A stretch of 32,713 nt of DNA. Origin: a virus. The notes beneath the pieces are model-generated. The model searched no databases, was not told the DNA's origin, and saw nothing but the letters and a program-made list of their open reading frames with translations. This document shows positions 1 to 32,713 of the stretch, piece after piece. Positions within the stretch are counted from its first letter, which is position 1, and every line of letters begins with the position of its first letter. The stretch lies in IMG/VR virus record IMGVR_UViG_3300002026_000105. One strand, given 5' to 3'. The position numbers were made by a program, and so were the translations under genes.

Positions 1-91
1 AGCACAAAAGAAAGAAACACCAGTAAAATAGTTTTTTGCACATTATTATTCCTTAAAATTAAGATAAGCTTCTTCACCCCATAACTCTAGG
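1..91. repeat. Terminal overlap identical to 32623..32713 (circular or circularly permuted genome, unique length 32622 bp)
   Basis: Read directly: the same 91 nt (agcacaaaagaaag...ccataactctagg) sit at both window ends. The repeat carries the 3' end of the HNH-AP2 gene and the 5' end of the 131-aa ORF, so reading frames continue across the junction. Confidence 0.95.
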
Positions 92-525
92 GCTTTTACA
101 TCATAAGCTCTAGCAGCATCTTCTGGGGTAGTAAAATAACCTAGAAATAATCTCTTTTCTGTTGAACTTATATAAGCTACATAATTGTTTCTATCTTTTC
201 TAACACCAACACCTTTATATCCAGTAGTATTTGAAGATCTTGGACGTTCTAATCTTCTGGCTAAACTCATATTTTGTTTAGCCTTGATAGAATATTTTTT
301 CCCAATTGTATGTAAATAATTGTGTTGACTATGGGTTAAACACTTAAGATTTTCGATAGTATTATTATTTTTATCTTCATCTAAATGATGAATGCAATAA
401 CCTTTAGGAACTTTACATCCAGTATATTTTTCATAAACATAAACATGTTGATATCCATAAGTTCCATTTTTCCAATAACCATTATTTTGAGTCCAAGTTA
501 TTCCATCTAAGTTTCTATTGTCCAT
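46..525 (-). CDS. HNH homing endonuclease with C-terminal AP2 DNA-binding domain (copy 1)
   Basis: 159-aa ORF. HNH motif HHLDEDKNNNTIENLKCLTHSQHNYLH, then an AP2-type segment GYKGVGVRK...YVAYI...LGYFTTPEDAARAYDVKALELWGEEAYLNF. Paralog of 31034..31468. Confidence 0.85.
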   Translation of the reverse strand: MDNRNLDGITWTQNNGYWKNGTYGYQHVYVYEKYTGCKVPKGYCIHHLDEDKNNNTIENLKCLTHSQHNYLHTIGKKYSIKAKQNMSLARRLERPRSSNTTGYKGVGVRKDRNNYVAYISSTEKRLFLGYFTTPEDAARAYDVKALELWGEEAYLNFKE

Positions 526-538
526 ACTTAATATATGC

Positions 539-721
539 CTATTCAGTCATTAAACTTTGAAGCAATGCATCTTCACCTAAAGTAGATATCTCATCTTTTA
601 ACAAAAGTAAGTCAGTTTCTGCTTTATATAGTGCAGTATTATAGACATTGATATTATCTTGTATAACTTTTATTTCTGACTTTAACCCTATGTATTTCAT
701 AAATATTTCTCTCGTGGTCAT
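539..721 (-). CDS. Hypothetical small helical protein (60 aa)
   Basis: ORF with ATG preceded by GATAAGGAGGAAAG (strong SD), directly after the fibre gene stop. No recognisable family. Confidence 0.6.
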   Translation of the reverse strand: MTTREIFMKYIGLKSEIKVIQDNINVYNTALYKAETDLLLLKDEISTLGEDALLQSLMTE

Positions 722-733
722 CTTTCCTCCTTA

Positions 734-2980
734 TCAATTGTAATGAGCAAAACCTTTTACCAAGGTTCCTGCTGTCTTAGTTTCTAGTGTGTGTAAACAT
801 TCCATAAAATGTTTATCTGTAGCAAATGGTGGTGCTGGTAATACTTCACCAAAACACTTACCAGCTTCAGCTCCAGGATCAGTAGACATACAAGTTCTAC
901 CAAACCAGTTTCTCTCTACATTATTTACGAATAATACTTCTGCAATGCCAGATACTACTACCCACATTAAAGAACCTACTGTTATACCAGCATTGTAAAT
1001 AAACCCAATTGGAGCTGGGTTATCTATAGGGCAAAGTCTAACAGCATTATCAAAGTCAGGGTGTGTAGTCACTACCTTACCCTTTACTGATGTTTCTCCT
1101 GTTTGGTTTATTACAGATACTGCATATCCACCTTCTGGAGTGAGCATTATTTTAGGTGCTATTACTGTACCTCTTATCAAGGTTTCTACAACGGTTGATG
1201 CTCCTAATACCATTTGGTTAGATTTGGTTGTGTGAGCATCTTGACCAATAGCGGTAGAATTAGATATAAAATTGGTTCCACTATTGTTAGCATTATATCC
1301 CAAATATGTACACCTATCACTTTCCCAAGTAGCAAAAGTATTTCTACCAATATGGATACAATCTGTTGTTACCGTATTATTTCCACTAGCAGGGTTTCCT
1401 GAATTAGTACCTATACAAATCTCGTTAGTATTAGTACTACCGCTATATTCCATACCATCTGTTCCACTAGCTGCTCTGTATCCTATAGCTATATTTTGTG
1501 ATATTGGTATCGTACCAGGTGCTGGGTTAGAATATTTACCACCTACCCTTTGTCCTATAAAGACATTATTATTAGATCTAGTAAGGTTATTACCAATATA
1601 ATTACCTAGAGCTATATCACTATACCCATAGTTTTTTAATGGGAATATATCAGAACCTATTAAAACCTCTGTATCATATTTTAAAAATACATTATTAGGT
1701 GATGCTCTACCATTTCCAAACCAAACAGGTTCTATCATCGCACCAATATAAACACCAGAGCTTTCATCATTAAGGCCTAGTTGCATATTCCGTCCAACTT
1801 CATATCCTATAAATACTGCTTCTTGAGCATTACCAGGACTATTTACATCTTCTACCCTCAAGATAACATTTCTTTTACCTGTTGAACCAACAAAACCTGA
1901 AGCTGAAGAAGAAGAAAATATATTTATATTATTAGTATTACCACCTGTATTTACCAGGTTAGTAATTTGGATACCGCTATCTTTTATTATCTTACCAGTT
2001 GTTCCATTAAATGATGCTATAGTATTATTTACAGATGAAGAAGGTCCAGTTACATCTCCACTACTACTTCCACTAGATGATATTACTCCATCTAATATTG
2101 TTATACTAGTTCCATCAACCTTAACACCACCTAAGGTAGTAGTAGAGGCAGTTGGTAAAGTATAAGGAGTTGGAAATGTTACTGATATTTCTCCATCTAG
2201 AACATCAATATTACTTCCAATTGTTACTCCACCTAATACTGAGGCAGTTGCTTTAGGTAAGGTATAAGGTGTTGGAAAAGTTACGCTTATTTCTCCATCT
2301 AAGACATCAATATTACTTCCAATAGTAACACCACCTAATATTGTAGAGGTAGCTTTTGGTAAAACATAAGTACTAGCTCCACTTATTACACCATCAGAGA
2401 TAGTGATACTGGTTCCATCAATTTTTACACCACCTAGGATAGTGGTTGATGCAGTTGGTAATACATAAGGAGCTGGAGGATCAGGAAAAGTTACACTTAT
2501 CTTACCATCTAGAACATCAATATTACTTCCAATAGTAACACCACCAAGTACTGTTGCAGTTGCCTTAGGTAAGGTATATGGTAAAGGGATATCTACACTT
2601 ATTTTTCCACCAGAGATATCTATACCATCACCTATTTTTACACCACCGAGGATAGTATCGGTCGCAACAGGTAGTACATATCCACCTCCACCCGACTCAC
2701 TGAAATACTTAGCATATTGCGTTTGGTTCCATACTTGAATATCTTCATACTCAAAGTAAGGTTGAAAAGACCTAGAAAGGAATACTATGTACTCACTAGT
2801 ATAAGCGTTTACATAGTTCCTTTTAGGTGTCTTAATAGCCAAGATAACATGGTTAGGGTCAGTATCACTTTGGATAGATATTATAGTAGGAAACTCGCTT
2901 ACTATAGCCTGAGCATCTACCAAGGTTCCATCAAAGAACCTGGTAGTTACATAGGCTGCCGTCTTGAACTTGTCTGACAT
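734..2980 (-). CDS. Tail fibre / receptor-binding protein 1 (748 aa)
   Basis: N-terminal 100 aa are homologous to the neighbouring fibre and end in SESGGGG. Six roughly 33-aa repeats follow (Y[VT]LP.A[TS].T.LGGV.IG..IDVLDG.ISV). Further in are YadA/Hep_Hag-like short repeats (NIAIGYRAASG, ICIGTNSGN, STAIGQDAHT..QMVLG) and a distinct C-terminal domain. Confidence 0.85.
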   Translation of the reverse strand: MSDKFKTAAYVTTRFFDGTLVDAQAIVSEFPTIISIQSDTDPNHVILAIKTPKRNYVNAYTSEYIVFLSRSFQPYFEYEDIQVWNQTQYAKYFSESGGGGYVLPVATDTILGGVKIGDGIDISGGKISVDIPLPYTLPKATATVLGGVTIGSNIDVLDGKISVTFPDPPAPYVLPTASTTILGGVKIDGTSITISDGVISGASTYVLPKATSTILGGVTIGSNIDVLDGEISVTFPTPYTLPKATASVLGGVTIGSNIDVLDGEISVTFPTPYTLPTASTTTLGGVKVDGTSITILDGVISSSGSSSGDVTGPSSSVNNTIASFNGTTGKIIKDSGIQITNLVNTGGNTNNINIFSSSSASGFVGSTGKRNVILRVEDVNSPGNAQEAVFIGYEVGRNMQLGLNDESSGVYIGAMIEPVWFGNGRASPNNVFLKYDTEVLIGSDIFPLKNYGYSDIALGNYIGNNLTRSNNNVFIGQRVGGKYSNPAPGTIPISQNIAIGYRAASGTDGMEYSGSTNTNEICIGTNSGNPASGNNTVTTDCIHIGRNTFATWESDRCTYLGYNANNSGTNFISNSTAIGQDAHTTKSNQMVLGASTVVETLIRGTVIAPKIMLTPEGGYAVSVINQTGETSVKGKVVTTHPDFDNAVRLCPIDNPAPIGFIYNAGITVGSLMWVVVSGIAEVLFVNNVERNWFGRTCMSTDPGAEAGKCFGEVLPAPPFATDKHFMECLHTLETKTAGTLVKGFAHYN
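2081..2680 (-). repeat. Six tandem ~99-102 nt coding repeats inside fibre gene 1
   Basis: Near-identical DNA blocks are visible, e.g. ccatctagaacatcaatattacttccaat(a/t)gt(a/t)ac(a/t)ccacc. They correspond to aa 101-300 of the fibre. Confidence 0.85.
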
Positions 2981-2993
2981 TATTACCTACCTT

Positions 2994-4328
2994 TTAAGAT
3001 AACCAATTTAATGTTACACTCTTGATCCTTATTTCATTTCCACCATCTGGAGCTGATCTATCACAAGCTAAACCTGTAAGTATAAAAGGCACTGCAGTAG
3101 ATATATAACCTGTCATAGATACGGTATCTACAACTGAAGATGTCTGTGTAACGGTCATATCAAGCTTTAAGTCATCTTCACCCATTATTTCCACTGACAT
3201 AATACCACTAGTCTCATATAAACCTGTAGCAGTAATAGGGGTAACACTTAGTGTTATTTCTTGAACACCATCTTCTAAAAGAGCTACAAGAGTTTCAGGA
3301 ACAACATAGGTTTGAACATCATAAACTATTTTATATTGTGCTATCCTACCAGTTGCCCATTGGATATTGTCTAGATTACCTCTCTTATTTTTTGTTAGTG
3401 ACAGTATTGCTTCACCTTCTTGGAGGTCTACATTCATTACAGAGTAAATAAAGGTATCAGCAGAAAGTTTATTATCTGTATTAAGATATAAAGCATCACC
3501 AATTTTTAATCCACCAAGGGTTGTTTCTGTTGCAACCTCAAGAGATATATTACCAGCAACATCAACTAGGATACCTGGTGCTGTAGAATTGGCAGCTCTA
3601 CCAGGAACAGGGATAGAGTACTCATCAAAACCTGTCATACTTTCCCAAAGACCTGTACCAATTGGTGTAGAGAAATAAGCATTAGAACCTGGTCCTACCA
3701 TTTCTGATACTATCTCTATACCAGTAAGACCGATAGTAAAGGTAATAGGTGACTCATTAAATAAGCCAATAAGATCTCCTAAAGTAGAAGTAGCAGCAGT
3801 AAGTCCATTTTCTGGTAAGGTAAAGCTAGGAGCTGCTGGAGGTTGTTCATCAATGTGCATCACAAATGAGTAACTTGTAATATCATCTAGACCTAAATCT
3901 GCAAGGGTATCTGTCAATGCAGGGACTGTGGTAAATAGTATCTCTGAAGAACCCTGTGTAGCAGGAGTATAAACTCCATCTTTGATCATTACAGAACCTA
4001 GGGTATCAGCGGTAGCAGGGTCGCCACTGCCACCTCCTCCTGACTCTGAAAAGTATTTGGCGTATTGTGTTTCATTCCAAACTTGGATATCATCGTACTC
4101 AAAACCTGGTAGATCTGAAGTTGATAAGAACACGATATATTGATCAGCATAGGCATTAAGATAAATACCAGCGGGTGTTTTTACCGCCAAGATAACTGAC
4201 CTGATATCGGTTTGATCCTGGATACTGATAATTTCTGGGTACAGTGCTACCAATGCTTCTGCATCTAGGATAGCTCCTGAAAATAATATAGGGTCTGAAT
4301 ATGCAGCCGTTTTAAACTTGTTTGACAT
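2994..4328 (-). CDS. Tail fibre / receptor-binding protein 2 (444 aa)
   Basis: The first ~100 aa align with fibre 1 (MS.KFKTAAY...YIVFLS.S..P.FEY.DIQVWN.TQYAKYFSESGGGG). One LGG.KIG repeat is present (TETTLGGLKIGD) and the C-terminus is unrelated. SD AAAAAGGAGATACAAA precedes the ATG. Confidence 0.8.
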   Translation of the reverse strand: MSNKFKTAAYSDPILFSGAILDAEALVALYPEIISIQDQTDIRSVILAVKTPAGIYLNAYADQYIVFLSTSDLPGFEYDDIQVWNETQYAKYFSESGGGGSGDPATADTLGSVMIKDGVYTPATQGSSEILFTTVPALTDTLADLGLDDITSYSFVMHIDEQPPAAPSFTLPENGLTAATSTLGDLIGLFNESPITFTIGLTGIEIVSEMVGPGSNAYFSTPIGTGLWESMTGFDEYSIPVPGRAANSTAPGILVDVAGNISLEVATETTLGGLKIGDALYLNTDNKLSADTFIYSVMNVDLQEGEAILSLTKNKRGNLDNIQWATGRIAQYKIVYDVQTYVVPETLVALLEDGVQEITLSVTPITATGLYETSGIMSVEIMGEDDLKLDMTVTQTSSVVDTVSMTGYISTAVPFILTGLACDRSAPDGGNEIRIKSVTLNWLS

Positions 4329-4443
4329 TTTGTATCTCCTTTTTCTGACTTAAAATATGCTTTAGCATCTCTTCTCTCTCTTTCTCAGGTACATCAGGGT
4401 GTAATATCCTAATGGCCTCTCTTAACCTTTCCTCATTACTCAT
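4312..4443 (-). CDS. Hypothetical 43-aa protein (below the ORF-track cutoff)
   Basis: Hand translation gives MSNEERLREAIRILHPDVPEKEREEMLKHILSQKKEIQNVKQV. Its ATG overlaps the upstream stop (ATGA) and its end overlaps the fibre start by 17 nt. Confidence 0.4.
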   Translation of the reverse strand: MSNEERLREAIRILHPDVPEKEREEMLKHILSQKKEIQNVKQV

Positions 4444-4610
4444 TTTACCAATATTTTTTCTATCAACCTTGAAGATATTACGAATACGCCTATATAAAAA
4501 AAGTATTGACTCTCTAAACTTTTATTATAGACTAGGATACAAGAGGTAATAAAAAATAACCCCTTCATGGATATTAGCTTAATAGCCAGATCTTTGAACC
4601 TCTTGAACAT
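4440..4610 (-). CDS. Small membrane protein, holin-like candidate (56 aa)
   Basis: The internal ATG at 4610 has AGGAGGTTAAGT upstream. The track ORF's 5' extension overlaps the previous gene. Two short hydrophobic stretches are present (GLFFITSCILVY, YFFYIGVFVISS). It sits directly after the putative lysin. Confidence 0.45.
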   Translation of the reverse strand: MFKRFKDLAIKLISMKGLFFITSCILVYNKSLESQYFFYIGVFVISSRLIEKILVK

Positions 4611-4612
4611 AC

Positions 4613-5074
4613 TTAACCTCCTATATAATACCAAATGGTATAAAATGGTTTAATACAGTGTATCTCAGGTTGGTGTGGATCCCAAAGTAATTTACCTTCT
4701 TTATCTACTAACCTGAAATGTGTTTTACTAGGTCCATTTTGTTCTATCTTTTGGATCCTAGCTTTAACATCTTGAAACTTTTTATTAGTCATAACCCAAG
4801 GGTAGAATCCACTTGCAGAGGTTCCTACTTCTATCACCTGTTTCTCTACACCTAACTTTCTATAGGCTAGAGAGATAATATTAGCGGACATCTTGATATT
4901 ATCTTCTTTATTTATATACCCAAATTGCTTACAAATATCCCAAATCCTACTGTGGTCTTCAAGAGAAAAATATTTACCTACATCCATTTCAGCAATAGCT
5001 AAACAGCTTTTGAAAAAACAACCTATCCTGGAGATTTCATCTCTCATACCAGGAGAGTTTTGATGCAATATCAT
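4613..5074 (-). CDS. Putative cell-wall hydrolase (papain-like Cys/His signature), 153 aa
   Basis: Its ATG overlaps the upstream stop (ATGA). Candidate catalytic residues are C19 (RIGCFF), H119 (KTHFRLVD) and D132 (WDP). It is flanked by two membrane proteins. The function is inferred from position and residue pattern only. Confidence 0.4.
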   Translation of the reverse strand: MILHQNSPGMRDEISRIGCFFKSCLAIAEMDVGKYFSLEDHSRIWDICKQFGYINKEDNIKMSANIISLAYRKLGVEKQVIEVGTSASGFYPWVMTNKKFQDVKARIQKIEQNGPSKTHFRLVDKEGKLLWDPHQPEIHCIKPFYTIWYYIGG

Positions 5075-5610
5075 GTCATTACCCCCTTAAGAAACCACTC
5101 TTTTAACAGAAATAATATAAAGGCTACTATACCTGATGCTAGAGAGGTATATACTACCACCCTGAATATCTTCATAAACCCATCTATAATTGCTGCCTTA
5201 CCTCTTAAAGAAGCTTTATCTTGATCATCTTTTAACTTGTATAACTCTTTTTTAATATTTAATAGTTCTTCCTTATATGCAACTAGTGTTGTCTTCATAA
5301 GGTTTATATCTTCTAGATACCTATCATATTCTCTGATATTATTCTCGTGTTTATTTACCTTTTCTATAAGTTCAAGATGCTCCTCTTCATTTTGTATCAA
5401 GGTATTTTGTACAATTTGTAACTTGTCTCCTATCTTGGTATCCAAATTACTTATTTTATCTTTCACACTTTCCAGAGATATTTCTACATTTTCTTTCAGT
5501 GACTCAACTGATGCAATAAGTTTGAACACGCTCTGTTGTATTTCCATTGAGTCTCTCCTTCTGTCGAGTACAAAATTACCAGCAGTATCCCTGACATACA
5601 TATCGTTCAA
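5071..5610 (-). CDS. Coiled-coil protein with C-terminal TM anchor (179 aa), lysis-cassette member
   Basis: TTG start with GGAGGAGGCACC upstream. A long heptad-rich region is followed by the hydrophobic tail VVVYTSLASGIVAFILFLL. Confidence 0.6.
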   Translation of the reverse strand: MNDMYVRDTAGNFVLDRRRDSMEIQQSVFKLIASVESLKENVEISLESVKDKISNLDTKIGDKLQIVQNTLIQNEEEHLELIEKVNKHENNIREYDRYLEDINLMKTTLVAYKEELLNIKKELYKLKDDQDKASLRGKAAIIDGFMKIFRVVVYTSLASGIVAFILFLLKEWFLKGVMT

Positions 5611-5753
5611 GGTGCCTCCTCCAATAGTGTAACCCTATCGTTTAATTCTTGTATAATACTAACCAGTTCATTTATCTTTCTTAAAAGATCTAGATCAGCT
5701 TTTTGTATCTCTTCTTTTGTATTAGTTTGGACTAATAGGGTACTATCAAACAT
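5607..5753 (-). CDS. Hypothetical 48-aa helical protein (below the ORF-track cutoff)
   Basis: Hand translation gives MFDSTLLVQTNTKEEIQKADLDLLRKINELVSIIQELNDRVTLLEEAP. It overlaps the upstream stop (ATGTTTGA), and its TGA overlaps the downstream TTG start (TTGA). Confidence 0.4.
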   Translation of the reverse strand: MFDSTLLVQTNTKEEIQKADLDLLRKINELVSIIQELNDRVTLLEEAP

Positions 5754-6006
5754 TGCTCCCCCAGTTTCCTTCTGTTCCCATTGCTGCTACCACACCACTA
5801 TCTTGTTGGGCAGCAGTTGGTCCTTTAGGTTTAGTTGGTGGGAGGCCTGGGTTGAATATCCTTTGTGCTTCTGCTGCAACTCTAACATTCCCCATAGTAC
5901 GGATAGCGTGTTTACTCTCCTTTATCTCTGGTTTAGTCATCACCTCATTAGCTGTAGGGTCTTTTTTAGGTTGTTCTAATTCTAGTAATTTATCTATGAT
6001 ACCCAT
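5746..6006 (-). CDS. Hypothetical protein (86 aa)
   Basis: ORF with TATAAGGAGAAGAT upstream of the ATG. No family recognised. Confidence 0.6.
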   Translation of the reverse strand: MGIIDKLLELEQPKKDPTANEVMTKPEIKESKHAIRTMGNVRVAAEAQRIFNPGLPPTKPKGPTAAQQDSGVVAAMGTEGNWGSNV

Positions 6007-6015
6007 ATCTTCTCC

Positions 6016-8286
6016 TTATACCAACCCCATAGAAACCAGGTCTTGGTATCCTAGGGAATATTTATTTGATAATAACTCTATGAGTATATCTCTCTTCTCT
6101 TTAGCATTAGCTGGTAAGGCAGTGATGGCAGCAATATCCGCCTTAATAGTATCTATGGCAACCTTGGTAGGAACATCACCTTCATTGGTAACAAGAGAGG
6201 CTATCATATTCACAAGATCTAATTGTTTCTTGGCCTTGAGAGCTTTATCTTCCTTGCTTATACCAAATTGGTTTTTGGAGTATATCTCATCTAGATTGAT
6301 ATCTTGTAATTGAGCAGAGACACCAAGATCTCTAAGAAACTTGGCTCTCTCTTTTTTATCAGAGTAAAGGAATACGGCTGCTTTTTGTGGAGAGAAACCA
6401 TCTGTCTTAGCTCCAACAGCGGCTACATAATCTTCAAATGTCATCGTCTTTGCAAAGTTCTTTTCCCAATATGTTCTCATCTTAGAAGTAAGTTTATCCA
6501 TATAAACAGGTCCATACTTGGCTTCTTTCTCTACTGCTGCTTCAGCCTCTTGAGGTTTAAAACCGGTTTCCTCTGTATATTTCTCTTGAGCTTGTATTAC
6601 CTTTTCATCAGGTTGTATTTCACCTAACTCCTCTCTTGTTTCCTGAGGTGTTTCTTCTGTCCTCATTACGGCAGTGATGCGTTCTAATAATGCAGGGATA
6701 TCAGCTTTATTCGCTACAAAACCTATTTTTGATAAAGCATCCATAATACCAGCTTTATTGATAGCAGAGGCAGCAGCACCTTTACCATAATTTACGCCAG
6801 CATTTACACCTTTATTAAGGGCAGCGCCTGCGACTATACCTCCTATAAGTTTTAATGCTGATGGAGTCCAAGTTGAAGAATCTTCAGGATCAAAACCTTG
6901 TAAAGCCACTCCACCACCTACTGTACCTACCACATTTCCGATAATATTACTACCACTACCTGTTTTATTAAGAGCATTTATCATGGCTTGTTTACTGGCT
7001 GTATCAGAACCAGCTGATGACCTACTTATACCCATCTTTTCATTGGCAACGAATTGTCTCAATGGTTGTATATTTTTCCAATCTTCTTTATATAGTCTGT
7101 ACATCGGGTCAATAGCTAATATCCTATCTTCTAGTACATTCTTTATAGAGTGAGCAACATCTCCAAACTCTGATGCGGCTCTATCTGTACTCTTGTTAGC
7201 AAACTTTATTTCACCTGTAAGAGCTTGTTTAATATCCATAAGGGTGTCTTTAGAATCTAACTTTTTAATAAAGGCATCTACCGTACTTTGTCCATAATCT
7301 TGTACATAATTTTTTACAACAGGATCGTCCATTATCTCTTGTCTTAAAGATCCTATAGTAGTTCCTGACTTTTCAAATACATCATCCAAGGCTTCAAACT
7401 TCTTACCTGTACCTTGGATAAATGCTTGACCTTCATCAGCGTTAAGAATATCATTTTCTTTTAATACTTTTAATAGAGACTTTTTAACATCATCAGCATT
7501 GTTGATAGCATGACCAGTTTTATTAAGACCAAAGTTTCTAGCTGTTTCATTCATCGCCCTCTTGATATCTTTTGTAGCAAAACCTCTTGCTGCTAATTCA
7601 GCATCAACTAGGCTATCTGTTAAAGGTTTAGTAAAGTCTTCACCCTTATTTATTAAACCAGCACTTCTGGATATGCTAGGTAAAACAGAAGCAACCCCTC
7701 CTATACCAGAACCTAAAGCAACAGCGAGGCCTGCGTCTTTAAGATCGGTTTCACCTGATAATAATCTTGGTGCCACTTGTGCTCCACTTTGTACTGCGCC
7801 TCTCCCTGCTCCTTGAGCCACACCCTTCAAACCTTTAACATCTTTATATACACCTGTTGCTCCTAAAAAGTCAGATGCCTTATCAGCAGCCGAAGCTATC
7901 TTGGCCCCTTTACTTCCTAATTTCAAAGCCCCTTTACTGAGTAATTTAGTAGCAGCGAGAGGAGCATCAGCTACTAACCCTCCTACCATACCTATACCAG
8001 AGGCTAATTTGTTTCTTTCTCTCATCGCTTGTAATTTCTTGTAGGTATCAGAGGATGAAGACTTTACTAGAACATCAGGAACCCCTAATAACATACTATT
8101 AAGAGCATCATAAGAAGCAACCCCAATATCTTCTCCACTGAACTTGCCATCATCATACTTGAGGTACTTGTTTTCTTGACCTAATATTTTATTATTTTCA
8201 TCTATCTGTTCTTGGGTCATCTTACCCCTAGGGTCGTACTTTACTGTAGGGGCGGGTAAATTATCCCAAAAAGTTTTGTCTGCCAT
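6016..8286 (-). CDS. Large virion-internal / ejection-like protein with Gly/Ala-rich membrane-like segments (756 aa)
   Basis: The true start is MADKTFWDN, with AATAAGGAGACCATT upstream. The track ORF's 17 extra codons overlap the previous gene. Glycine-zipper-like stretches are present (GIGMVGGLVADAPLAA, LAVALGSGIGGVASVL, IGNVVGTVGGGVAL, LIGGIVAGAALNKGVNAG). Confidence 0.6.
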   Translation of the reverse strand: MADKTFWDNLPAPTVKYDPRGKMTQEQIDENNKILGQENKYLKYDDGKFSGEDIGVASYDALNSMLLGVPDVLVKSSSSDTYKKLQAMRERNKLASGIGMVGGLVADAPLAATKLLSKGALKLGSKGAKIASAADKASDFLGATGVYKDVKGLKGVAQGAGRGAVQSGAQVAPRLLSGETDLKDAGLAVALGSGIGGVASVLPSISRSAGLINKGEDFTKPLTDSLVDAELAARGFATKDIKRAMNETARNFGLNKTGHAINNADDVKKSLLKVLKENDILNADEGQAFIQGTGKKFEALDDVFEKSGTTIGSLRQEIMDDPVVKNYVQDYGQSTVDAFIKKLDSKDTLMDIKQALTGEIKFANKSTDRAASEFGDVAHSIKNVLEDRILAIDPMYRLYKEDWKNIQPLRQFVANEKMGISRSSAGSDTASKQAMINALNKTGSGSNIIGNVVGTVGGGVALQGFDPEDSSTWTPSALKLIGGIVAGAALNKGVNAGVNYGKGAAASAINKAGIMDALSKIGFVANKADIPALLERITAVMRTEETPQETREELGEIQPDEKVIQAQEKYTEETGFKPQEAEAAVEKEAKYGPVYMDKLTSKMRTYWEKNFAKTMTFEDYVAAVGAKTDGFSPQKAAVFLYSDKKERAKFLRDLGVSAQLQDINLDEIYSKNQFGISKEDKALKAKKQLDLVNMIASLVTNEGDVPTKVAIDTIKADIAAITALPANAKEKRDILIELLSNKYSLGYQDLVSMGLV

Positions 8287-8296
8287 AATGGTCTCC

Positions 8297-9313
8297 TTAT
8301 TCTGGTAATAGAGATGGTGTAATAACAGGAGGAGCATTCTCTGCTTTATCTGCTGCTGTTGCTGCTCTTGCTGCCTTTACTGCTTCTGCTGACATTAGAG
8401 CTATCTTTTCTCTAGATGAAAGCTCTTCACCTCTTGCTTGTTTTTCTGCTAATCTTGTAATAGCATTTTCCTGTGCTTCAAACTCTTGTTGTAATTTTAA
8501 CCTTTTATTTGCGGCTACATCTTCTGCTGCCAATTTATCTTTTTCTAACTGAGTCATAAAGGCTCTTTCTTTATCTGCTATAGCCTGTTCATATCTCTTC
8601 TCTAGGAGTGTAGGTTTATTTATCCCACCTCTTTGGTACCCAACTGCTTGGAGTATCTCTAACATAGGGACACCATATTTACCTGCTAACTCTTTTAACA
8701 TATTACCAAACCCACTCTTTTTATCTTCTGGTGCTAGGACTTCAGAAGCAATCTGTGCATCAGGCATTTCACCAACTGCAGGAGTCTGTATAGCAGGAGC
8801 CTCCATAGTATCAGAGACAATAGGTTCTTGAACTTCTGGTGGAGCAGAAACTGGTGGAGCAGAAACAGGAGCTGGGGTAGTATCTACTACAGGAGCAGGT
8901 TCTGGAGTTGGTGTTGGTGTTGGTTCTGGTAATACTGCCTTCTCACCAGGAAAGTCTCCAGCAGCGATGTGTTCTAACTTTTGAGCTGTCAATTCATCTA
9001 CCTTATCTTTATCTATCACACTTTGTTCTACCTTACCAGGAACTACTGGGTCTCTAGTATTAGTACTAGTATCAAGGCCCTTGATAGGTTTCTTGGGGTT
9101 TATCTTGGTAATGGTACTTTGTGCAGTATCTTGCATATTCTTTTTTATCTGATCTTCTGTTTTAATAGTTTGATCAATACCCAAGGCTTTACTACCTGAG
9201 GCTGTTGGGAGGGGAGAAGCAGGTTCTGCACCTAGGTTTTTAAGTTCCATAAACTCTTTTGGAGTTATCTTACCTGCTGAACTCTTTTGTTGTAACTCTT
9301 CTAACCTTGTCAT
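8297..9313 (-). CDS. Virion-associated protein with Pro/Thr/Ala linker and C-terminal coiled coil (338 aa)
   Basis: The ORF lies in the structural block. It has a low-complexity linker (PEPTPTPTPEPAPVVDTTPAPVSAPPVSAPPEVQEP) and its ATG overlaps the upstream stop (ATGA). Confidence 0.6.
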   Translation of the reverse strand: MTRLEELQQKSSAGKITPKEFMELKNLGAEPASPLPTASGSKALGIDQTIKTEDQIKKNMQDTAQSTITKINPKKPIKGLDTSTNTRDPVVPGKVEQSVIDKDKVDELTAQKLEHIAAGDFPGEKAVLPEPTPTPTPEPAPVVDTTPAPVSAPPVSAPPEVQEPIVSDTMEAPAIQTPAVGEMPDAQIASEVLAPEDKKSGFGNMLKELAGKYGVPMLEILQAVGYQRGGINKPTLLEKRYEQAIADKERAFMTQLEKDKLAAEDVAANKRLKLQQEFEAQENAITRLAEKQARGEELSSREKIALMSAEAVKAARAATAADKAENAPPVITPSLLPE

Positions 9314-10287
9314 ATAGTTTTCTCCTCTAATTGTTTAACTTTTTGTGCTAATTGGATAACAAGGTTTAATACGGCAGGAGATAATTCTGAAGTATCTATC
9401 CTCTTTAATCCATCTTCACCTGTTTTTACAGCAGAAGCAAGAGGTGTCTTTTCCAAGTCTTGTGCAATAACCCCCATCTGTTCACCAGGCGGAGCTTTAC
9501 CACTTTCTACTATACCATCTTTATACTCAAAAGATACAGGATCAACCTTCTCTGCTATATCCATCACATCCATCTTATTACCTAAACCTGCTTTGTAATT
9601 ATCTAAAGAGGATCTAATAACAGAGATATCATCTTTTGCTCTTTCATCTGACATAGCAAGAGTAGCACCCGCTCCTGCCAAGGTACCAATTGTACCCCAG
9701 GTTCTGGCTGACTTATTATCAGCGCTTTGCATATTCTGTCCTGCTATATTAGCTTGACCAGTCGCTGCTCCTAATTGTGTGTTCATCGCATTCTGACCTC
9801 TAGAGGCTAACTCTGCACCTTGAGCAGATTGCATTTGGGTACCTTGAGCGTAGTTTTGTCTTCCACTCTCCATACCTGTTCCATAGGCATCAGTATAAAT
9901 ATCTCCAGCATTTTGCCCTGCTGTCAAGGCAGCTTGTCCCTTATTCAACCCTGCAGTTCTAGCCGCTTTTAGTGCCGCTCTTGATCCCTGTAAAGCTGCA
10001 GTCATCCCTTGAGCTTGAGCTCCTACTTCGGCTGCAGCGTTTTGCTTACTCATATAGTCAGCAGCACTGGTACCTAGATTACCCTCAGTTTGAGTATCAT
10101 ATACTCCTGCCTGTTTATTATATCCACTAGCAAGCTTTTGAGCTGCTGTCCCAACTGCTTCAGTTTTCTTTCCTGCTTCTCTGCTTTGCTTGTTTGCTTC
10201 TTTTTTACTTTCTGTTCCAAAGAGTGTTTCACCAACACCCTTGCCAAAATTATTTAAACCTTTTCCCAGGCTTTTAAAGAACCCCAT
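9310..10287 (-). CDS. Gln/Ala/Gly-rich protein with C-terminal peptidase-S74 intramolecular chaperone domain (325 aa)
   Basis: The C-terminal ~113 aa begin with the hallmark SDERAKDDI, followed by VSFEYKD, GVIAQDLEK and LNLVIQLAQKVKQLEE. This is the pattern of endosialidase-type auto-cleaving chaperone domains. SD is AAGGAGATATAAT. Confidence 0.75.
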   Translation of the reverse strand: MGFFKSLGKGLNNFGKGVGETLFGTESKKEANKQSREAGKKTEAVGTAAQKLASGYNKQAGVYDTQTEGNLGTSAADYMSKQNAAAEVGAQAQGMTAALQGSRAALKAARTAGLNKGQAALTAGQNAGDIYTDAYGTGMESGRQNYAQGTQMQSAQGAELASRGQNAMNTQLGAATGQANIAGQNMQSADNKSARTWGTIGTLAGAGATLAMSDERAKDDISVIRSSLDNYKAGLGNKMDVMDIAEKVDPVSFEYKDGIVESGKAPPGEQMGVIAQDLEKTPLASAVKTGEDGLKRIDTSELSPAVLNLVIQLAQKVKQLEEKTI

Positions 10288-10298
10288 ATTATATCTCC

Positions 10299-13200
10299 TT
10301 ATCTTGATCTTGCTTTTGATATTACTGAAACTTCTGCTTCTTTAAACTCAGGGAGTATACTTACTATCAGTATCTTTTCTTGACACTCTATTTTAAGAGA
10401 TGTACCTAAAGATCTTTGATACTCAGGTTGTATCCTAACTCTAGTATATCCACCCTCATCCCAATCTCCAGGGTTTATCACCCACTTTCTAGTTTGCTCT
10501 CTAGTATCATCGGTATCCACTACGTAAGATGTTCCTATTACGGTTACAGCTTGTTTAGCTTCTGAATATATAGTTATGACCCAATTACTGAGTATACTCT
10601 TTTGGTTGAGGTTAAACCCAAAGTAAGGTGTCTGTAAAGAGAGAGGTACAACTGCGTCTCCTGTATCATAGGTATAAGACCATTGAGAGGTGTTATTGCT
10701 TATCACTATACCACTAGTTGTATCATAGAACTTGAGATCAGTTTGATCAGGTAGTTTAATATTCTCTGTAACGATATTATCTCTCACCCATATTATGGAA
10801 GTAGGTGTATCTAATACTAGAGTATTATCTCTAGGAGAATAGGTACCTGACAAGATATCAGGTTTTCTATTAAGGCGTTGAAACTTTTCTAGGGCTCTAC
10901 CACCTGTAAATGTATAGAGAGAGTTATCAAAACTAGAGAGAAAGTAAATTATTGTAGGGGTAGATGCGATATATCTCAGCCCATTAGCAGAAGCTACCTT
11001 AGTTTTGTTATTAAATACCCCTGTTACCCTATCTAACTCTACAGTATAGATATTAAGACCATCAAAGAGGTATTTTTGTCCATAAAGATCGAAATTACTA
11101 AAGCTTCCTGCTATATCATTACCAATAGGGTAAAGATCAGAGTCTGGTTTTAAGAATATCGTCAAATTGTCTGTCAAAATGACACCATTATCGTAAGTTA
11201 CCCCTATTTTTGGTGATAGATAAGTAGATTCCAAGTAAAGGATGTCAGTTTTATCACTATCTACCAATTCTTGCCCATTATTTAGCGTAGAGAACCCATA
11301 AACATCATCAATATAGGTATCAATAGCATAAGAACCTATTGGGGTAGAGACGAGAGGTATTCTATAACCTAATATTTCTATATTTGTTGATGAAAGAGGT
11401 TTAATAGTCACCAATTTATCACCAGTATCTATAGAGTTAGAGTAAGAGTTGTTCATTATTGATACAACTTTACTAGCTGTTCCTGGTGCTATCAAAGAAG
11501 AGAATAACATTCTGTTATTATAGTCTACAGATGAAGCAAATGGTGAGAGAGATACAGCATTAGTATCTATCAAGTTAAGGGGTGATATGGTATTGATCTT
11601 GTAAAGGGTATCAGTAACCTTATTTACCCTGTTTGGTGGAGCTTTTATTACTTTGAATAAGGCAAACTCCTTTTTCTCATTTTGATACAATACTAATTCA
11701 TCATTCAATATCTGAGGTTGATAGAGTGGGTTGATGGAACCGATATTAGTAGCTAACACACCAAGGGTATCAGATGGGTTTGTATCTAGGATAGCCACAG
11801 AAAAGAAGCTAGGCACTTCATTGATAAGCCCTACTCTTATTTCAAATGGCCTAGTTGGTGTCTGGTTGTAATTGTTAGTCAATTTACCATAGGCATTTAT
11901 CAAGGTATTAGTATTACTTTGTGTTACTTGGAAGAGGGAAGTAGTATCTCTCTTAAATTGTGGTGTGTAAGTATAAACATCAGTTGCAGAGGCAGTAAGT
12001 TTAAGAGTAATATCTTCATAACCCCATGTTGCATTACTGTTCAAGATAGAGGATACAACATAAGGAGCGTCTGGGTATACCACAGTAGATGAGAAATTGA
12101 TAAAGTCTGTATATCCTATCAATCCAGTAGCCTGTATCTTGGTTGCTGTAAATAAAGGTCTAGCCGCAGAGTTTTTAGCAGTTATAATATGTCTAGTTTT
12201 ACCGTTCAGTAATTGAGGTAAAGCGTAAGAACCTGTAAATATGGTAACAGAATAAGCTGTCTTGTCAAAGATATAAGAGATATTATTAAGGTTTCCAACA
12301 AGGTTTATCAGATAAAGACCATTCTCATACTTGTAAGTATAGAGATACCCAAATGTAGAGAACCCACCCATCATGGAATTAAGTACACCCCCACCAGAGA
12401 CACCAAGAAATGGTGTAAAGGATCCTGTAAAAGACATACTGTTTATAGCACCAGTTGATCCACCAACTAGAACCTGGTTATTATATTCGATAAAAGCTTT
12501 AATGTCTCCTGAACCTACTATATTACCGTAATTAGTAATATGACCAGGCATATCAAAAGGGTATATCTCACCAGATAATATATTACCAGACCCTATCCTT
12601 CCTCCACCTCCTGAGAATACCAAGTTACCATCAATAGTATCAAGGTGATAGATATTTTCACTACCTAGAAAAGCACCATTTTGAGAGAATCCGGTGGCAG
12701 AGGAGTAAGGCACCCATGCCGCACCAGTAAAAAAACCGGTCCTTCCCCCATCTCCGGCTACTACTATCCTTCCATCATCAAGAGATACAGAACACCTAAT
12801 TGCGTTTGAGCCTAGGACTGTTGCATTATCACAAGGGAGGTTTCTTGTAACACCTTGTGTGTAAGCGTATTTCTCCACTCCCATAAACTTCATTGTGATG
12901 AATTGGTATCTTAATTCTGGAGTACTTTGGTTTACACCTATACTCACCCAGTTATCACCTGCAGCAAATATTCTCAAAGCTCCAGTAGTAGAGGATGGAT
13001 AAGCGTACACATTCCAATGGATACCATCTGAAGACATAATAACAGAGTTATTACCATTAGAGTAAACCCAAGTATCTTTAATATAATAGTGAGAGCTGTA
13101 AGGCCAAGAGGCACCTTCTTTTGCTGGAGCATATACAGTACCATTCACTGTACCTATATTCCAAGTAACACCATCATAAGAGTAGGCAGGAACACGCCCT

Positions 13201-15581
13201 GAATTGTAAGTTCCTATTACTAGAGTATTTTGGTAGAAACCCATTAAACCTACACCATCATTAGTTCCTGCTACCCACCCTGGTACTGTACCATAAGACC
13301 AATTATATCCATCTGTAGAAGAGTATATCCTGTTTATATTATTATAGGCTTGTGCAAATATCCACCTACCAAAATGATGACCTAACCAAACTGGGTAACC
13401 TGTTGTCCCTGCTATAGAGAATGCAGTCCAAGTTTTACCGTGATCTGTAGATCTAGCATACCTACCAGCTTGTTCTGGAGTTGCCCAGTCATAAGCTATC
13501 ATCATCCCATCTATCTCCAAATTAAAAGGTGATCTTATTGCAGTCGCTGAAGAACTGTAAGATATACTTCCTAGTATGGTAGCTAGTGATGAAGAGAATG
13601 TAGGTATAGTAGTAGCGGTAAAATTGACCATATCTGTTGTCCATACACAGTTAGCAGGGGTTACATCAGAAGAGAATAGGTAGACACCCTCATTGTAAGC
13701 CAAGAGAGTAACATTACCTGTAACTCCTGGTAGAGTAGTAATGGTCCAATTGATACTATCTGTTGTAATAGCTATCTTACCTGTTCCTCCTCTCCACCAA
13801 GTAATAGGAGCATCATTATATCTTTGGAGTCCATTGATACCTATTTGTTGTACAGTAAAATTGACAAAGTCATTTGTCCTTGATACATAGTTAGTATAAT
13901 AATAAAAGTTCCAATATCCGTTTACATACCCAACATAAGTAGCACTATAAGTAACACCAATACCAGGAAATGGGTTAGCCCAAGACCAGTCATATCCATT
14001 ATATGACCATAAAGCTGTGGTAGGGTTGGTTCCACCACCTGATGCTACCCATCTACCACCTTCAAATGCTATATTAGTATTGGTATTAAAAGCTTTTGGT
14101 AATAATCTATAAGTCCAGTTGATACCATCTACGGTAAATATAAGGTTGAGACCATTATATAAAACTAGGAGATCAGCAGTTTGTAGTAATAATTTATTAG
14201 CAGGTGTACTCATACCAGGTACGGTAACCATTGTCCAAACTCCTGTATCTTTAGGAGCCTGCCATACTGCACCAGGAGGAGCATTACAGGTTGCGTACTT
14301 CATCCCTTTGAACTCTACATCTTGGAACCCATATTGAGCTATACCTACTATATCAGCAGGTGAAGTAGTAATAGAATAATAGTCAAAATTAAACCTCAAC
14401 GTTCCTATCTTTCCACCTGCCCCAGTGACTAGGACTGTACCAAACTGGTTCTCATCTGTAGGAGCGTGATAGTGGGCGAGAGAATAAATATTATCTGTTC
14501 CTATTACGGTACCATTATCTCTAATACCATTGGTTCCATTGTAAGCGTACCAAGCACCTTGTGTAGGTTTATTTATACTTCCTATGCGACCTGAATTACC
14601 GGCCACTATTAAGTTACTATCCACTTGGAGGAAGGCGTTGATAGAGACTGCACCAAGGGGAGGAGTGATAGTGGTACCTGCACAGAAACCTGTAGCAGAA
14701 TTATATCTTGTCCATGTATTACCATCGAATGTGGATATATTTCCTGTTGATCCACCTACTATCAAATACTCTACGCCTGCATAAGTATAAACGAACATGG
14801 CAGTAATAGAGGCACCTACCCCAACAAGAGATATATTAGAATAAGGACCTAAACCTGCACCTGACCCATCAAAGTTTTTCCACGCTGATCCATCCCAAGA
14901 TCCTAGAGCTCCTAAAGAAGAACCTATTACTAGATTTCCTTTATATAATACTATAGAGGTAACAGCATCTGTACCTACAACTGAAGTAGATTGAAAGGCA
15001 AACCCTATACTTATGGTAGGGTTAGACTCTTGGAGTATTAAGACTTGATCACCAAACCTAAGGTTAAACTCAAATGAAGAAGAGTAGTCTAGGCCATCCC
15101 ATCTTACTATAGATAAAGAGGTAAAGAGTTTCATCACTTCACCAAGGTTGATAAAATTGATAGATCTACTCTCTAATAATACCTTATCTAAAGACCAGTG
15201 TTGGAGAGTGATAGTAGTATCAGAGAGTTGGCAAGTTACTACAGTCTCATCAGGACACAATAAAACATCGTTCACCCCTGTAAATATACTCCATTCCTTT
15301 AATCCATATTCTGATACATAACCTACTTGGGTTCCATCTACCAAGACTTGATCATAGTCTGTCACAGAAGAGGCTTTAACCTCTATAACCTTACCATCAG
15401 GAGTTATCTCTCTAACCCCTAAGCCTGAATAGTCAGTGGTATTAAGATAGATATTAGTGACTCCACCATCTCTTTCTATCCCTGTATTCTCTAGTAAAGG
15501 AGCATTGGCATCATCAAATGTTTTAATGTCCTCACTAACGGTATCAGTATTGATACTTTGTTTTATATTTATTTCTGACAT
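10299..15581 (-). CDS. Giant virion/tail protein with multiple beta-propeller-type repeats (1760 aa)
   Basis: Asp-box/BNR-like motifs recur about every 40-50 aa: TVDGINWT, TTDSINWT, TTDMVNFT, STDHGKTWT, SSTDGYNWS, SYDGVTWN, SSDGIHWN. Two further blocks carry G-x-(I/T)G..DG..W..Y repeats (aa ~215-400 and ~920-1060). SD is TAAGGAGAGACT. Confidence 0.7.
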   Translation of the reverse strand: MSEINIKQSINTDTVSEDIKTFDDANAPLLENTGIERDGGVTNIYLNTTDYSGLGVREITPDGKVIEVKASSVTDYDQVLVDGTQVGYVSEYGLKEWSIFTGVNDVLLCPDETVVTCQLSDTTITLQHWSLDKVLLESRSINFINLGEVMKLFTSLSIVRWDGLDYSSSFEFNLRFGDQVLILQESNPTISIGFAFQSTSVVGTDAVTSIVLYKGNLVIGSSLGALGSWDGSAWKNFDGSGAGLGPYSNISLVGVGASITAMFVYTYAGVEYLIVGGSTGNISTFDGNTWTRYNSATGFCAGTTITPPLGAVSINAFLQVDSNLIVAGNSGRIGSINKPTQGAWYAYNGTNGIRDNGTVIGTDNIYSLAHYHAPTDENQFGTVLVTGAGGKIGTLRFNFDYYSITTSPADIVGIAQYGFQDVEFKGMKYATCNAPPGAVWQAPKDTGVWTMVTVPGMSTPANKLLLQTADLLVLYNGLNLIFTVDGINWTYRLLPKAFNTNTNIAFEGGRWVASGGGTNPTTALWSYNGYDWSWANPFPGIGVTYSATYVGYVNGYWNFYYYTNYVSRTNDFVNFTVQQIGINGLQRYNDAPITWWRGGTGKIAITTDSINWTITTLPGVTGNVTLLAYNEGVYLFSSDVTPANCVWTTDMVNFTATTIPTFSSSLATILGSISYSSSATAIRSPFNLEIDGMMIAYDWATPEQAGRYARSTDHGKTWTAFSIAGTTGYPVWLGHHFGRWIFAQAYNNINRIYSSTDGYNWSYGTVPGWVAGTNDGVGLMGFYQNTLVIGTYNSGRVPAYSYDGVTWNIGTVNGTVYAPAKEGASWPYSSHYYIKDTWVYSNGNNSVIMSSDGIHWNVYAYPSSTTGALRIFAAGDNWVSIGVNQSTPELRYQFITMKFMGVEKYAYTQGVTRNLPCDNATVLGSNAIRCSVSLDDGRIVVAGDGGRTGFFTGAAWVPYSSATGFSQNGAFLGSENIYHLDTIDGNLVFSGGGGRIGSGNILSGEIYPFDMPGHITNYGNIVGSGDIKAFIEYNNQVLVGGSTGAINSMSFTGSFTPFLGVSGGGVLNSMMGGFSTFGYLYTYKYENGLYLINLVGNLNNISYIFDKTAYSVTIFTGSYALPQLLNGKTRHIITAKNSAARPLFTATKIQATGLIGYTDFINFSSTVVYPDAPYVVSSILNSNATWGYEDITLKLTASATDVYTYTPQFKRDTTSLFQVTQSNTNTLINAYGKLTNNYNQTPTRPFEIRVGLINEVPSFFSVAILDTNPSDTLGVLATNIGSINPLYQPQILNDELVLYQNEKKEFALFKVIKAPPNRVNKVTDTLYKINTISPLNLIDTNAVSLSPFASSVDYNNRMLFSSLIAPGTASKVVSIMNNSYSNSIDTGDKLVTIKPLSSTNIEILGYRIPLVSTPIGSYAIDTYIDDVYGFSTLNNGQELVDSDKTDILYLESTYLSPKIGVTYDNGVILTDNLTIFLKPDSDLYPIGNDIAGSFSNFDLYGQKYLFDGLNIYTVELDRVTGVFNNKTKVASANGLRYIASTPTIIYFLSSFDNSLYTFTGGRALEKFQRLNRKPDILSGTYSPRDNTLVLDTPTSIIWVRDNIVTENIKLPDQTDLKFYDTTSGIVISNNTSQWSYTYDTGDAVVPLSLQTPYFGFNLNQKSILSNWVITIYSEAKQAVTVIGTSYVVDTDDTREQTRKWVINPGDWDEGGYTRVRIQPEYQRSLGTSLKIECQEKILIVSILPEFKEAEVSVISKARSR

Positions 15582-15590
15582 AGTCTCTCC

Positions 15591-16913
15591 TTAGTAGTAA
15601 TAATTTAATTGTTGCTCTAGGCCTCTTCTCTCAGGTTCATTATCATCTCTAATTAAGGTTGAGATAAACCTATCTTGTATCTGACCTAGACGTATAGATA
15701 ATTCTGTAACATCACCTGCTTGTTTTCTCTTAAAGTCTATAGCACACTGATAAGCCATCATCTCATTAGCTTCATTGATAGGGTATATCAAGTCAGTATC
15801 ATCTATGGTAGAGATAGCCTTGATATTATAGTTCACATCTATAGTAGATATATAACTATCTTGTATCTGCCCTGCGAATACCAATGAAGTAGTAAAGACC
15901 TCTTCACCCTTGTAAAGATCACCAATAGTGTCTAGATAATAAAGAGAGGTACCATCTGTAGTTAGAGACTGAGCATCTATATTTTGATCTACACCATTTC
16001 TGAATATAGAACCATTGGTAAGGTGATAGGTATCAGGCCCAATATGTGTGATATATTCTGCTTCATCATCTAGGTATAAAGTAGGCAAGGTTCCATCTAA
16101 CAGAGACTCATAGGTATCCAAACCTGTAGTGTAATACAATTTACCAGAGGATATATTAAAGCTAAGGATATCAGGTGTTACTAGAACATCTTTAATAAGG
16201 GTTCCTGTTAGGGTAGTGGTAGATCTACAAATATCACCTTCCTCTAACCAATAGATAAAACCGGTATTGTAAACAACATTAGATATACCTGTTGATGTAT
16301 ATAAAGTAGAAGTAGTATTAAGGGTAGTACTCTCTAACATTATCCTAGTCCCATCTAACACGTATAATAGATAGTCAGTATTATCACTCAAGTTAGGGTT
16401 AGGGATAGAGAAATATTGAGGTGAGGATATCTCTGTACTCTTGGTATAAACTGGTGTGTCCATTAGGTAATTAAAAGAAAACTCTGGTACAGTGATAACT
16501 TGAGGAGGTGGATAATAATCTAACCTTATCTCTCCTGGTAAGAATGAAGCTATTACCCAAAGCTTGTTACCTCTCCACCTATATTGAGGAGATCCGTATA
16601 CTCTGTTTCTATTATTAGTATTAAACTTTCTCATACTTTCCCATCTACCATTTGTCTTGTAATCTACAAATCTGAGTCTATAGACATCAACAGGGATAGT
16701 AATTTCCCACTCATTAGGACCTAATTGTTTATTATTGGTAGTATCTACTATGGCTTCTTGGATAAAATAGTCTTCAGAACTCTTGATAATTTGTGAGTAT
16801 ATATCTTTCCATGACTCATTGAGACTTTGTTCTTCATCTTGGTGTGAGATGAACTCACTATTTGGTGTATCAGAGAGAGATCTTGCTCTCTCTATTAAGG
16901 CTGTTGCTTTCAT
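15591..16913 (-). CDS. Virion structural protein (440 aa), adaptor or tail-base candidate by position
   Basis: First gene after the capsid terminator. It is preceded by the conserved late motif and AAGGAGAAACCTT. No family recognised. Confidence 0.55.
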   Translation of the reverse strand: MKATALIERARSLSDTPNSEFISHQDEEQSLNESWKDIYSQIIKSSEDYFIQEAIVDTTNNKQLGPNEWEITIPVDVYRLRFVDYKTNGRWESMRKFNTNNRNRVYGSPQYRWRGNKLWVIASFLPGEIRLDYYPPPQVITVPEFSFNYLMDTPVYTKSTEISSPQYFSIPNPNLSDNTDYLLYVLDGTRIMLESTTLNTTSTLYTSTGISNVVYNTGFIYWLEEGDICRSTTTLTGTLIKDVLVTPDILSFNISSGKLYYTTGLDTYESLLDGTLPTLYLDDEAEYITHIGPDTYHLTNGSIFRNGVDQNIDAQSLTTDGTSLYYLDTIGDLYKGEEVFTTSLVFAGQIQDSYISTIDVNYNIKAISTIDDTDLIYPINEANEMMAYQCAIDFKRKQAGDVTELSIRLGQIQDRFISTLIRDDNEPERRGLEQQLNYYY

Positions 16914-16927
16914 AAGGTTTCTCCTTG

Positions 16928-16940
16928 ATATATAGTTATG
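16928..16940 (-). promoter_or_regulatory. Conserved late-gene motif CATAACTATATAT (copy 1)
   Basis: Exact 13-mer on the coding strand, 28 nt downstream of the capsid terminator and directly before the SD of the 440-aa gene. Confidence 0.45.
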
Positions 16941-16967
16941 CTTTAATAGAGAGTATACCCGTAGACG

Positions 16968-16995
16968 TAAAAAAAGAGACCCTTTCAGGTCTCTT
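16968..16995 (-). terminator. Intrinsic terminator after the major capsid gene
   Basis: Minus strand reads AAGAGACC-TGAAAG-GGTCTCTT followed by TTTTTTAC. Confidence 0.8.
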
Positions 16996-17038
16996 CAATT
17001 TTACCTAGCCAACGGCTGAGGTTCAATTTCTCATACAG

Positions 17039-17051
17039 TTATATATGCTCA
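17039..17051 (-). promoter_or_regulatory. Third copy of the TGAGCATATATAA core shared with the 46-bp repeat
   Basis: Exact 13-mer, 1 nt after the capsid stop codon. It is followed ~45 nt later by the terminator hairpin (stem at 16995-16974; T-run ends ~16968, ~63 nt from the inferred start). Confidence 0.3.
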
Positions 17052-17052
17052 C

Positions 17053-18441
17053 TTAATATGCAATAGTATCAGATACGAACGCTATTACACAGTTATGTCC
17101 TGGACCTCTAAGAGCCAAGGTTCCATAGAATTGGAGGATACATTGCAATACTGGTCCACCTGATGCTAAGGAAGCAGGTTGGATAGTAACATAGTCATCA
17201 ATTATGAAACCATAAGTATTACCCTTCATATCAGGGGTAGATACACCATTTACTGGCTGAGCACCAGGAGCATTACCAACGATACCGGTATTAGTTGGAG
17301 TTTCAGAGTTTGTCAACATGACATATTCAATAGACTCTTCATCAATAAGGTAGGCGGTAAATCTTGGGCAATAAGGATCTTCCCAAACTTTATCGGCATA
17401 AGATGTAGAGAACATGAACTTCATGTCATTAAGGCCCATAGCCACTTCATTCTTTTTACCCTTGCTTGGAGAGTTAGTATCCTGCCAGTAAGTTGTCTTG
17501 GCATTTACTTCATCCATAATTATCTGATAGTCATCAGGGTTTACTATCATCCAATTAGCTTTTCCACCAGCAGATCTAACATCTTTTACCGCTCTGTTAA
17601 GGGCAGAAGAGAACTTTTCACCTGATGCTCTCTTAACAAAGTTACCAGCTAATCTTGATGGGAATACTGATCTATCTACACCGTAGAAAGAGGTACCAAT
17701 ATAAGTTGCCCAGTCTCCACCTGTTCTCATTTCAAGAGAAGGTAACCAACCGGCAAGGCCCATTGGAAGGAGAGGAGTATTACCTGTTCTACAACCTTGG
17801 ATACAGATCCAGTCAGTTGCAGCCCAAGTTTCTATTGCTGTTGCAGTAAATGTGATAACATTACCATTGATGGCAGTTACGGTATTTACTGATGTTCTAA
17901 GGGCAGATGATGGTAATTTACCATTTGTTACCTGGAAAGTAGAACCGATATCTAACTTTACTACAGTAGAGAATGTTCCTAAATCTGCAGTGTTGCTTCC
18001 TACCTGTGTGGTAATAGCATCGTGAGCAGGTCCAACTTCACCAAAACCCATACCATAAAGAGAGGTTGCAGTAAGTCTGCGGAAAGCAGCAGTACCATCA
18101 AACATCTTTATTACAGGGATAGGTACGATAGCTCCTCTGATATTTTCAGAGGCAAATACTTCTTGTGCTCCAACATTAAAGATTGAGAAAAGTTGTCCTG
18201 AAGTAACGGCAAACTGTACATTCTTAGTTGTACCAGCAGCGGCATTCAAGGCGGCTACTGTAGCATCACCAGAGCAAGCTCCACCTGATCCATAGTTAGC
18301 AGCAAAGTTGTAAGACTTACCTGTTACCCTGTTTTTTACGATCTCTTTCAATACTGGACTATCTCTCCATAAGAGTTGTTCCATTTCTTTGTCAGTATAA
18401 AATACTTTTAATACATCTTGTAAGTTCTGTTCTAAAGCCAT
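17053..18441 (-). CDS. Major capsid protein (462 aa)
   Basis: The position is scaffold-like gene, then this gene, then a strong terminator. SD is AAAGGAGAATAATT and the size is typical of HK97-fold capsid proteins. The family was not verified by search. Confidence 0.7.
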   Translation of the reverse strand: MALEQNLQDVLKVFYTDKEMEQLLWRDSPVLKEIVKNRVTGKSYNFAANYGSGGACSGDATVAALNAAAGTTKNVQFAVTSGQLFSIFNVGAQEVFASENIRGAIVPIPVIKMFDGTAAFRRLTATSLYGMGFGEVGPAHDAITTQVGSNTADLGTFSTVVKLDIGSTFQVTNGKLPSSALRTSVNTVTAINGNVITFTATAIETWAATDWICIQGCRTGNTPLLPMGLAGWLPSLEMRTGGDWATYIGTSFYGVDRSVFPSRLAGNFVKRASGEKFSSALNRAVKDVRSAGGKANWMIVNPDDYQIIMDEVNAKTTYWQDTNSPSKGKKNEVAMGLNDMKFMFSTSYADKVWEDPYCPRFTAYLIDEESIEYVMLTNSETPTNTGIVGNAPGAQPVNGVSTPDMKGNTYGFIIDDYVTIQPASLASGGPVLQCILQFYGTLALRGPGHNCVIAFVSDTIAY

Positions 18442-18456
18442 AATTATTCTCCTTTG

Positions 18457-18981
18457 TTAAAACTTGATATTTCCGGCCTTGGCCTTCATATTCTTTATCT
18501 TTTCCATCTGTGTATCTACTTCTGATACCTCTTTTTCTGGTTCTACTTTGACCTCTATCTCGGTCTCTACAACTTCAGGTTTCTTGGCAAACTTGGAAAG
18601 ACTTTGTAGCTTGTTTTCCAATTGTTCAAGAGCCTTATTCACAAACTCACCCTCTTTAGTATCATCCCATTCTTCAACCTTGTTCTTCATCTCTTGGATA
18701 TCTTCATATAGATCAGCTATTGCATCATTACCACCAGTCAACTCTGAATAAAAGTCCTTGTATGGATCTAATTTACTACCATATTTCTGTGATAGGTCAT
18801 TTAACCCATATTGTTTCTCTTGATGCTGGTATGTTCTAGTGATACCACCAATAACATCATCCATAAGTAGCTTTTCATTGTTGTCTACCCTTTCTGTTAG
18901 GATCTGAACTTGGTTAAGAATACTCTCCATAATAGCTATTAGAGGTTCTAATTGTTCCTTATCTTGTTCCATATCGTTCAT
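18457..18981 (-). CDS. Scaffolding protein candidate (174 aa, acidic, helical)
   Basis: Lies between portal and capsid genes, is E/D/K-rich, and is preceded by the late motif plus AAGGAGAGCAATT. Confidence 0.55.
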   Translation of the reverse strand: MNDMEQDKEQLEPLIAIMESILNQVQILTERVDNNEKLLMDDVIGGITRTYQHQEKQYGLNDLSQKYGSKLDPYKDFYSELTGGNDAIADLYEDIQEMKNKVEEWDDTKEGEFVNKALEQLENKLQSLSKFAKKPEVVETEIEVKVEPEKEVSEVDTQMEKIKNMKAKAGNIKF

Positions 18982-18994
18982 AATTGCTCTCCTT

Positions 18995-19007
18995 ATATAT
19001 AGTTATG
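18995..19007 (-). promoter_or_regulatory. Conserved late-gene motif CATAACTATATAT (copy 2)
   Basis: Exact 13-mer abutting the SD of the scaffold gene (CATAACTATATATAAGGAG). Confidence 0.45.
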
Positions 19008-19020
19008 TTTCTCCGGAGCT

Positions 19021-20793
19021 CTATACAGAGACGGGTAACTCATTTGTTGGTCCTTGTACCATTGGTGGTTTAGCTGGCGTAGGTGGTGGAAGAGGTGGTT
19101 GTAACTCTTCATTTATCTCATCCATCATCCCTTTTAGTTGGTTTATGAATAAAGTAAGGTTCTCTAATACCTCTAACTTTTCATCATTTGCATCTAACCT
19201 AAAGAGAGTATTGACAGATTGGTTAAAGAGTTGTTGTATATTCTGTACCTCATAAAAGTAGAATACTGGTGTTCCTTCATCATCCTGACCATCAGGCCCA
19301 TTCTCTATAACCCTTTCTATAGTCTTTTCATTTATATCCCAAGCTGCTGTCTGGATAGAGTAGGCTTGTTCAAGATCTGGCATTTCTAATAAGGTACTAG
19401 CCATAGACGGATCAATTACCTTCATGGCTATCAACTTTTCTATCTGTTGCATCTTGACTACAGGATCTTTGGATAGACTATTTGAAGCCGAATATTGGAT
19501 ATTAAACATCTCTCTTTCTTGTTTGATATCTTTCCAAGTTATAGGTGATCTAGCTCTTCTGTTTGGTAAAACATCTTCATCTTTAGGGAATATGTCTATC
19601 ATCCTTTCTGCTAGATCTTTCATTAGTCTAATATAATTTTGTAAGATAACATTGTGTCTTTCACTTTCAACATCTTCTAGTGTCTGTAAAGCTACTCCAG
19701 AATTAAGACCAGTAGGTTTCTTGGACTGAGCAGAGAGTTGAGAGATACCGGACATGTTGTACAGTTTCTGCTCAAATAGTTCTAGTAATTGGATCCACAT
19801 ACCATCAATAGGGGATGGTGTAGTTACAGAGATAGGGTTACCACCATTAGCTTGCATATTATACTCAAACACATCACCAATTTTAGCGGCAGCTACCATT
19901 GAAGTTTTAATGTCACTTCCTCTTGGTACGAATACCAGGTTAGCTGGTGATAGGTTAGCAGATGCAGAGATTTTGTAACATAGATCATCTATCATCTTTT
20001 GGATTCTATAACTAACATCTATCAAAGAGTCAGAGAAAGAACCCTTAATAGGTTCCTTGTAATATAACCACACAAATGGAGGGACAGAGTATTCGATAGT
20101 TCTCTCGGCTAATAACTGATCTCCAATATACTTGTACTCTTTCTTGCCTAATAGATCCCAATATATCCTATAGTCTACATAGGCATTAGGTGTATCATTG
20201 ATACTCTGGGCAAAAGGTGAGCCTTCTTTAATATCATCTATCAAGGCTATTAAAGGATATTGTCTCCTTCTTAATTCTATCCTAGTAAGTTTACCTTGCG
20301 TCATCTCTGCTGCATCATAAAACAGTTCCCAAGGTTTAACTACCTCAACTGACTTATTTTCATCTCTAACCCACAAGACTCCCATATCAAACACTAGAGC
20401 ATCAGTAACTGCTGCGACTGCCTTCTTGTACACATCTTGTTTATCAAAATACTCATCAAAGTAAATCTGTGCATTTCTGCAAGTCTTGACTGTCTTGAAT
20501 GTTCCTAATACTGGGTTGTAAAATGGTCTAACTTTAGTCTGTGATATCTTGCTAACTACCGTATCTACCGCTGATCTTAATACATTTAATGATGGTATAT
20601 TTCCAGATTGTTCATCTTGGATATTATAGTAGGCTATAACATTACCATAGGTATTATGTATATCCTCCATCCTGTTTCCATTATTGTAATATCTATTAAA
20701 GTTTCTTCTATACTTTACATCTCTCCTAGATAGGAAACCTTCCATAAGAGACATATCTAATTGTACATATTCTTTACTTCTCTTGATCTTCAT
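19021..20793 (-). CDS. Portal protein candidate (590 aa)
   Basis: Size and position (TerL, small ORF, this gene, scaffold, capsid). Pro-rich C-terminal tail. Not verified by search. Confidence 0.65.
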   Translation of the reverse strand: MKIKRSKEYVQLDMSLMEGFLSRRDVKYRRNFNRYYNNGNRMEDIHNTYGNVIAYYNIQDEQSGNIPSLNVLRSAVDTVVSKISQTKVRPFYNPVLGTFKTVKTCRNAQIYFDEYFDKQDVYKKAVAAVTDALVFDMGVLWVRDENKSVEVVKPWELFYDAAEMTQGKLTRIELRRRQYPLIALIDDIKEGSPFAQSINDTPNAYVDYRIYWDLLGKKEYKYIGDQLLAERTIEYSVPPFVWLYYKEPIKGSFSDSLIDVSYRIQKMIDDLCYKISASANLSPANLVFVPRGSDIKTSMVAAAKIGDVFEYNMQANGGNPISVTTPSPIDGMWIQLLELFEQKLYNMSGISQLSAQSKKPTGLNSGVALQTLEDVESERHNVILQNYIRLMKDLAERMIDIFPKDEDVLPNRRARSPITWKDIKQEREMFNIQYSASNSLSKDPVVKMQQIEKLIAMKVIDPSMASTLLEMPDLEQAYSIQTAAWDINEKTIERVIENGPDGQDDEGTPVFYFYEVQNIQQLFNQSVNTLFRLDANDEKLEVLENLTLFINQLKGMMDEINEELQPPLPPPTPAKPPMVQGPTNELPVSV

Positions 20794-20802
20794 ATTGTCT
20801 CC

Positions 20803-21039
20803 TTAAAACGCTTCTTGATACCTATTATTTAGTTTATCAAACTCATCCTGTCTCTTTATATCCATCTTGCTACCATCTTTGAAAGTAACCGTAATTATCA
20901 CTCCGTGTTGTGCAGAGTTTATCAACTCTTTAATAATGGAATAATTAGGGTCAGAAGCTGACATCTTGTCTAACCTCTTTTGTTTTATCTCTTGTTCTCT
21001 TATTACTCTATAAGCCGCTAGTAATGCTTTATAGTCCAT
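20803..21039 (-). CDS. Hypothetical protein (78 aa) between terminase and portal
   Basis: ORF preceded by the late motif and AAGGAGATACTAG. Confidence 0.6.
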   Translation of the reverse strand: MDYKALLAAYRVIREQEIKQKRLDKMSASDPNYSIIKELINSAQHGVIITVTFKDGSKMDIKRQDEFDKLNNRYQEAF

Positions 21040-21052
21040 CTAGTATCTCCTT

Positions 21053-21065
21053 ATATATAGTTATG
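21053..21065 (-). promoter_or_regulatory. Conserved late-gene motif CATAACTATATAT (copy 3)
   Basis: Exact 13-mer abutting the SD of the 78-aa gene. Confidence 0.45.
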
Positions 21066-21067
21066 TT

Positions 21068-22657
21068 TTATTGAGGTTTTGTATAGTTTTGCCAAATATA
21101 TCGCATAGAGTAGAGAACAGCATCTAGAAGATCAGGGTGGAACGCACCATCATCTATCTCTCTAGTAAGTTCATCTTTATCATTTCTCCCCCAAATAGTC
21201 TTTAATGCTTCATCAGCAAATATACTATCCTTCTTTACTTTGAATATACCTTTTCTTGTTTCTTCTTGTAGTAATTCTATGGCCATATCTTTATTAGCTT
21301 TATAGGCATCTAGACAAGATAGACCAAATTGTTGGTTAAGTTCAAAACTGATCTTCTTTCCAGCTCCTCCTGAGTCAGAGTAGATATAAAAATGTTTATC
21401 AGGTATAGAGGTGAATAAGGATGAGGTGGTAGTATACTTGATACCTTCTTTTATCTTATCAGCTAACTCTGTAACTCCTGTTCTGTTCCCTTTATGTTCA
21501 AAGACTATCCACCTTTCTGGTGATGAAGTAGAGTAGAGTATGATAACAAACCCATCACTATCTCTGAACCCATAGTCTAACCCTCCAGTAAAATGGAGAT
21601 CACCTCTAGGTTGTGAGTTTATCCAAGCTTGTAATTGGGTATCTGTATAAAAGTTATTGTCACCTAACCTATAAACCATGGCATCCGTATCATAGCAGAT
21701 TCTTCCCAAGTATTCTCTTTGAAACAATGGACTTTCATTAGTTAAACCTTTTTCCTTTTTAACTTCATCTAATACCTTTTCATAATTATTGATAAATGGA
21801 TTCTGACTTAGATTCCAGTTCATCCTTTTACCTGGGTATTTATCCAAGTTAGTATACATTTCTTCCCAAAAAGAACCACCTATTCTAGGTCCAGTTCCTG
21901 ATAATACTAATGTTCCACCAGTATCCAATAACATAGGTTCACAGATATCTTGTATTAGATAAGATAAACTATCCTGACTTTGAGCTTCATCTATAATAAT
22001 GATATCATAATGTCCACCTCTCATATTCTCTCTACTAGCTGTAGAAGCATTACCTTTAATATAAAACTCACTACCATTCTCTATCTGTATGTATCCTTCT
22101 GATCTATTGTCTTTTAACACATCTATCCCTAGTTTTTCACAATAACTTATCATCTGGTTAAACATTTGGTCCATACCTACTCCAACCGTTCTTGCTATAT
22201 AGAGTGTCTTAGAACCAGCACGGCACTGCATAGAATCTAAACATTTCAGAATATGTCCATCAGTCTTACCAGCTCTACGACCTGCCATCTGGAATATTCT
22301 TTTATCTTTACTTAGGATATATTCTTGTTGTATATCATGAGCTAATAAATGAACTCTATATCTAAGAAAGTCTTCATCCATCTTTTTACCCTTATTGATA
22401 TACTCATCTATAGAGTCTAACACACCAGGTTCTAGTAACCTTTCAGCCATGAATTGCCTGGCCCTGTAATCCGAGTTTGATAGAGCATCCTTCATCAGCT
22501 TCTGTAAAAATACATCATAATAGGTAGACATGGTTTTACCATTCTTTACTTTAGTGTTCATTATATCCAAGAACGCTTCTTGTATCATATGTTTATATGA
22601 GGTACTTCCTGGTTTTCTTCCTGCTGGGTTACCAGATTGTCCTGGTTTATATGGCAT
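21068..22657 (-). CDS. terL: Terminase large subunit (529 aa)
   Basis: Walker A is MAGRRAGKTDG and Walker B is YDIIIIDEAQ. The C-terminal nuclease-like region includes IYSDSGGAG. The N-terminus carries GQSGNPAGRKPG. SD is TTAAGGAGTAAT. Confidence 0.9.
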   Translation of the reverse strand: MPYKPGQSGNPAGRKPGSTSYKHMIQEAFLDIMNTKVKNGKTMSTYYDVFLQKLMKDALSNSDYRARQFMAERLLEPGVLDSIDEYINKGKKMDEDFLRYRVHLLAHDIQQEYILSKDKRIFQMAGRRAGKTDGHILKCLDSMQCRAGSKTLYIARTVGVGMDQMFNQMISYCEKLGIDVLKDNRSEGYIQIENGSEFYIKGNASTASRENMRGGHYDIIIIDEAQSQDSLSYLIQDICEPMLLDTGGTLVLSGTGPRIGGSFWEEMYTNLDKYPGKRMNWNLSQNPFINNYEKVLDEVKKEKGLTNESPLFQREYLGRICYDTDAMVYRLGDNNFYTDTQLQAWINSQPRGDLHFTGGLDYGFRDSDGFVIILYSTSSPERWIVFEHKGNRTGVTELADKIKEGIKYTTTSSLFTSIPDKHFYIYSDSGGAGKKISFELNQQFGLSCLDAYKANKDMAIELLQEETRKGIFKVKKDSIFADEALKTIWGRNDKDELTREIDDGAFHPDLLDAVLYSMRYIWQNYTKPQ

Positions 22658-22692
22658 ATTACTCCTTAATTGCTAACTAATTGTTATTACAG

Positions 22693-22705
22693 ATATATAG
22701 TTATG
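22693..22705 (-). promoter_or_regulatory. Conserved late-gene motif CATAACTATATAT (copy 4)
   Basis: Exact 13-mer, 25 nt downstream of the terminator at 22730-22755 and ~35 nt upstream of the terL SD. Confidence 0.45.
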
Positions 22706-22729
22706 TTTGAGAGCTCGGTATACTTGACA

Positions 22730-22755
22730 TAAAAAAAGAGGCCGTTAAGCCTCTT
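22730..22755 (-). terminator. Intrinsic terminator separating early/middle genes from the packaging/structural operon
   Basis: Minus strand reads AAGAGGC-TTAACG-GCCTCTT followed by TTTTTATG. Confidence 0.8.
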
Positions 22756-22759
22756 GGTA

Positions 22760-23233
22760 TTATAGAGTATCTCCTTTATACTCATATTCACCTACCTCTT
22801 TTATCTTCTCAAAGTTTATCCTGTACTTGGTACCCTTTATCTTGGTAATATACCCTTTCTCTTGCAAAGTTAGTAGATAAGGGAAATAGTCTTTGGGTAA
22901 TATACCACTCAAGCTTTGTAGTTTGTTAGTATTTAATGGGACCTCAAAGGTGGTGAGGTCTCCGTGCTTGGGGAAATAGTCTATTATTGTCCAAAGCAAT
23001 TTAGTCTTGGAGAAACCTAGATCCTCAAATACCTTGATCATTATCTTGCTCTTGCTAGTTTCTCTTACCTCTTCTCCGTAATAAGCATCTAACTCTTGCT
23101 TTATCAGGATAGATTGTTCAGGCGTTATTACCTCTTTACTAAGAGCATAGACATTAAGGGCGTAACAATAAGTCTTATCGTGTGGTAACCATCTTACCAT
23201 CTCTTGTGCTATATTTTCTTTATTCTCTATCAA
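22760..23233 (-). CDS. DNA-binding-like protein (157 aa), possible small terminase by position
   Basis: TTG start with AGGAGGATGGAC upstream, overlapping the upstream stop (TTGA). The C-terminal segment LTLQEKGYITKIKGTKYRIN looks winged-helix-like. The function is a guess. Confidence 0.5.
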   Translation of the reverse strand: MIENKENIAQEMVRWLPHDKTYCYALNVYALSKEVITPEQSILIKQELDAYYGEEVRETSKSKIMIKVFEDLGFSKTKLLWTIIDYFPKHGDLTTFEVPLNTNKLQSLSGILPKDYFPYLLTLQEKGYITKIKGTKYRINFEKIKEVGEYEYKGDTL

Positions 23234-23409
23234 AGTCCATCCTCCTGTTGATCATTCCAGGCATCCCAAACAGGGTCATTCTCTTTACCTAGGAGTAAAG
23301 CTTTAGCTAGCTCATCTCCTTCTAACCTGTTCAAGTAACCTTTGTAAGCTCTCTTTTCTGCGTCTTCTAACTCTTTTAACATAGCCTTTATCTTATTATC
23401 TAGGTTCAT
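23230..23409 (-). CDS. Hypothetical 59-aa protein (just below the ORF-track cutoff)
   Basis: Hand translation gives MNLDNKIKAMLKELEDAEKRAYKGYLNRLEGDELAKALLLGKENDPVWDAWNDQQEDGL. GAGGTAGAGG lies upstream of the ATG. Confidence 0.5.
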   Translation of the reverse strand: MNLDNKIKAMLKELEDAEKRAYKGYLNRLEGDELAKALLLGKENDPVWDAWNDQQEDGL

Positions 23410-23557
23410 CCTCTACCTCTAATAACTGATAATACCGGAGTAATTCTCTGATAATTTCAGAGACATTATTACCTGTACTCTCACAGTGTCGCCTTAACCA
23501 CTCTCTCTCTTGTTTACCGATCTTGCTGGTTACGGTCACTAAACTATCTGCTTTCAC
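23396..23557 (-). CDS. Ribbon-helix-helix (CopG/Arc-like) DNA-binding protein candidate (53 aa, GTG start)
   Basis: Hand translation gives (M)KADSLVTVTSKIGKQEREWLRRHCESTGNNVSEIIRELLRYYQLLEVEDEPR, a strand-helix-helix pattern typical of RHH repressors. The start is uncertain (GTG at 23557 or 23539) and the SD is weak. Confidence 0.45.
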   Translation of the reverse strand: MKADSLVTVTSKIGKQEREWLRRHCESTGNNVSEIIRELLRYYQLLEVEDEPR

Positions 23558-23756
23558 TGATCCAATTCTCTCTGGATATTTGATAAAGTTTATTGTGGTT
23601 GCGGTACCACCTTTTATGTAACCTTAACCAGTTAGTGGTAAACTCTTTGATATTATAGGTAGGTCTTGTCTTTTTGTTATACTCTACCCAGTCAGGGCAG
23701 GTGTAATTATTAGTATCACAAAGACCAAAATTATTGCACTCAAAACAACTTTTCAT
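23544..23756 (-). CDS. Cys-rich small protein (70 aa), zinc-ribbon-like N-terminus
   Basis: ORF with a CFEC-x5-C-x6-C pattern at the N-terminus. Confidence 0.55.
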   Translation of the reverse strand: MKSCFECNNFGLCDTNNYTCPDWVEYNKKTRPTYNIKEFTTNWLRLHKRWYRNHNKLYQISRENWISESR

Positions 23757-23901
23757 TATTTAATAACCCCTCTATTGTAGATATTCTAAGATCTCTATTT
23801 TTTTCTAATACTTGTTGAAATATTTCAGCGATCTCTTTTGGAACCTTTGTTTCCTTGTTATTATACTCATCTACTATCTCTTCTGCTGACCATGTTTTCA
23901 C
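23740..23901 (-). CDS. Hypothetical 53-aa protein (GTG start, below the ORF-track cutoff)
   Basis: AGGAGATAATACA precedes the GTG. Translation gives (M)KTWSAEEIVDEYNNKETKVPKEIAEIFQQVLEKNRDLRISTIEGLLNNEKLF, which is helical and possibly HTH-like. Confidence 0.45.
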   Translation of the reverse strand: MKTWSAEEIVDEYNNKETKVPKEIAEIFQQVLEKNRDLRISTIEGLLNNEKLF

Positions 23902-23905
23902 TGTA

Positions 23906-24430
23906 TTATCTCCTCGTATTTCTGTATAGTATTTGTAACCTTTTAGCGTGAGCGTAGATCCAAGATCTAGGGAGGTAGGTATCTAATTTTAACATAGCCT
24001 CTTTGAAAGTTTTGGCTTTGTAAACATCAAACAGTATCTCCTTCCATCTAGGGCTATCTTCTTCTATCTCCTCTATCACCCACCTAGTATCCTCTTTAAT
24101 AGGTCTTGGTGGTACACTAAGGTTAGGTGGATAGGGAGTTTCCAGGTCTAGTTTCTTTTGTTTATAGTCATACAAACAATACAAGACATCGTGCCCTATC
24201 CTCTTGGCAGGGGATGTAGAGAACCAAAGGGGGTTTTTGAGGTACATCTCTATAAACCTGATGGCACTATTATGTGATGTCTCTTCATAGTTCACCTTGT
24301 TCTTGGCCTTATAGACCGTAATAGAGTGAGCAATATTCTTGGCTTCTCTATACATCTCCGCCAATATATCAGGGGATCTAGAAATAAGGTAGATGTCTTG
24401 TAGAGTACGGTACTTGGTCTCATTTATCAT
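23906..24430 (-). CDS. Hypothetical protein (174 aa), weak sigma-factor-like pattern
   Basis: The segment EETSHNSAIRFIEMYLKNP...PAKRIGHDVLYCLYDYKQKK resembles the spacing of sigma region 2 (D..QE.f.k....f......ia.n...d..rk). The C-terminal helix is basic. Pattern-level only. Confidence 0.55.
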   Translation of the reverse strand: MINETKYRTLQDIYLISRSPDILAEMYREAKNIAHSITVYKAKNKVNYEETSHNSAIRFIEMYLKNPLWFSTSPAKRIGHDVLYCLYDYKQKKLDLETPYPPNLSVPPRPIKEDTRWVIEEIEEDSPRWKEILFDVYKAKTFKEAMLKLDTYLPRSWIYAHAKRLQILYRNTRR

Positions 24431-24804
24431 GGTCTATCCCTCTTGGCAAAAACCCATGGTGTATTATCCATAAACTCTTGATACATAACTAGGTATATAC
24501 CACCTCTTGTTCTAGCCATCATCTCCAAGTCATGTGCAAATGAGTGACAACTTGAACATAATTTTAATATATCTTCTACCTTTTCTTTATATAGGTGATC
24601 ATAGTTTTTATGGTGGATATCTATCCTCATAGGTTTCTTGTATATATCCTTTCTGATATATTTCTCCCACCTCTTTTTTCCACATATATCACACGAACAA
24701 GCCTTATCATCTGTATAAGACTTTCTTAACTCTCTCCACCATTTCGTTTTGTAATACTCTTTTAATGTTGTAGTATGTTCAGGTGGAGTTACTTTACCTC
24801 TCAT
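24427..24804 (-). CDS. HNH nuclease (125 aa)
   Basis: CSCDICGKK ... IDIHHKNYDHLYKEKVEDILKLCSSCHSFAH, i.e. CxxC ... HH ... CxxCH of the beta-beta-alpha-Me fold. Confidence 0.7.
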   Translation of the reverse strand: MRGKVTPPEHTTTLKEYYKTKWWRELRKSYTDDKACSCDICGKKRWEKYIRKDIYKKPMRIDIHHKNYDHLYKEKVEDILKLCSSCHSFAHDLEMMARTRGGIYLVMYQEFMDNTPWVFAKRDRP

Positions 24805-25316
24805 CTCTTGGCCTTATTATCAAACCACCAGATCTTTAGTTTCATCAGACCTTTCTGTTTCCTTTTCCACTTCTCATAATCTGTTTGTACCTTGTTTACT
24901 AGGGTATACTCATCTTGCATTATGACTTGACTCCAGTGTAACAAAAAAGGTTTGTATTTGGTATAAAATGTCTTGTATACTTTTGATAATGTAATAGCTT
25001 TCTGTTTCCAGTTTTCGATATGTGGTCTAGCTTCATCTATCACCTTGGTAAAAGCTTGAAAAGAGATATATTCCCTATTAGGTACAAACCTCTCTAACAT
25101 CCCTATATTCTCTTTGATAAAGTTTTTATACACAGTATCATATAGGTGAGCAGCATCAAGGTCAGCAAACTCTATAGTCTCCAACCCCTCTATAGTTCTA
25201 AATTGTGTCAAGTTTCTGACCCACCACTCAGGTCCTTCCATCCCTTGGATCTGAGCAATAACGGTTTCATACTTGTCTTGTTCTTGTTCCTTGGAAAACA
25301 CTTCGTCTAATTTCAT
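24801..25316 (-). CDS. Hypothetical protein (171 aa)
   Basis: ORF with ATGA coupling on both sides. No family recognised. Confidence 0.6.
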   Translation of the reverse strand: MKLDEVFSKEQEQDKYETVIAQIQGMEGPEWWVRNLTQFRTIEGLETIEFADLDAAHLYDTVYKNFIKENIGMLERFVPNREYISFQAFTKVIDEARPHIENWKQKAITLSKVYKTFYTKYKPFLLHWSQVIMQDEYTLVNKVQTDYEKWKRKQKGLMKLKIWWFDNKAKR

Positions 25317-25867
25317 TTTATCTCCTGTTTTACAATCTTGTAATTTTGTATTTCATAGCGTGCTAAAGTACAAAAGTCAAGATCACACCATGGGATGATG
25401 TAACCTTGACTTTTATTTGTTGTATATTCATTTGTGTGTCTAGTATATGGGAACTCTCCACTATTATCCCTCCATTTTCCATTTATTAGGTTTGCCTCTT
25501 TTTCTTTCATCCACTTTTTTAATGTTTTTCTTTCTAATAAATATGCTATTGCTGCTCCATTTTGACCATTCATATAATAAAGTATTTGGTCAGCCTTAGT
25601 CTTCCAAGCCCATCCTGGTGAATTAGTAGCTGAGCAACTCACTACCTCTAGAAATATAGCCTCGTGTATATTCCTAACTGTCTTTTGTTCTACCAGAACT
25701 ATTTTACCATAATTAGTATAGTGGTAGTCAATATCTAACTCTACCTGTTGTTTAGTGTGTGGTGCAATTTGGGTAATATTAGTACCAAATATATCCCTTA
25801 ATAAACCTGAACTTTCTTGCTTGTCTATCTCTTTTTGTCCATACTCAAAGTCTTCTTGATAACTCAT
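25313..25867 (-). CDS. PD-(D/E)XK-type nuclease candidate (184 aa)
   Basis: VELDIDY ... KIVLVEQK gives a D ... ExK arrangement on predicted strands. SD is GATGGAGGGTCA. Confidence 0.5.
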   Translation of the reverse strand: MSYQEDFEYGQKEIDKQESSGLLRDIFGTNITQIAPHTKQQVELDIDYHYTNYGKIVLVEQKTVRNIHEAIFLEVVSCSATNSPGWAWKTKADQILYYMNGQNGAAIAYLLERKTLKKWMKEKEANLINGKWRDNSGEFPYTRHTNEYTTNKSQGYIIPWCDLDFCTLARYEIQNYKIVKQEIK

Positions 25868-25886
25868 TGACCCTCCATCTTTTTTA

Positions 25887-26108
25887 TTAGTAATATATCC
25901 CTTCTTTTCTGAATCTTAATCCATTAGAATACTCCTTGTACTCATTAGATACCTCAGGGTATAATAAAAGAGCTTTAGCCTTATCCTCTTCTGATAGGGT
26001 ATCTAAATACTGTTGAAATATCGCTTGATACACCTCTTGAACATATTCTTCATAGCTTATTTTTATCGGGTCACCTTTAGGTTTAATATGAGTAAAGTCA
26101 GTTGTCAT
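25887..26108 (-). CDS. Hypothetical protein (73 aa)
   Basis: ORF in the tightly coupled early gene array. Confidence 0.55.
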   Translation of the reverse strand: MTTDFTHIKPKGDPIKISYEEYVQEVYQAIFQQYLDTLSEEDKAKALLLYPEVSNEYKEYSNGLRFRKEGIYY

Positions 26109-26452
26109 TTTTTTAATAAGTCCTCTATACCTATACCATCTTTATATAGTATGTGGAGAACCAATTTACCATCCTTATCCCATTCTAGGCTCTCACCATC
26201 TAACTTGTCATCTTTCAAATTAGTAACTTGATGCAGCTCACCATTTCTAAACCAAACTTTTACTTGACCATCTAATTTACCACACTTGAAGTTACAAATC
26301 TGCATACCAGGTTCATGGTGTTTATAGACAACTTTCAATGGTCCATCTTGTTCTCCATCTTGGTTTTCCCACCACTCTGATATTACAGCATTAGTCTCAG
26401 ATTGTTTTGGAGTATGTGTTAGTAACCATTTAGCTCTTTCTATTATATTCAT
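26105..26452 (-). CDS. MORN-variant / YwqK-like repeat protein (115 aa)
   Basis: Repeats G.LDG....W..NGEL..., KLDGESLEWDKDGKL and LYKDG match the MORN-variant spacing seen in YwqK-family proteins. Confidence 0.55.
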   Translation of the reverse strand: MNIIERAKWLLTHTPKQSETNAVISEWWENQDGEQDGPLKVVYKHHEPGMQICNFKCGKLDGQVKVWFRNGELHQVTNLKDDKLDGESLEWDKDGKLVLHILYKDGIGIEDLLKK

Positions 26453-26461
26453 ACTATTATC

Positions 26462-26677
26462 TTACTCCTTCTTGTTCATTAGATGAATTAAATCTACCCA
26501 ATATCTAATTATTTCTTTCTTTTGTTTTGTAGAAAGTCTCTTGTAGTTACATTTTTTATCTGGAGTTCCTAACCCTAGAGTTTCATAGGTTGTTTTCTTG
26601 ATATGTCCAGTTGAGAGACTTATTTGTCTACTTAACTTGAGACATACTTCATCATATAAAACATCTATCTCTTTCAT
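26462..26677 (-). CDS. Hypothetical protein (71 aa)
   Basis: ORF in the early gene array. Confidence 0.55.
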   Translation of the reverse strand: MKEIDVLYDEVCLKLSRQISLSTGHIKKTTYETLGLGTPDKKCNYKRLSTKQKKEIIRYWVDLIHLMNKKE

Positions 26678-26679
26678 AC

Positions 26680-26895
26680 TTACTCCTTTAATAACACTTG
26701 GAACTTTTCTAATTGAACTTCTAATTCTATCATATTATTCCTGGCAGTAGTATAAAAAGTATTCCAAAAGTTCCAAGTATCCTCTTTACTAATTTCCATA
26801 TTCATGTACTTCCAATATCCATACATATCATCTTCTTGTTCTTGTATCATCTCTTGTGTTACATCTATCAACCCTTGAATCTGAACTCTTGTCAT
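26680..26895 (-). CDS. Hypothetical protein (71 aa), first gene after the AT-rich region
   Basis: ORF with AAGGAGTTTACT upstream of the ATG. Confidence 0.6.
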   Translation of the reverse strand: MTRVQIQGLIDVTQEMIQEQEDDMYGYWKYMNMEISKEDTWNFWNTFYTTARNNMIELEVQLEKFQVLLKE

Positions 26896-26908
26896 AGTAA
26901 ACTCCTTA

Positions 26909-27106
26909 AAGAACTTAAGAACTTAAAACACTTACTTTTTACCTATTTTACTGTTCCCAATATATTCTCTTCTCTATATCTATAATATATATATTTATAA
27001 GTACTAAGTACTATTATATAATATATATATATATTATATAGACTTAGACAATCTAAAACAGTACTTATGATGTTTTTTCACAAGTACTAACAAGTTCTAA
27101 GTTCTT
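26909..27106. promoter_or_regulatory. Extremely AT-rich non-coding region bounded by inverted repeats; candidate replication origin and/or middle promoter region
   Basis: IR-L AAGAACTTAAGAACTT (26909-26924) is matched by IR-R AAGTTCTAAGTTCTT (27092-27106). There are four AGTACT sites (26999-27012 as a tandem AAGTACTAAGTACT, 27060-27065, 27082-27088) and long (TA)n runs at 26975-27043. The region lies immediately 3' of the primase-helicase gene. Confidence 0.45.
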
Positions 27107-27107
27107 G

Positions 27108-29099
27108 TCATATTACCTTGAAATCCTGTTGTAGATTACCAGTAATATAGTGACACTTACCGTTACTTTTTTTAACACTATATCCAGTAATACTATTGAA
27201 CTTTTTAGCTAATCCCTTCTGTGACAAGTATATTTTATTATATCCAATATATTTACTATAACTTACAAATCTATCAAATAAATCTGATGTGTTTATTGTT
27301 TCGTTATTACAGATATAATATGGGTGTCCAGCTAAGCTATTAGCTTCTTGACTATCTAACAACCACTGTGATACTATATCTAATCCTAATTCTATTTGTT
27401 CTTTTTTGGCAGAAGTCATAGGTATTTTTGTCCAGTCTCTTGATGATATATTTCTATTTAATAGATCATACATAAGCCTTGGTAATCCACCGTTATCAAT
27501 TTCTTTCCATAGATTACCAAAATAGATATGATCTTGAAGATAGGCATCACCACAATCTAAGATTAAGTAGCGTCTATCATCAGCAGATACAGGAGCTACC
27601 CAATCTTCGTTAGTTGTAAATATAAAAGATTTATGGTTCTTGCTTTCAAAAGTATCCTTGCCTTTGAAAGTTATCTCTTCTCTCCTTGATGTTATCATAT
27701 TTTTTAATCTAGATTCACTTTTTTTATCTCCACCCCACATAGCTTCATCTGAACATATTAAAAGTTTATTCATAAGGTGAGCGTTAAATCCTCCAACAAG
27801 ATCATCAATAGAAGATATTTCCATAAACATATCACCAAATAATCTAGAAAATACTTCAGAAAAGGTTCCCTTACCAGATCCAGATTTTCCTCTTATTGCA
27901 ACCGCTATTCCCATCTTATCACCAGGTTTTTGTATAATATGAGCCATCCAATCTAATAGGAACTCATATAATACTTTATCACCTTGACAAATATTATTCT
28001 GAATATGATGTCTGTAAATATCCCAAGAACCAGTAGTTTTTGGTTCTACTGGAAACCCCCTAAATAAGTTAAAAAATCTGGGAGATGTTTTATTTTTAGG
28101 ATCAAACACCAAACCTTCTAGACACTCTTGTGTATCAAACCAATCTACAAAAGGTTCTACTTTTACTTGGATAGTTTTCTTTCCAAATTGTTTTGTCTCT
28201 GTTGTATTAAGGTGAGAATATTTTTGAGCACCATTTATTTTGTTAAAAAATTGTTTTTGTTCTATATCGTATACCATAACTTGTCCACCAACTAAAACTT
28301 TAACAAGTCCAGAAAAAATAGTATGTTCTATCTCTTTTATTTCTTCAAACTTTCTTGGTTCTTTTCTATCAAACCTGTGAGTGCTCTTAATAATAGTAGA
28401 TACTTCTCTATCTGATAAAGGTTTACTTTGTGCTCTATTAAGGGTATCTAGAAAAGTTTCCATCTCTTCATCACTATTACCATTACTATGTAATGAACAA
28501 GCCCATCTAAACATAGTATCGTTTCTGCTACCTTGGTCAAAATTAAGAGGTATAGGTTCTTTTTTCTCTTCTTCTAGTATGAACCCATAAAGATCAGTAA
28601 GGATACTTTTTTCACCAGTACTCTTGTAAACTTGACTATTAGGGTTTCCAAAAAAGAAGCGAGCTGCGTCTTTAACTTGTTTATCAAAGAATGGGTACTT
28701 GGTAGTAAGTTTCCTTAACCACATGGCAACTTCCTGTTCTTTTAGTAATTGCTTTATAGGAAAATATACGTGATACTTGTCTCTAGCGGTCTTACCATCC
28801 TTCTCTTTCTGATGACTTTTAGATGTGGCTAAATAATAACTATAACCTAGGAACATTTTATTAAACTCTTTAATACCCACCCAATCCTTGGGGTCATCAG
28901 AGTGTGTATTATCAATATCTCCAAATAACCAATCTGTTGATATAAAGTTATTATTTGCCCTTTTATTATCCTTGAACTCTGACATCACATGGTCAAACTT
29001 TACTGTCTCTTTAAAATGGGCTAAACTATCTACCTCTACCTTATTAGGGTAATGGTTATTAAATTGTTCTCCACTCTTGTTACTTGTAAATAGTATCAT
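27108..29099 (-). CDS. Primase-helicase: N-terminal AEP (prim-pol) domain fused to D5/P4-type SF3 helicase (663 aa)
   Basis: AEP motifs are LFGDIDN and DKYHVYFPI. Walker A is AIRGKSGSGKGTFS and Walker B is LLICSDEA. Confidence 0.85.
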   Translation of the reverse strand: MILFTSNKSGEQFNNHYPNKVEVDSLAHFKETVKFDHVMSEFKDNKRANNNFISTDWLFGDIDNTHSDDPKDWVGIKEFNKMFLGYSYYLATSKSHQKEKDGKTARDKYHVYFPIKQLLKEQEVAMWLRKLTTKYPFFDKQVKDAARFFFGNPNSQVYKSTGEKSILTDLYGFILEEEKKEPIPLNFDQGSRNDTMFRWACSLHSNGNSDEEMETFLDTLNRAQSKPLSDREVSTIIKSTHRFDRKEPRKFEEIKEIEHTIFSGLVKVLVGGQVMVYDIEQKQFFNKINGAQKYSHLNTTETKQFGKKTIQVKVEPFVDWFDTQECLEGLVFDPKNKTSPRFFNLFRGFPVEPKTTGSWDIYRHHIQNNICQGDKVLYEFLLDWMAHIIQKPGDKMGIAVAIRGKSGSGKGTFSEVFSRLFGDMFMEISSIDDLVGGFNAHLMNKLLICSDEAMWGGDKKSESRLKNMITSRREEITFKGKDTFESKNHKSFIFTTNEDWVAPVSADDRRYLILDCGDAYLQDHIYFGNLWKEIDNGGLPRLMYDLLNRNISSRDWTKIPMTSAKKEQIELGLDIVSQWLLDSQEANSLAGHPYYICNNETINTSDLFDRFVSYSKYIGYNKIYLSQKGLAKKFNSITGYSVKKSNGKCHYITGNLQQDFKVI

Positions 29100-29239
29100 T
29101 CACACTCCTCTAAAGCTGATATTAAAATATCCTGTGCTTCTATTACTCTCTCTCCAATTTCAGGATCTACATGCTTGAGGTAGTTATCCTCAATGTCATA
29201 AAGTAAACCTAATACCTTGCTTAACTGTTCTCCGTTCAT
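29096..29239 (-). CDS. Hypothetical 47-aa protein, translationally coupled to the primase
   Basis: The internal ATG at 29239 has AAAGGAGTTAGT upstream. The longer track ORF would run through a terminator hairpin. Its stop overlaps the primase ATG (ATGA). Confidence 0.5.
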   Translation of the reverse strand: MNGEQLSKVLGLLYDIEDNYLKHVDPEIGERVIEAQDILISALEECE

Positions 29240-29254
29240 ACTAACTCCTTTGAA

Positions 29255-29300
29255 TAAAAAAAGCTTACCTAACCTCCTGGCGGGGAAGTTAAGTAAGCTT
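29255..29300 (-). terminator. Intrinsic terminator between the repeat-borne promoter and the replication operon
   Basis: Minus strand reads AAGCTTACTTAAC-(14 nt loop)-GTTAGGTAAGCTT followed by TTTTTATTC. The stem is 13 bp with one G-U pair. Confidence 0.7.
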
Positions 29301-29335
29301 GGATAGAATGTTTTATTATATGTCCGCCAACATAT
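29255..29335 (-). ncRNA. Candidate ~80-nt promoter-proximal transcript (leader/attenuator or small RNA), unit B
   Basis: The bounds are inferred from the TATAAT in the 46-bp repeat (29342-29347) and the terminator T-run. It contains a 5' hairpin (29318-29335) whose loop UGGCGG is complementary to CCGCCA in the terminator loop. Confidence 0.3.
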
Positions 29336-29337
29336 TG

Positions 29338-29383
29338 TACTATTATATATGCTCAATATATCTTGCGATAATAATGACGAATA
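29338..29383 (-). repeat. 46-bp perfect direct repeat, copy 1 (promoter-like, ends in TGAGCATATATAATAGTA)
   Basis: Identical to 30431..30476 by direct comparison. The minus strand contains TATAAT 4 nt from the repeat end. Confidence 0.9.
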
Positions 29384-29437
29384 GTTAAATATCTAATAAC
29401 TTTTTCTCTTTTTTTGTCAGTTTTAACTTTTTAGATA

Positions 29438-30103
29438 TCATATTTTATACCCCATAGTTTTAAGAGTATCTTTTATTTGTGCAGGATATCTTCCTCTTTC
29501 TATTTCTTCAACTATAAACTTTTGAACCCTATCATACTCTTCTATTTTTGAAGAATTATTTTTCATAATCCAGTCTCTTGGTGATAAATTATATTTTTCT
29601 TTACACTCAAAAGATGACATACCAGTTATAGCTTTATTCACCATATTTATTACTACACCAAGAGTTTTTTTAGCTCTTTCATCGGTTCCTGAAGTTTGAA
29701 ATATATCTGAAGCAAGTCTTTTATAGTCTATCTTTACTAGACCCCTTGTTGTATTATATGATCCAGTTTTTCTAATTTCTGGTAATACATCTTCAAATAC
29801 CCATCTTCTAAACTTTTTAGCTTCTTCTTTTCTAGACTTAAAAATGAGTGCATATAAGCCTGGTTCTGATACAAACCATGGTGTAGTTTTTTTATTCTGT
29901 TTATTATGTGGTGTATATGCGGGGTTACTAATAGTAAACCTGCATTTCCAATCCTCTTCTAGTCCATCCAAAGCTCTAGATATATTATTCAAATCCAGAA
30001 TCTGACATACATCAGATACGATAAACCATGGAGCTTGTTTTTCATCTAAAACTGCAGAAATACTAAAATCCTGGTTTTCATAAACACTAATTTCTTTTTT
30101 CAT
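29438..30103 (-). CDS. Bro-N domain protein (antirepressor/BRO family), 221 aa
   Basis: Matching segments are PWFIVSDVCQILDL.N, SEPGLYALIFKSRKEEAKKFRRWVFEDVLPEIRKTGSY. SD is AAAGGAGAAATAGT. Confidence 0.8.
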   Translation of the reverse strand: MKKEISVYENQDFSISAVLDEKQAPWFIVSDVCQILDLNNISRALDGLEEDWKCRFTISNPAYTPHNKQNKKTTPWFVSEPGLYALIFKSRKEEAKKFRRWVFEDVLPEIRKTGSYNTTRGLVKIDYKRLASDIFQTSGTDERAKKTLGVVINMVNKAITGMSSFECKEKYNLSPRDWIMKNNSSKIEEYDRVQKFIVEEIERGRYPAQIKDTLKTMGYKI

Positions 30104-30270
30104 ACTATTTCTCCTTTATGCTATTTACTATAAATATGCTTATTTAAGAGCTATTACTATATGATATAGTTCTTATTTAATAGCTTAGATTACTAATAGT
30201 AAAGTTAGCTTTAAAGGGCGGTAAAAGTTTTAACTACCTTAAAGGGTACCCACTCCACGTACACCCCTTA

Positions 30271-30287
30271 TATTCACCCGGTGAATA
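30271..30287. promoter_or_regulatory. Perfect 17-bp palindrome TATTCACC-C-GGTGAATA (operator-like)
   Basis: Read directly. It lies in the 245-nt untranslated region upstream of the Bro-N gene. Confidence 0.4.
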
Positions 30288-30299
30288 ATAGACTTCTAA

Positions 30300-30314
30300 G
30301 TTCATCCGATGAAC
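30300..30314. promoter_or_regulatory. Perfect 15-bp palindrome GTTCATC-C-GATGAAC (operator-like, related to 30271-30287)
   Basis: It shares the half-site TTCA(C/T)C with the first palindrome. The centres are 28 bp apart. Confidence 0.4.
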
Positions 30315-30330
30315 CTTGAGAAACTAATCT

Positions 30331-30349
30331 ATTGGACTCTGAGTCCAAT
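30331..30349. other. 19-nt inverted repeat ATTGGACTC-T-GAGTCCAAT directly downstream of a terminator
   Basis: Read directly. The arms are 9 bp. Confidence 0.5.
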
Positions 30350-30374
30350 AAAAAAGACACCCTTTCGAGTGTCT
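30350..30374 (-). terminator. Intrinsic terminator downstream of repeat copy 2
   Basis: Minus strand reads AGACAC-TCGAAAGG-GTGTCT followed by TTTTTTATT. It is similar in sequence to the capsid terminator. Confidence 0.65.
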
Positions 30375-30428
30375 AATAATGTAGTACTTGATGTTTCCCT
30401 GGTTATTTATTTATACACTAAATAAGGT
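30350..30428 (-). ncRNA. Candidate ~78-nt promoter-proximal transcript (small RNA or leader), unit A
   Basis: The bounds are inferred from TATAAT (30435-30440) and the terminator T-run. It contains no ORF with an SD. Confidence 0.3.
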
Positions 30429-30430
30429 GT

Positions 30431-30476
30431 TACTATTATATATGCTCAATATATCTTGCGATAATAATGACGAATA
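30431..30476 (-). repeat. 46-bp perfect direct repeat, copy 2
   Basis: Identical to 29338..29383. Confidence 0.9.
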
Positions 30477-30483
30477 ATGAAAA

Positions 30484-30648
30484 TTATCTTACTTTTATAT
30501 CTCTTTTACTAGAAATAAGTTTGAACAAATATTCTATATCTTCATCCTGGTTCTTAAGTATCTCTCTATAATTAGTGAGTTCTTCTTGGAGCTCTCTACA
30601 TTTGAGACCAAGAGCAAGCATTATTTCAACAATATCTTTATCTTTCAT
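30484..30648 (-). CDS. Hypothetical 54-aa protein (below the ORF-track cutoff)
   Basis: Hand translation gives MKDKDIVEIMLALGLKCRELQEELTNYREILKNQDEDIEYLFKLISSKRDIKVR. The ATG overlaps the upstream gene end by 11 nt. Confidence 0.4.
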   Translation of the reverse strand: MKDKDIVEIMLALGLKCRELQEELTNYREILKNQDEDIEYLFKLISSKRDIKVR

Positions 30649-30895
30649 TTTTCTTGGCCTCATACTCTTGTTTACTCTTGGCGGATATCTCTTCCTTGTG
30701 TTCTAGGTAATAAGCATGTTGGTAGGCTTTAAGTTTCTCTTTATTTTCTTTCCTCCACTCCTTGCCGTACTCAGGGTGTTCTCTCTGGTATTGTCTCATA
30801 TACTCTTTAATGCGTTCTTTATTAGCTTGTGTATAAGCCTTTAGTTCTTCTTTATGTTCTTTCCAATATTTTTTGCGATATTCCTTGCTTGCCAC
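30638..30895 (-). CDS. Lys/Glu/Tyr-rich repeat protein (85 aa from the GTG start)
   Basis: GAGGAGAATAAAG precedes the GTG at 30895. Degenerate repeats are present (K.Y...HKEELKAY, KEYMRQYQREH, KENKEKLKAYQHAY, EHKEEISAKSKQEY). Confidence 0.55.
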   Translation of the reverse strand: MASKEYRKKYWKEHKEELKAYTQANKERIKEYMRQYQREHPEYGKEWRKENKEKLKAYQHAYYLEHKEEISAKSKQEYEAKKNER

Positions 30896-31022
30896 CTTTA
30901 TTCTCCTCAGTATAAATATGCTTATCACGGTTAGCGATAAGCTCCTCTAACCAGTTTTCTACCTTTCTCCGTTCTTGAATAGCTTTATACTCTGAGACTA
31001 ATAATGCTTCTGTTATGCCCAT
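30852..31022 (-). CDS. Possible 56-aa ORF starting directly after late-motif copy 5 (no SD)
   Basis: Hand translation gives MGITEALLVSEYKAIQERRKVENWLEELIANRDKHIYTEENKGGKQGISQKILERT. It overlaps the next gene by 44 nt, and it is uncertain whether it is coding. Confidence 0.3.
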   Translation of the reverse strand: MGITEALLVSEYKAIQERRKVENWLEELIANRDKHIYTEENKGGKQGISQKILERT

Positions 31023-31025
31023 GAT

Positions 31026-31038
31026 ATATATAGTTATG
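31026..31038 (-). promoter_or_regulatory. Conserved motif CATAACTATATAT (copy 5), overlapping the HNH-AP2 stop codon
   Basis: Exact 13-mer, followed by ATC and then the ATG at 31022. Confidence 0.35.
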
Positions 31039-31468
31039 GAAAATTAAGAAAAGCTTCATCACCCCATAGTTCTCTTGCTTTTGCATCATAGGCTCTAGCA
31101 GCATCTTCTGGAGTAATATAACAACCTAAATATTCTTTTTTCAAACCATCTCTAATAGTAGCATACCATTTTTTTCCATTAAAACAAACTCCTTTATAGC
31201 CACTGGCATTTGAACATCTTAATGCTTCTTCCCTTTTCTTTTTACCATAATGGTGTAAATACTGATGATCACTTCTAGTCATACAAACAAGGTTTTCTGC
31301 TGTATTATTACTTGGATCTCCATCTAGATGATGTATTACCTGATGTTTGAATACTTTACATCCAGTAAGCTTTTCATAGACATAGACATGTTGTGATCCA
31401 TACTTTCCATTACTCCAATAACCATAATTTTTATACCACAATATCCCGTCATAATTTCTATTATCCAT
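31034..31468 (-). CDS. HNH homing endonuclease with AP2 domain (copy 2)
   Basis: 144-aa ORF with HHLDGDPSNNTAENLVCMTRSDHQYLH and GYKGVCFNGKKWYATI...LGCYITPEDAARAYDAKARELWGDEAFLNF. The ATG overlaps the upstream stop (TAATG). Confidence 0.85.
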   Translation of the reverse strand: MDNRNYDGILWYKNYGYWSNGKYGSQHVYVYEKLTGCKVFKHQVIHHLDGDPSNNTAENLVCMTRSDHQYLHHYGKKKREEALRCSNASGYKGVCFNGKKWYATIRDGLKKEYLGCYITPEDAARAYDAKARELWGDEAFLNFP

Positions 31469-31881
31469 TACTTACCACACCAATTTACTACACGATATTT
31501 AGGCATCACATTATAGAGTGAGCACATATTATTCGTGGGGTCATATACCCCAAATCCACCAGCATCCACAAGAACATGTAAAGAGTTTTGCTTGATCAAT
31601 AATACAGGGAGGAGTTGGGTATTCTCATATCCTGCCTCTTTGGCTAGAGATATAAAGAGGACTGACATATCGATACAGACACCTGACCCTTTTGCTAAAG
31701 TCTCTTCAGGTGTTTGAACCTCATCTATAGTTCTCACCACTCCGTCTTCATACTCTATGTTTTGGTATATCCACCTGTTGATATCAGGGAGAGAATAGAA
31801 GCGAGCAGGTCTATCTACCTGGTGAGGTACAGAGGTGCAAGAGATAAATAGTACCGATAAAAGAACTAAAAAATATTTCAT
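31468..31881 (-). CDS. Secreted lipoprotein with transglutaminase-like cysteine-protease core (137 aa)
   Basis: Signal plus lipobox-like MKYFLVLLSVLFIS|C. A Cys-His-Asp pattern is present: GSGVCIDMSVLFISLAKEAG (C69), LHVLV (H102), VYDPT (D114). Confidence 0.65.
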   Translation of the reverse strand: MKYFLVLLSVLFISCTSVPHQVDRPARFYSLPDINRWIYQNIEYEDGVVRTIDEVQTPEETLAKGSGVCIDMSVLFISLAKEAGYENTQLLPVLLIKQNSLHVLVDAGGFGVYDPTNNMCSLYNVMPKYRVVNWCGK

Positions 31882-32006
31882 ATTACTCCATAATGAATAA
31901 GAAGACCAAGGGTTGTAATACCAATACTAACTACAACCTTCCAAGTTTCTACTACTAAAATTGTAACAACCTCACGAGCTTCATCACTAAGTACTACATC
32001 TTCCAT
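31878..32006 (-). CDS. Small TM protein (42 aa, below the ORF-track cutoff), coupled to the lipoprotein gene
   Basis: GAGGAGAACAAG precedes the ATG. Translation gives MEDVVLSDEAREVVTILVVETWKVVVSIGITTLGLLIHYGVI. The stop overlaps the lipoprotein ATG (ATGA). Confidence 0.45.
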   Translation of the reverse strand: MEDVVLSDEAREVVTILVVETWKVVVSIGITTLGLLIHYGVI

Positions 32007-32028
32007 CTTGTTCTCCTCTATACCTATT

Positions 32029-32056
32029 ATTATATCACATCTTAACCGTGTCTAAA
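32029..32056 (-). promoter_or_regulatory. Sigma70-like promoter P2 (TTTAGA-16 nt-TGaTATAAT)
   Basis: Minus strand reads GTTTAGACA CGGTTAAGATGTGA TATAAT with an extended -10 TG. It lies upstream of the 42-aa ORF SD. Confidence 0.55.
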
Positions 32057-32168
32057 CTATGCTTTAAAACAATAAGAGGTTTACTCCATTGCTAGAAAGG
32101 ATAATAACACCGATAAGAGCCACAACCATCAATAACCCTAATAACACTATGTCTTTGTTCATACTAAT

Positions 32169-32196
32169 ATTGTATACTATTATTATCTTGTCTAAA
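32169..32196 (-). promoter_or_regulatory. Sigma70-like promoter P1 (TTTAGA-16 nt-TACAAT)
   Basis: Minus strand reads GTTTAGACA AGATAATAATAGTA TACAAT. It has the same 9-mer and the same spacing as P2, and it directly follows the late-operon terminator. Confidence 0.45.
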
Positions 32197-32225
32197 CAAA
32201 AAAAGGCTGGACTGACAGTCCAACC
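32197..32225 (-). terminator. Intrinsic terminator ending the late operon
   Basis: Minus strand reads GGTTGGACT-GTC-AGTCCAGCC followed by TTTTTTTG. Confidence 0.8.
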
Positions 32226-32269
32226 TTTTAGGGAGTTAAAAAAACATGAATATAATAGTTTGTTATACA

Positions 32270-32665
32270 CTATAAACTATGCCACACAAGTAGCGCCGTT
32301 TCACCTAAAATAGCTACTAATAAAACTTTATTTAAAAGTTTTGATAGTTTGAAGGATCTTTCTAAGCTTTGAAACTGCATCAGTTGATCTTTCGATATCT
32401 TTTCTAGCTGTGTCAATTGCAATTGATCTTCTTTTATCACTCTCTTCATATCCTCTGATAATTTGCTCAAGTTCTCCAATCTGACCAAGTCTATAAGTCT
32501 GACTTTTTCTAAGTCTGTCAATTGAATCTGAAGACTCCTGTTCGAGTCTTCTATAGTCTTCAATTGATACAAACCTTGATCTGCTAATTCCGATAAAGAC
32601 TCCTGAGGAAATAACCACACCGAGCACAAAAGAAAGAAACACCAGTAAAATAGTTTTTTGCACAT
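32270..32665 (-). CDS. Envelope protein: signal/lipobox-like N-terminus, Leu-heptad coiled coil, hydrophobic C-terminus (131 aa)
   Basis: The ATG lies 2 nt after the HNH-AP2 stop in the closed circle, with AAGGAATAATA upstream. The N-terminus is MCKKLFYWCFFLLC|S and the C-terminus is LLNKVLLVAILGETALLVW. Confidence 0.55.
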   Translation of the reverse strand: MCKKLFYWCFFLLCSVWLFPQESLSELADQGLYQLKTIEDSNRSLQIQLTDLEKVRLIDLVRLENLSKLSEDMKRVIKEDQLQLTQLEKISKDQLMQFQSLERSFKLSKLLNKVLLVAILGETALLVWHSL

Positions 32666-32699
32666 TATTATTCCTTAAAATTAAGATAAGCTTCTTCAC
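32328..32699 (-). CDS. Alternative-frame ORF: N-terminal TM plus charged helical domain (123 aa, GTG start), i-spanin-like architecture
   Basis: It overlaps 32270..32665 on the same strand in a different frame for 338 nt. The TM segment is TILLVFLSFVLGVVISSGVFIGI. Only GTG starts are available (32699, inside the HNH gene, or 32663). Confidence 0.3.
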   Translation of the reverse strand: MKKLILILRNNNVQKTILLVFLSFVLGVVISSGVFIGISRSRFVSIEDYRRLEQESSDSIDRLRKSQTYRLGQIGELEQIIRGYEESDKRRSIAIDTARKDIERSTDAVSKLRKILQTIKTFK

Positions 32700-32713
32700 C
32701 CCATAACTCTAGG
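32623..32713. repeat. Second copy of the 91-nt terminal overlap (identical to 1..91)
   Basis: Exact identity to bases 1-91 by direct comparison. Confidence 0.95.

Follow-up and report, generated by a model that had tools for sequence, protein, structure and literature searches.

The late promoters that T4 reads through gp55 carry TATAAATA at -10 and lack an upstream box; their use depends on gp33 and on gp45, the sliding clamp. The sigma-W and sigma-X promoters of Bacillus subtilis consist of TGAAAC or TGTAAC, followed after 16-17 nt by CGTA or CGTATA. The middle and late promoters of the phage sigma factors of phiEco32 (gp36) and Salmonella phage 7-11 have the consensus tAATGTAtA and are hard to find by standard promoter scans (PMC4331800). 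In Gram-positive phages, the genes for the late activators RinA, ArpU and Alt are located directly upstream of the packaging genes, and one late operon is controlled (PMC3152322).

The window studied here, i.e. the whole 32,713-nt stretch of IMG/VR record IMGVR_UViG_3300002026_000105, represents the genome of one phage, complete and circularly permuted, with a length of about 32,622 bp and with the minus strand as the coding strand of all genes. A search of 50,697 deposited phage genomes (INPHARED) brought up no cultured relative, and the search of deposited genomes returned no homology to phiEco32-like phages. The sequence CATAACTATATAT was present in six exact copies, all on the minus strand, against a chance expectation of 0.01, and 0 of 100 dinucleotide-preserving shuffles reached six copies. 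One-mismatch copies were absent from the window, and matches with two mismatches were three in total, two of them on the minus strand. We give about even chances to the reading of this motif as the downstream half of a late promoter specific to the phage, at which the host RNA polymerase core would be redirected by a phage-encoded, divergent sigma-70-family factor, most likely a 174-aa protein. The copies, each identified as an exact match, and two adjacent intrinsic terminators are:

22693-22705, minus strand: motif copy heading the late operon, with the ATG of TerL following after 35 nt; proposed -10 region with phage-specific extension
21053-21065, minus strand: motif copy 3' of the TerL stop and 5' of the 78-aa gene, with AAGGAG directly adjoining
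18995-19007, minus strand: motif copy between the portal (590 aa) and scaffold-position (174 aa) genes, adjoining AAGGAG
16928-16940, minus strand: motif copy 3' of the capsid gene and its terminator, 5' of the 440-aa gene
10566-10578, minus strand: sixth motif copy, within the 1760-aa ORF; proposed internal promoter for the downstream tail-fibre genes
31026-31038, minus strand: motif copy in the early region, across the TAA stop of the HNH-AP2 gene, without a GTATAC box
22736-22755, minus strand: intrinsic terminator closing the early/middle transcription unit (8-bp stem with 4 GC pairs, T-run)
16973-16996, minus strand: intrinsic terminator 3' of the capsid gene (terminator scan)

The original prediction had listed five exact copies, all with correct coordinates, and missed the one at 10566-10578. 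Its placement of all copies on the coding strand holds for all six, and its placement of all copies between genes or at gene ends fails for the added copy, which lies within the 1760-aa ORF about 100 codons ahead of the stop and has no start codon within 60 nt. Three copies had been said to abut a Shine-Dalgarno (SD) sequence directly; those at 18995 and 21053 do so, and that at 16928 has one additional C between motif and SD (…TATATcAAGGAG). At 22693 the SD follows the motif at a distance of 21 nt, and the copy at 31026 is followed after 3 nt, without an SD, by the ATG of a 56-aa ORF not called by the JGI gene caller. AAA precedes three copies, as predicted, and AAAG a fourth. Identity among the six extends over 13 nt (up to 16 with AAA), and is followed by a non-conserved gap of 12-13 nt before GTATAC. 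The copy at 22693 is located 3' of the terminator 22755-22736; two copies do follow terminators, as predicted, and the T-runs of 22755-22736 and 16996-16973 end about 23-25 nt ahead of the motif.

Upstream of the motif, a second element was identified:

22718-22723, minus strand: GTATAC, proposed -35 element of the TerL promoter, 16 bp from ACTATA (box scan)
19021-19026, minus strand: GTATAG, variant -35-like box 17 bp upstream of ACTATA, overlapping the portal stop codon (flank inspection)
16953-16958, minus strand: GTATAC, proposed -35 element of the copy before the 440-aa gene (box scan)
10592-10597, minus strand: GTATAC of the intragenic copy, inside the 10-bp palindrome GAGTATACTC (box scan)

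Four window copies out of six thus have GTATAC or GTATAG 16-17 bp ahead of ACTATA, GTATAC at this spacing is present in many relatives too, and two window copies are without the box; at 21053 there is only a weak upstream box, CTATAC, at 19 bp from ACTATA and outside this spacing. GTATAC and ACTATA were spaced 17 bp apart 12 times and 16 bp apart twice on the coding strand, and never on the opposite strand, with a background of about 0-1 at other distances. In the window and in related phages the GTATAC boxes are mostly located just 3' of a terminator T-run, and relatives at the 440-aa junction repeat the order of the window: terminator, GTATAC, 17 bp, ACTATA. This spacing falls within the fixed 16-18 bp typical of sigma-70-family promoters, and by its sequence the pair is of -35/-10-type geometry, not of sigma-70 consensus. 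The earlier view that the motif is no standard -35/-10 pair is right with regard to the consensus and wrong with regard to the second box, and the same box in 4/6 copies contradicts the proposed '-10-only' promoter.

The T4 gp55 system shares with the locus a short A/T-rich -10-type element, late structural genes, a small, very divergent phage sigma (here a candidate) and the absence of a canonical -35, but differs in motif sequence and in lacking the upstream box. Homologues of gp55, gp33 or the clamp were not found in this genome by Pfam or PHROGs, and on account of this and of the box a T4 gp55-type late promoter was rejected. Promoters of ECF sigmas share the bipartite architecture with a strict 16-17 bp spacer, a -35 element ending in AC and a -10 element ending in TATA.

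Housekeeping promoters are present in the window, in the early region:

32029-32056, minus strand: canonical sigma-70-type early promoter, TTTAGA-16-TGnTATAAT, as a contrast case (promoter scan)
32169-32196, minus strand: second canonical early promoter, TTTAGA-16-TACAAT, directly after a terminator (promoter scan)

Both carry the TTGACA-like and TATAAT-like hexamers with A-11/T-7 of housekeeping sigma-70/sigma-A promoters. The same scan lists no motif copy on the minus strand, and ACTATA and TATATA have no A-11/T-7 pair at a workable spacing, so that a housekeeping sigma-70/sigma-A promoter was rejected as a reading of the motif.

Conservation at orthologous positions, on which the original prediction depended, was found in a set of about 140 non-redundant relatives with a GC range of 31-66 %. 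The core ACTATATA, or CCTATA or CTTATA, recurs at orthologous junctions, i.e. before the genes after TerL, portal and capsid, among relatives with a TerL identity of only 40-56 %. The share of relatives with ACTATA at most 50 nt ahead of the gene was 20/44 for the 78-aa gene, 14/36 for the 440-aa gene, 8/35 for the scaffold gene and 8/77 for TerL, against 2/48, 0/46 and 1/24 for the portal, capsid and 1760-aa genes, respectively; by sequence, junctions with and without ACTATA mirror the pattern of the window. The family core is ACTATATA and not CATAAC/ATAACT, of which ATAACT had been put forward as the -10. A count over 1.3 Mb of relatives gave 88 occurrences of ACTATATA on the coding strand and 30 on the opposite strand (p = 9e-8), and 61 of the 88 are outside ORFs, when non-ORF sequence makes up 27 % (p = 8e-17); these p-values are optimistic because the counts take in near-duplicate lineages.

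In relatives, TATA and the start codon are separated by one of two typical distances, 5-6 nt without SD and 14-18 nt with SD. In one relative (L014) the 78-aa gene begins 5 nt after ACTATA, without SD and at the homologous N-terminus, and start codons at 5-6 nt without SD imply leaderless mRNAs. Such start codons follow ACTATA or CTTATA in many relatives and at the window copy 31026; sigma-70-family promoters initiate 5-9 nt downstream of the -10 element. The core is preceded by a 5' extension of 3-6 nt, common to all copies of one phage and differing between phages (CATA, AATG, AGTG, AGG, CTAC, GTA), which implies that it co-evolved with a factor that each phage itself encodes; the CATA part of the motif is specific to this phage. 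In the intragenic copy, both boxes fall in codons AGT ATA C … ACT ATA TAT of the peptide KSIL…VITIY. These codons are identical in two relatives (L018 and L026), the copy thus being kept in three lineages through synonymous codons, and are absent from six other relatives retaining that part of the peptide (T/S-I/L-Y). Some distant relatives have at the same place a canonical TTGACA-N17-TAnnnT promoter and a leaderless TerL. Taken from sequence, the motif is most likely the core of late-gene promoters conserved across a family of related phages.

A repeat with no function in gene expression, whether a mobile-element footprint, a homing-endonuclease target, a recombination or packaging signal or a product of chance, is scarcely credible. 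One copy does overlap the end of the HNH-AP2 homing endonuclease gene, and the genome carries three HNH genes. Chance is excluded by the copy number relative to expectation, orthologous sites occur in phages with fully diverged flanks and mostly without an adjacent HNH gene, and neither the strand and intergenic bias nor the fixed start-codon distance is expected of packaging or recombination sites.

The start-codon distance, tightly constrained in relatives, bears also on a post-transcriptional signal in mRNA, i.e. an A/U-rich translational enhancer by the SD, or an RNase E/Y-type site for trimming of polycistronic late RNA, which we hold to be improbable. The motif is coding-strand specific, adjoins the SD in two copies and is 1 nt off in a third, and lies in an A/U-rich, unstructured region (z about -0.8 to +1.6) of the kind preferred by single-strand-specific RNases and ribosomal protein S1. 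Likewise, the T7 gene 10 epsilon enhancer and the start-associated sequences of mycobacteriophages are short conserved coding-strand elements directly 5' of the SD or start, but they act on mRNA, have no -35-spaced partner box and occur only near start codons. A signal in mRNA leaves unexplained the GTATAC at its fixed 16-17 bp, the post-terminator placement and the phage-specific 5' extension, as well as the copy before TerL, with its SD 21 nt away, and the intragenic copy with no start codon nearby. Copies 22693 and 10566 break the short fixed distance to SD or start, and a translational enhancer or start-associated sequence, the former among the original proposals, was rejected on these copies and the -35 box. 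No stable hairpin was found at the motif copies, where the flanks fold no better than shuffles (z -0.76 to +1.59) and the motif is unpaired, nor was there a match to an Rfam family; the lack of a double-stranded hairpin rules against an RNase III site, and the processing site proposed earlier finds no such structural support.

Comparative evidence (orthologous junctions, bias in strand and towards intergenic sites, second box at fixed spacing, leaderless starts) speaks most strongly for the phage-specific late promoter, which was also the leading idea of the original prediction. Two genes ahead of the late operon may bear on its regulation:

23906-24430, minus strand: 174-aa protein, candidate phage sigma-like factor reading the motif (fold similarity, synteny)
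22760-23233, minus strand: 157-aa protein, last gene before the late promoter, candidate small terminase or co-regulator (conserved in 26 loci)

A '174-aa protein' had been named before as a possible factor, which is apt if the ORF at 23906-24430 was meant; a second ORF of 174 aa (18457-18981) occupies the scaffold position. The AF2 model of the former (pLDDT 93.8) had sigma factors as all of its 19 best Foldseek matches in the PDB (E 0.07-0.9, probability up to 0.97), with ECF sigmas as the best at weak E-values, and its named BFVD matches were mostly phage sigma factors or RNA-polymerase subunits (likewise weak, PDB and viral E about 0.05-1). It aligns with full-length two-domain sigma factors and not with region 4 alone; superposition on the SigE N-terminal domain gave TM 0.57-0.6 and an rmsd of 3-4 Å over about 72 residues, with a global TM of only 0.3-0.4. 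As a model, the protein therefore weakly resembles almost only sigma factors. Sequence gave no support for a sigma identity in NCBIfam, PHROGs or the PDB profile search, and hhalign against E. coli RpoE gave no match. Sigma70 Pfam matches at E<=1 were found in 0/54 homologues, with none to r4, and a separate 24-member alignment gave one Sigma70_r2 match at E 0.008, below the Pfam threshold.

ECF systems have a two-domain reader of about 170-190 aa, to which the candidate corresponds in size. In contrast to ECF sigmas, the 174-aa protein shows no profile-detectable Sigma70_r2 and Sigma70_r4, and no anti-sigma partner is evident; its ECF membership is tentative, because it lacks sequence similarity to ECF sigmas. 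Among the 28 relatives whose upstream DNA is long enough, 26 have the gene, in most cases 0.06-2 kb ahead of TerL; its association with the motif is no more than suggestive, since nearly all relatives have both. The two testable distant relatives with the TTGACA-N17-TAnnnT promoter are both without a sigma-like ORF. From the fold, we infer that the motif is probably read by a very divergent phage-encoded sigma-like protein.

The same neighbourhood would suit a late promoter read by host holoenzyme, with a housekeeping or alternative sigma, and a phage activator bound to GTATAC at about -35, which is unlikely though the strongest of the alternatives. The activator would be the 157-aa protein, or the 174-aa protein as an activator of RinA/ArpU type and not a true sigma. 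GTATAC is a perfect palindrome, extended to ten base pairs in the intragenic copy, and as such suits a dimeric activator better than sigma region 4. The 157-aa gene, conserved in 26 loci, stands directly before the late promoter, and the protein, with a faint profile match to the IclR HTH (E 0.86), may contain a winged helix; there are well-known cases of late activators whose genes lie just ahead of the terminase genes (RinA, PMC3152322), and the positional promoter evidence fits equally well. However, ACTATA is conserved over the GC range of 31-66 %, hence probably in very different hosts, and matches a housekeeping -10 poorly, since either T at -7 is lacking or the spacing is wrong, no copy being flagged by the scan. 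The phage-specific bases directly 5' of ACTATA suggest a phage-encoded factor that reads the -10, and the two-domain matches of the 174-aa model exceed region 4. The RinA, ArpU and Alt systems also have the regulator gene upstream of the packaging genes, but with a single promoter upstream of terS, whereas the six copies of the motif are spread over the late region and extend into a gene; Pfam matches to these families were not found.

The bases set by each phage upstream of an invariant TATA are shared with the T7 group as well, and a promoter of an unrecognised phage RNA polymerase would have TATA at -4 to -1, a start at the G/A that opens the SD, and specificity set by phage-specific positions from about -8 to -12. 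The ACTATA(G/T) core is similar to that of T7/SP6/K11, CACTATAG, relatives show ACTATATAGGGAGG and CCTATATAGG, and as in that group the element is on one strand, placed 3' of terminators and ahead of late genes; initiation directly behind TATA would leave every SD intact. We regard this as very improbable. A recognisable RNA polymerase gene was not found in the complete genome by Pfam, PHROGs or catalytic-motif search, including DxDGD and a coherent T7-like motif set, and the conserved 1760-aa protein, whose lack of an assigned function would leave room for this reading, is located in the tail/injection part of the structural module. The conserved block, at 13 nt with a separate box at about -35, is shorter than the contiguous element of about 20 bp from -17 to +6, and a T7-like promoter was rejected on these grounds.

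The phage-specific late promoter, which builds on the observed conservation, spacing and positions of the sequence and the fold similarity of the protein, has the phiEco32/7-11 systems among its closest known counterparts. Shared are a small phage with its own divergent sigma-70-family factor (here a candidate from fold similarity), an A/T-rich element that is only 9-13 bp long, has TATA at its end and recurs on one strand before structural genes, and early genes on host-type promoters. Different are the element itself (ACTATATA here, AATGTATA there), the -35-like GTATAC at 16-17 bp that accompanies the stronger copies, and a candidate sigma not detectable by sequence profile; an anti-sigma or RNA polymerase inhibitor was not identified in this phage. 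Our verdict from sequence is that the system would be a new member of the class of phage-encoded sigma/promoter pairs.

We infer a transcription start at the motif and late timing, with the layout GTATAC-N16/17-ACTATATAT. The 174-aa gene itself would be expressed from host-type promoters in the early/middle region, and its ECF-like, two-domain product would redirect the host core enzyme. The factor would recognise ACTATA(TAT) as a -10-like element together with a few phage-specific bases just 5' of it (CATA in this phage) and, at stronger promoters, GTATAC as a -35-like element 16-17 bp upstream. Copies before TerL and the 440-aa gene would re-start transcription after the terminators, and those before the 78-aa gene and the scaffold gene, together with the copy within the 1760-aa gene that precedes the tail-fibre genes, would boost operon transcription. 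Transcription would begin about 5-6 nt after ACTATA, and late mRNAs would either be leaderless, opening with the start codon, or open with the beginning of the SD; a start 6 nt after ACTATA would cost copies such as ACTATATAAGGAG in relatives part of the SD.

The motif CATAACTATATAT occurs in the window as six exact copies, every one of them reading 5′ to 3′ on the minus strand, with starts at 10566, 16928, 18995, 21053, 22693 and 31026. By chance 0.01 copies would be expected, six were reached in none of 100 dinucleotide-preserving shuffles, and a search of the window for versions with one mismatch gave none. As all long ORFs of the window are on the minus strand, the motif lies on the coding strand, in agreement with the original prediction. 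The five copies named there were recovered as intergenic or overlapping a stop codon; their number was one too low, since a sixth copy is located within the 1760-aa ORF of the giant protein. The repeated motif is a real observation, and stronger than first reported. Copies with distinctive surroundings are the following:

10566-10578, minus strand, motif copy inside the 1760-aa ORF
start 16928, minus strand, motif copy with an intrinsic terminator just upstream
start 22693, minus strand, motif copy 35 nt ahead of the ATG of the large terminase gene (TerL), with an intrinsic terminator just upstream
31026-31038, minus strand, motif copy overlapping the end of an HNH-AP2 gene, 3 nt ahead of an ATG without Shine-Dalgarno sequence (SD)

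The two terminators had been predicted ahead of these copies. Direct contact with the SD, claimed for three copies, was found in two, where AAGGAG adjoins the motif, and in the third a single C intervenes. In four of the six copies a second element, GTATAC (once GTATAG), precedes the 13-mer by 12-13 nt, which places it 16-17 bp upstream of the core ACTATA.

A scan of IMG/VR with the single TerL protein returned nothing. TerL homologues were abundant in metagenomes, many of them on contigs of 29-35 kb, and about 160 loci were fetched, 142 of them non-redundant. The relatives have a common gene order of TerL, 78-aa gene, portal, scaffold-position gene, capsid, 440-aa gene and giant protein, and their replication modules vary. 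The core ACTATATA was found again at the junctions where the window has it, with CCTATATA and CTTATA in GC-rich lineages, so that conservation at orthologous positions, proposed earlier as a check, was observed. Within 50 nt upstream of the gene, ACTATA was present for the 78-aa gene in 20 of 44 relatives, for the 440-aa gene in 14/36, for the scaffold gene in 8/35 and for TerL in 8/77, and only rarely for the portal (2/48), giant (1/24) and capsid (0/46) genes. Over 1.3 Mb, ACTATATA was counted 88 times on the coding strand versus 30 times on the other (p = 9e-8), and 61 of the 88 coding-strand copies were outside long ORFs, in 27% of the sequence (p = 8e-17), both p-values being generous because some lineages are near-duplicates.

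The second box is held at a fixed distance. On the coding strand the interval between GTATAC and ACTATA measured 17 bp in 12 cases and 16 bp in two; no such interval occurred on the other strand, and other distances gave a background of 0-1. The pair typically follows directly after the T-run of a terminator, as TTTTTTGTATAC-N17-ACTATATA in four relatives (L014, L018, L145 and L114) and in a fifth (L026) equally spaced, with CCTATA as a variant of the core. Distances from TATA to the start codon were bimodal, either 5-6 nt without SD, as in CTTATA-TGGGCG-ATG, ACTATA-TATAT-ATG (L014) and ACTATA-TATATC-ATG (window copy 31026), or 14-18 nt with the SD beginning right after the motif. In L014 the 78-aa gene starts at the homologous N-terminus without SD, and would hence be hardly translatable unless its mRNA begins at or beside the ATG. 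Taken as a -35-like box (around -35) and a -10-like box (about -12 to -7), with the start some 6 nt further on, the two elements would correspond to the layout of a bacterial holoenzyme promoter. In five distant relatives (L036, L039, L044, L080, L086) the TerL start codon, again without SD, is preceded at 6-9 nt by a canonical TTGACA-N17-TAnnnT promoter, and on this evidence leaderless late mRNAs look like a feature of the entire phage group, whatever the promoter type. The two of these that could be tested were without the sigma-like ORF described below, an association of canonical TerL promoter and missing ORF that is suggestive only.

In the window, L018 and L026, a conserved peptide, K-S-I-L…V-(I/V)-T-I-Y, takes in both boxes of the intragenic copy through identical codons, AGT ATA C … ACT ATA TAT. 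Six other relatives keep this part of the peptide with other codons and without the boxes, which indicates that in some lineages the DNA, and not just the protein, is constrained. The copy is in keeping with an internal promoter upstream of the tail-fibre genes.

With its conserved junctions, its coding-strand and intergenic bias and its fixed second box, the motif is best explained by the late-promoter idea of the original prediction, and the comparative data give good support to a promoter of some kind, all variants taken together, which we regard as likely. The alternative of a signal acting at the level of mRNA fits worse: the flanks of the motif are devoid of structure, the window had no match in Rfam, and the -35 box, the copy distant from its SD and the intragenic copy would all be left unexplained.

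Bases directly upstream of the core are phage-specific and common to all copies of one phage: CATA in the window, AATG in L014, (A/G)GTG in L025, AGG in L118, CTAC in L138, GTA in L145 and AGTGAG in L056. Orthologous sites, fully diverged flanks and concerted differences of the extension together argue for a reader that evolves with each phage. The early region has two canonical promoters of sigma-70 type, so the host polymerase would read ordinary promoters there and the motif would be something else:

32056-32029, minus strand, early promoter TTTAGA-16-TGnTATAAT
32196-32169, minus strand, early promoter TTTAGA-16-TACAAT

Only two non-structural proteins are widely conserved, encoded by a 174-aa ORF (23906-24430) and a 157-aa ORF (22760-23233). 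An HMM of the 174-aa family detected it in 26 of 28 relatives with at least 4 kb upstream of TerL, mostly 0.06-2 kb before that gene. As nearly all relatives have both the sigma-like gene and the motif, a contingency table of the two is uninformative. Exhaustive HMMER search gave 58 homologues and word-indexed protein search almost none. The AlphaFold model (alignment of 54 sequences, pLDDT 93.8) has two helical domains, residues 1-97 and 115-174, and a linker. Its best 19 Foldseek matches in the PDB were all sigma factors (probability up to 0.97, E 0.07-0.9, global TM 0.3-0.4), including M. tuberculosis sigma-H/L, R. sphaeroides sigma-E, S. coelicolor ShbA, sigma-B, sigma-S and sigma-28; the N-terminal domain of SigE alone gave a TM of about 0.6, and the named matches in a viral structure library were mostly phage sigma factors. 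Profile searches of the family, run on PDB sequences, Pfam, NCBIfam and PHROGs, returned nothing significant, and neither did hhalign against E. coli RpoE. The model suggests that the protein is probably a very divergent two-domain sigma factor, the weakest link of the argument, and its putative role as reader of the motif is plausible, with the chances about even.

A host promoter dependent on an activator is possible as well: GTATAC is palindromic, and the 157-aa gene, whose product gave only a faint winged-helix hint, sits right at the promoter, a terminator and the putative late promoter lying between it and TerL. Attractive, too, is a hidden phage RNA polymerase with T7-like geometry, as the core resembles CACTATAG and a start directly after TATA would leave every SD whole. 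In such a scheme the invariant TATA would occupy -4 to -1 downstream of a phage-specific recognition patch, initiation would coincide with the SD or precede the start codon by a few bases, and the polymerase could hide in the conserved 1760-aa protein, which has no assigned function, or jointly in small conserved proteins. Against it, none was findable in a complete genome. The window sequence is also contained in a 51.7-kb JGI contig (JGI 3300000939 KEY_1000733), where its last gene is present twice, 32,622 bp apart; the window therefore represents a single, complete unit of a genome that is circularly permuted or concatemeric, and the contig, as a concatemer of this repeat distance, points to a circularly permuted or circular phage genome. 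The window slightly exceeds one unit (approximately 1-91 and 32623-32713). The phage is contained in the samples JGI 3300000939, ENA ERZ2286749, SRR931294 and SRR931706. Its ORFs gave no RNA polymerase match in Pfam or PHROGs and no polymerase signature (DxDGD, T7-like catalytic motif set), and phmmer of the 1760-aa and 773-aa proteins against the PDB gave nothing useful. An unrecognised phage RNA polymerase with T7-like promoter logic, or in a milder version a new deep sigma-70 branch formed by the 174-aa proteins, is as one joint claim very improbable; the milder version would have promoters built for leaderless or SD-first mRNAs, with specificity diversified from phage to phage.

The motif system is best filed among phage-encoded sigma/promoter systems. 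It would work like those of phiEco32/7-11, T4 gp55, SPO1 and the Bacillus ECF factors without sequence membership in any, sharing part of its logic with the T4 gp55 and SPO1 sigmas and with the ECF promoters of Bacillus. Of the cases described, phiEco32 and 7-11 come closest; in them a phage sigma reads a 9-bp tAATGTAtA element ahead of middle and late genes (PMC4331800). Features of its own are a strictly bipartite build, the fusion of promoters to start codon or SD, and specificity bases that differ by phage. The result is a predicted transcription map for a family of phages of about 30-35 kb, wholly uncultured, whose members are frequent in metagenomes from freshwater, sediment, soil and wetland. 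Nearly all of its proteins lack a match to known families, and among 50,697 phage genomes neither megablast of 8 kb nor tblastn of TerL and the 174-aa protein found a match, leaving no cultured phage among those searched related at DNA or protein level. Should the 174-aa protein be a sigma factor, it would define a family missed by sequence profiles, and phage-encoded sigmas would be more widespread than annotation suggests. Each phage having its own protein variant and its own 3-6-nt promoter extension, the family would offer naturally occurring sigma/promoter pairs that are potentially orthogonal, of use as expression parts and for work on the evolution of -10 recognition, and the tight tie of promoter to start codon or SD gives a clear and testable example of promoters for minimal 5′ leaders.

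A scan of IMG/VR for the exact 19-mer hit a single contig, the 34-kb viral L001/L002 (IMGVR_UViG_3300035698_015035), with an identical 20-mer CATAACTATATATAAGGAGA ahead of a 617-aa gene (L002 9181-9200, single copy in 21 kb). It was rejected as a true relative, having no common proteins, no sigma-like ORF and no repeated copies, and the match is put down to chance or convergence. Recurring 10-mers of other relatives were rejected as promoters, being protein repeats or DnaA boxes. A scan of GTDB genomes gave only four contigs, binned into MAGs assigned to Methanotrichaceae, Dehalococcoidia, Paceibacterota and Spirochaetia, which are probably mis-binned phage contigs and not host assignments; this inconsistent taxonomy permits no inference of a host.

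Further genes recognised in the window are a Bro-N protein, a tail-fibre chaperone domain with a head-fibre-like domain, and the following:

21068-22657, minus strand, TerL
27108-29099, minus strand, primase-helicase
46-525, 31034-31468 and 24427-24804, minus strand, three HNH endonuclease genes, two of the HNH_3 + AP2 homing type and one further HNH

Neither tRNA genes nor a separate small terminase gene were recognisable in the window; TerL has a DUF5681 domain at its N-terminus. After a terminator, region 26950-27060 (minus strand) is very A/T-rich, with (TA)n runs and several TATAAT-like hexamers, and is probably the host-type promoter region of the middle operon that includes the sigma-like gene. 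The distant relative L039 has two dense DnaA-box clusters (TTATCCACA; 40-110 and 3160-3230), probably a host-DnaA-dependent origin. One of the three HNH genes of this 32.6-kb genome ends within the motif copy at 31026-31038, and in L019, L100 and L072 an ORF that follows the 440-aa gene and ends just upstream of the giant gene is, by eye, HNH-AP2-like in its C-terminal peptide.

Follow-up and report, generated by a model that had tools for sequence, protein, structure and literature searches.

The leader of the primase operon in a 32,713-nucleotide stretch of viral DNA (IMG/VR record IMGVR_UViG_3300002026_000105; the whole stretch is called the window below) carries two hairpins with complementary loops, the second of which has the form of an intrinsic terminator placed directly before a ribosome-binding site (RBS). 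It is proposed that this leader is a cis-acting transcription attenuator of the replication operon, in which a kissing-loop pseudoknot tunes read-through; the probability of this reading is put at roughly 0.45. The features concerned are the following.

29338..29383, minus strand: copy 1 of a 46-nt exact repeat (family D6), candidate promoter region, with TATAAT at 29347-29342
29345..29353, minus strand: motif AGCATATAT (consensus AGCATATWT), candidate core promoter element of the phage group
29335-29318, minus strand: hairpin H1, ATATGT-TGGCGG-ACATAT, with loop UGGCGG (29329-29324) and stem AUAUGU/ACAUAU
29301..29317, minus strand: A/U-rich, single-stranded linker of 17 nt that joins H1 to the terminator
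29261..29300, minus strand: predicted intrinsic terminator hairpin with 17 bp in the stem and CCGCCA (29283-29278) as the 6-nt loop
29253..29262, minus strand: U tract UUUUUUUAUU, which begins with two U that are paired in the stem
29245-29250, minus strand: Shine-Dalgarno sequence (SD) AAGGAG of the 47-aa ORF, 5 nt past the U run
29096..29239, minus strand: 47-aa ORF, conserved in relatives (motif LEDNYLKH in L008)
27108..29099, minus strand: primase-helicase of 663 aa (Pfam PriCT_1, DUF5906/VapE-like; PHROGs DNA primase/helicase)
30355..30476, minus strand: sister module, consisting of repeat copy 2, a leader of ~55 nt, the terminator AGACACUC-GAAA-GGGUGUCU and then U6

H1, the terminator and the complementarity of their loops had been described in the initial annotation, and all three are present at the coordinates it gave. 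Its strong hairpin and T run before the SD also stand. However, the stem is not of 13 bp but of 17 bp when two G-U pairs are included, with six G-C pairs (terminator scan and fold). The uninterrupted run of seven T spans 29262-29256, and two of these lie inside the stem. The folding energy of the terminator hairpin is -23.5 kcal/mol; that of H1 is -4.1 kcal/mol, and the minimum-energy fold adds one U-G pair to it. Here and in the relatives a stable, G+C-containing stem-loop is followed by a U tract, as is typical of intrinsic terminators, and the 29261..29300 hairpin would be expected to act as one in the host. The window has only four terminator-like hairpins on its coding strand, and this one is much the strongest. 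The fold of the leader, for which the initial annotation had suggested a check, is better than that of shuffled sequences (z = -3.6), and none of 200 shuffles was equally good.

Transcription probably starts near repeat copy 1, judging from the TATAAT at 29347-29342 and the strand-specific motif, and H1 would then form the 5′ end of the transcript or lie close to it. The leader length of ~80 nt depends on this predicted start. The 46-nt repeat is present in two exact copies, where none is expected; copy 2 lies at 30431-30476. The sequences 3′ of the two copies are unrelated, and a terminator follows each. The consensus AGCATATWT was found seven times against 1.2 expected, every time on the coding strand, and none of 100 shuffles reached seven. 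Most of these matches sit immediately 5′ of genes or leaders, and the motif also lies 5′ of the leaders of the relatives L008, L096, L098, L028, L011 and L112. A simple sigma-70 scan called no -35/-10 promoter at the leader TATAAT. The sister module may be taken as context for a reading of such units as a promoter plus a proximal terminator; loop-loop complementarity is absent from its own terminator. Cross-talk with the sister leader was also considered: the only match is the 5-nt CCGCC, outside a loop, and was judged to be due to chance.

The 47-aa ORF begins with an ATG at 29239. In the ATGA at 29099-29096 its stop codon shares bases with the start codon of the primase, which suggests that the two genes are translationally coupled. 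The primase-helicase is the sole recognisable replication gene, and almost all of the other proteins of the phage group are without recognisable function. Two further candidate elements of the leader were rejected: pairing of the linker, as an anti-SD, with the SD is unconserved, and so is, in the relatives, the mini-ORF AUGUUGGCGGACAUAUAA in H1, which might have encoded a leader peptide.

Inside the window, CCGCCA or its complement occurs five times on both strands together, against 1.4 expected. Two of these occurrences make up the H1-terminator pair, 46 nt apart; the other three are all in coding sequence, and none stands out as a target. The two GC-rich hexamers are rare in this genome, which has 35% GC. 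Only 0.4% of dinucleotide shuffles reached a 6-nt complement of the terminator loop within the preceding 100 nt. The loop-loop duplex UGGCGG:CCGCCA has an energy of -12.4 kcal/mol, and in a nascent window RNA that ends before the 3′ arm of the terminator this helix is the minimum-energy structure.

The initial annotation had proposed conservation or covariation of the two hexamers in relatives as a test of the pairing. The pairing does recur, in different letters, in five further lineages (L008; L096; L098/L028/L012; L011; L112), and compensatory changes were found within one of them. The primases of these five more distant loci are only 36-61% identical to that of the window, and the loci are most likely spirochaete phages or prophages. 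They share the layout of a hairpin, a terminator abutting the SD, and a small ORF or the primase, so that a strong terminator immediately ahead of the primase operon's RBS is a conserved feature. In every lineage, unpaired nucleotides of the terminator (loop or bulge) are complementary over 6-9 nt to an upstream leader loop or linker. The pairings, upstream partner first, are as follows.

Window: UGGCGG/CCGCCA
L008: UUGCGG/CCGCAA
L096: CGGCAU/AUGCCG
L098: CCCAUAUC/GAUAUGGG
L012: UCCGUAUC/GAUACGGA
L011: UCGUUC/GAACGA
L112: two 9-mers

Taken lineage by lineage, shuffling gave p values of 0.0002 to 0.057, and Fisher's combined p was 1.5e-6 for five independent lineages. The longest match in L112 is 9 nt (p = 0.007), and a second match of 9 nt exists there. 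As a control, 37 distinct strong terminators from all fetched loci were compared. A complement of at least 6 nt was found for 10 of them, seven of which belong to primase leaders; among the non-primase terminators the figure was 3/30. All pairs of the 7-bp kissing helix are kept in lineage D (100%), with one compensatory change from A-U to G-C; H1 of this lineage carries one compensatory change too. With six lineages to draw on, several of them single sequences, the formal support for covariation is thin, and 55 of 500 shuffles attained the observed score. Four other contigs with an identical primase have a leader that is 100% identical and is uninformative for covariation; close variants were absent.

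The partners are separated by ~40 to ~55 nt across the lineages. In L008 the upstream partner lies in a second hairpin that is not the positional equivalent of H1 in the window, and in the minimum-energy fold UUGCGG is partly buried within a longer stem. The comparison of UGGCGG with UUGCGG as a strict positional covariation was dropped, since the alignment of the two leaders is ambiguous as to the counterpart of H1. The leader is not present in all primase relatives: L022, L016/17/21/27, L023-26, L037, L227, L228 and L007 are without it, and the L230 locus is cut within the hairpin. Distant relatives of the primase that come from Firmicutes and from gut metagenomes (L043 and the like) were rejected as members. 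At these L043-type loci the terminator lies ~220 nt upstream, is apparently bidirectional, stands beside repeats and a divergent gene, and shows no loop complementarity.

In the minimum-energy folds the upstream partner lies inside the H1 loop in the window, L096, L098/L028/L012 and L011, and the kissing duplexes have energies of -7.7 to -12.4 kcal/mol across lineages. In the three lineages with an apical-loop contact, linker length (17, 14 and 19 nt) rises and falls with that of the helix stack (30, 26 and 36 bp); in those of the bulge type (L098, L011, L112), H1 is about as long as the bulge is high on the stem of the terminator. This linker and helix geometry is consistent with an intramolecular contact. 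The pairing is Watson-Crick, spans 6-9 bp (less than one helical turn) and covaries, and a kissing-loop pseudoknot is predicted in all six lineages.

The initial annotation had offered an attenuator, an antitermination switch or a small RNA as possible readings. The classical form of the switch does not hold, because there is no conserved antiterminator that sequesters the 5′ arm of the terminator. Nascent folds truncated before the 3′ arm were searched for a mutually exclusive antiterminator, and none was conserved: the number of paired 5′-arm positions was 0/17 in the window, 0/14 in L011 and 6-7/15, by weak local pairing, in L008, L098 and L012. L096 alone shows a longer pairing of the 5′ arm, which is unconserved.

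The proposed attenuator would instead work as follows. Transcription would begin at the repeated promoter region, and H1 would form first. The stable terminator would form next, with a U tract ending 5 nt before the RBS. Since this terminator abuts the RBS downstream of the promoter, every transcript from the repeat would have to read through it for the primase to be expressed. The H1 loop and the terminator loop (in some relatives a bulge or internal loop on the 5′ side) would make a kissing pseudoknot of 6-8 bp. The terminator-side partner would be transcribed at least 17 nt ahead of the 3′ arm, and the pairing could therefore exist before RNA polymerase arrives at the U tract. It would thus be in a position to set or modulate the ratio of terminated to read-through transcripts; both the size and the direction of this effect are inferred. 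In the favoured direction, a kissing helix formed beforehand would close the 5′ arm of the terminator into a ring, the U-tract-proximal pairs of a stem of more than one turn would form slowly, and termination would be reduced. Occupancy of a loop would restore full termination; candidate occupants are a protein, for instance a product of the operon, or another RNA, for instance the terminated leader. This ring argument is a geometric estimate, neither computed nor published. The resulting model is a "topological" antiterminator: the kissing helix shares no nucleotides with the stem but delays its formation through the ring, termination depends on the contact, and a factor that binds a loop, perhaps an operon product or the terminated leader RNA, would feed back on the dosage of the replication genes. 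It is put forward tentatively, with the odds against it.

The same folds also suit a rival explanation. On the terminator side only loop or bulge nucleotides make the contact, and those of the stem are untouched. Because only unpaired nucleotides are used, the kissing pairing can coexist thermodynamically with the terminator hairpin, and it might leave termination unaffected. The hairpin would then be a constitutive partial terminator that lowers primase expression by a fixed amount, and the kissing fold would provide a compact, nuclease-resistant 5′ UTR or short RNA without any switching. The lack of competition for the stem and of a conserved alternative antiterminator speaks for this explanation. 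In two further modules of the window (17049, 30446) a terminator follows the AGCATATAT motif by 60-90 nt and loop complementarity is lacking; therefore, a proximal terminator can exist here without a kissing loop. However, a stabilising role alone leaves unexplained why the partner always lies within the terminator and why the terminator always abuts the replication RBS, and a 17-bp hairpin is very stable unaided. A purely constitutive terminator is regarded as unlikely.

A dual-function RNA is less likely again. Here the terminated leader of ~80 nt would act as a small RNA that kisses nascent or read-through leaders in trans and so gives dosage feedback on the replication genes. Mutually complementary loops do permit two molecules to pair hand in hand, and plentiful short RNA is to be expected from a strong terminator close to the promoter. 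Precedents are Gifsy-1 IsrK and the P4 CI RNA (PMC4825925), and the gated operon is a replication operon, as in P4. Nevertheless, intramolecular pairing should beat pairing in trans, and the scaling of linker and helix lengths is what would be expected of an intramolecular contact. Nor does the genome offer any other conspicuous target for either hexamer, the three further occurrences being in coding sequence.

The remaining explanations are improbable to different degrees. RNase III cleaves loop-loop complexes, such as those of S. aureus RNAIII with its targets, and the leader could be a processing site for it: H1, the kissing helix and the terminator would form a coaxial duplex of ~30 bp whose cleavage sets the stability or translation of the read-through mRNA. 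The stacks of 26-36 bp in the apical-loop lineages would suit such a substrate, but the bulge-type lineages L098, L011 and L112 form no simple coaxial stack, and sequence-level evidence for a site is nil. This explanation is considered improbable.

Still less credence is given to a countertranscript target, in which a plus-strand antisense RNA would bind the leader loops and induce or prevent termination. In pT181 and pIP501 the RBS of the replication gene is directly preceded by a terminator, which is the layout seen here, and a single sigma-70-like site on the plus strand (29099-29128) would yield an antisense transcript. However, promoter-like matches are no commoner than in shuffles, the phage motif AGCATATWT is absent from the plus strand, and the complement of H1 has no U run after it. 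Moreover, an antisense RNA does not require the conserved mutual complementarity of the sense loops. An element acting at the DNA level, with hexamers and hairpins as protein half-sites or as single-strand hairpins of an origin beside the primase gene, is just as improbable: complementarity in RNA is indeed an inverted repeat in DNA, and replication origins are often found next to initiator genes, but the variable spacing misfits a fixed protein geometry, the half-site letters differ wholly between lineages, both partners lie in hairpin loops, and the U tract and SD are confined to the coding strand.

Neither leader attenuators nor kissing loops are new in themselves. A conserved contact between a 5′ loop and a terminator loop without a competing antiterminator is absent from Rfam, and the literature searches gave no description of one. 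At the gathering score the leader has no match in Rfam, the cobalamin riboswitch (RF00174 clan) included, and at E values up to 5 only three chance-level matches were obtained (cyano-S1, a snoRNA and FTX). The c4 family was likewise unmatched at E up to 5. In P1 c4 and P4 CI a processed RNA of ~70-80 nt carries a′ and b′ sites that match sites of its own transcript; complementary sites within one transcript do exist in the leader. A blastn search of positions 27100-31500 against GenBank phages gave a single short chance-level match. Exact-pattern scans of IMG/VR returned zero matches for the repeat core and for the conserved 3′ portion of leaders of the L098 type; the pattern TTGAGCATATATA...ACAATAT gave three matches in unrelated contexts, which were discarded. 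If the proposed attenuator's contact alters termination, an intrinsic terminator would be controlled by tertiary structure or topology, not by a competing secondary structure. The module would then be compact (~80 nt), reprogrammable in sequence and usable in synthetic gene control. The leader would also give a first look at replication control in uncultured phages or prophages, apparently of spirochaetes.

Several known systems resemble the leader in part. At lambda pR'-tR' (6S RNA), with its Q antitermination, and at HK022 put, a constitutive promoter is closely followed by a terminator and the nascent RNA right after the promoter is structured, as is proposed here. Unlike in lambda, the phage ORFs scanned gave no recognisable Q-like or N-like protein, and put elements are not known to be defined by complementarity of a loop to a terminator.

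The corrinoid (cobalamin) riboswitch is an intramolecular parallel in that the loop of an upstream hairpin kisses that of a hairpin in the expression platform. Its L5-L13 kissing loop decides regulation, also in transcriptional versions that bear a terminator (PMC10327014). Unlike the riboswitch, the leader has neither a cobalamin aptamer nor an Rfam match, and its nucleotides are unconserved between lineages, so that a ligand pocket is unlikely. The partner also differs: in the leader it is the terminator itself, whereas in the riboswitch it is the P13 helix, which competes with an antiterminator.

In P4 immunity, the CI RNA pairs with seqA and seqC of its own transcript and stops expression of the replication operon (PMC4825925). 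P4 CI and P1 c4 share with the leader a replication operon that contains a primase, premature termination in an untranslated leader, and complementary sense segments (PMC4825925 and references 45-47 therein). The P4 regulator, however, is a processed RNA that acts in trans, unlike the cis contact proposed here. Termination in P4 follows a block in translation and involves Rho-dependent sites, whereas in the leader the terminator is intrinsic, its U tract is perfect, and the predicted loop-loop contact is of 6-8 bp.

Gifsy-1 IsrK is a prophage system with a promoter-proximal Rho-independent terminator, where one promoter gives both a short RNA and a read-through mRNA (PMC4825925). The promoter-proximal intrinsic terminator and the translationally coupled downstream genes are common to both (PMC4825925). 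IsrK differs in that it opens a translationally inactive fold in trans; no kissing of its terminator loop is described, and the sequences are unrelated.

Plasmid systems offer further likenesses. In ColIb-P9 repZ, pairing of a GC-rich loop gives a pseudoknot and a leader ORF is translationally coupled to rep (PMC8053102 and references 49-51 therein). The initiator is controlled at the level of the leader in pT181, pIP501 and ColIb-P9 repZ, and a terminator or structure stands just ahead of the RBS, as here (PMC8053102). The probable coupling of the 47-aa ORF to the replication gene through the ATGA at 29099-29096 resembles that of the small ORF in ColIb-P9 and IncB repZ. Unlike in repZ, the partner of H1 is a terminator loop that precedes both the primase start, by ~180 nt, and the SD of the 47-aa ORF. 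For an antisense promoter of the pT181 and pIP501 kind, the scan of the leader region gave only the chance-level site at 29099-29128. A likeness on the terminator side is OxyS, whose terminator loop pairs with fhlA (PMC11979758): there, as in other sRNAs that use terminator loops, exposed loop nucleotides of a Rho-independent terminator are the kissing partner (PMC11979758). Those RNAs pair in trans, between molecules, whereas the leader carries its partner in the same RNA.

The leader of the replication operon is laid out on the minus strand as follows.

29383-29338, minus: 46-nt sequence containing TATAAT (29347-29342), with an exact second copy at 30476-30431
29335-29318, minus: hairpin H1, AUAUGU-UGGCGG-ACAUAU
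Between H1 and the terminator hairpin, minus: A/U-rich linker of 17 nt
29300-29261, minus: terminator hairpin, 17-bp stem including two G-U pairs
29283-29278, minus: 6-nt terminator loop, CCGCCA
After the terminator hairpin, minus: seven consecutive U, then AUUCA
29250-29245, minus: SD (AAGGAG) of a 47-aa ORF
29239, minus: start ATG of the 47-aa ORF; the ORF's stop codon and the primase start overlap (ATGA)
27108-29099, minus: primase-helicase of 663 aa with PriCT_1 and DUF5906/VapE-like domains

The hairpin at 29300-29261 is detected by a terminator scan and folds by itself at -23.5 kcal/mol, while the whole leader reaches -31.9 kcal/mol (z = -3.6 against shuffles). The genome's coding strand has only four terminator-like hairpins, and this one is by far the strongest. 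The initial annotation was right about a strong hairpin and T-run before the SD; the stem, given there as 13 bp, is 17 bp long. Its second proposal, that the H1 loop is complementary to CCGCCA in the terminator loop, is borne out when the minus strand is read. Of dinucleotide shuffles, 0.4% produce a complement of 6 nt between the terminator loop and the preceding 100 nt. Counting both strands, the window has five occurrences of CCGCCA or its complement (1.4 expected), and the UGGCGG/CCGCCA pair accounts for two of these. H1 also contains a mini-ORF, AUG UUG GCG GAC AUA UAA (29316-29333, minus), which would be leaderless if transcription started at 29333; no conservation of it was found in the relatives' leaders.

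We infer that the 46-nt repeat is a promoter. It is identical at two places that are followed by unrelated sequences, and a terminator lies within 60-90 nt downstream of each copy. A simple sigma-70 scan called no -35/-10 pair at TATAAT. The repeat contains the motif AGCATATWT, which has seven matches in the window against 1.2 expected, all on the coding strand, a count reached by no shuffle.

4353-4361, minus: AGCATATWT
17041-17049, minus: AGCATATWT
25539-25547, minus: AGCATATWT
29345-29353, minus: AGCATATWT
30132-30140, minus: AGCATATWT
30438-30446, minus: AGCATATWT
30914-30922, minus: AGCATATWT

The majority of copies are found either 20-25 nt ahead of a start codon or where a leader begins, and the motif also precedes the corresponding leaders in distant relatives. 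AGCATATWT is a candidate promoter core for this phage group and has no obvious -35 element. Transcription could start at ~29336 (from TATAAT) or at ~29361 (from a TATTAT farther upstream), and from either position the transcript would include both H1 and the terminator. The interval between terminator and SD is too small to hold a promoter. A strong predicted terminator separates the replication operon from all possible promoters.

Two further modules of this kind were seen. The sister leader behind repeat copy 2 (30104-30430, minus) has a terminator with a GAAA loop (30374-30355), followed by four or five further hairpins in a row and then the Bro-N/Ant-like gene; its 333 nt fold with z = -3.98, and it could be a second structured regulatory RNA. 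The third module (16950-17049, minus) has AGCATATAT directly after the stop codon of a 462-aa gene, and a terminator ~45 nt beyond it, GAGACC-UGAAAG-GGUCUC + U7 (16993-16976).

The window is most likely a complete phage genome of ~32.6 kb, circularly assembled or terminally redundant, since the first 91 of its 32,713 bases are identical to the last 91 (1-91 and 32623-32713). Its GC content is ~35%, and the minus strand carries all long ORFs. Besides the primase-helicase, a large terminase, HNH endonucleases and a Bro-N/Ant-like protein (29438-30103) are recognisable. Two paralogous HNH(-AP2) endonuclease genes (46-525 and 31034-31468) share 71-84% DNA identity, and a 748-aa ORF that weakly matches a family of head-fibre proteins contains tandem repeats of ~102 nt each (2063-2680). 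The closest named relatives in the primase search, metagenome-assembled genomes of Spirochaetia and Spirochaetaceae, suggest that the host is a spirochaete.

Approximately 230 loci were gathered by the primase search, by look-ups of the relatives' contigs and by scans of three collections. Four other contigs with an identical primase are uninformative, as their leader is 100% identical. The layout is shared by five further lineages, whose primases are only 36-61% identical to that of the window: L008/L009/L018, L096/L097, L098/L028/L012, L011/L150 and L112 (handles of contigs fetched through the primase). In each, at least one hairpin is followed by a long terminator hairpin and then an SD, which belongs to a small ORF or to the primase itself. 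The U run comprises four (L112) to seven U and ends 2-7 nt before the SD. L112, a contig of a Spirochaetales genome assembly, has in its leader region (1330-1505, fold z = -6.0) AAGCATATTT and then a terminator-like hairpin of 26 bp that abuts the primase SD. L098 (1760-1810) and L028 (1590-1640) carry a promoter-like GAGCATATTT and, almost at once, a small terminator (GUCUCCUGUCU...GGGAGAC + U run), which adjoins the promoter motif of the primase leader on its upstream side. Another branch (L023-L026, L037, L228) carries another kind of leader before the primase gene: ~60 nt upstream of the primase start, a hairpin (AUCCUCC ... GGAGGAU) encloses the SD, with two to three tandem 21-nt repeats (GAGAGAAGAATCTTCCTTCTA) upstream.

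In every lineage with the shared layout, an upstream leader segment can base-pair with unpaired nucleotides of the terminator hairpin.

Complementary segments in the leaders, with shuffle p values
Window: upstream UGGCGG, terminator CCGCCA; p = 0.004
L008: upstream UUGCGG, terminator CCGCAA; p = 0.057
L096: upstream CGGCAU, terminator AUGCCG; p = 0.011
L098: upstream CCCAUAUC, terminator GAUAUGGG; p = 0.002
L012: upstream UCCGUAUC, terminator GAUACGGA; p = 0.0002
L011: upstream UCGUUC, terminator GAACGA; p = 0.019
L112, first match: upstream GAACUCGGA, terminator apical loop UCCGAGUUC
L112, second match: upstream GGUUGAACC, terminator internal loop GGUUCAACC

Fisher's combined p for five independent lineages is 1.5e-6. 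In L112, the longest match of 9 nt has p = 0.007, and the second, non-overlapping match is also 9 nt long. As an empirical control, each distinct strong terminator of the fetched loci (37 altogether) was examined: a complement of at least 6 nt was present in ten, seven of them primase leaders, and in 3 of the 30 other terminators. In the MFE folds, the upstream partner lies in the H1 loop in the window, L096, L098/L028/L012 and L011, and in the window and L096 both partners are whole 6-nt hairpin loops. L008 is a weaker case, since its MFE stem takes in some of the hexamer and the partner belongs to a second hairpin. The 7-bp kissing helix of L098/L028/L012 is paired in all three aligned sequences and includes one compensatory A-U to G-C change, with another in H1; 55 of 500 shuffles score at least as well, the formal statistics being weak with three sequences. 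Loop-loop duplex energies range from -7.7 to -12.4 kcal/mol. The initial annotation would have been undermined by hexamers that were neither conserved nor covarying in relatives. The pairing is instead kept in five further lineages with differing sequences, which indicates that it is under selection.

The predicted kissing-loop pseudoknot, which joins the terminator to the upstream hairpin, is of two structural types. In the apical type (window, L008, L096), the terminator partner is the apical 6-nt loop and the linkers are long (17, 14 and 19 nt), scaling with the sum of H1, kissing helix and terminator stem (30, 26 and 36 bp); this would be the span that a single strand needs across a coaxial stack. 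In the bulge type (L098/L028/L012, L011), the terminator contributes as partner a 5'-side bulge of 6-7 nt, which lies beyond 14-15 bp of stem and is followed by a short apical hairpin, and the linker is only 6-8 nt. Here H1 roughly equals the lower terminator stem in length in L098/L028/L012 and falls somewhat short of it in L011, which is compatible with the helices lying side by side. Both geometric patterns, from few cases, would favour an intramolecular over an intermolecular contact.

The reading we prefer, at a probability of roughly 0.45, is that the leader is a cis-acting attenuator in which the kissing contact sets the ratio of terminated to read-through transcripts, because the terminator gates the operon, the pseudoknot links it to H1, and the terminator-side partner is in every case transcribed before the 3' arm. 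The structural core is well supported by the comparisons, and the regulatory meaning is plausible. That the contact lowers termination is the direction we favour, as a distinctly speculative one. The kissing helix would close a ring of H1 stem, linker, terminator 5' arm and the helix itself, around whose strand the 3' arm, tethered to RNA polymerase, would have to wind ~1.5 turns. By a rough estimate, the 17-nt linker of the window would be too short to absorb this winding for the last few U-tract-proximal pairs, which are those that matter for termination. A factor occupying one loop might then restore termination and could feed back on gene dosage.

Among the alternatives, the leader may be a constitutive partial terminator whose fold serves stability alone. 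When nascent RNA was folded up to the terminator loop in the window and relatives, no conserved antiterminator was found: the terminator 5' arm is paired at 0/17 positions in the window and 0/14 in L011, weakly and inconsistently in most other lineages, and over a longer, non-conserved stretch in L096 only. At this stage, the UGGCGG:CCGCCA helix is the minimum-energy structure in the window. The leader may also double as a short RNA with a function in trans, comparable to Gifsy-1 IsrK and P4 CI RNA (PMC4825925), or the coaxial stacking may create an RNase III site. A further rival makes the leader a target of antisense RNA; nothing in the window points to an antisense promoter: promoter-like matches are at chance level, and the plus strand lacks any AGCATATWT. 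A DNA element (protein half-sites or origin hairpins) is disfavoured because partner spacing varies from ~40 to ~55 nt and the partners lie in coding-strand hairpin loops followed by a U tract and an SD.

Rfam has no family matching the leader, and sequence comparison points to a real, conserved and undescribed element. By the tests run, it belongs to none of the families to which it can be compared. Exposed terminator-loop nucleotides serve as a kissing partner in trans in OxyS-fhlA (PMC11979758). In logic, the leader resembles P4 immunity, where premature termination shuts the phage replication operon via complementary segments of one sense transcript (PMC4825925). Plasmid replication control through leader attenuation and pseudoknots is likewise similar (PMC8053102 and its references). 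The system that the leader would work most like is the corrinoid riboswitch, in which L5-L13 kissing connects the regulatory hairpin with a domain upstream of it (PMC10327014); the phage leader is without an aptamer, and its kissing partner is the terminator itself.

Follow-up and report, generated by a model that had tools for sequence, protein, structure and literature searches.

Can a single stretch of phage DNA, read in two frames of the same strand, encode two envelope proteins, and would such proteins serve as spanins at lysis? The question is raised by a locus in IMGVR_UViG_3300002026_000105, a virus record of 32,713 nucleotides (the whole stretch of DNA that was analysed, hereafter the window), where the original prediction had recognised two long open reading frames with near-total overlap on one strand, the only such case in the window.

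Two open frames over one stretch

The coordinates of the two frames and their overlap of 338 nt were confirmed. Frame A, the "Long-like" one, runs over 32270..32665 (-) from an ATG start and encodes 131 aa, and frame B, the i-spanin-like "short partner", occupies 32328..32663 (-), starts with a GTG and encodes 111 aa. Frame B is open as far up as a GTG at 32699 (123 aa, with the stop at 32328), but that codon falls within the upstream HNH gene, and the likely start is the GTG at 32663, as annotated by NCBI and JGI; counted from there, the shared stretch measures 336 nt. Frame A is the +1 frame of frame B and extends 58 nt past its stop, and the third frame over the same stretch holds 15 stops. 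Throughout the window this is the sole same-strand overlap of two open stretches of at least 90 codons, and the runner-up among off-frame open stretches inside a gene reaches 73 codons.

The two start codons overlap in the motif ATGTG (32661..32665, -), in which the ATG belongs to frame A and the GTG, 2 nt further, to frame B. Both follow a single Shine-Dalgarno-like AAGGA, read from the sequence at 32672..32676 (-), with spacings of 6 nt to the ATG, the stronger start and the one at the optimal distance, and 8 nt to the GTG. The stop codon of the HNH gene (TAA, 32670..32668) sits between the AAGGA and the two starts. Gene callers disagree at this locus: ENA and Logan pick frame A, NCBI and JGI frame B.

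Window positions 1..91 are identical to 32623..32713, which indicates that the genome is circular or terminally redundant and thus that the pair comes after the fibre genes and an HNH gene and is the last element of the late transcription unit. When the ends are joined into a circle, the stop of that upstream gene, an HNH_3/AP2 endonuclease of 159 aa (46..525, -), lies 2 nt before the ATG of frame A. The 91-nt terminal repeat takes in the N-terminal part of the pair; five independent assemblies agree exactly across the junction, without a break, and an assembly artefact at this place was therefore rejected. The intrinsic terminator originally reported at 32197-32225 closes the unit and was found at 32201..32229 (-), 41 nt after the stop of frame A, with a 13-bp stem, a T-run, a dG of -21.8 and a z of -3.5. 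The proposal that the locus is the end of the late operon, set apart from the lysin cassette by the fibre genes, was likewise borne out. The three genes of the lysis cassette (4440..5601, -) encode a 176-aa coiled-coil protein with a C-terminal transmembrane (TM) segment (5601..5071, -), a 153-aa Cys-His-Asp lysin-like protein (5074..4613, -) and a 56-aa two-TM holin-like protein (4610..4440, -), with no spanin-like pair after them. The A/B pair shares the late unit with the lysin and holin-like genes but sits about 4 kb downstream, beyond two fibre genes, a 60-aa ORF and the HNH gene, and is itself flanked by HNH genes.

Chance or selection

Could the second frame be open by accident? When we computed exact probabilities by dynamic programming, frame A was found to be stop-free, given the frame B protein and the codon usage of the genome, with a probability of 5.6e-8, and frame B, given frame A, with a probability of 3.5e-7. 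Synonymous resampling of either frame left the other open in 0/5000 replicates, and permutation of the actual codons in 4/5000 and 0/5000 (p<=0.006); in this genome of 36% GC, permuting the existing codons still predicts 3-7 stops. The only codons of frame B able to create a stop in frame A are the A-ending (NTA) codons for Leu, Ile and Val, and these are used at 2 of 31 positions as against 53.7% genome-wide (P=2.9e-8), the lowest share among 25 other genes being 41%. At harmless positions of frame B, A-ending codons are not avoided (41/61 vs 46%). Chance is thus excluded as the origin of the double open frame, and the view that selection keeps both frames open, in other words dual coding, is well supported. 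The original argument that the off-frame opening is too long for an accident is upheld by both the exact probabilities and the avoidance of stop-risk codons, and this codon choice indicates that the stretch probably encodes two helical membrane proteins acting on the host envelope.

It is hardly credible that the double open frame arose by chance, from the composition of an AT-rich coiled-coil gene, or through an artefact of assembly at the junction. Coiled-coil genes do have a 21-nt periodicity and a biased composition, and part of the pair lies in the terminal repeat, but probabilities of 1e-7 to 1e-8, the permutation result, an avoidance specific to stop-risk codons and a junction shared by five assemblies all speak against it. 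On the same grounds we rejected the idea that stops are avoided because the codon usage is foreign. An alternative genetic code was rejected as every large ORF is intact under table 11, and programmed frameshifting at the A6 run just past the starts as the heptamer lies in the third frame, neither A nor B. An explanation of the stretch by an ncRNA or tRNA was also rejected.

Selection on this pair was judged by such intrinsic codon tests; all contigs carrying it are about 100% identical, and the homologues collected for a test of synonymous variation consisted only of such copies, with no SNP inside the pair. The source samples are SRR931706, SRR931294, ERZ2286749 and JGI 3300000939. Searches with frames A and B against an index of 5.8 billion proteins, against IMG/VR and, by tblastn, against INPHARED returned self matches only, as did a full HMMER search with frame B over 1.84 billion representatives. 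No relatives were found in the PDB, and no match at E<=1 to Pfam and PHROGs except a noise match, with no spanin family among them. For the rest of the phage, only distant relatives were found when its DNA was compared with phages, the 137-aa, 748-aa and primase proteins with IMG/VR, and the capsid and terminase with INPHARED; its lysin had no match in INPHARED.

The two predicted products

The codon-position composition of frame B matches the in-frame coding of real genes. Its product carries an N-terminal TM helix, ILLVFLSFVLGVVISSGVFIGI (32586..32651, -, residues 5-26), with a hydropathy (KD19) of 2.65 vs 2.63 for lambda Rz, and AlphaFold2 predicts two helices, H2-27 and H34-110, with a pLDDT of 89, the second being a charged C-terminal helix of 77 residues. 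Frame B contains no Cys. The i-spanin (Rz-like) layout originally read from this frame is thus sustained at the level of prediction: a type II protein with an N-terminal TM domain (TMD) followed by a single long helical domain. These properties also bear on whether frame A could be the only gene, with frame B open fortuitously, which we regard as very improbable: frame A has the ATG, the longer ORF and the preference of some gene callers, but frame B would seldom be stop-free given A (3.5e-7), its composition is gene-like where that of A is not, and its TM helix is far stronger.

The DNA encoding this TM helix reads in frame A as a weak hydrophobic N-terminus, LFYWCFFLLCSVWLF. AlphaFold2 predicts an all-alpha product with helices H2-18 and H21-130 (about 110 residues) and a pLDDT of 93.5. 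Downstream of the frame B stop, the tail unique to frame A encodes a hydrophobic C-terminal segment, VLLVAILGETALLVW (32282..32326, -), residues 114-128, with a KD15 of 2.28 and a KD19 of 1.81; the stretch spans 15 residues, is interrupted by a Glu and lacks a basic tail, and among 885 ORF ends from all six frames of the genome its hydrophobicity ranks in the top 3.3%. A lipobox-like FFLLC followed by S had been proposed near the N-terminus, but in F-L-L-C14 the Leu at -1 lies outside the consensus [LVI][ASTVI][GAS]C and the mean hydropathy of the h-region, 1.62, is below the scan threshold, so that neither an o-spanin nor a u-spanin reading fits frame A. An internal o-spanin start was rejected too, no lipobox being found after Met73 or Met96. 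With no canonical lipobox in A or B, the pair has no evident outer-membrane anchor, and in a lipobox scan no other small lipoprotein was found in the genome, the only canonical one being the 137-aa transglutaminase-like protein.

Both translations had been said to look like real envelope proteins, and this holds for the TM segment and helix of frame B. The N-terminal hydrophobicity, Leu heptads and Leu content of frame A match those of stop-free +1 readings of B (p=0.25, 0.22 and 0.43); its signal-like N-terminus and heptads are by-products of frame B, and since they are expected of any such reading, the protein-like look of frame A is mostly not independent evidence. Its codon usage resembles a +1 off-frame (top 1.7%), with 4 of 12 Ser encoded by TCG vs 1% genome-wide. 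Charged residues, on the other hand, exceed those of stop-free resamples (p=0.0025).

It is on these grounds that one may ask whether frame B alone is functional, frame A being a relic of dual coding or kept open through an unknown nucleotide-level constraint. The normal composition of B beside the off-frame-like A with its rare TCG codons, the derivation of N-terminal hydrophobicity, heptads and Leu content from B, the non-canonical lipobox, the marginal C-terminal anchor and the lack of frame A homologues to show conservation are all as such a reading would have them. We nevertheless consider it quite improbable, given that the avoidance of stop-risk codons in B (2/31 vs 54%) has no known explanation except keeping A open, that a relic would gain stops fast at 36% GC, and that frame A possesses the stronger and optimally spaced start, the excess of charge and a hydrophobic unique tail (p~0.03). 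That both frames are expressed and functional is, in our estimation, likely.

Overlapping spanin genes of the Rz/Rz1 type are the textbook case of embedded phage genes, and to our knowledge the second gene of every described overlapping spanin starts about halfway into the first. According to Kongari et al. 2018 (PMC6139136), an i-spanin is a type II inner-membrane protein whose N-terminal TMD precedes a helical or coiled-coil domain in the periplasm, an o-spanin carries an outer-membrane lipoprotein signal with the lipobox [LVI][ASTVI][GAS]C, and their genes lie on one strand, one embedded in the other, overlapping it or next to it, and are linked to those for holin and endolysin in a lysis cassette. 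Rz1 starts at about 0.4-0.5 of the length of Rz (PMC6139136).

Like lambda Rz/Rz1, the window pair consists of late genes that overlap on one strand, the second being in the +1 frame, and includes a type II-like partner (B). In contrast to them, the starts are separated by 2 nt and about 100% of frame B is overlapped, there is no periplasmic Cys for disulfide links, and sequence similarity is lacking; Rz1 is a short Pro-rich lipoprotein, whereas frame A encodes 131 aa, is predicted to be all-helical and has a hydrophobic C-terminus in place of a canonical lipobox. The P2 LysB/LysC pair resembles the window pair in having a second ORF that runs beyond the first, but in pairs of this type the overlap is partial and takes in only the last 140-250 nt or so of the i-spanin gene. 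The co-start, total-overlap geometry of the putative pair falls outside the described spanin range.

The original prediction had also compared frame A with unimolecular spanins. Hydrophobic segments do occur at both ends of frame A, as in T1 gp11; the FLLC of frame A is off consensus, its C-terminal segment is marginal and its middle part is predicted to form one alpha-helix and not the beta strands of T1 gp11, so the u-spanin reading is not supported. Two lysis-related membrane proteins made from adjacent starts behind one ribosome-binding region are known in lambda S107/S105. These share a frame and differ by two residues, whereas the window starts are out of frame and their products are unrelated in sequence.

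Co-start pairs in other phages and a possible role at lysis

Near-total overlap had been set apart from the classical arrangement, but it is not unique to the window. When we sought pairs at loci with a lysin homologous to that of the window, four of them (L010, L011, L012 and L016) were found to carry classical overlapped i/o-spanin-like pairs beside the lysin. In these the second ORF again runs beyond the first and the neighbouring lysin belongs to the same family as in the window, but the o-spanin, unlike frame A, bears a canonical lipobox (LLISC, LLTSC, LLNSC) ahead of a Pro-rich mature part. In L037 the equivalent position is held by a u-spanin-like gene with the lipobox FNGC and a C-terminal TM segment. 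Ten further metagenomic loci (L007, L013, L015, L022, L024, L025, L029, L030, L035 and L036) carry co-start pairs of the same design as in the window, in distantly related, uncultured phages that are probably associated with spirochaetes or Bacteroidota.

In all ten, as in the window, the long partner is in the +1 frame of an almost wholly overlapped short partner, and the start codons follow a single Shine-Dalgarno sequence; they are 4-16 nt apart in the ten loci. The starts read ATGTATG in L024 and ATGAATG in L029 and L036, compared with ATGTG in the window; in L022 an ATG and a GTG lie 8 nt apart, and it is in L022 and the window that the long partner starts first. In the short partners a charged helical domain follows the N-terminal anchor; they are lipoproteins in L007, L024, L025, L029 and L035, and TM-anchored without a canonical lipobox in L036, L022, L013 and L015; frame B, with its N-terminal anchor and charged helix, is like the latter four. 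The Long partners start with a signal, continue as a coiled coil and end in a TMD for which the DNA beyond the stop of the short partner codes. Frame A follows this layout in outline, with its hydrophobic tail at the same position, but its hydrophobic segments are weaker than in most members, being comparable to those of L036 and L022, and it lacks the AxA-type signal cleavage sites and the TMDs of 20-30 residues with basic tails that occur among the Long proteins. Most of these pairs abut a lysin or holin-like gene, unlike the window pair, which lies about 4 kb off.

Conservation of the off-frame in this family was not reached by any resample of the null (0/300, z 8-18), and where both frames run together, substitution is suppressed and its profile flat, compared with 0.44 at third positions in the single-coded tail. 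To judge from these patterns, both frames of the ten-locus pairs are demonstrably under protein-level selection. Scanning the short and Long family alignments against IMG/VR, and one Long protein against INPHARED, yielded no match. With hhalign, frame A aligned to the Long proteins at E=0.012 (probability 3.6%) and frame B to the short ones at E=0.0021 (probability 13%), values only 10-25x better than the crossed controls (E=0.17 and 0.051), and pairwise and shuffle tests of A and B against the family were mostly non-significant. Homology of A and B to the ten-locus pairs is thus not demonstrable at the level of sequence.

What, then, might the pair do? Ribosomes would load at the single Shine-Dalgarno site, or re-initiate after the HNH stop codon, and initiate either at ATG 32665, giving frame A, or at GTG 32663, giving frame B, so that the same stretch of about 336 nt would be read into two alpha-helical membrane-anchored proteins. 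The product of B would be a type II protein with an N-terminal TM helix and a long charged helix, and that of A a long helix that begins in a weak signal or anchor and ends in a hydrophobic anchor supplied by the A-only tail. The two helices could pair in the periplasm and form a spanin-equivalent or spanin-like complex at lysis. We infer translation of both frames, the A-B interaction, the topology and the lysis function from the features described above. The position at the end of the late operon, a cassette without spanins and a build like that of the short/Long pairs beside homologous lysins make an envelope role at lysis the most likely one. A spanin-like role is plausible, again as we infer it; granted that both frames are expressed and functional, an envelope or lysis role of this kind is somewhat favoured, and the whole explanation, a dual-coding pair with a spanin-like envelope role at lysis, is one that we advance tentatively, as a good possibility.

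The same two proteins could instead serve another late membrane function than disruption of the outer membrane: they might regulate the timing of lysis or act in the manner of an antiholin, exclude superinfection, or remodel membranes in a ratio that dual initiation fixes. The dual-coding evidence fits this reading too, as does the absence of a canonical lipobox in A and B and of a match to any spanin family; the pair is flanked by HNH genes, about 4 kb from the lysin, at an operon end, where accessory genes typically lie, and the cassette already has the 176-aa protein with its TM segment and coiled coil. We still find it unlikely, as the analogous pairs lie in or beside lysis cassettes, where relatives hold spanin pairs or a u-spanin-like gene, and the phage is otherwise without a spanin candidate: no spanin pair was found beside its lysin and holin-like genes, where relatives with a homologous lysin have one.

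The window pair may belong with the ten-locus family to an undescribed class of spanins with a type I inner-membrane subunit, a suggestion that is less likely than not. Kongari et al. 2018 (PMC6139136) hypothesised a type I topology for i-spanins but did not identify one. In such a class, the type I subunit may carry a signal that is cleaved off, a coiled coil in the periplasm and a TMD at its C-terminus, and its partner may be a small lipoprotein or a TM-anchored helix, both being encoded in frames that overlap nearly in full and made from one ribosome-binding site at adjacent out-of-frame starts. The same DNA may then encode both signals and both interacting helices, with the stoichiometry set through the choice of start codon.

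The locus presents a stretch of about 336 nt that would be read in two frames, both kept open, from starts 2 nt apart, compared with described spanins in which the second gene starts about halfway. Since gene callers annotate one frame, and pipelines differ in which, such pairs would be systematically missed. Should the pairs prove to be spanin equivalents, spanin architecture would extend to a type I inner-membrane subunit, an option that the main survey left open, and some "spanin-less" phages would be explained. Nature would also offer in them a clear case of two helical membrane proteins that interact, are encoded by the very same bases and are initiated together at a single ribosome-binding site.

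Two overlapping frames on one strand

All genes of the window lie on the minus strand, including two overlapping open frames near its end. Frame A runs from an ATG at 32665 to 32270 (131 aa). Frame B, in its longest open form, extends from a GTG at 32699 to a stop at 32328 (123 aa). Since that GTG lies inside an HNH_3/AP2 endonuclease gene, the realistic start is the GTG at 32663, which gives 111 aa and is the form annotated in the NCBI WGS record JFJP01 and by JGI. In other assemblies of the same phage, the ENA and Logan gene calls chose frame A instead. The two start codons overlap (ATGTG) behind a single AAGGA, 6 nt from the A start and 8 nt from the B start. The frames have 336-338 nt in common, A being the +1 frame of B. 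As the original prediction stated, they form the sole extensive overlap of two long same-strand ORFs: no other open stretches of at least 90 codons overlap on one strand in the genome, where the next-longest off-frame open stretch nested in a gene has 73 codons. The third frame of the shared stretch contains 15 stops.

Synonymous resampling from genome codon usage left the second frame open in 0 of 5000 replicates in each direction; with the actual codons permuted, it was open in 4/5000 and 0/5000. By exact dynamic programming, the probability that A is stop-free given the B protein is 5.6e-8, and that B is stop-free given the A protein 3.5e-7. Codon choice in B is peculiar: ATA encodes none of its 14 Ile residues (54% genome-wide), while CTT or CTC encodes 8 of its 10 Leu residues (28% genome-wide). 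The A-ending Leu, Ile and Val codons, the sole ones able to make a stop in frame A, account for 2 of 31 in B as compared with 53.7% in the genome (P=2.9e-8), the lowest share among 25 other genes being 41%. As an internal control, we compared these with A-ending codons at positions of B that carry no stop risk, which number 41 of 61 against 46% in the genome. Since the harmless A-ending codons are not depleted, the avoidance is specific to stop-risk codons, and a foreign codon bias as its cause is ruled out. We read the codon avoidance in B as direct evidence that frame A is kept open by selection now, or was until very recently.

The composition of B by codon position agrees with that of the phage's genes, and in the codon model it scores at the lower end of the range for windows from real genes. 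Frame A scores like a +1 off-frame, yet ranks among the top 1.7% of these, and uses the rare TCG for 4 of its 12 Ser residues (1% genome-wide). B is therefore the compositionally primary frame, and A carries the marks of overprinting or of tight co-constraint. Both translations had been judged to resemble genuine envelope proteins, a resemblance that proved to be largely a by-product of B. Against 4000 synonymous versions of B sampled with frame A required to be open, A is ordinary, with p values of 0.25 for N-terminal hydrophobicity, 0.22 for heptad periodicity and 0.43 for Leu content, because a hydrophobic NTT codon of B followed by a purine gives a TTA or TTG Leu codon in A. Only three features of A go beyond this by-product: an excess of charged residues (0.33 versus 0.26±0.025 in the resamples, p=0.0025), a core without Cys and Trp, and an A-only C-terminal tail outside the overlap, VLLVAILGETALLVW, which is more hydrophobic than 96.7% of six-frame open-stretch ends in the genome.

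Predicted products

The i-spanin-like layout proposed for B was borne out by prediction: a strong N-terminal TM helix at residues 5-26 (KD19 2.65, as compared with 2.63 for lambda Rz) is followed by a short break and a single 77-residue helix (AF2 pLDDT 89). B contains no Cys. Frame A begins with a weak 15-residue hydrophobic segment (KD19 1.49), forms one predicted helix over residues 21-130 (AF2 pLDDT 93.5) and has a marginal hydrophobic stretch at its C-terminus (KD19 1.81). The suggestion that A is a lipoprotein or u-spanin did not hold, as its "lipobox", F-L-L-C14, has Leu at -1, which breaks the consensus [LVI][ASTVI][GAS]C (PMC6139136), and its h-region is below the lipoprotein-scan threshold. 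The sole canonical lipoprotein of the genome is a 137-aa transglutaminase-like/DUF553 protein (31468-31881, minus strand; lipobox FISC, MKYFLVLLSVLFISC followed by T), encoded just downstream of the pair and just past a terminator. We found no recognisable outer-membrane anchor in A or B and no spanin-family match for either, and both count against a strict spanin reading.

Searches of Pfam, PHROGs, 5.8 billion indexed proteins, IMG/VR, INPHARED and PDB gave no homologues of A or B beyond identical copies, and a full HMMER pass with B over 1.84 billion representatives likewise returned identical copies only. Across five assemblies there was no SNP inside the pair. We therefore took the lysin as the anchor for finding relatives.

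The lysin and the pairs found beside its relatives

The lysis cassette (4440-5601, minus strand) comprises a 176-aa coiled-coil protein with a C-terminal TM (5071-5601), a 153-aa putative endolysin (4613-5074) and, as third gene, a 56-aa two-TM holin-like protein. The only Pfam signal of the lysin, DUF261 (Borrelia), is weak, and INPHARED phages gave no match to it; its invariant Cys19, His119 and Asp132 (GCFF..THF..DPH) suggest a cysteine peptidase. Its family is uncharacterised, with about 25 metagenomic relatives: a query with the lysin alignment brought up about 25 loci, 31-44% identical. One relative, P0006, has a C-terminal crAss001_48/Sequestin domain. Upstream of the lysin there is always a coiled-coil protein of ~100-176 aa with one TM, C- or N-terminal by locus (besides the window, L006 2081-2419, L010 4267-4596, L008 395-646, L011 7683-7982 and L012 7688-8014), which looks like another conserved, unannotated cassette component.

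No spanin-like pair follows the cassette in the window, where the order is two fibre genes, a 60-aa ORF, an HNH gene and then the A/B pair. The fibre-like paralogues (734-2980 and 2994-4328, minus strand) have similar N-termini (MSDKFKTAAY and MSNKFKTAAY), and the larger carries an internal ~200-nt repeat with 78% identity (2081-2270 versus 2384-2582). Beside the homologous lysin, the relatives have one of three arrangements: a classical spanin-like pair, a u-spanin-like gene or a pair analogous to that of the window. Classical overlapped i-spanin/o-spanin-like pairs occur in L010, L011, L012 (its contig is binned as Treponema) and L016; they consist of a TM plus charged helix protein and a lipoprotein whose lipobox reads LLISC, LLTSC or LLNSC. 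In L037, a single u-spanin-like ORF of 177 aa (10578-11111) combines a lipobox, LLFNGC, with a C-terminal TMD; it sits past the lysin and holin-like genes, and its Gln/Ala-rich middle is probably helical.

Ten further loci carry a pair like that of the window, with a short and a Long partner: L007 (986-1445), L024 (466-928), L025 (7064-7547), L029 (1024-1474), L035 (11239-11707), L036 (10678-10990), L022 (11874-12203), L013 (3024-3369), L015 (252-603) and L030 (662-1013). At the N-terminus, the short partners (80-123 aa) carry either a lipoprotein signal or a plain TM anchor, and they continue as a charged helix. The Long partners (102-159 aa) have an N-terminal signal, a coiled coil with a YxITExxLxKLE motif and a C-terminal TMD encoded downstream of the short partner's stop. 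Long is without exception the +1 frame of short, and the starts lie 4-16 nt apart under one SD (ATGTATG, ATGAATG, ATG..GTG). Both frames are stop-free, with 6-16 stops in the third, and gene callers annotate one frame only. Protein conservation per frame is far above the expectation from the other frame (0/300 resamples, z 8-18). Among close relatives, substitution in the dual-coded part is low and flat by codon phase (0.17/0.09/0.15), while third positions of the Long-only tail reach 0.44. This family is demonstrably dual-coded, with both frames under protein-level selection.

The window pair has the same +1 relation, overlapping or adjacent starts with one SD, and the same lysin family. B is TM-anchored like the short partners of L036, L022, L013 and L015, and A has its hydrophobic C-terminus in a unique tail like the Long partners; the long partner also starts first in L022, which is the window's nearest relative (31% identity in the terminase). 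With hhalign, B aligned to short on the family GDxxEFEKIL motif (E=0.0021, probability 13%; crossed control 0.051) and A to Long with E=0.012 (probability 3.6%; crossed control 0.17), and pairwise and shuffle tests of A and B against the family were mostly non-significant. Since sequence homology is not established, we treat the family as a strong analogue, possibly also a distant homologue, and not as a proven assignment. Kongari et al. (PMC6139136) hypothesised a type I inner-membrane spanin subunit with a C-terminal TMD, which the Long proteins fit and A fits weakly.

Genome setting and a possible role in lysis

Positions 1-91 of the window are identical to 32623-32713, and the genome is therefore circular or terminally redundant, at 32,622 bp; the JGI contig KEY_1000733 (51.7 kb) carries it as a 1.58x concatemer. 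Once the circle is closed, the HNH_3/AP2 gene (46..525, minus strand) lies directly upstream of the pair, its TAA stop 2 nt before the ATG of frame A. An intrinsic terminator (32229..32201, minus strand; 13-bp stem and T-run, dG -21.8 kcal/mol, z -3.5) follows 41 nt after the A stop. Beyond it are two promoter-like sites, GTTTAGACA-N16-TAnAAT (32169-32196 and 32029-32056, minus strand), which hold the only two genomic occurrences of GTTTAGACA and each precede a tiny TM-peptide ORF on the same strand (32162..32064, 32 aa; 32006..31878, 42 aa). With terminator and promoter-like sites behind it, the pair closes a late unit, as had been predicted. The lipoprotein gene, which lies behind the two promoter-like sites, has the appearance of an early or moron-type gene. 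A second, paralogous HNH_3/AP2 gene (31034-31468, minus strand), 57% identical to the first, flanks with it a block containing the pair, the terminator, the two small TM ORFs and also the lipoprotein gene; the block could be a module that is mobile or prone to recombination.

In the mechanism we propose, a single mRNA region with a single ribosome-binding site serves both frames, and initiation would occur at either of the two out-of-frame start codons. Translation of both would yield two helical products with predicted membrane anchors, their predicted helices encoded by the same bases. The pair would act at the envelope during lysis, a role suggested by its place as the last element of the late unit, by the lack of a spanin pair next to the cassette and by what the relatives carry beside the homologous lysin. 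The spanin-pair interpretation thus survives in its dual coding and i-spanin-like B, and loses the lipoprotein or u-spanin reading of A. We consider it quite likely that both frames are functional, and hold the full statement, in which the pair is dual-coded and has a spanin-like role in the envelope or in lysis, more tentatively, at slightly under an even chance.

Overlapping lysis-gene pairs are known; here the overlap is total and the start site is common to both frames. The arrangement is of interest because a group of uncultured phages conserves this design, demonstrably with dual coding, and because it is systematically mis-annotated.
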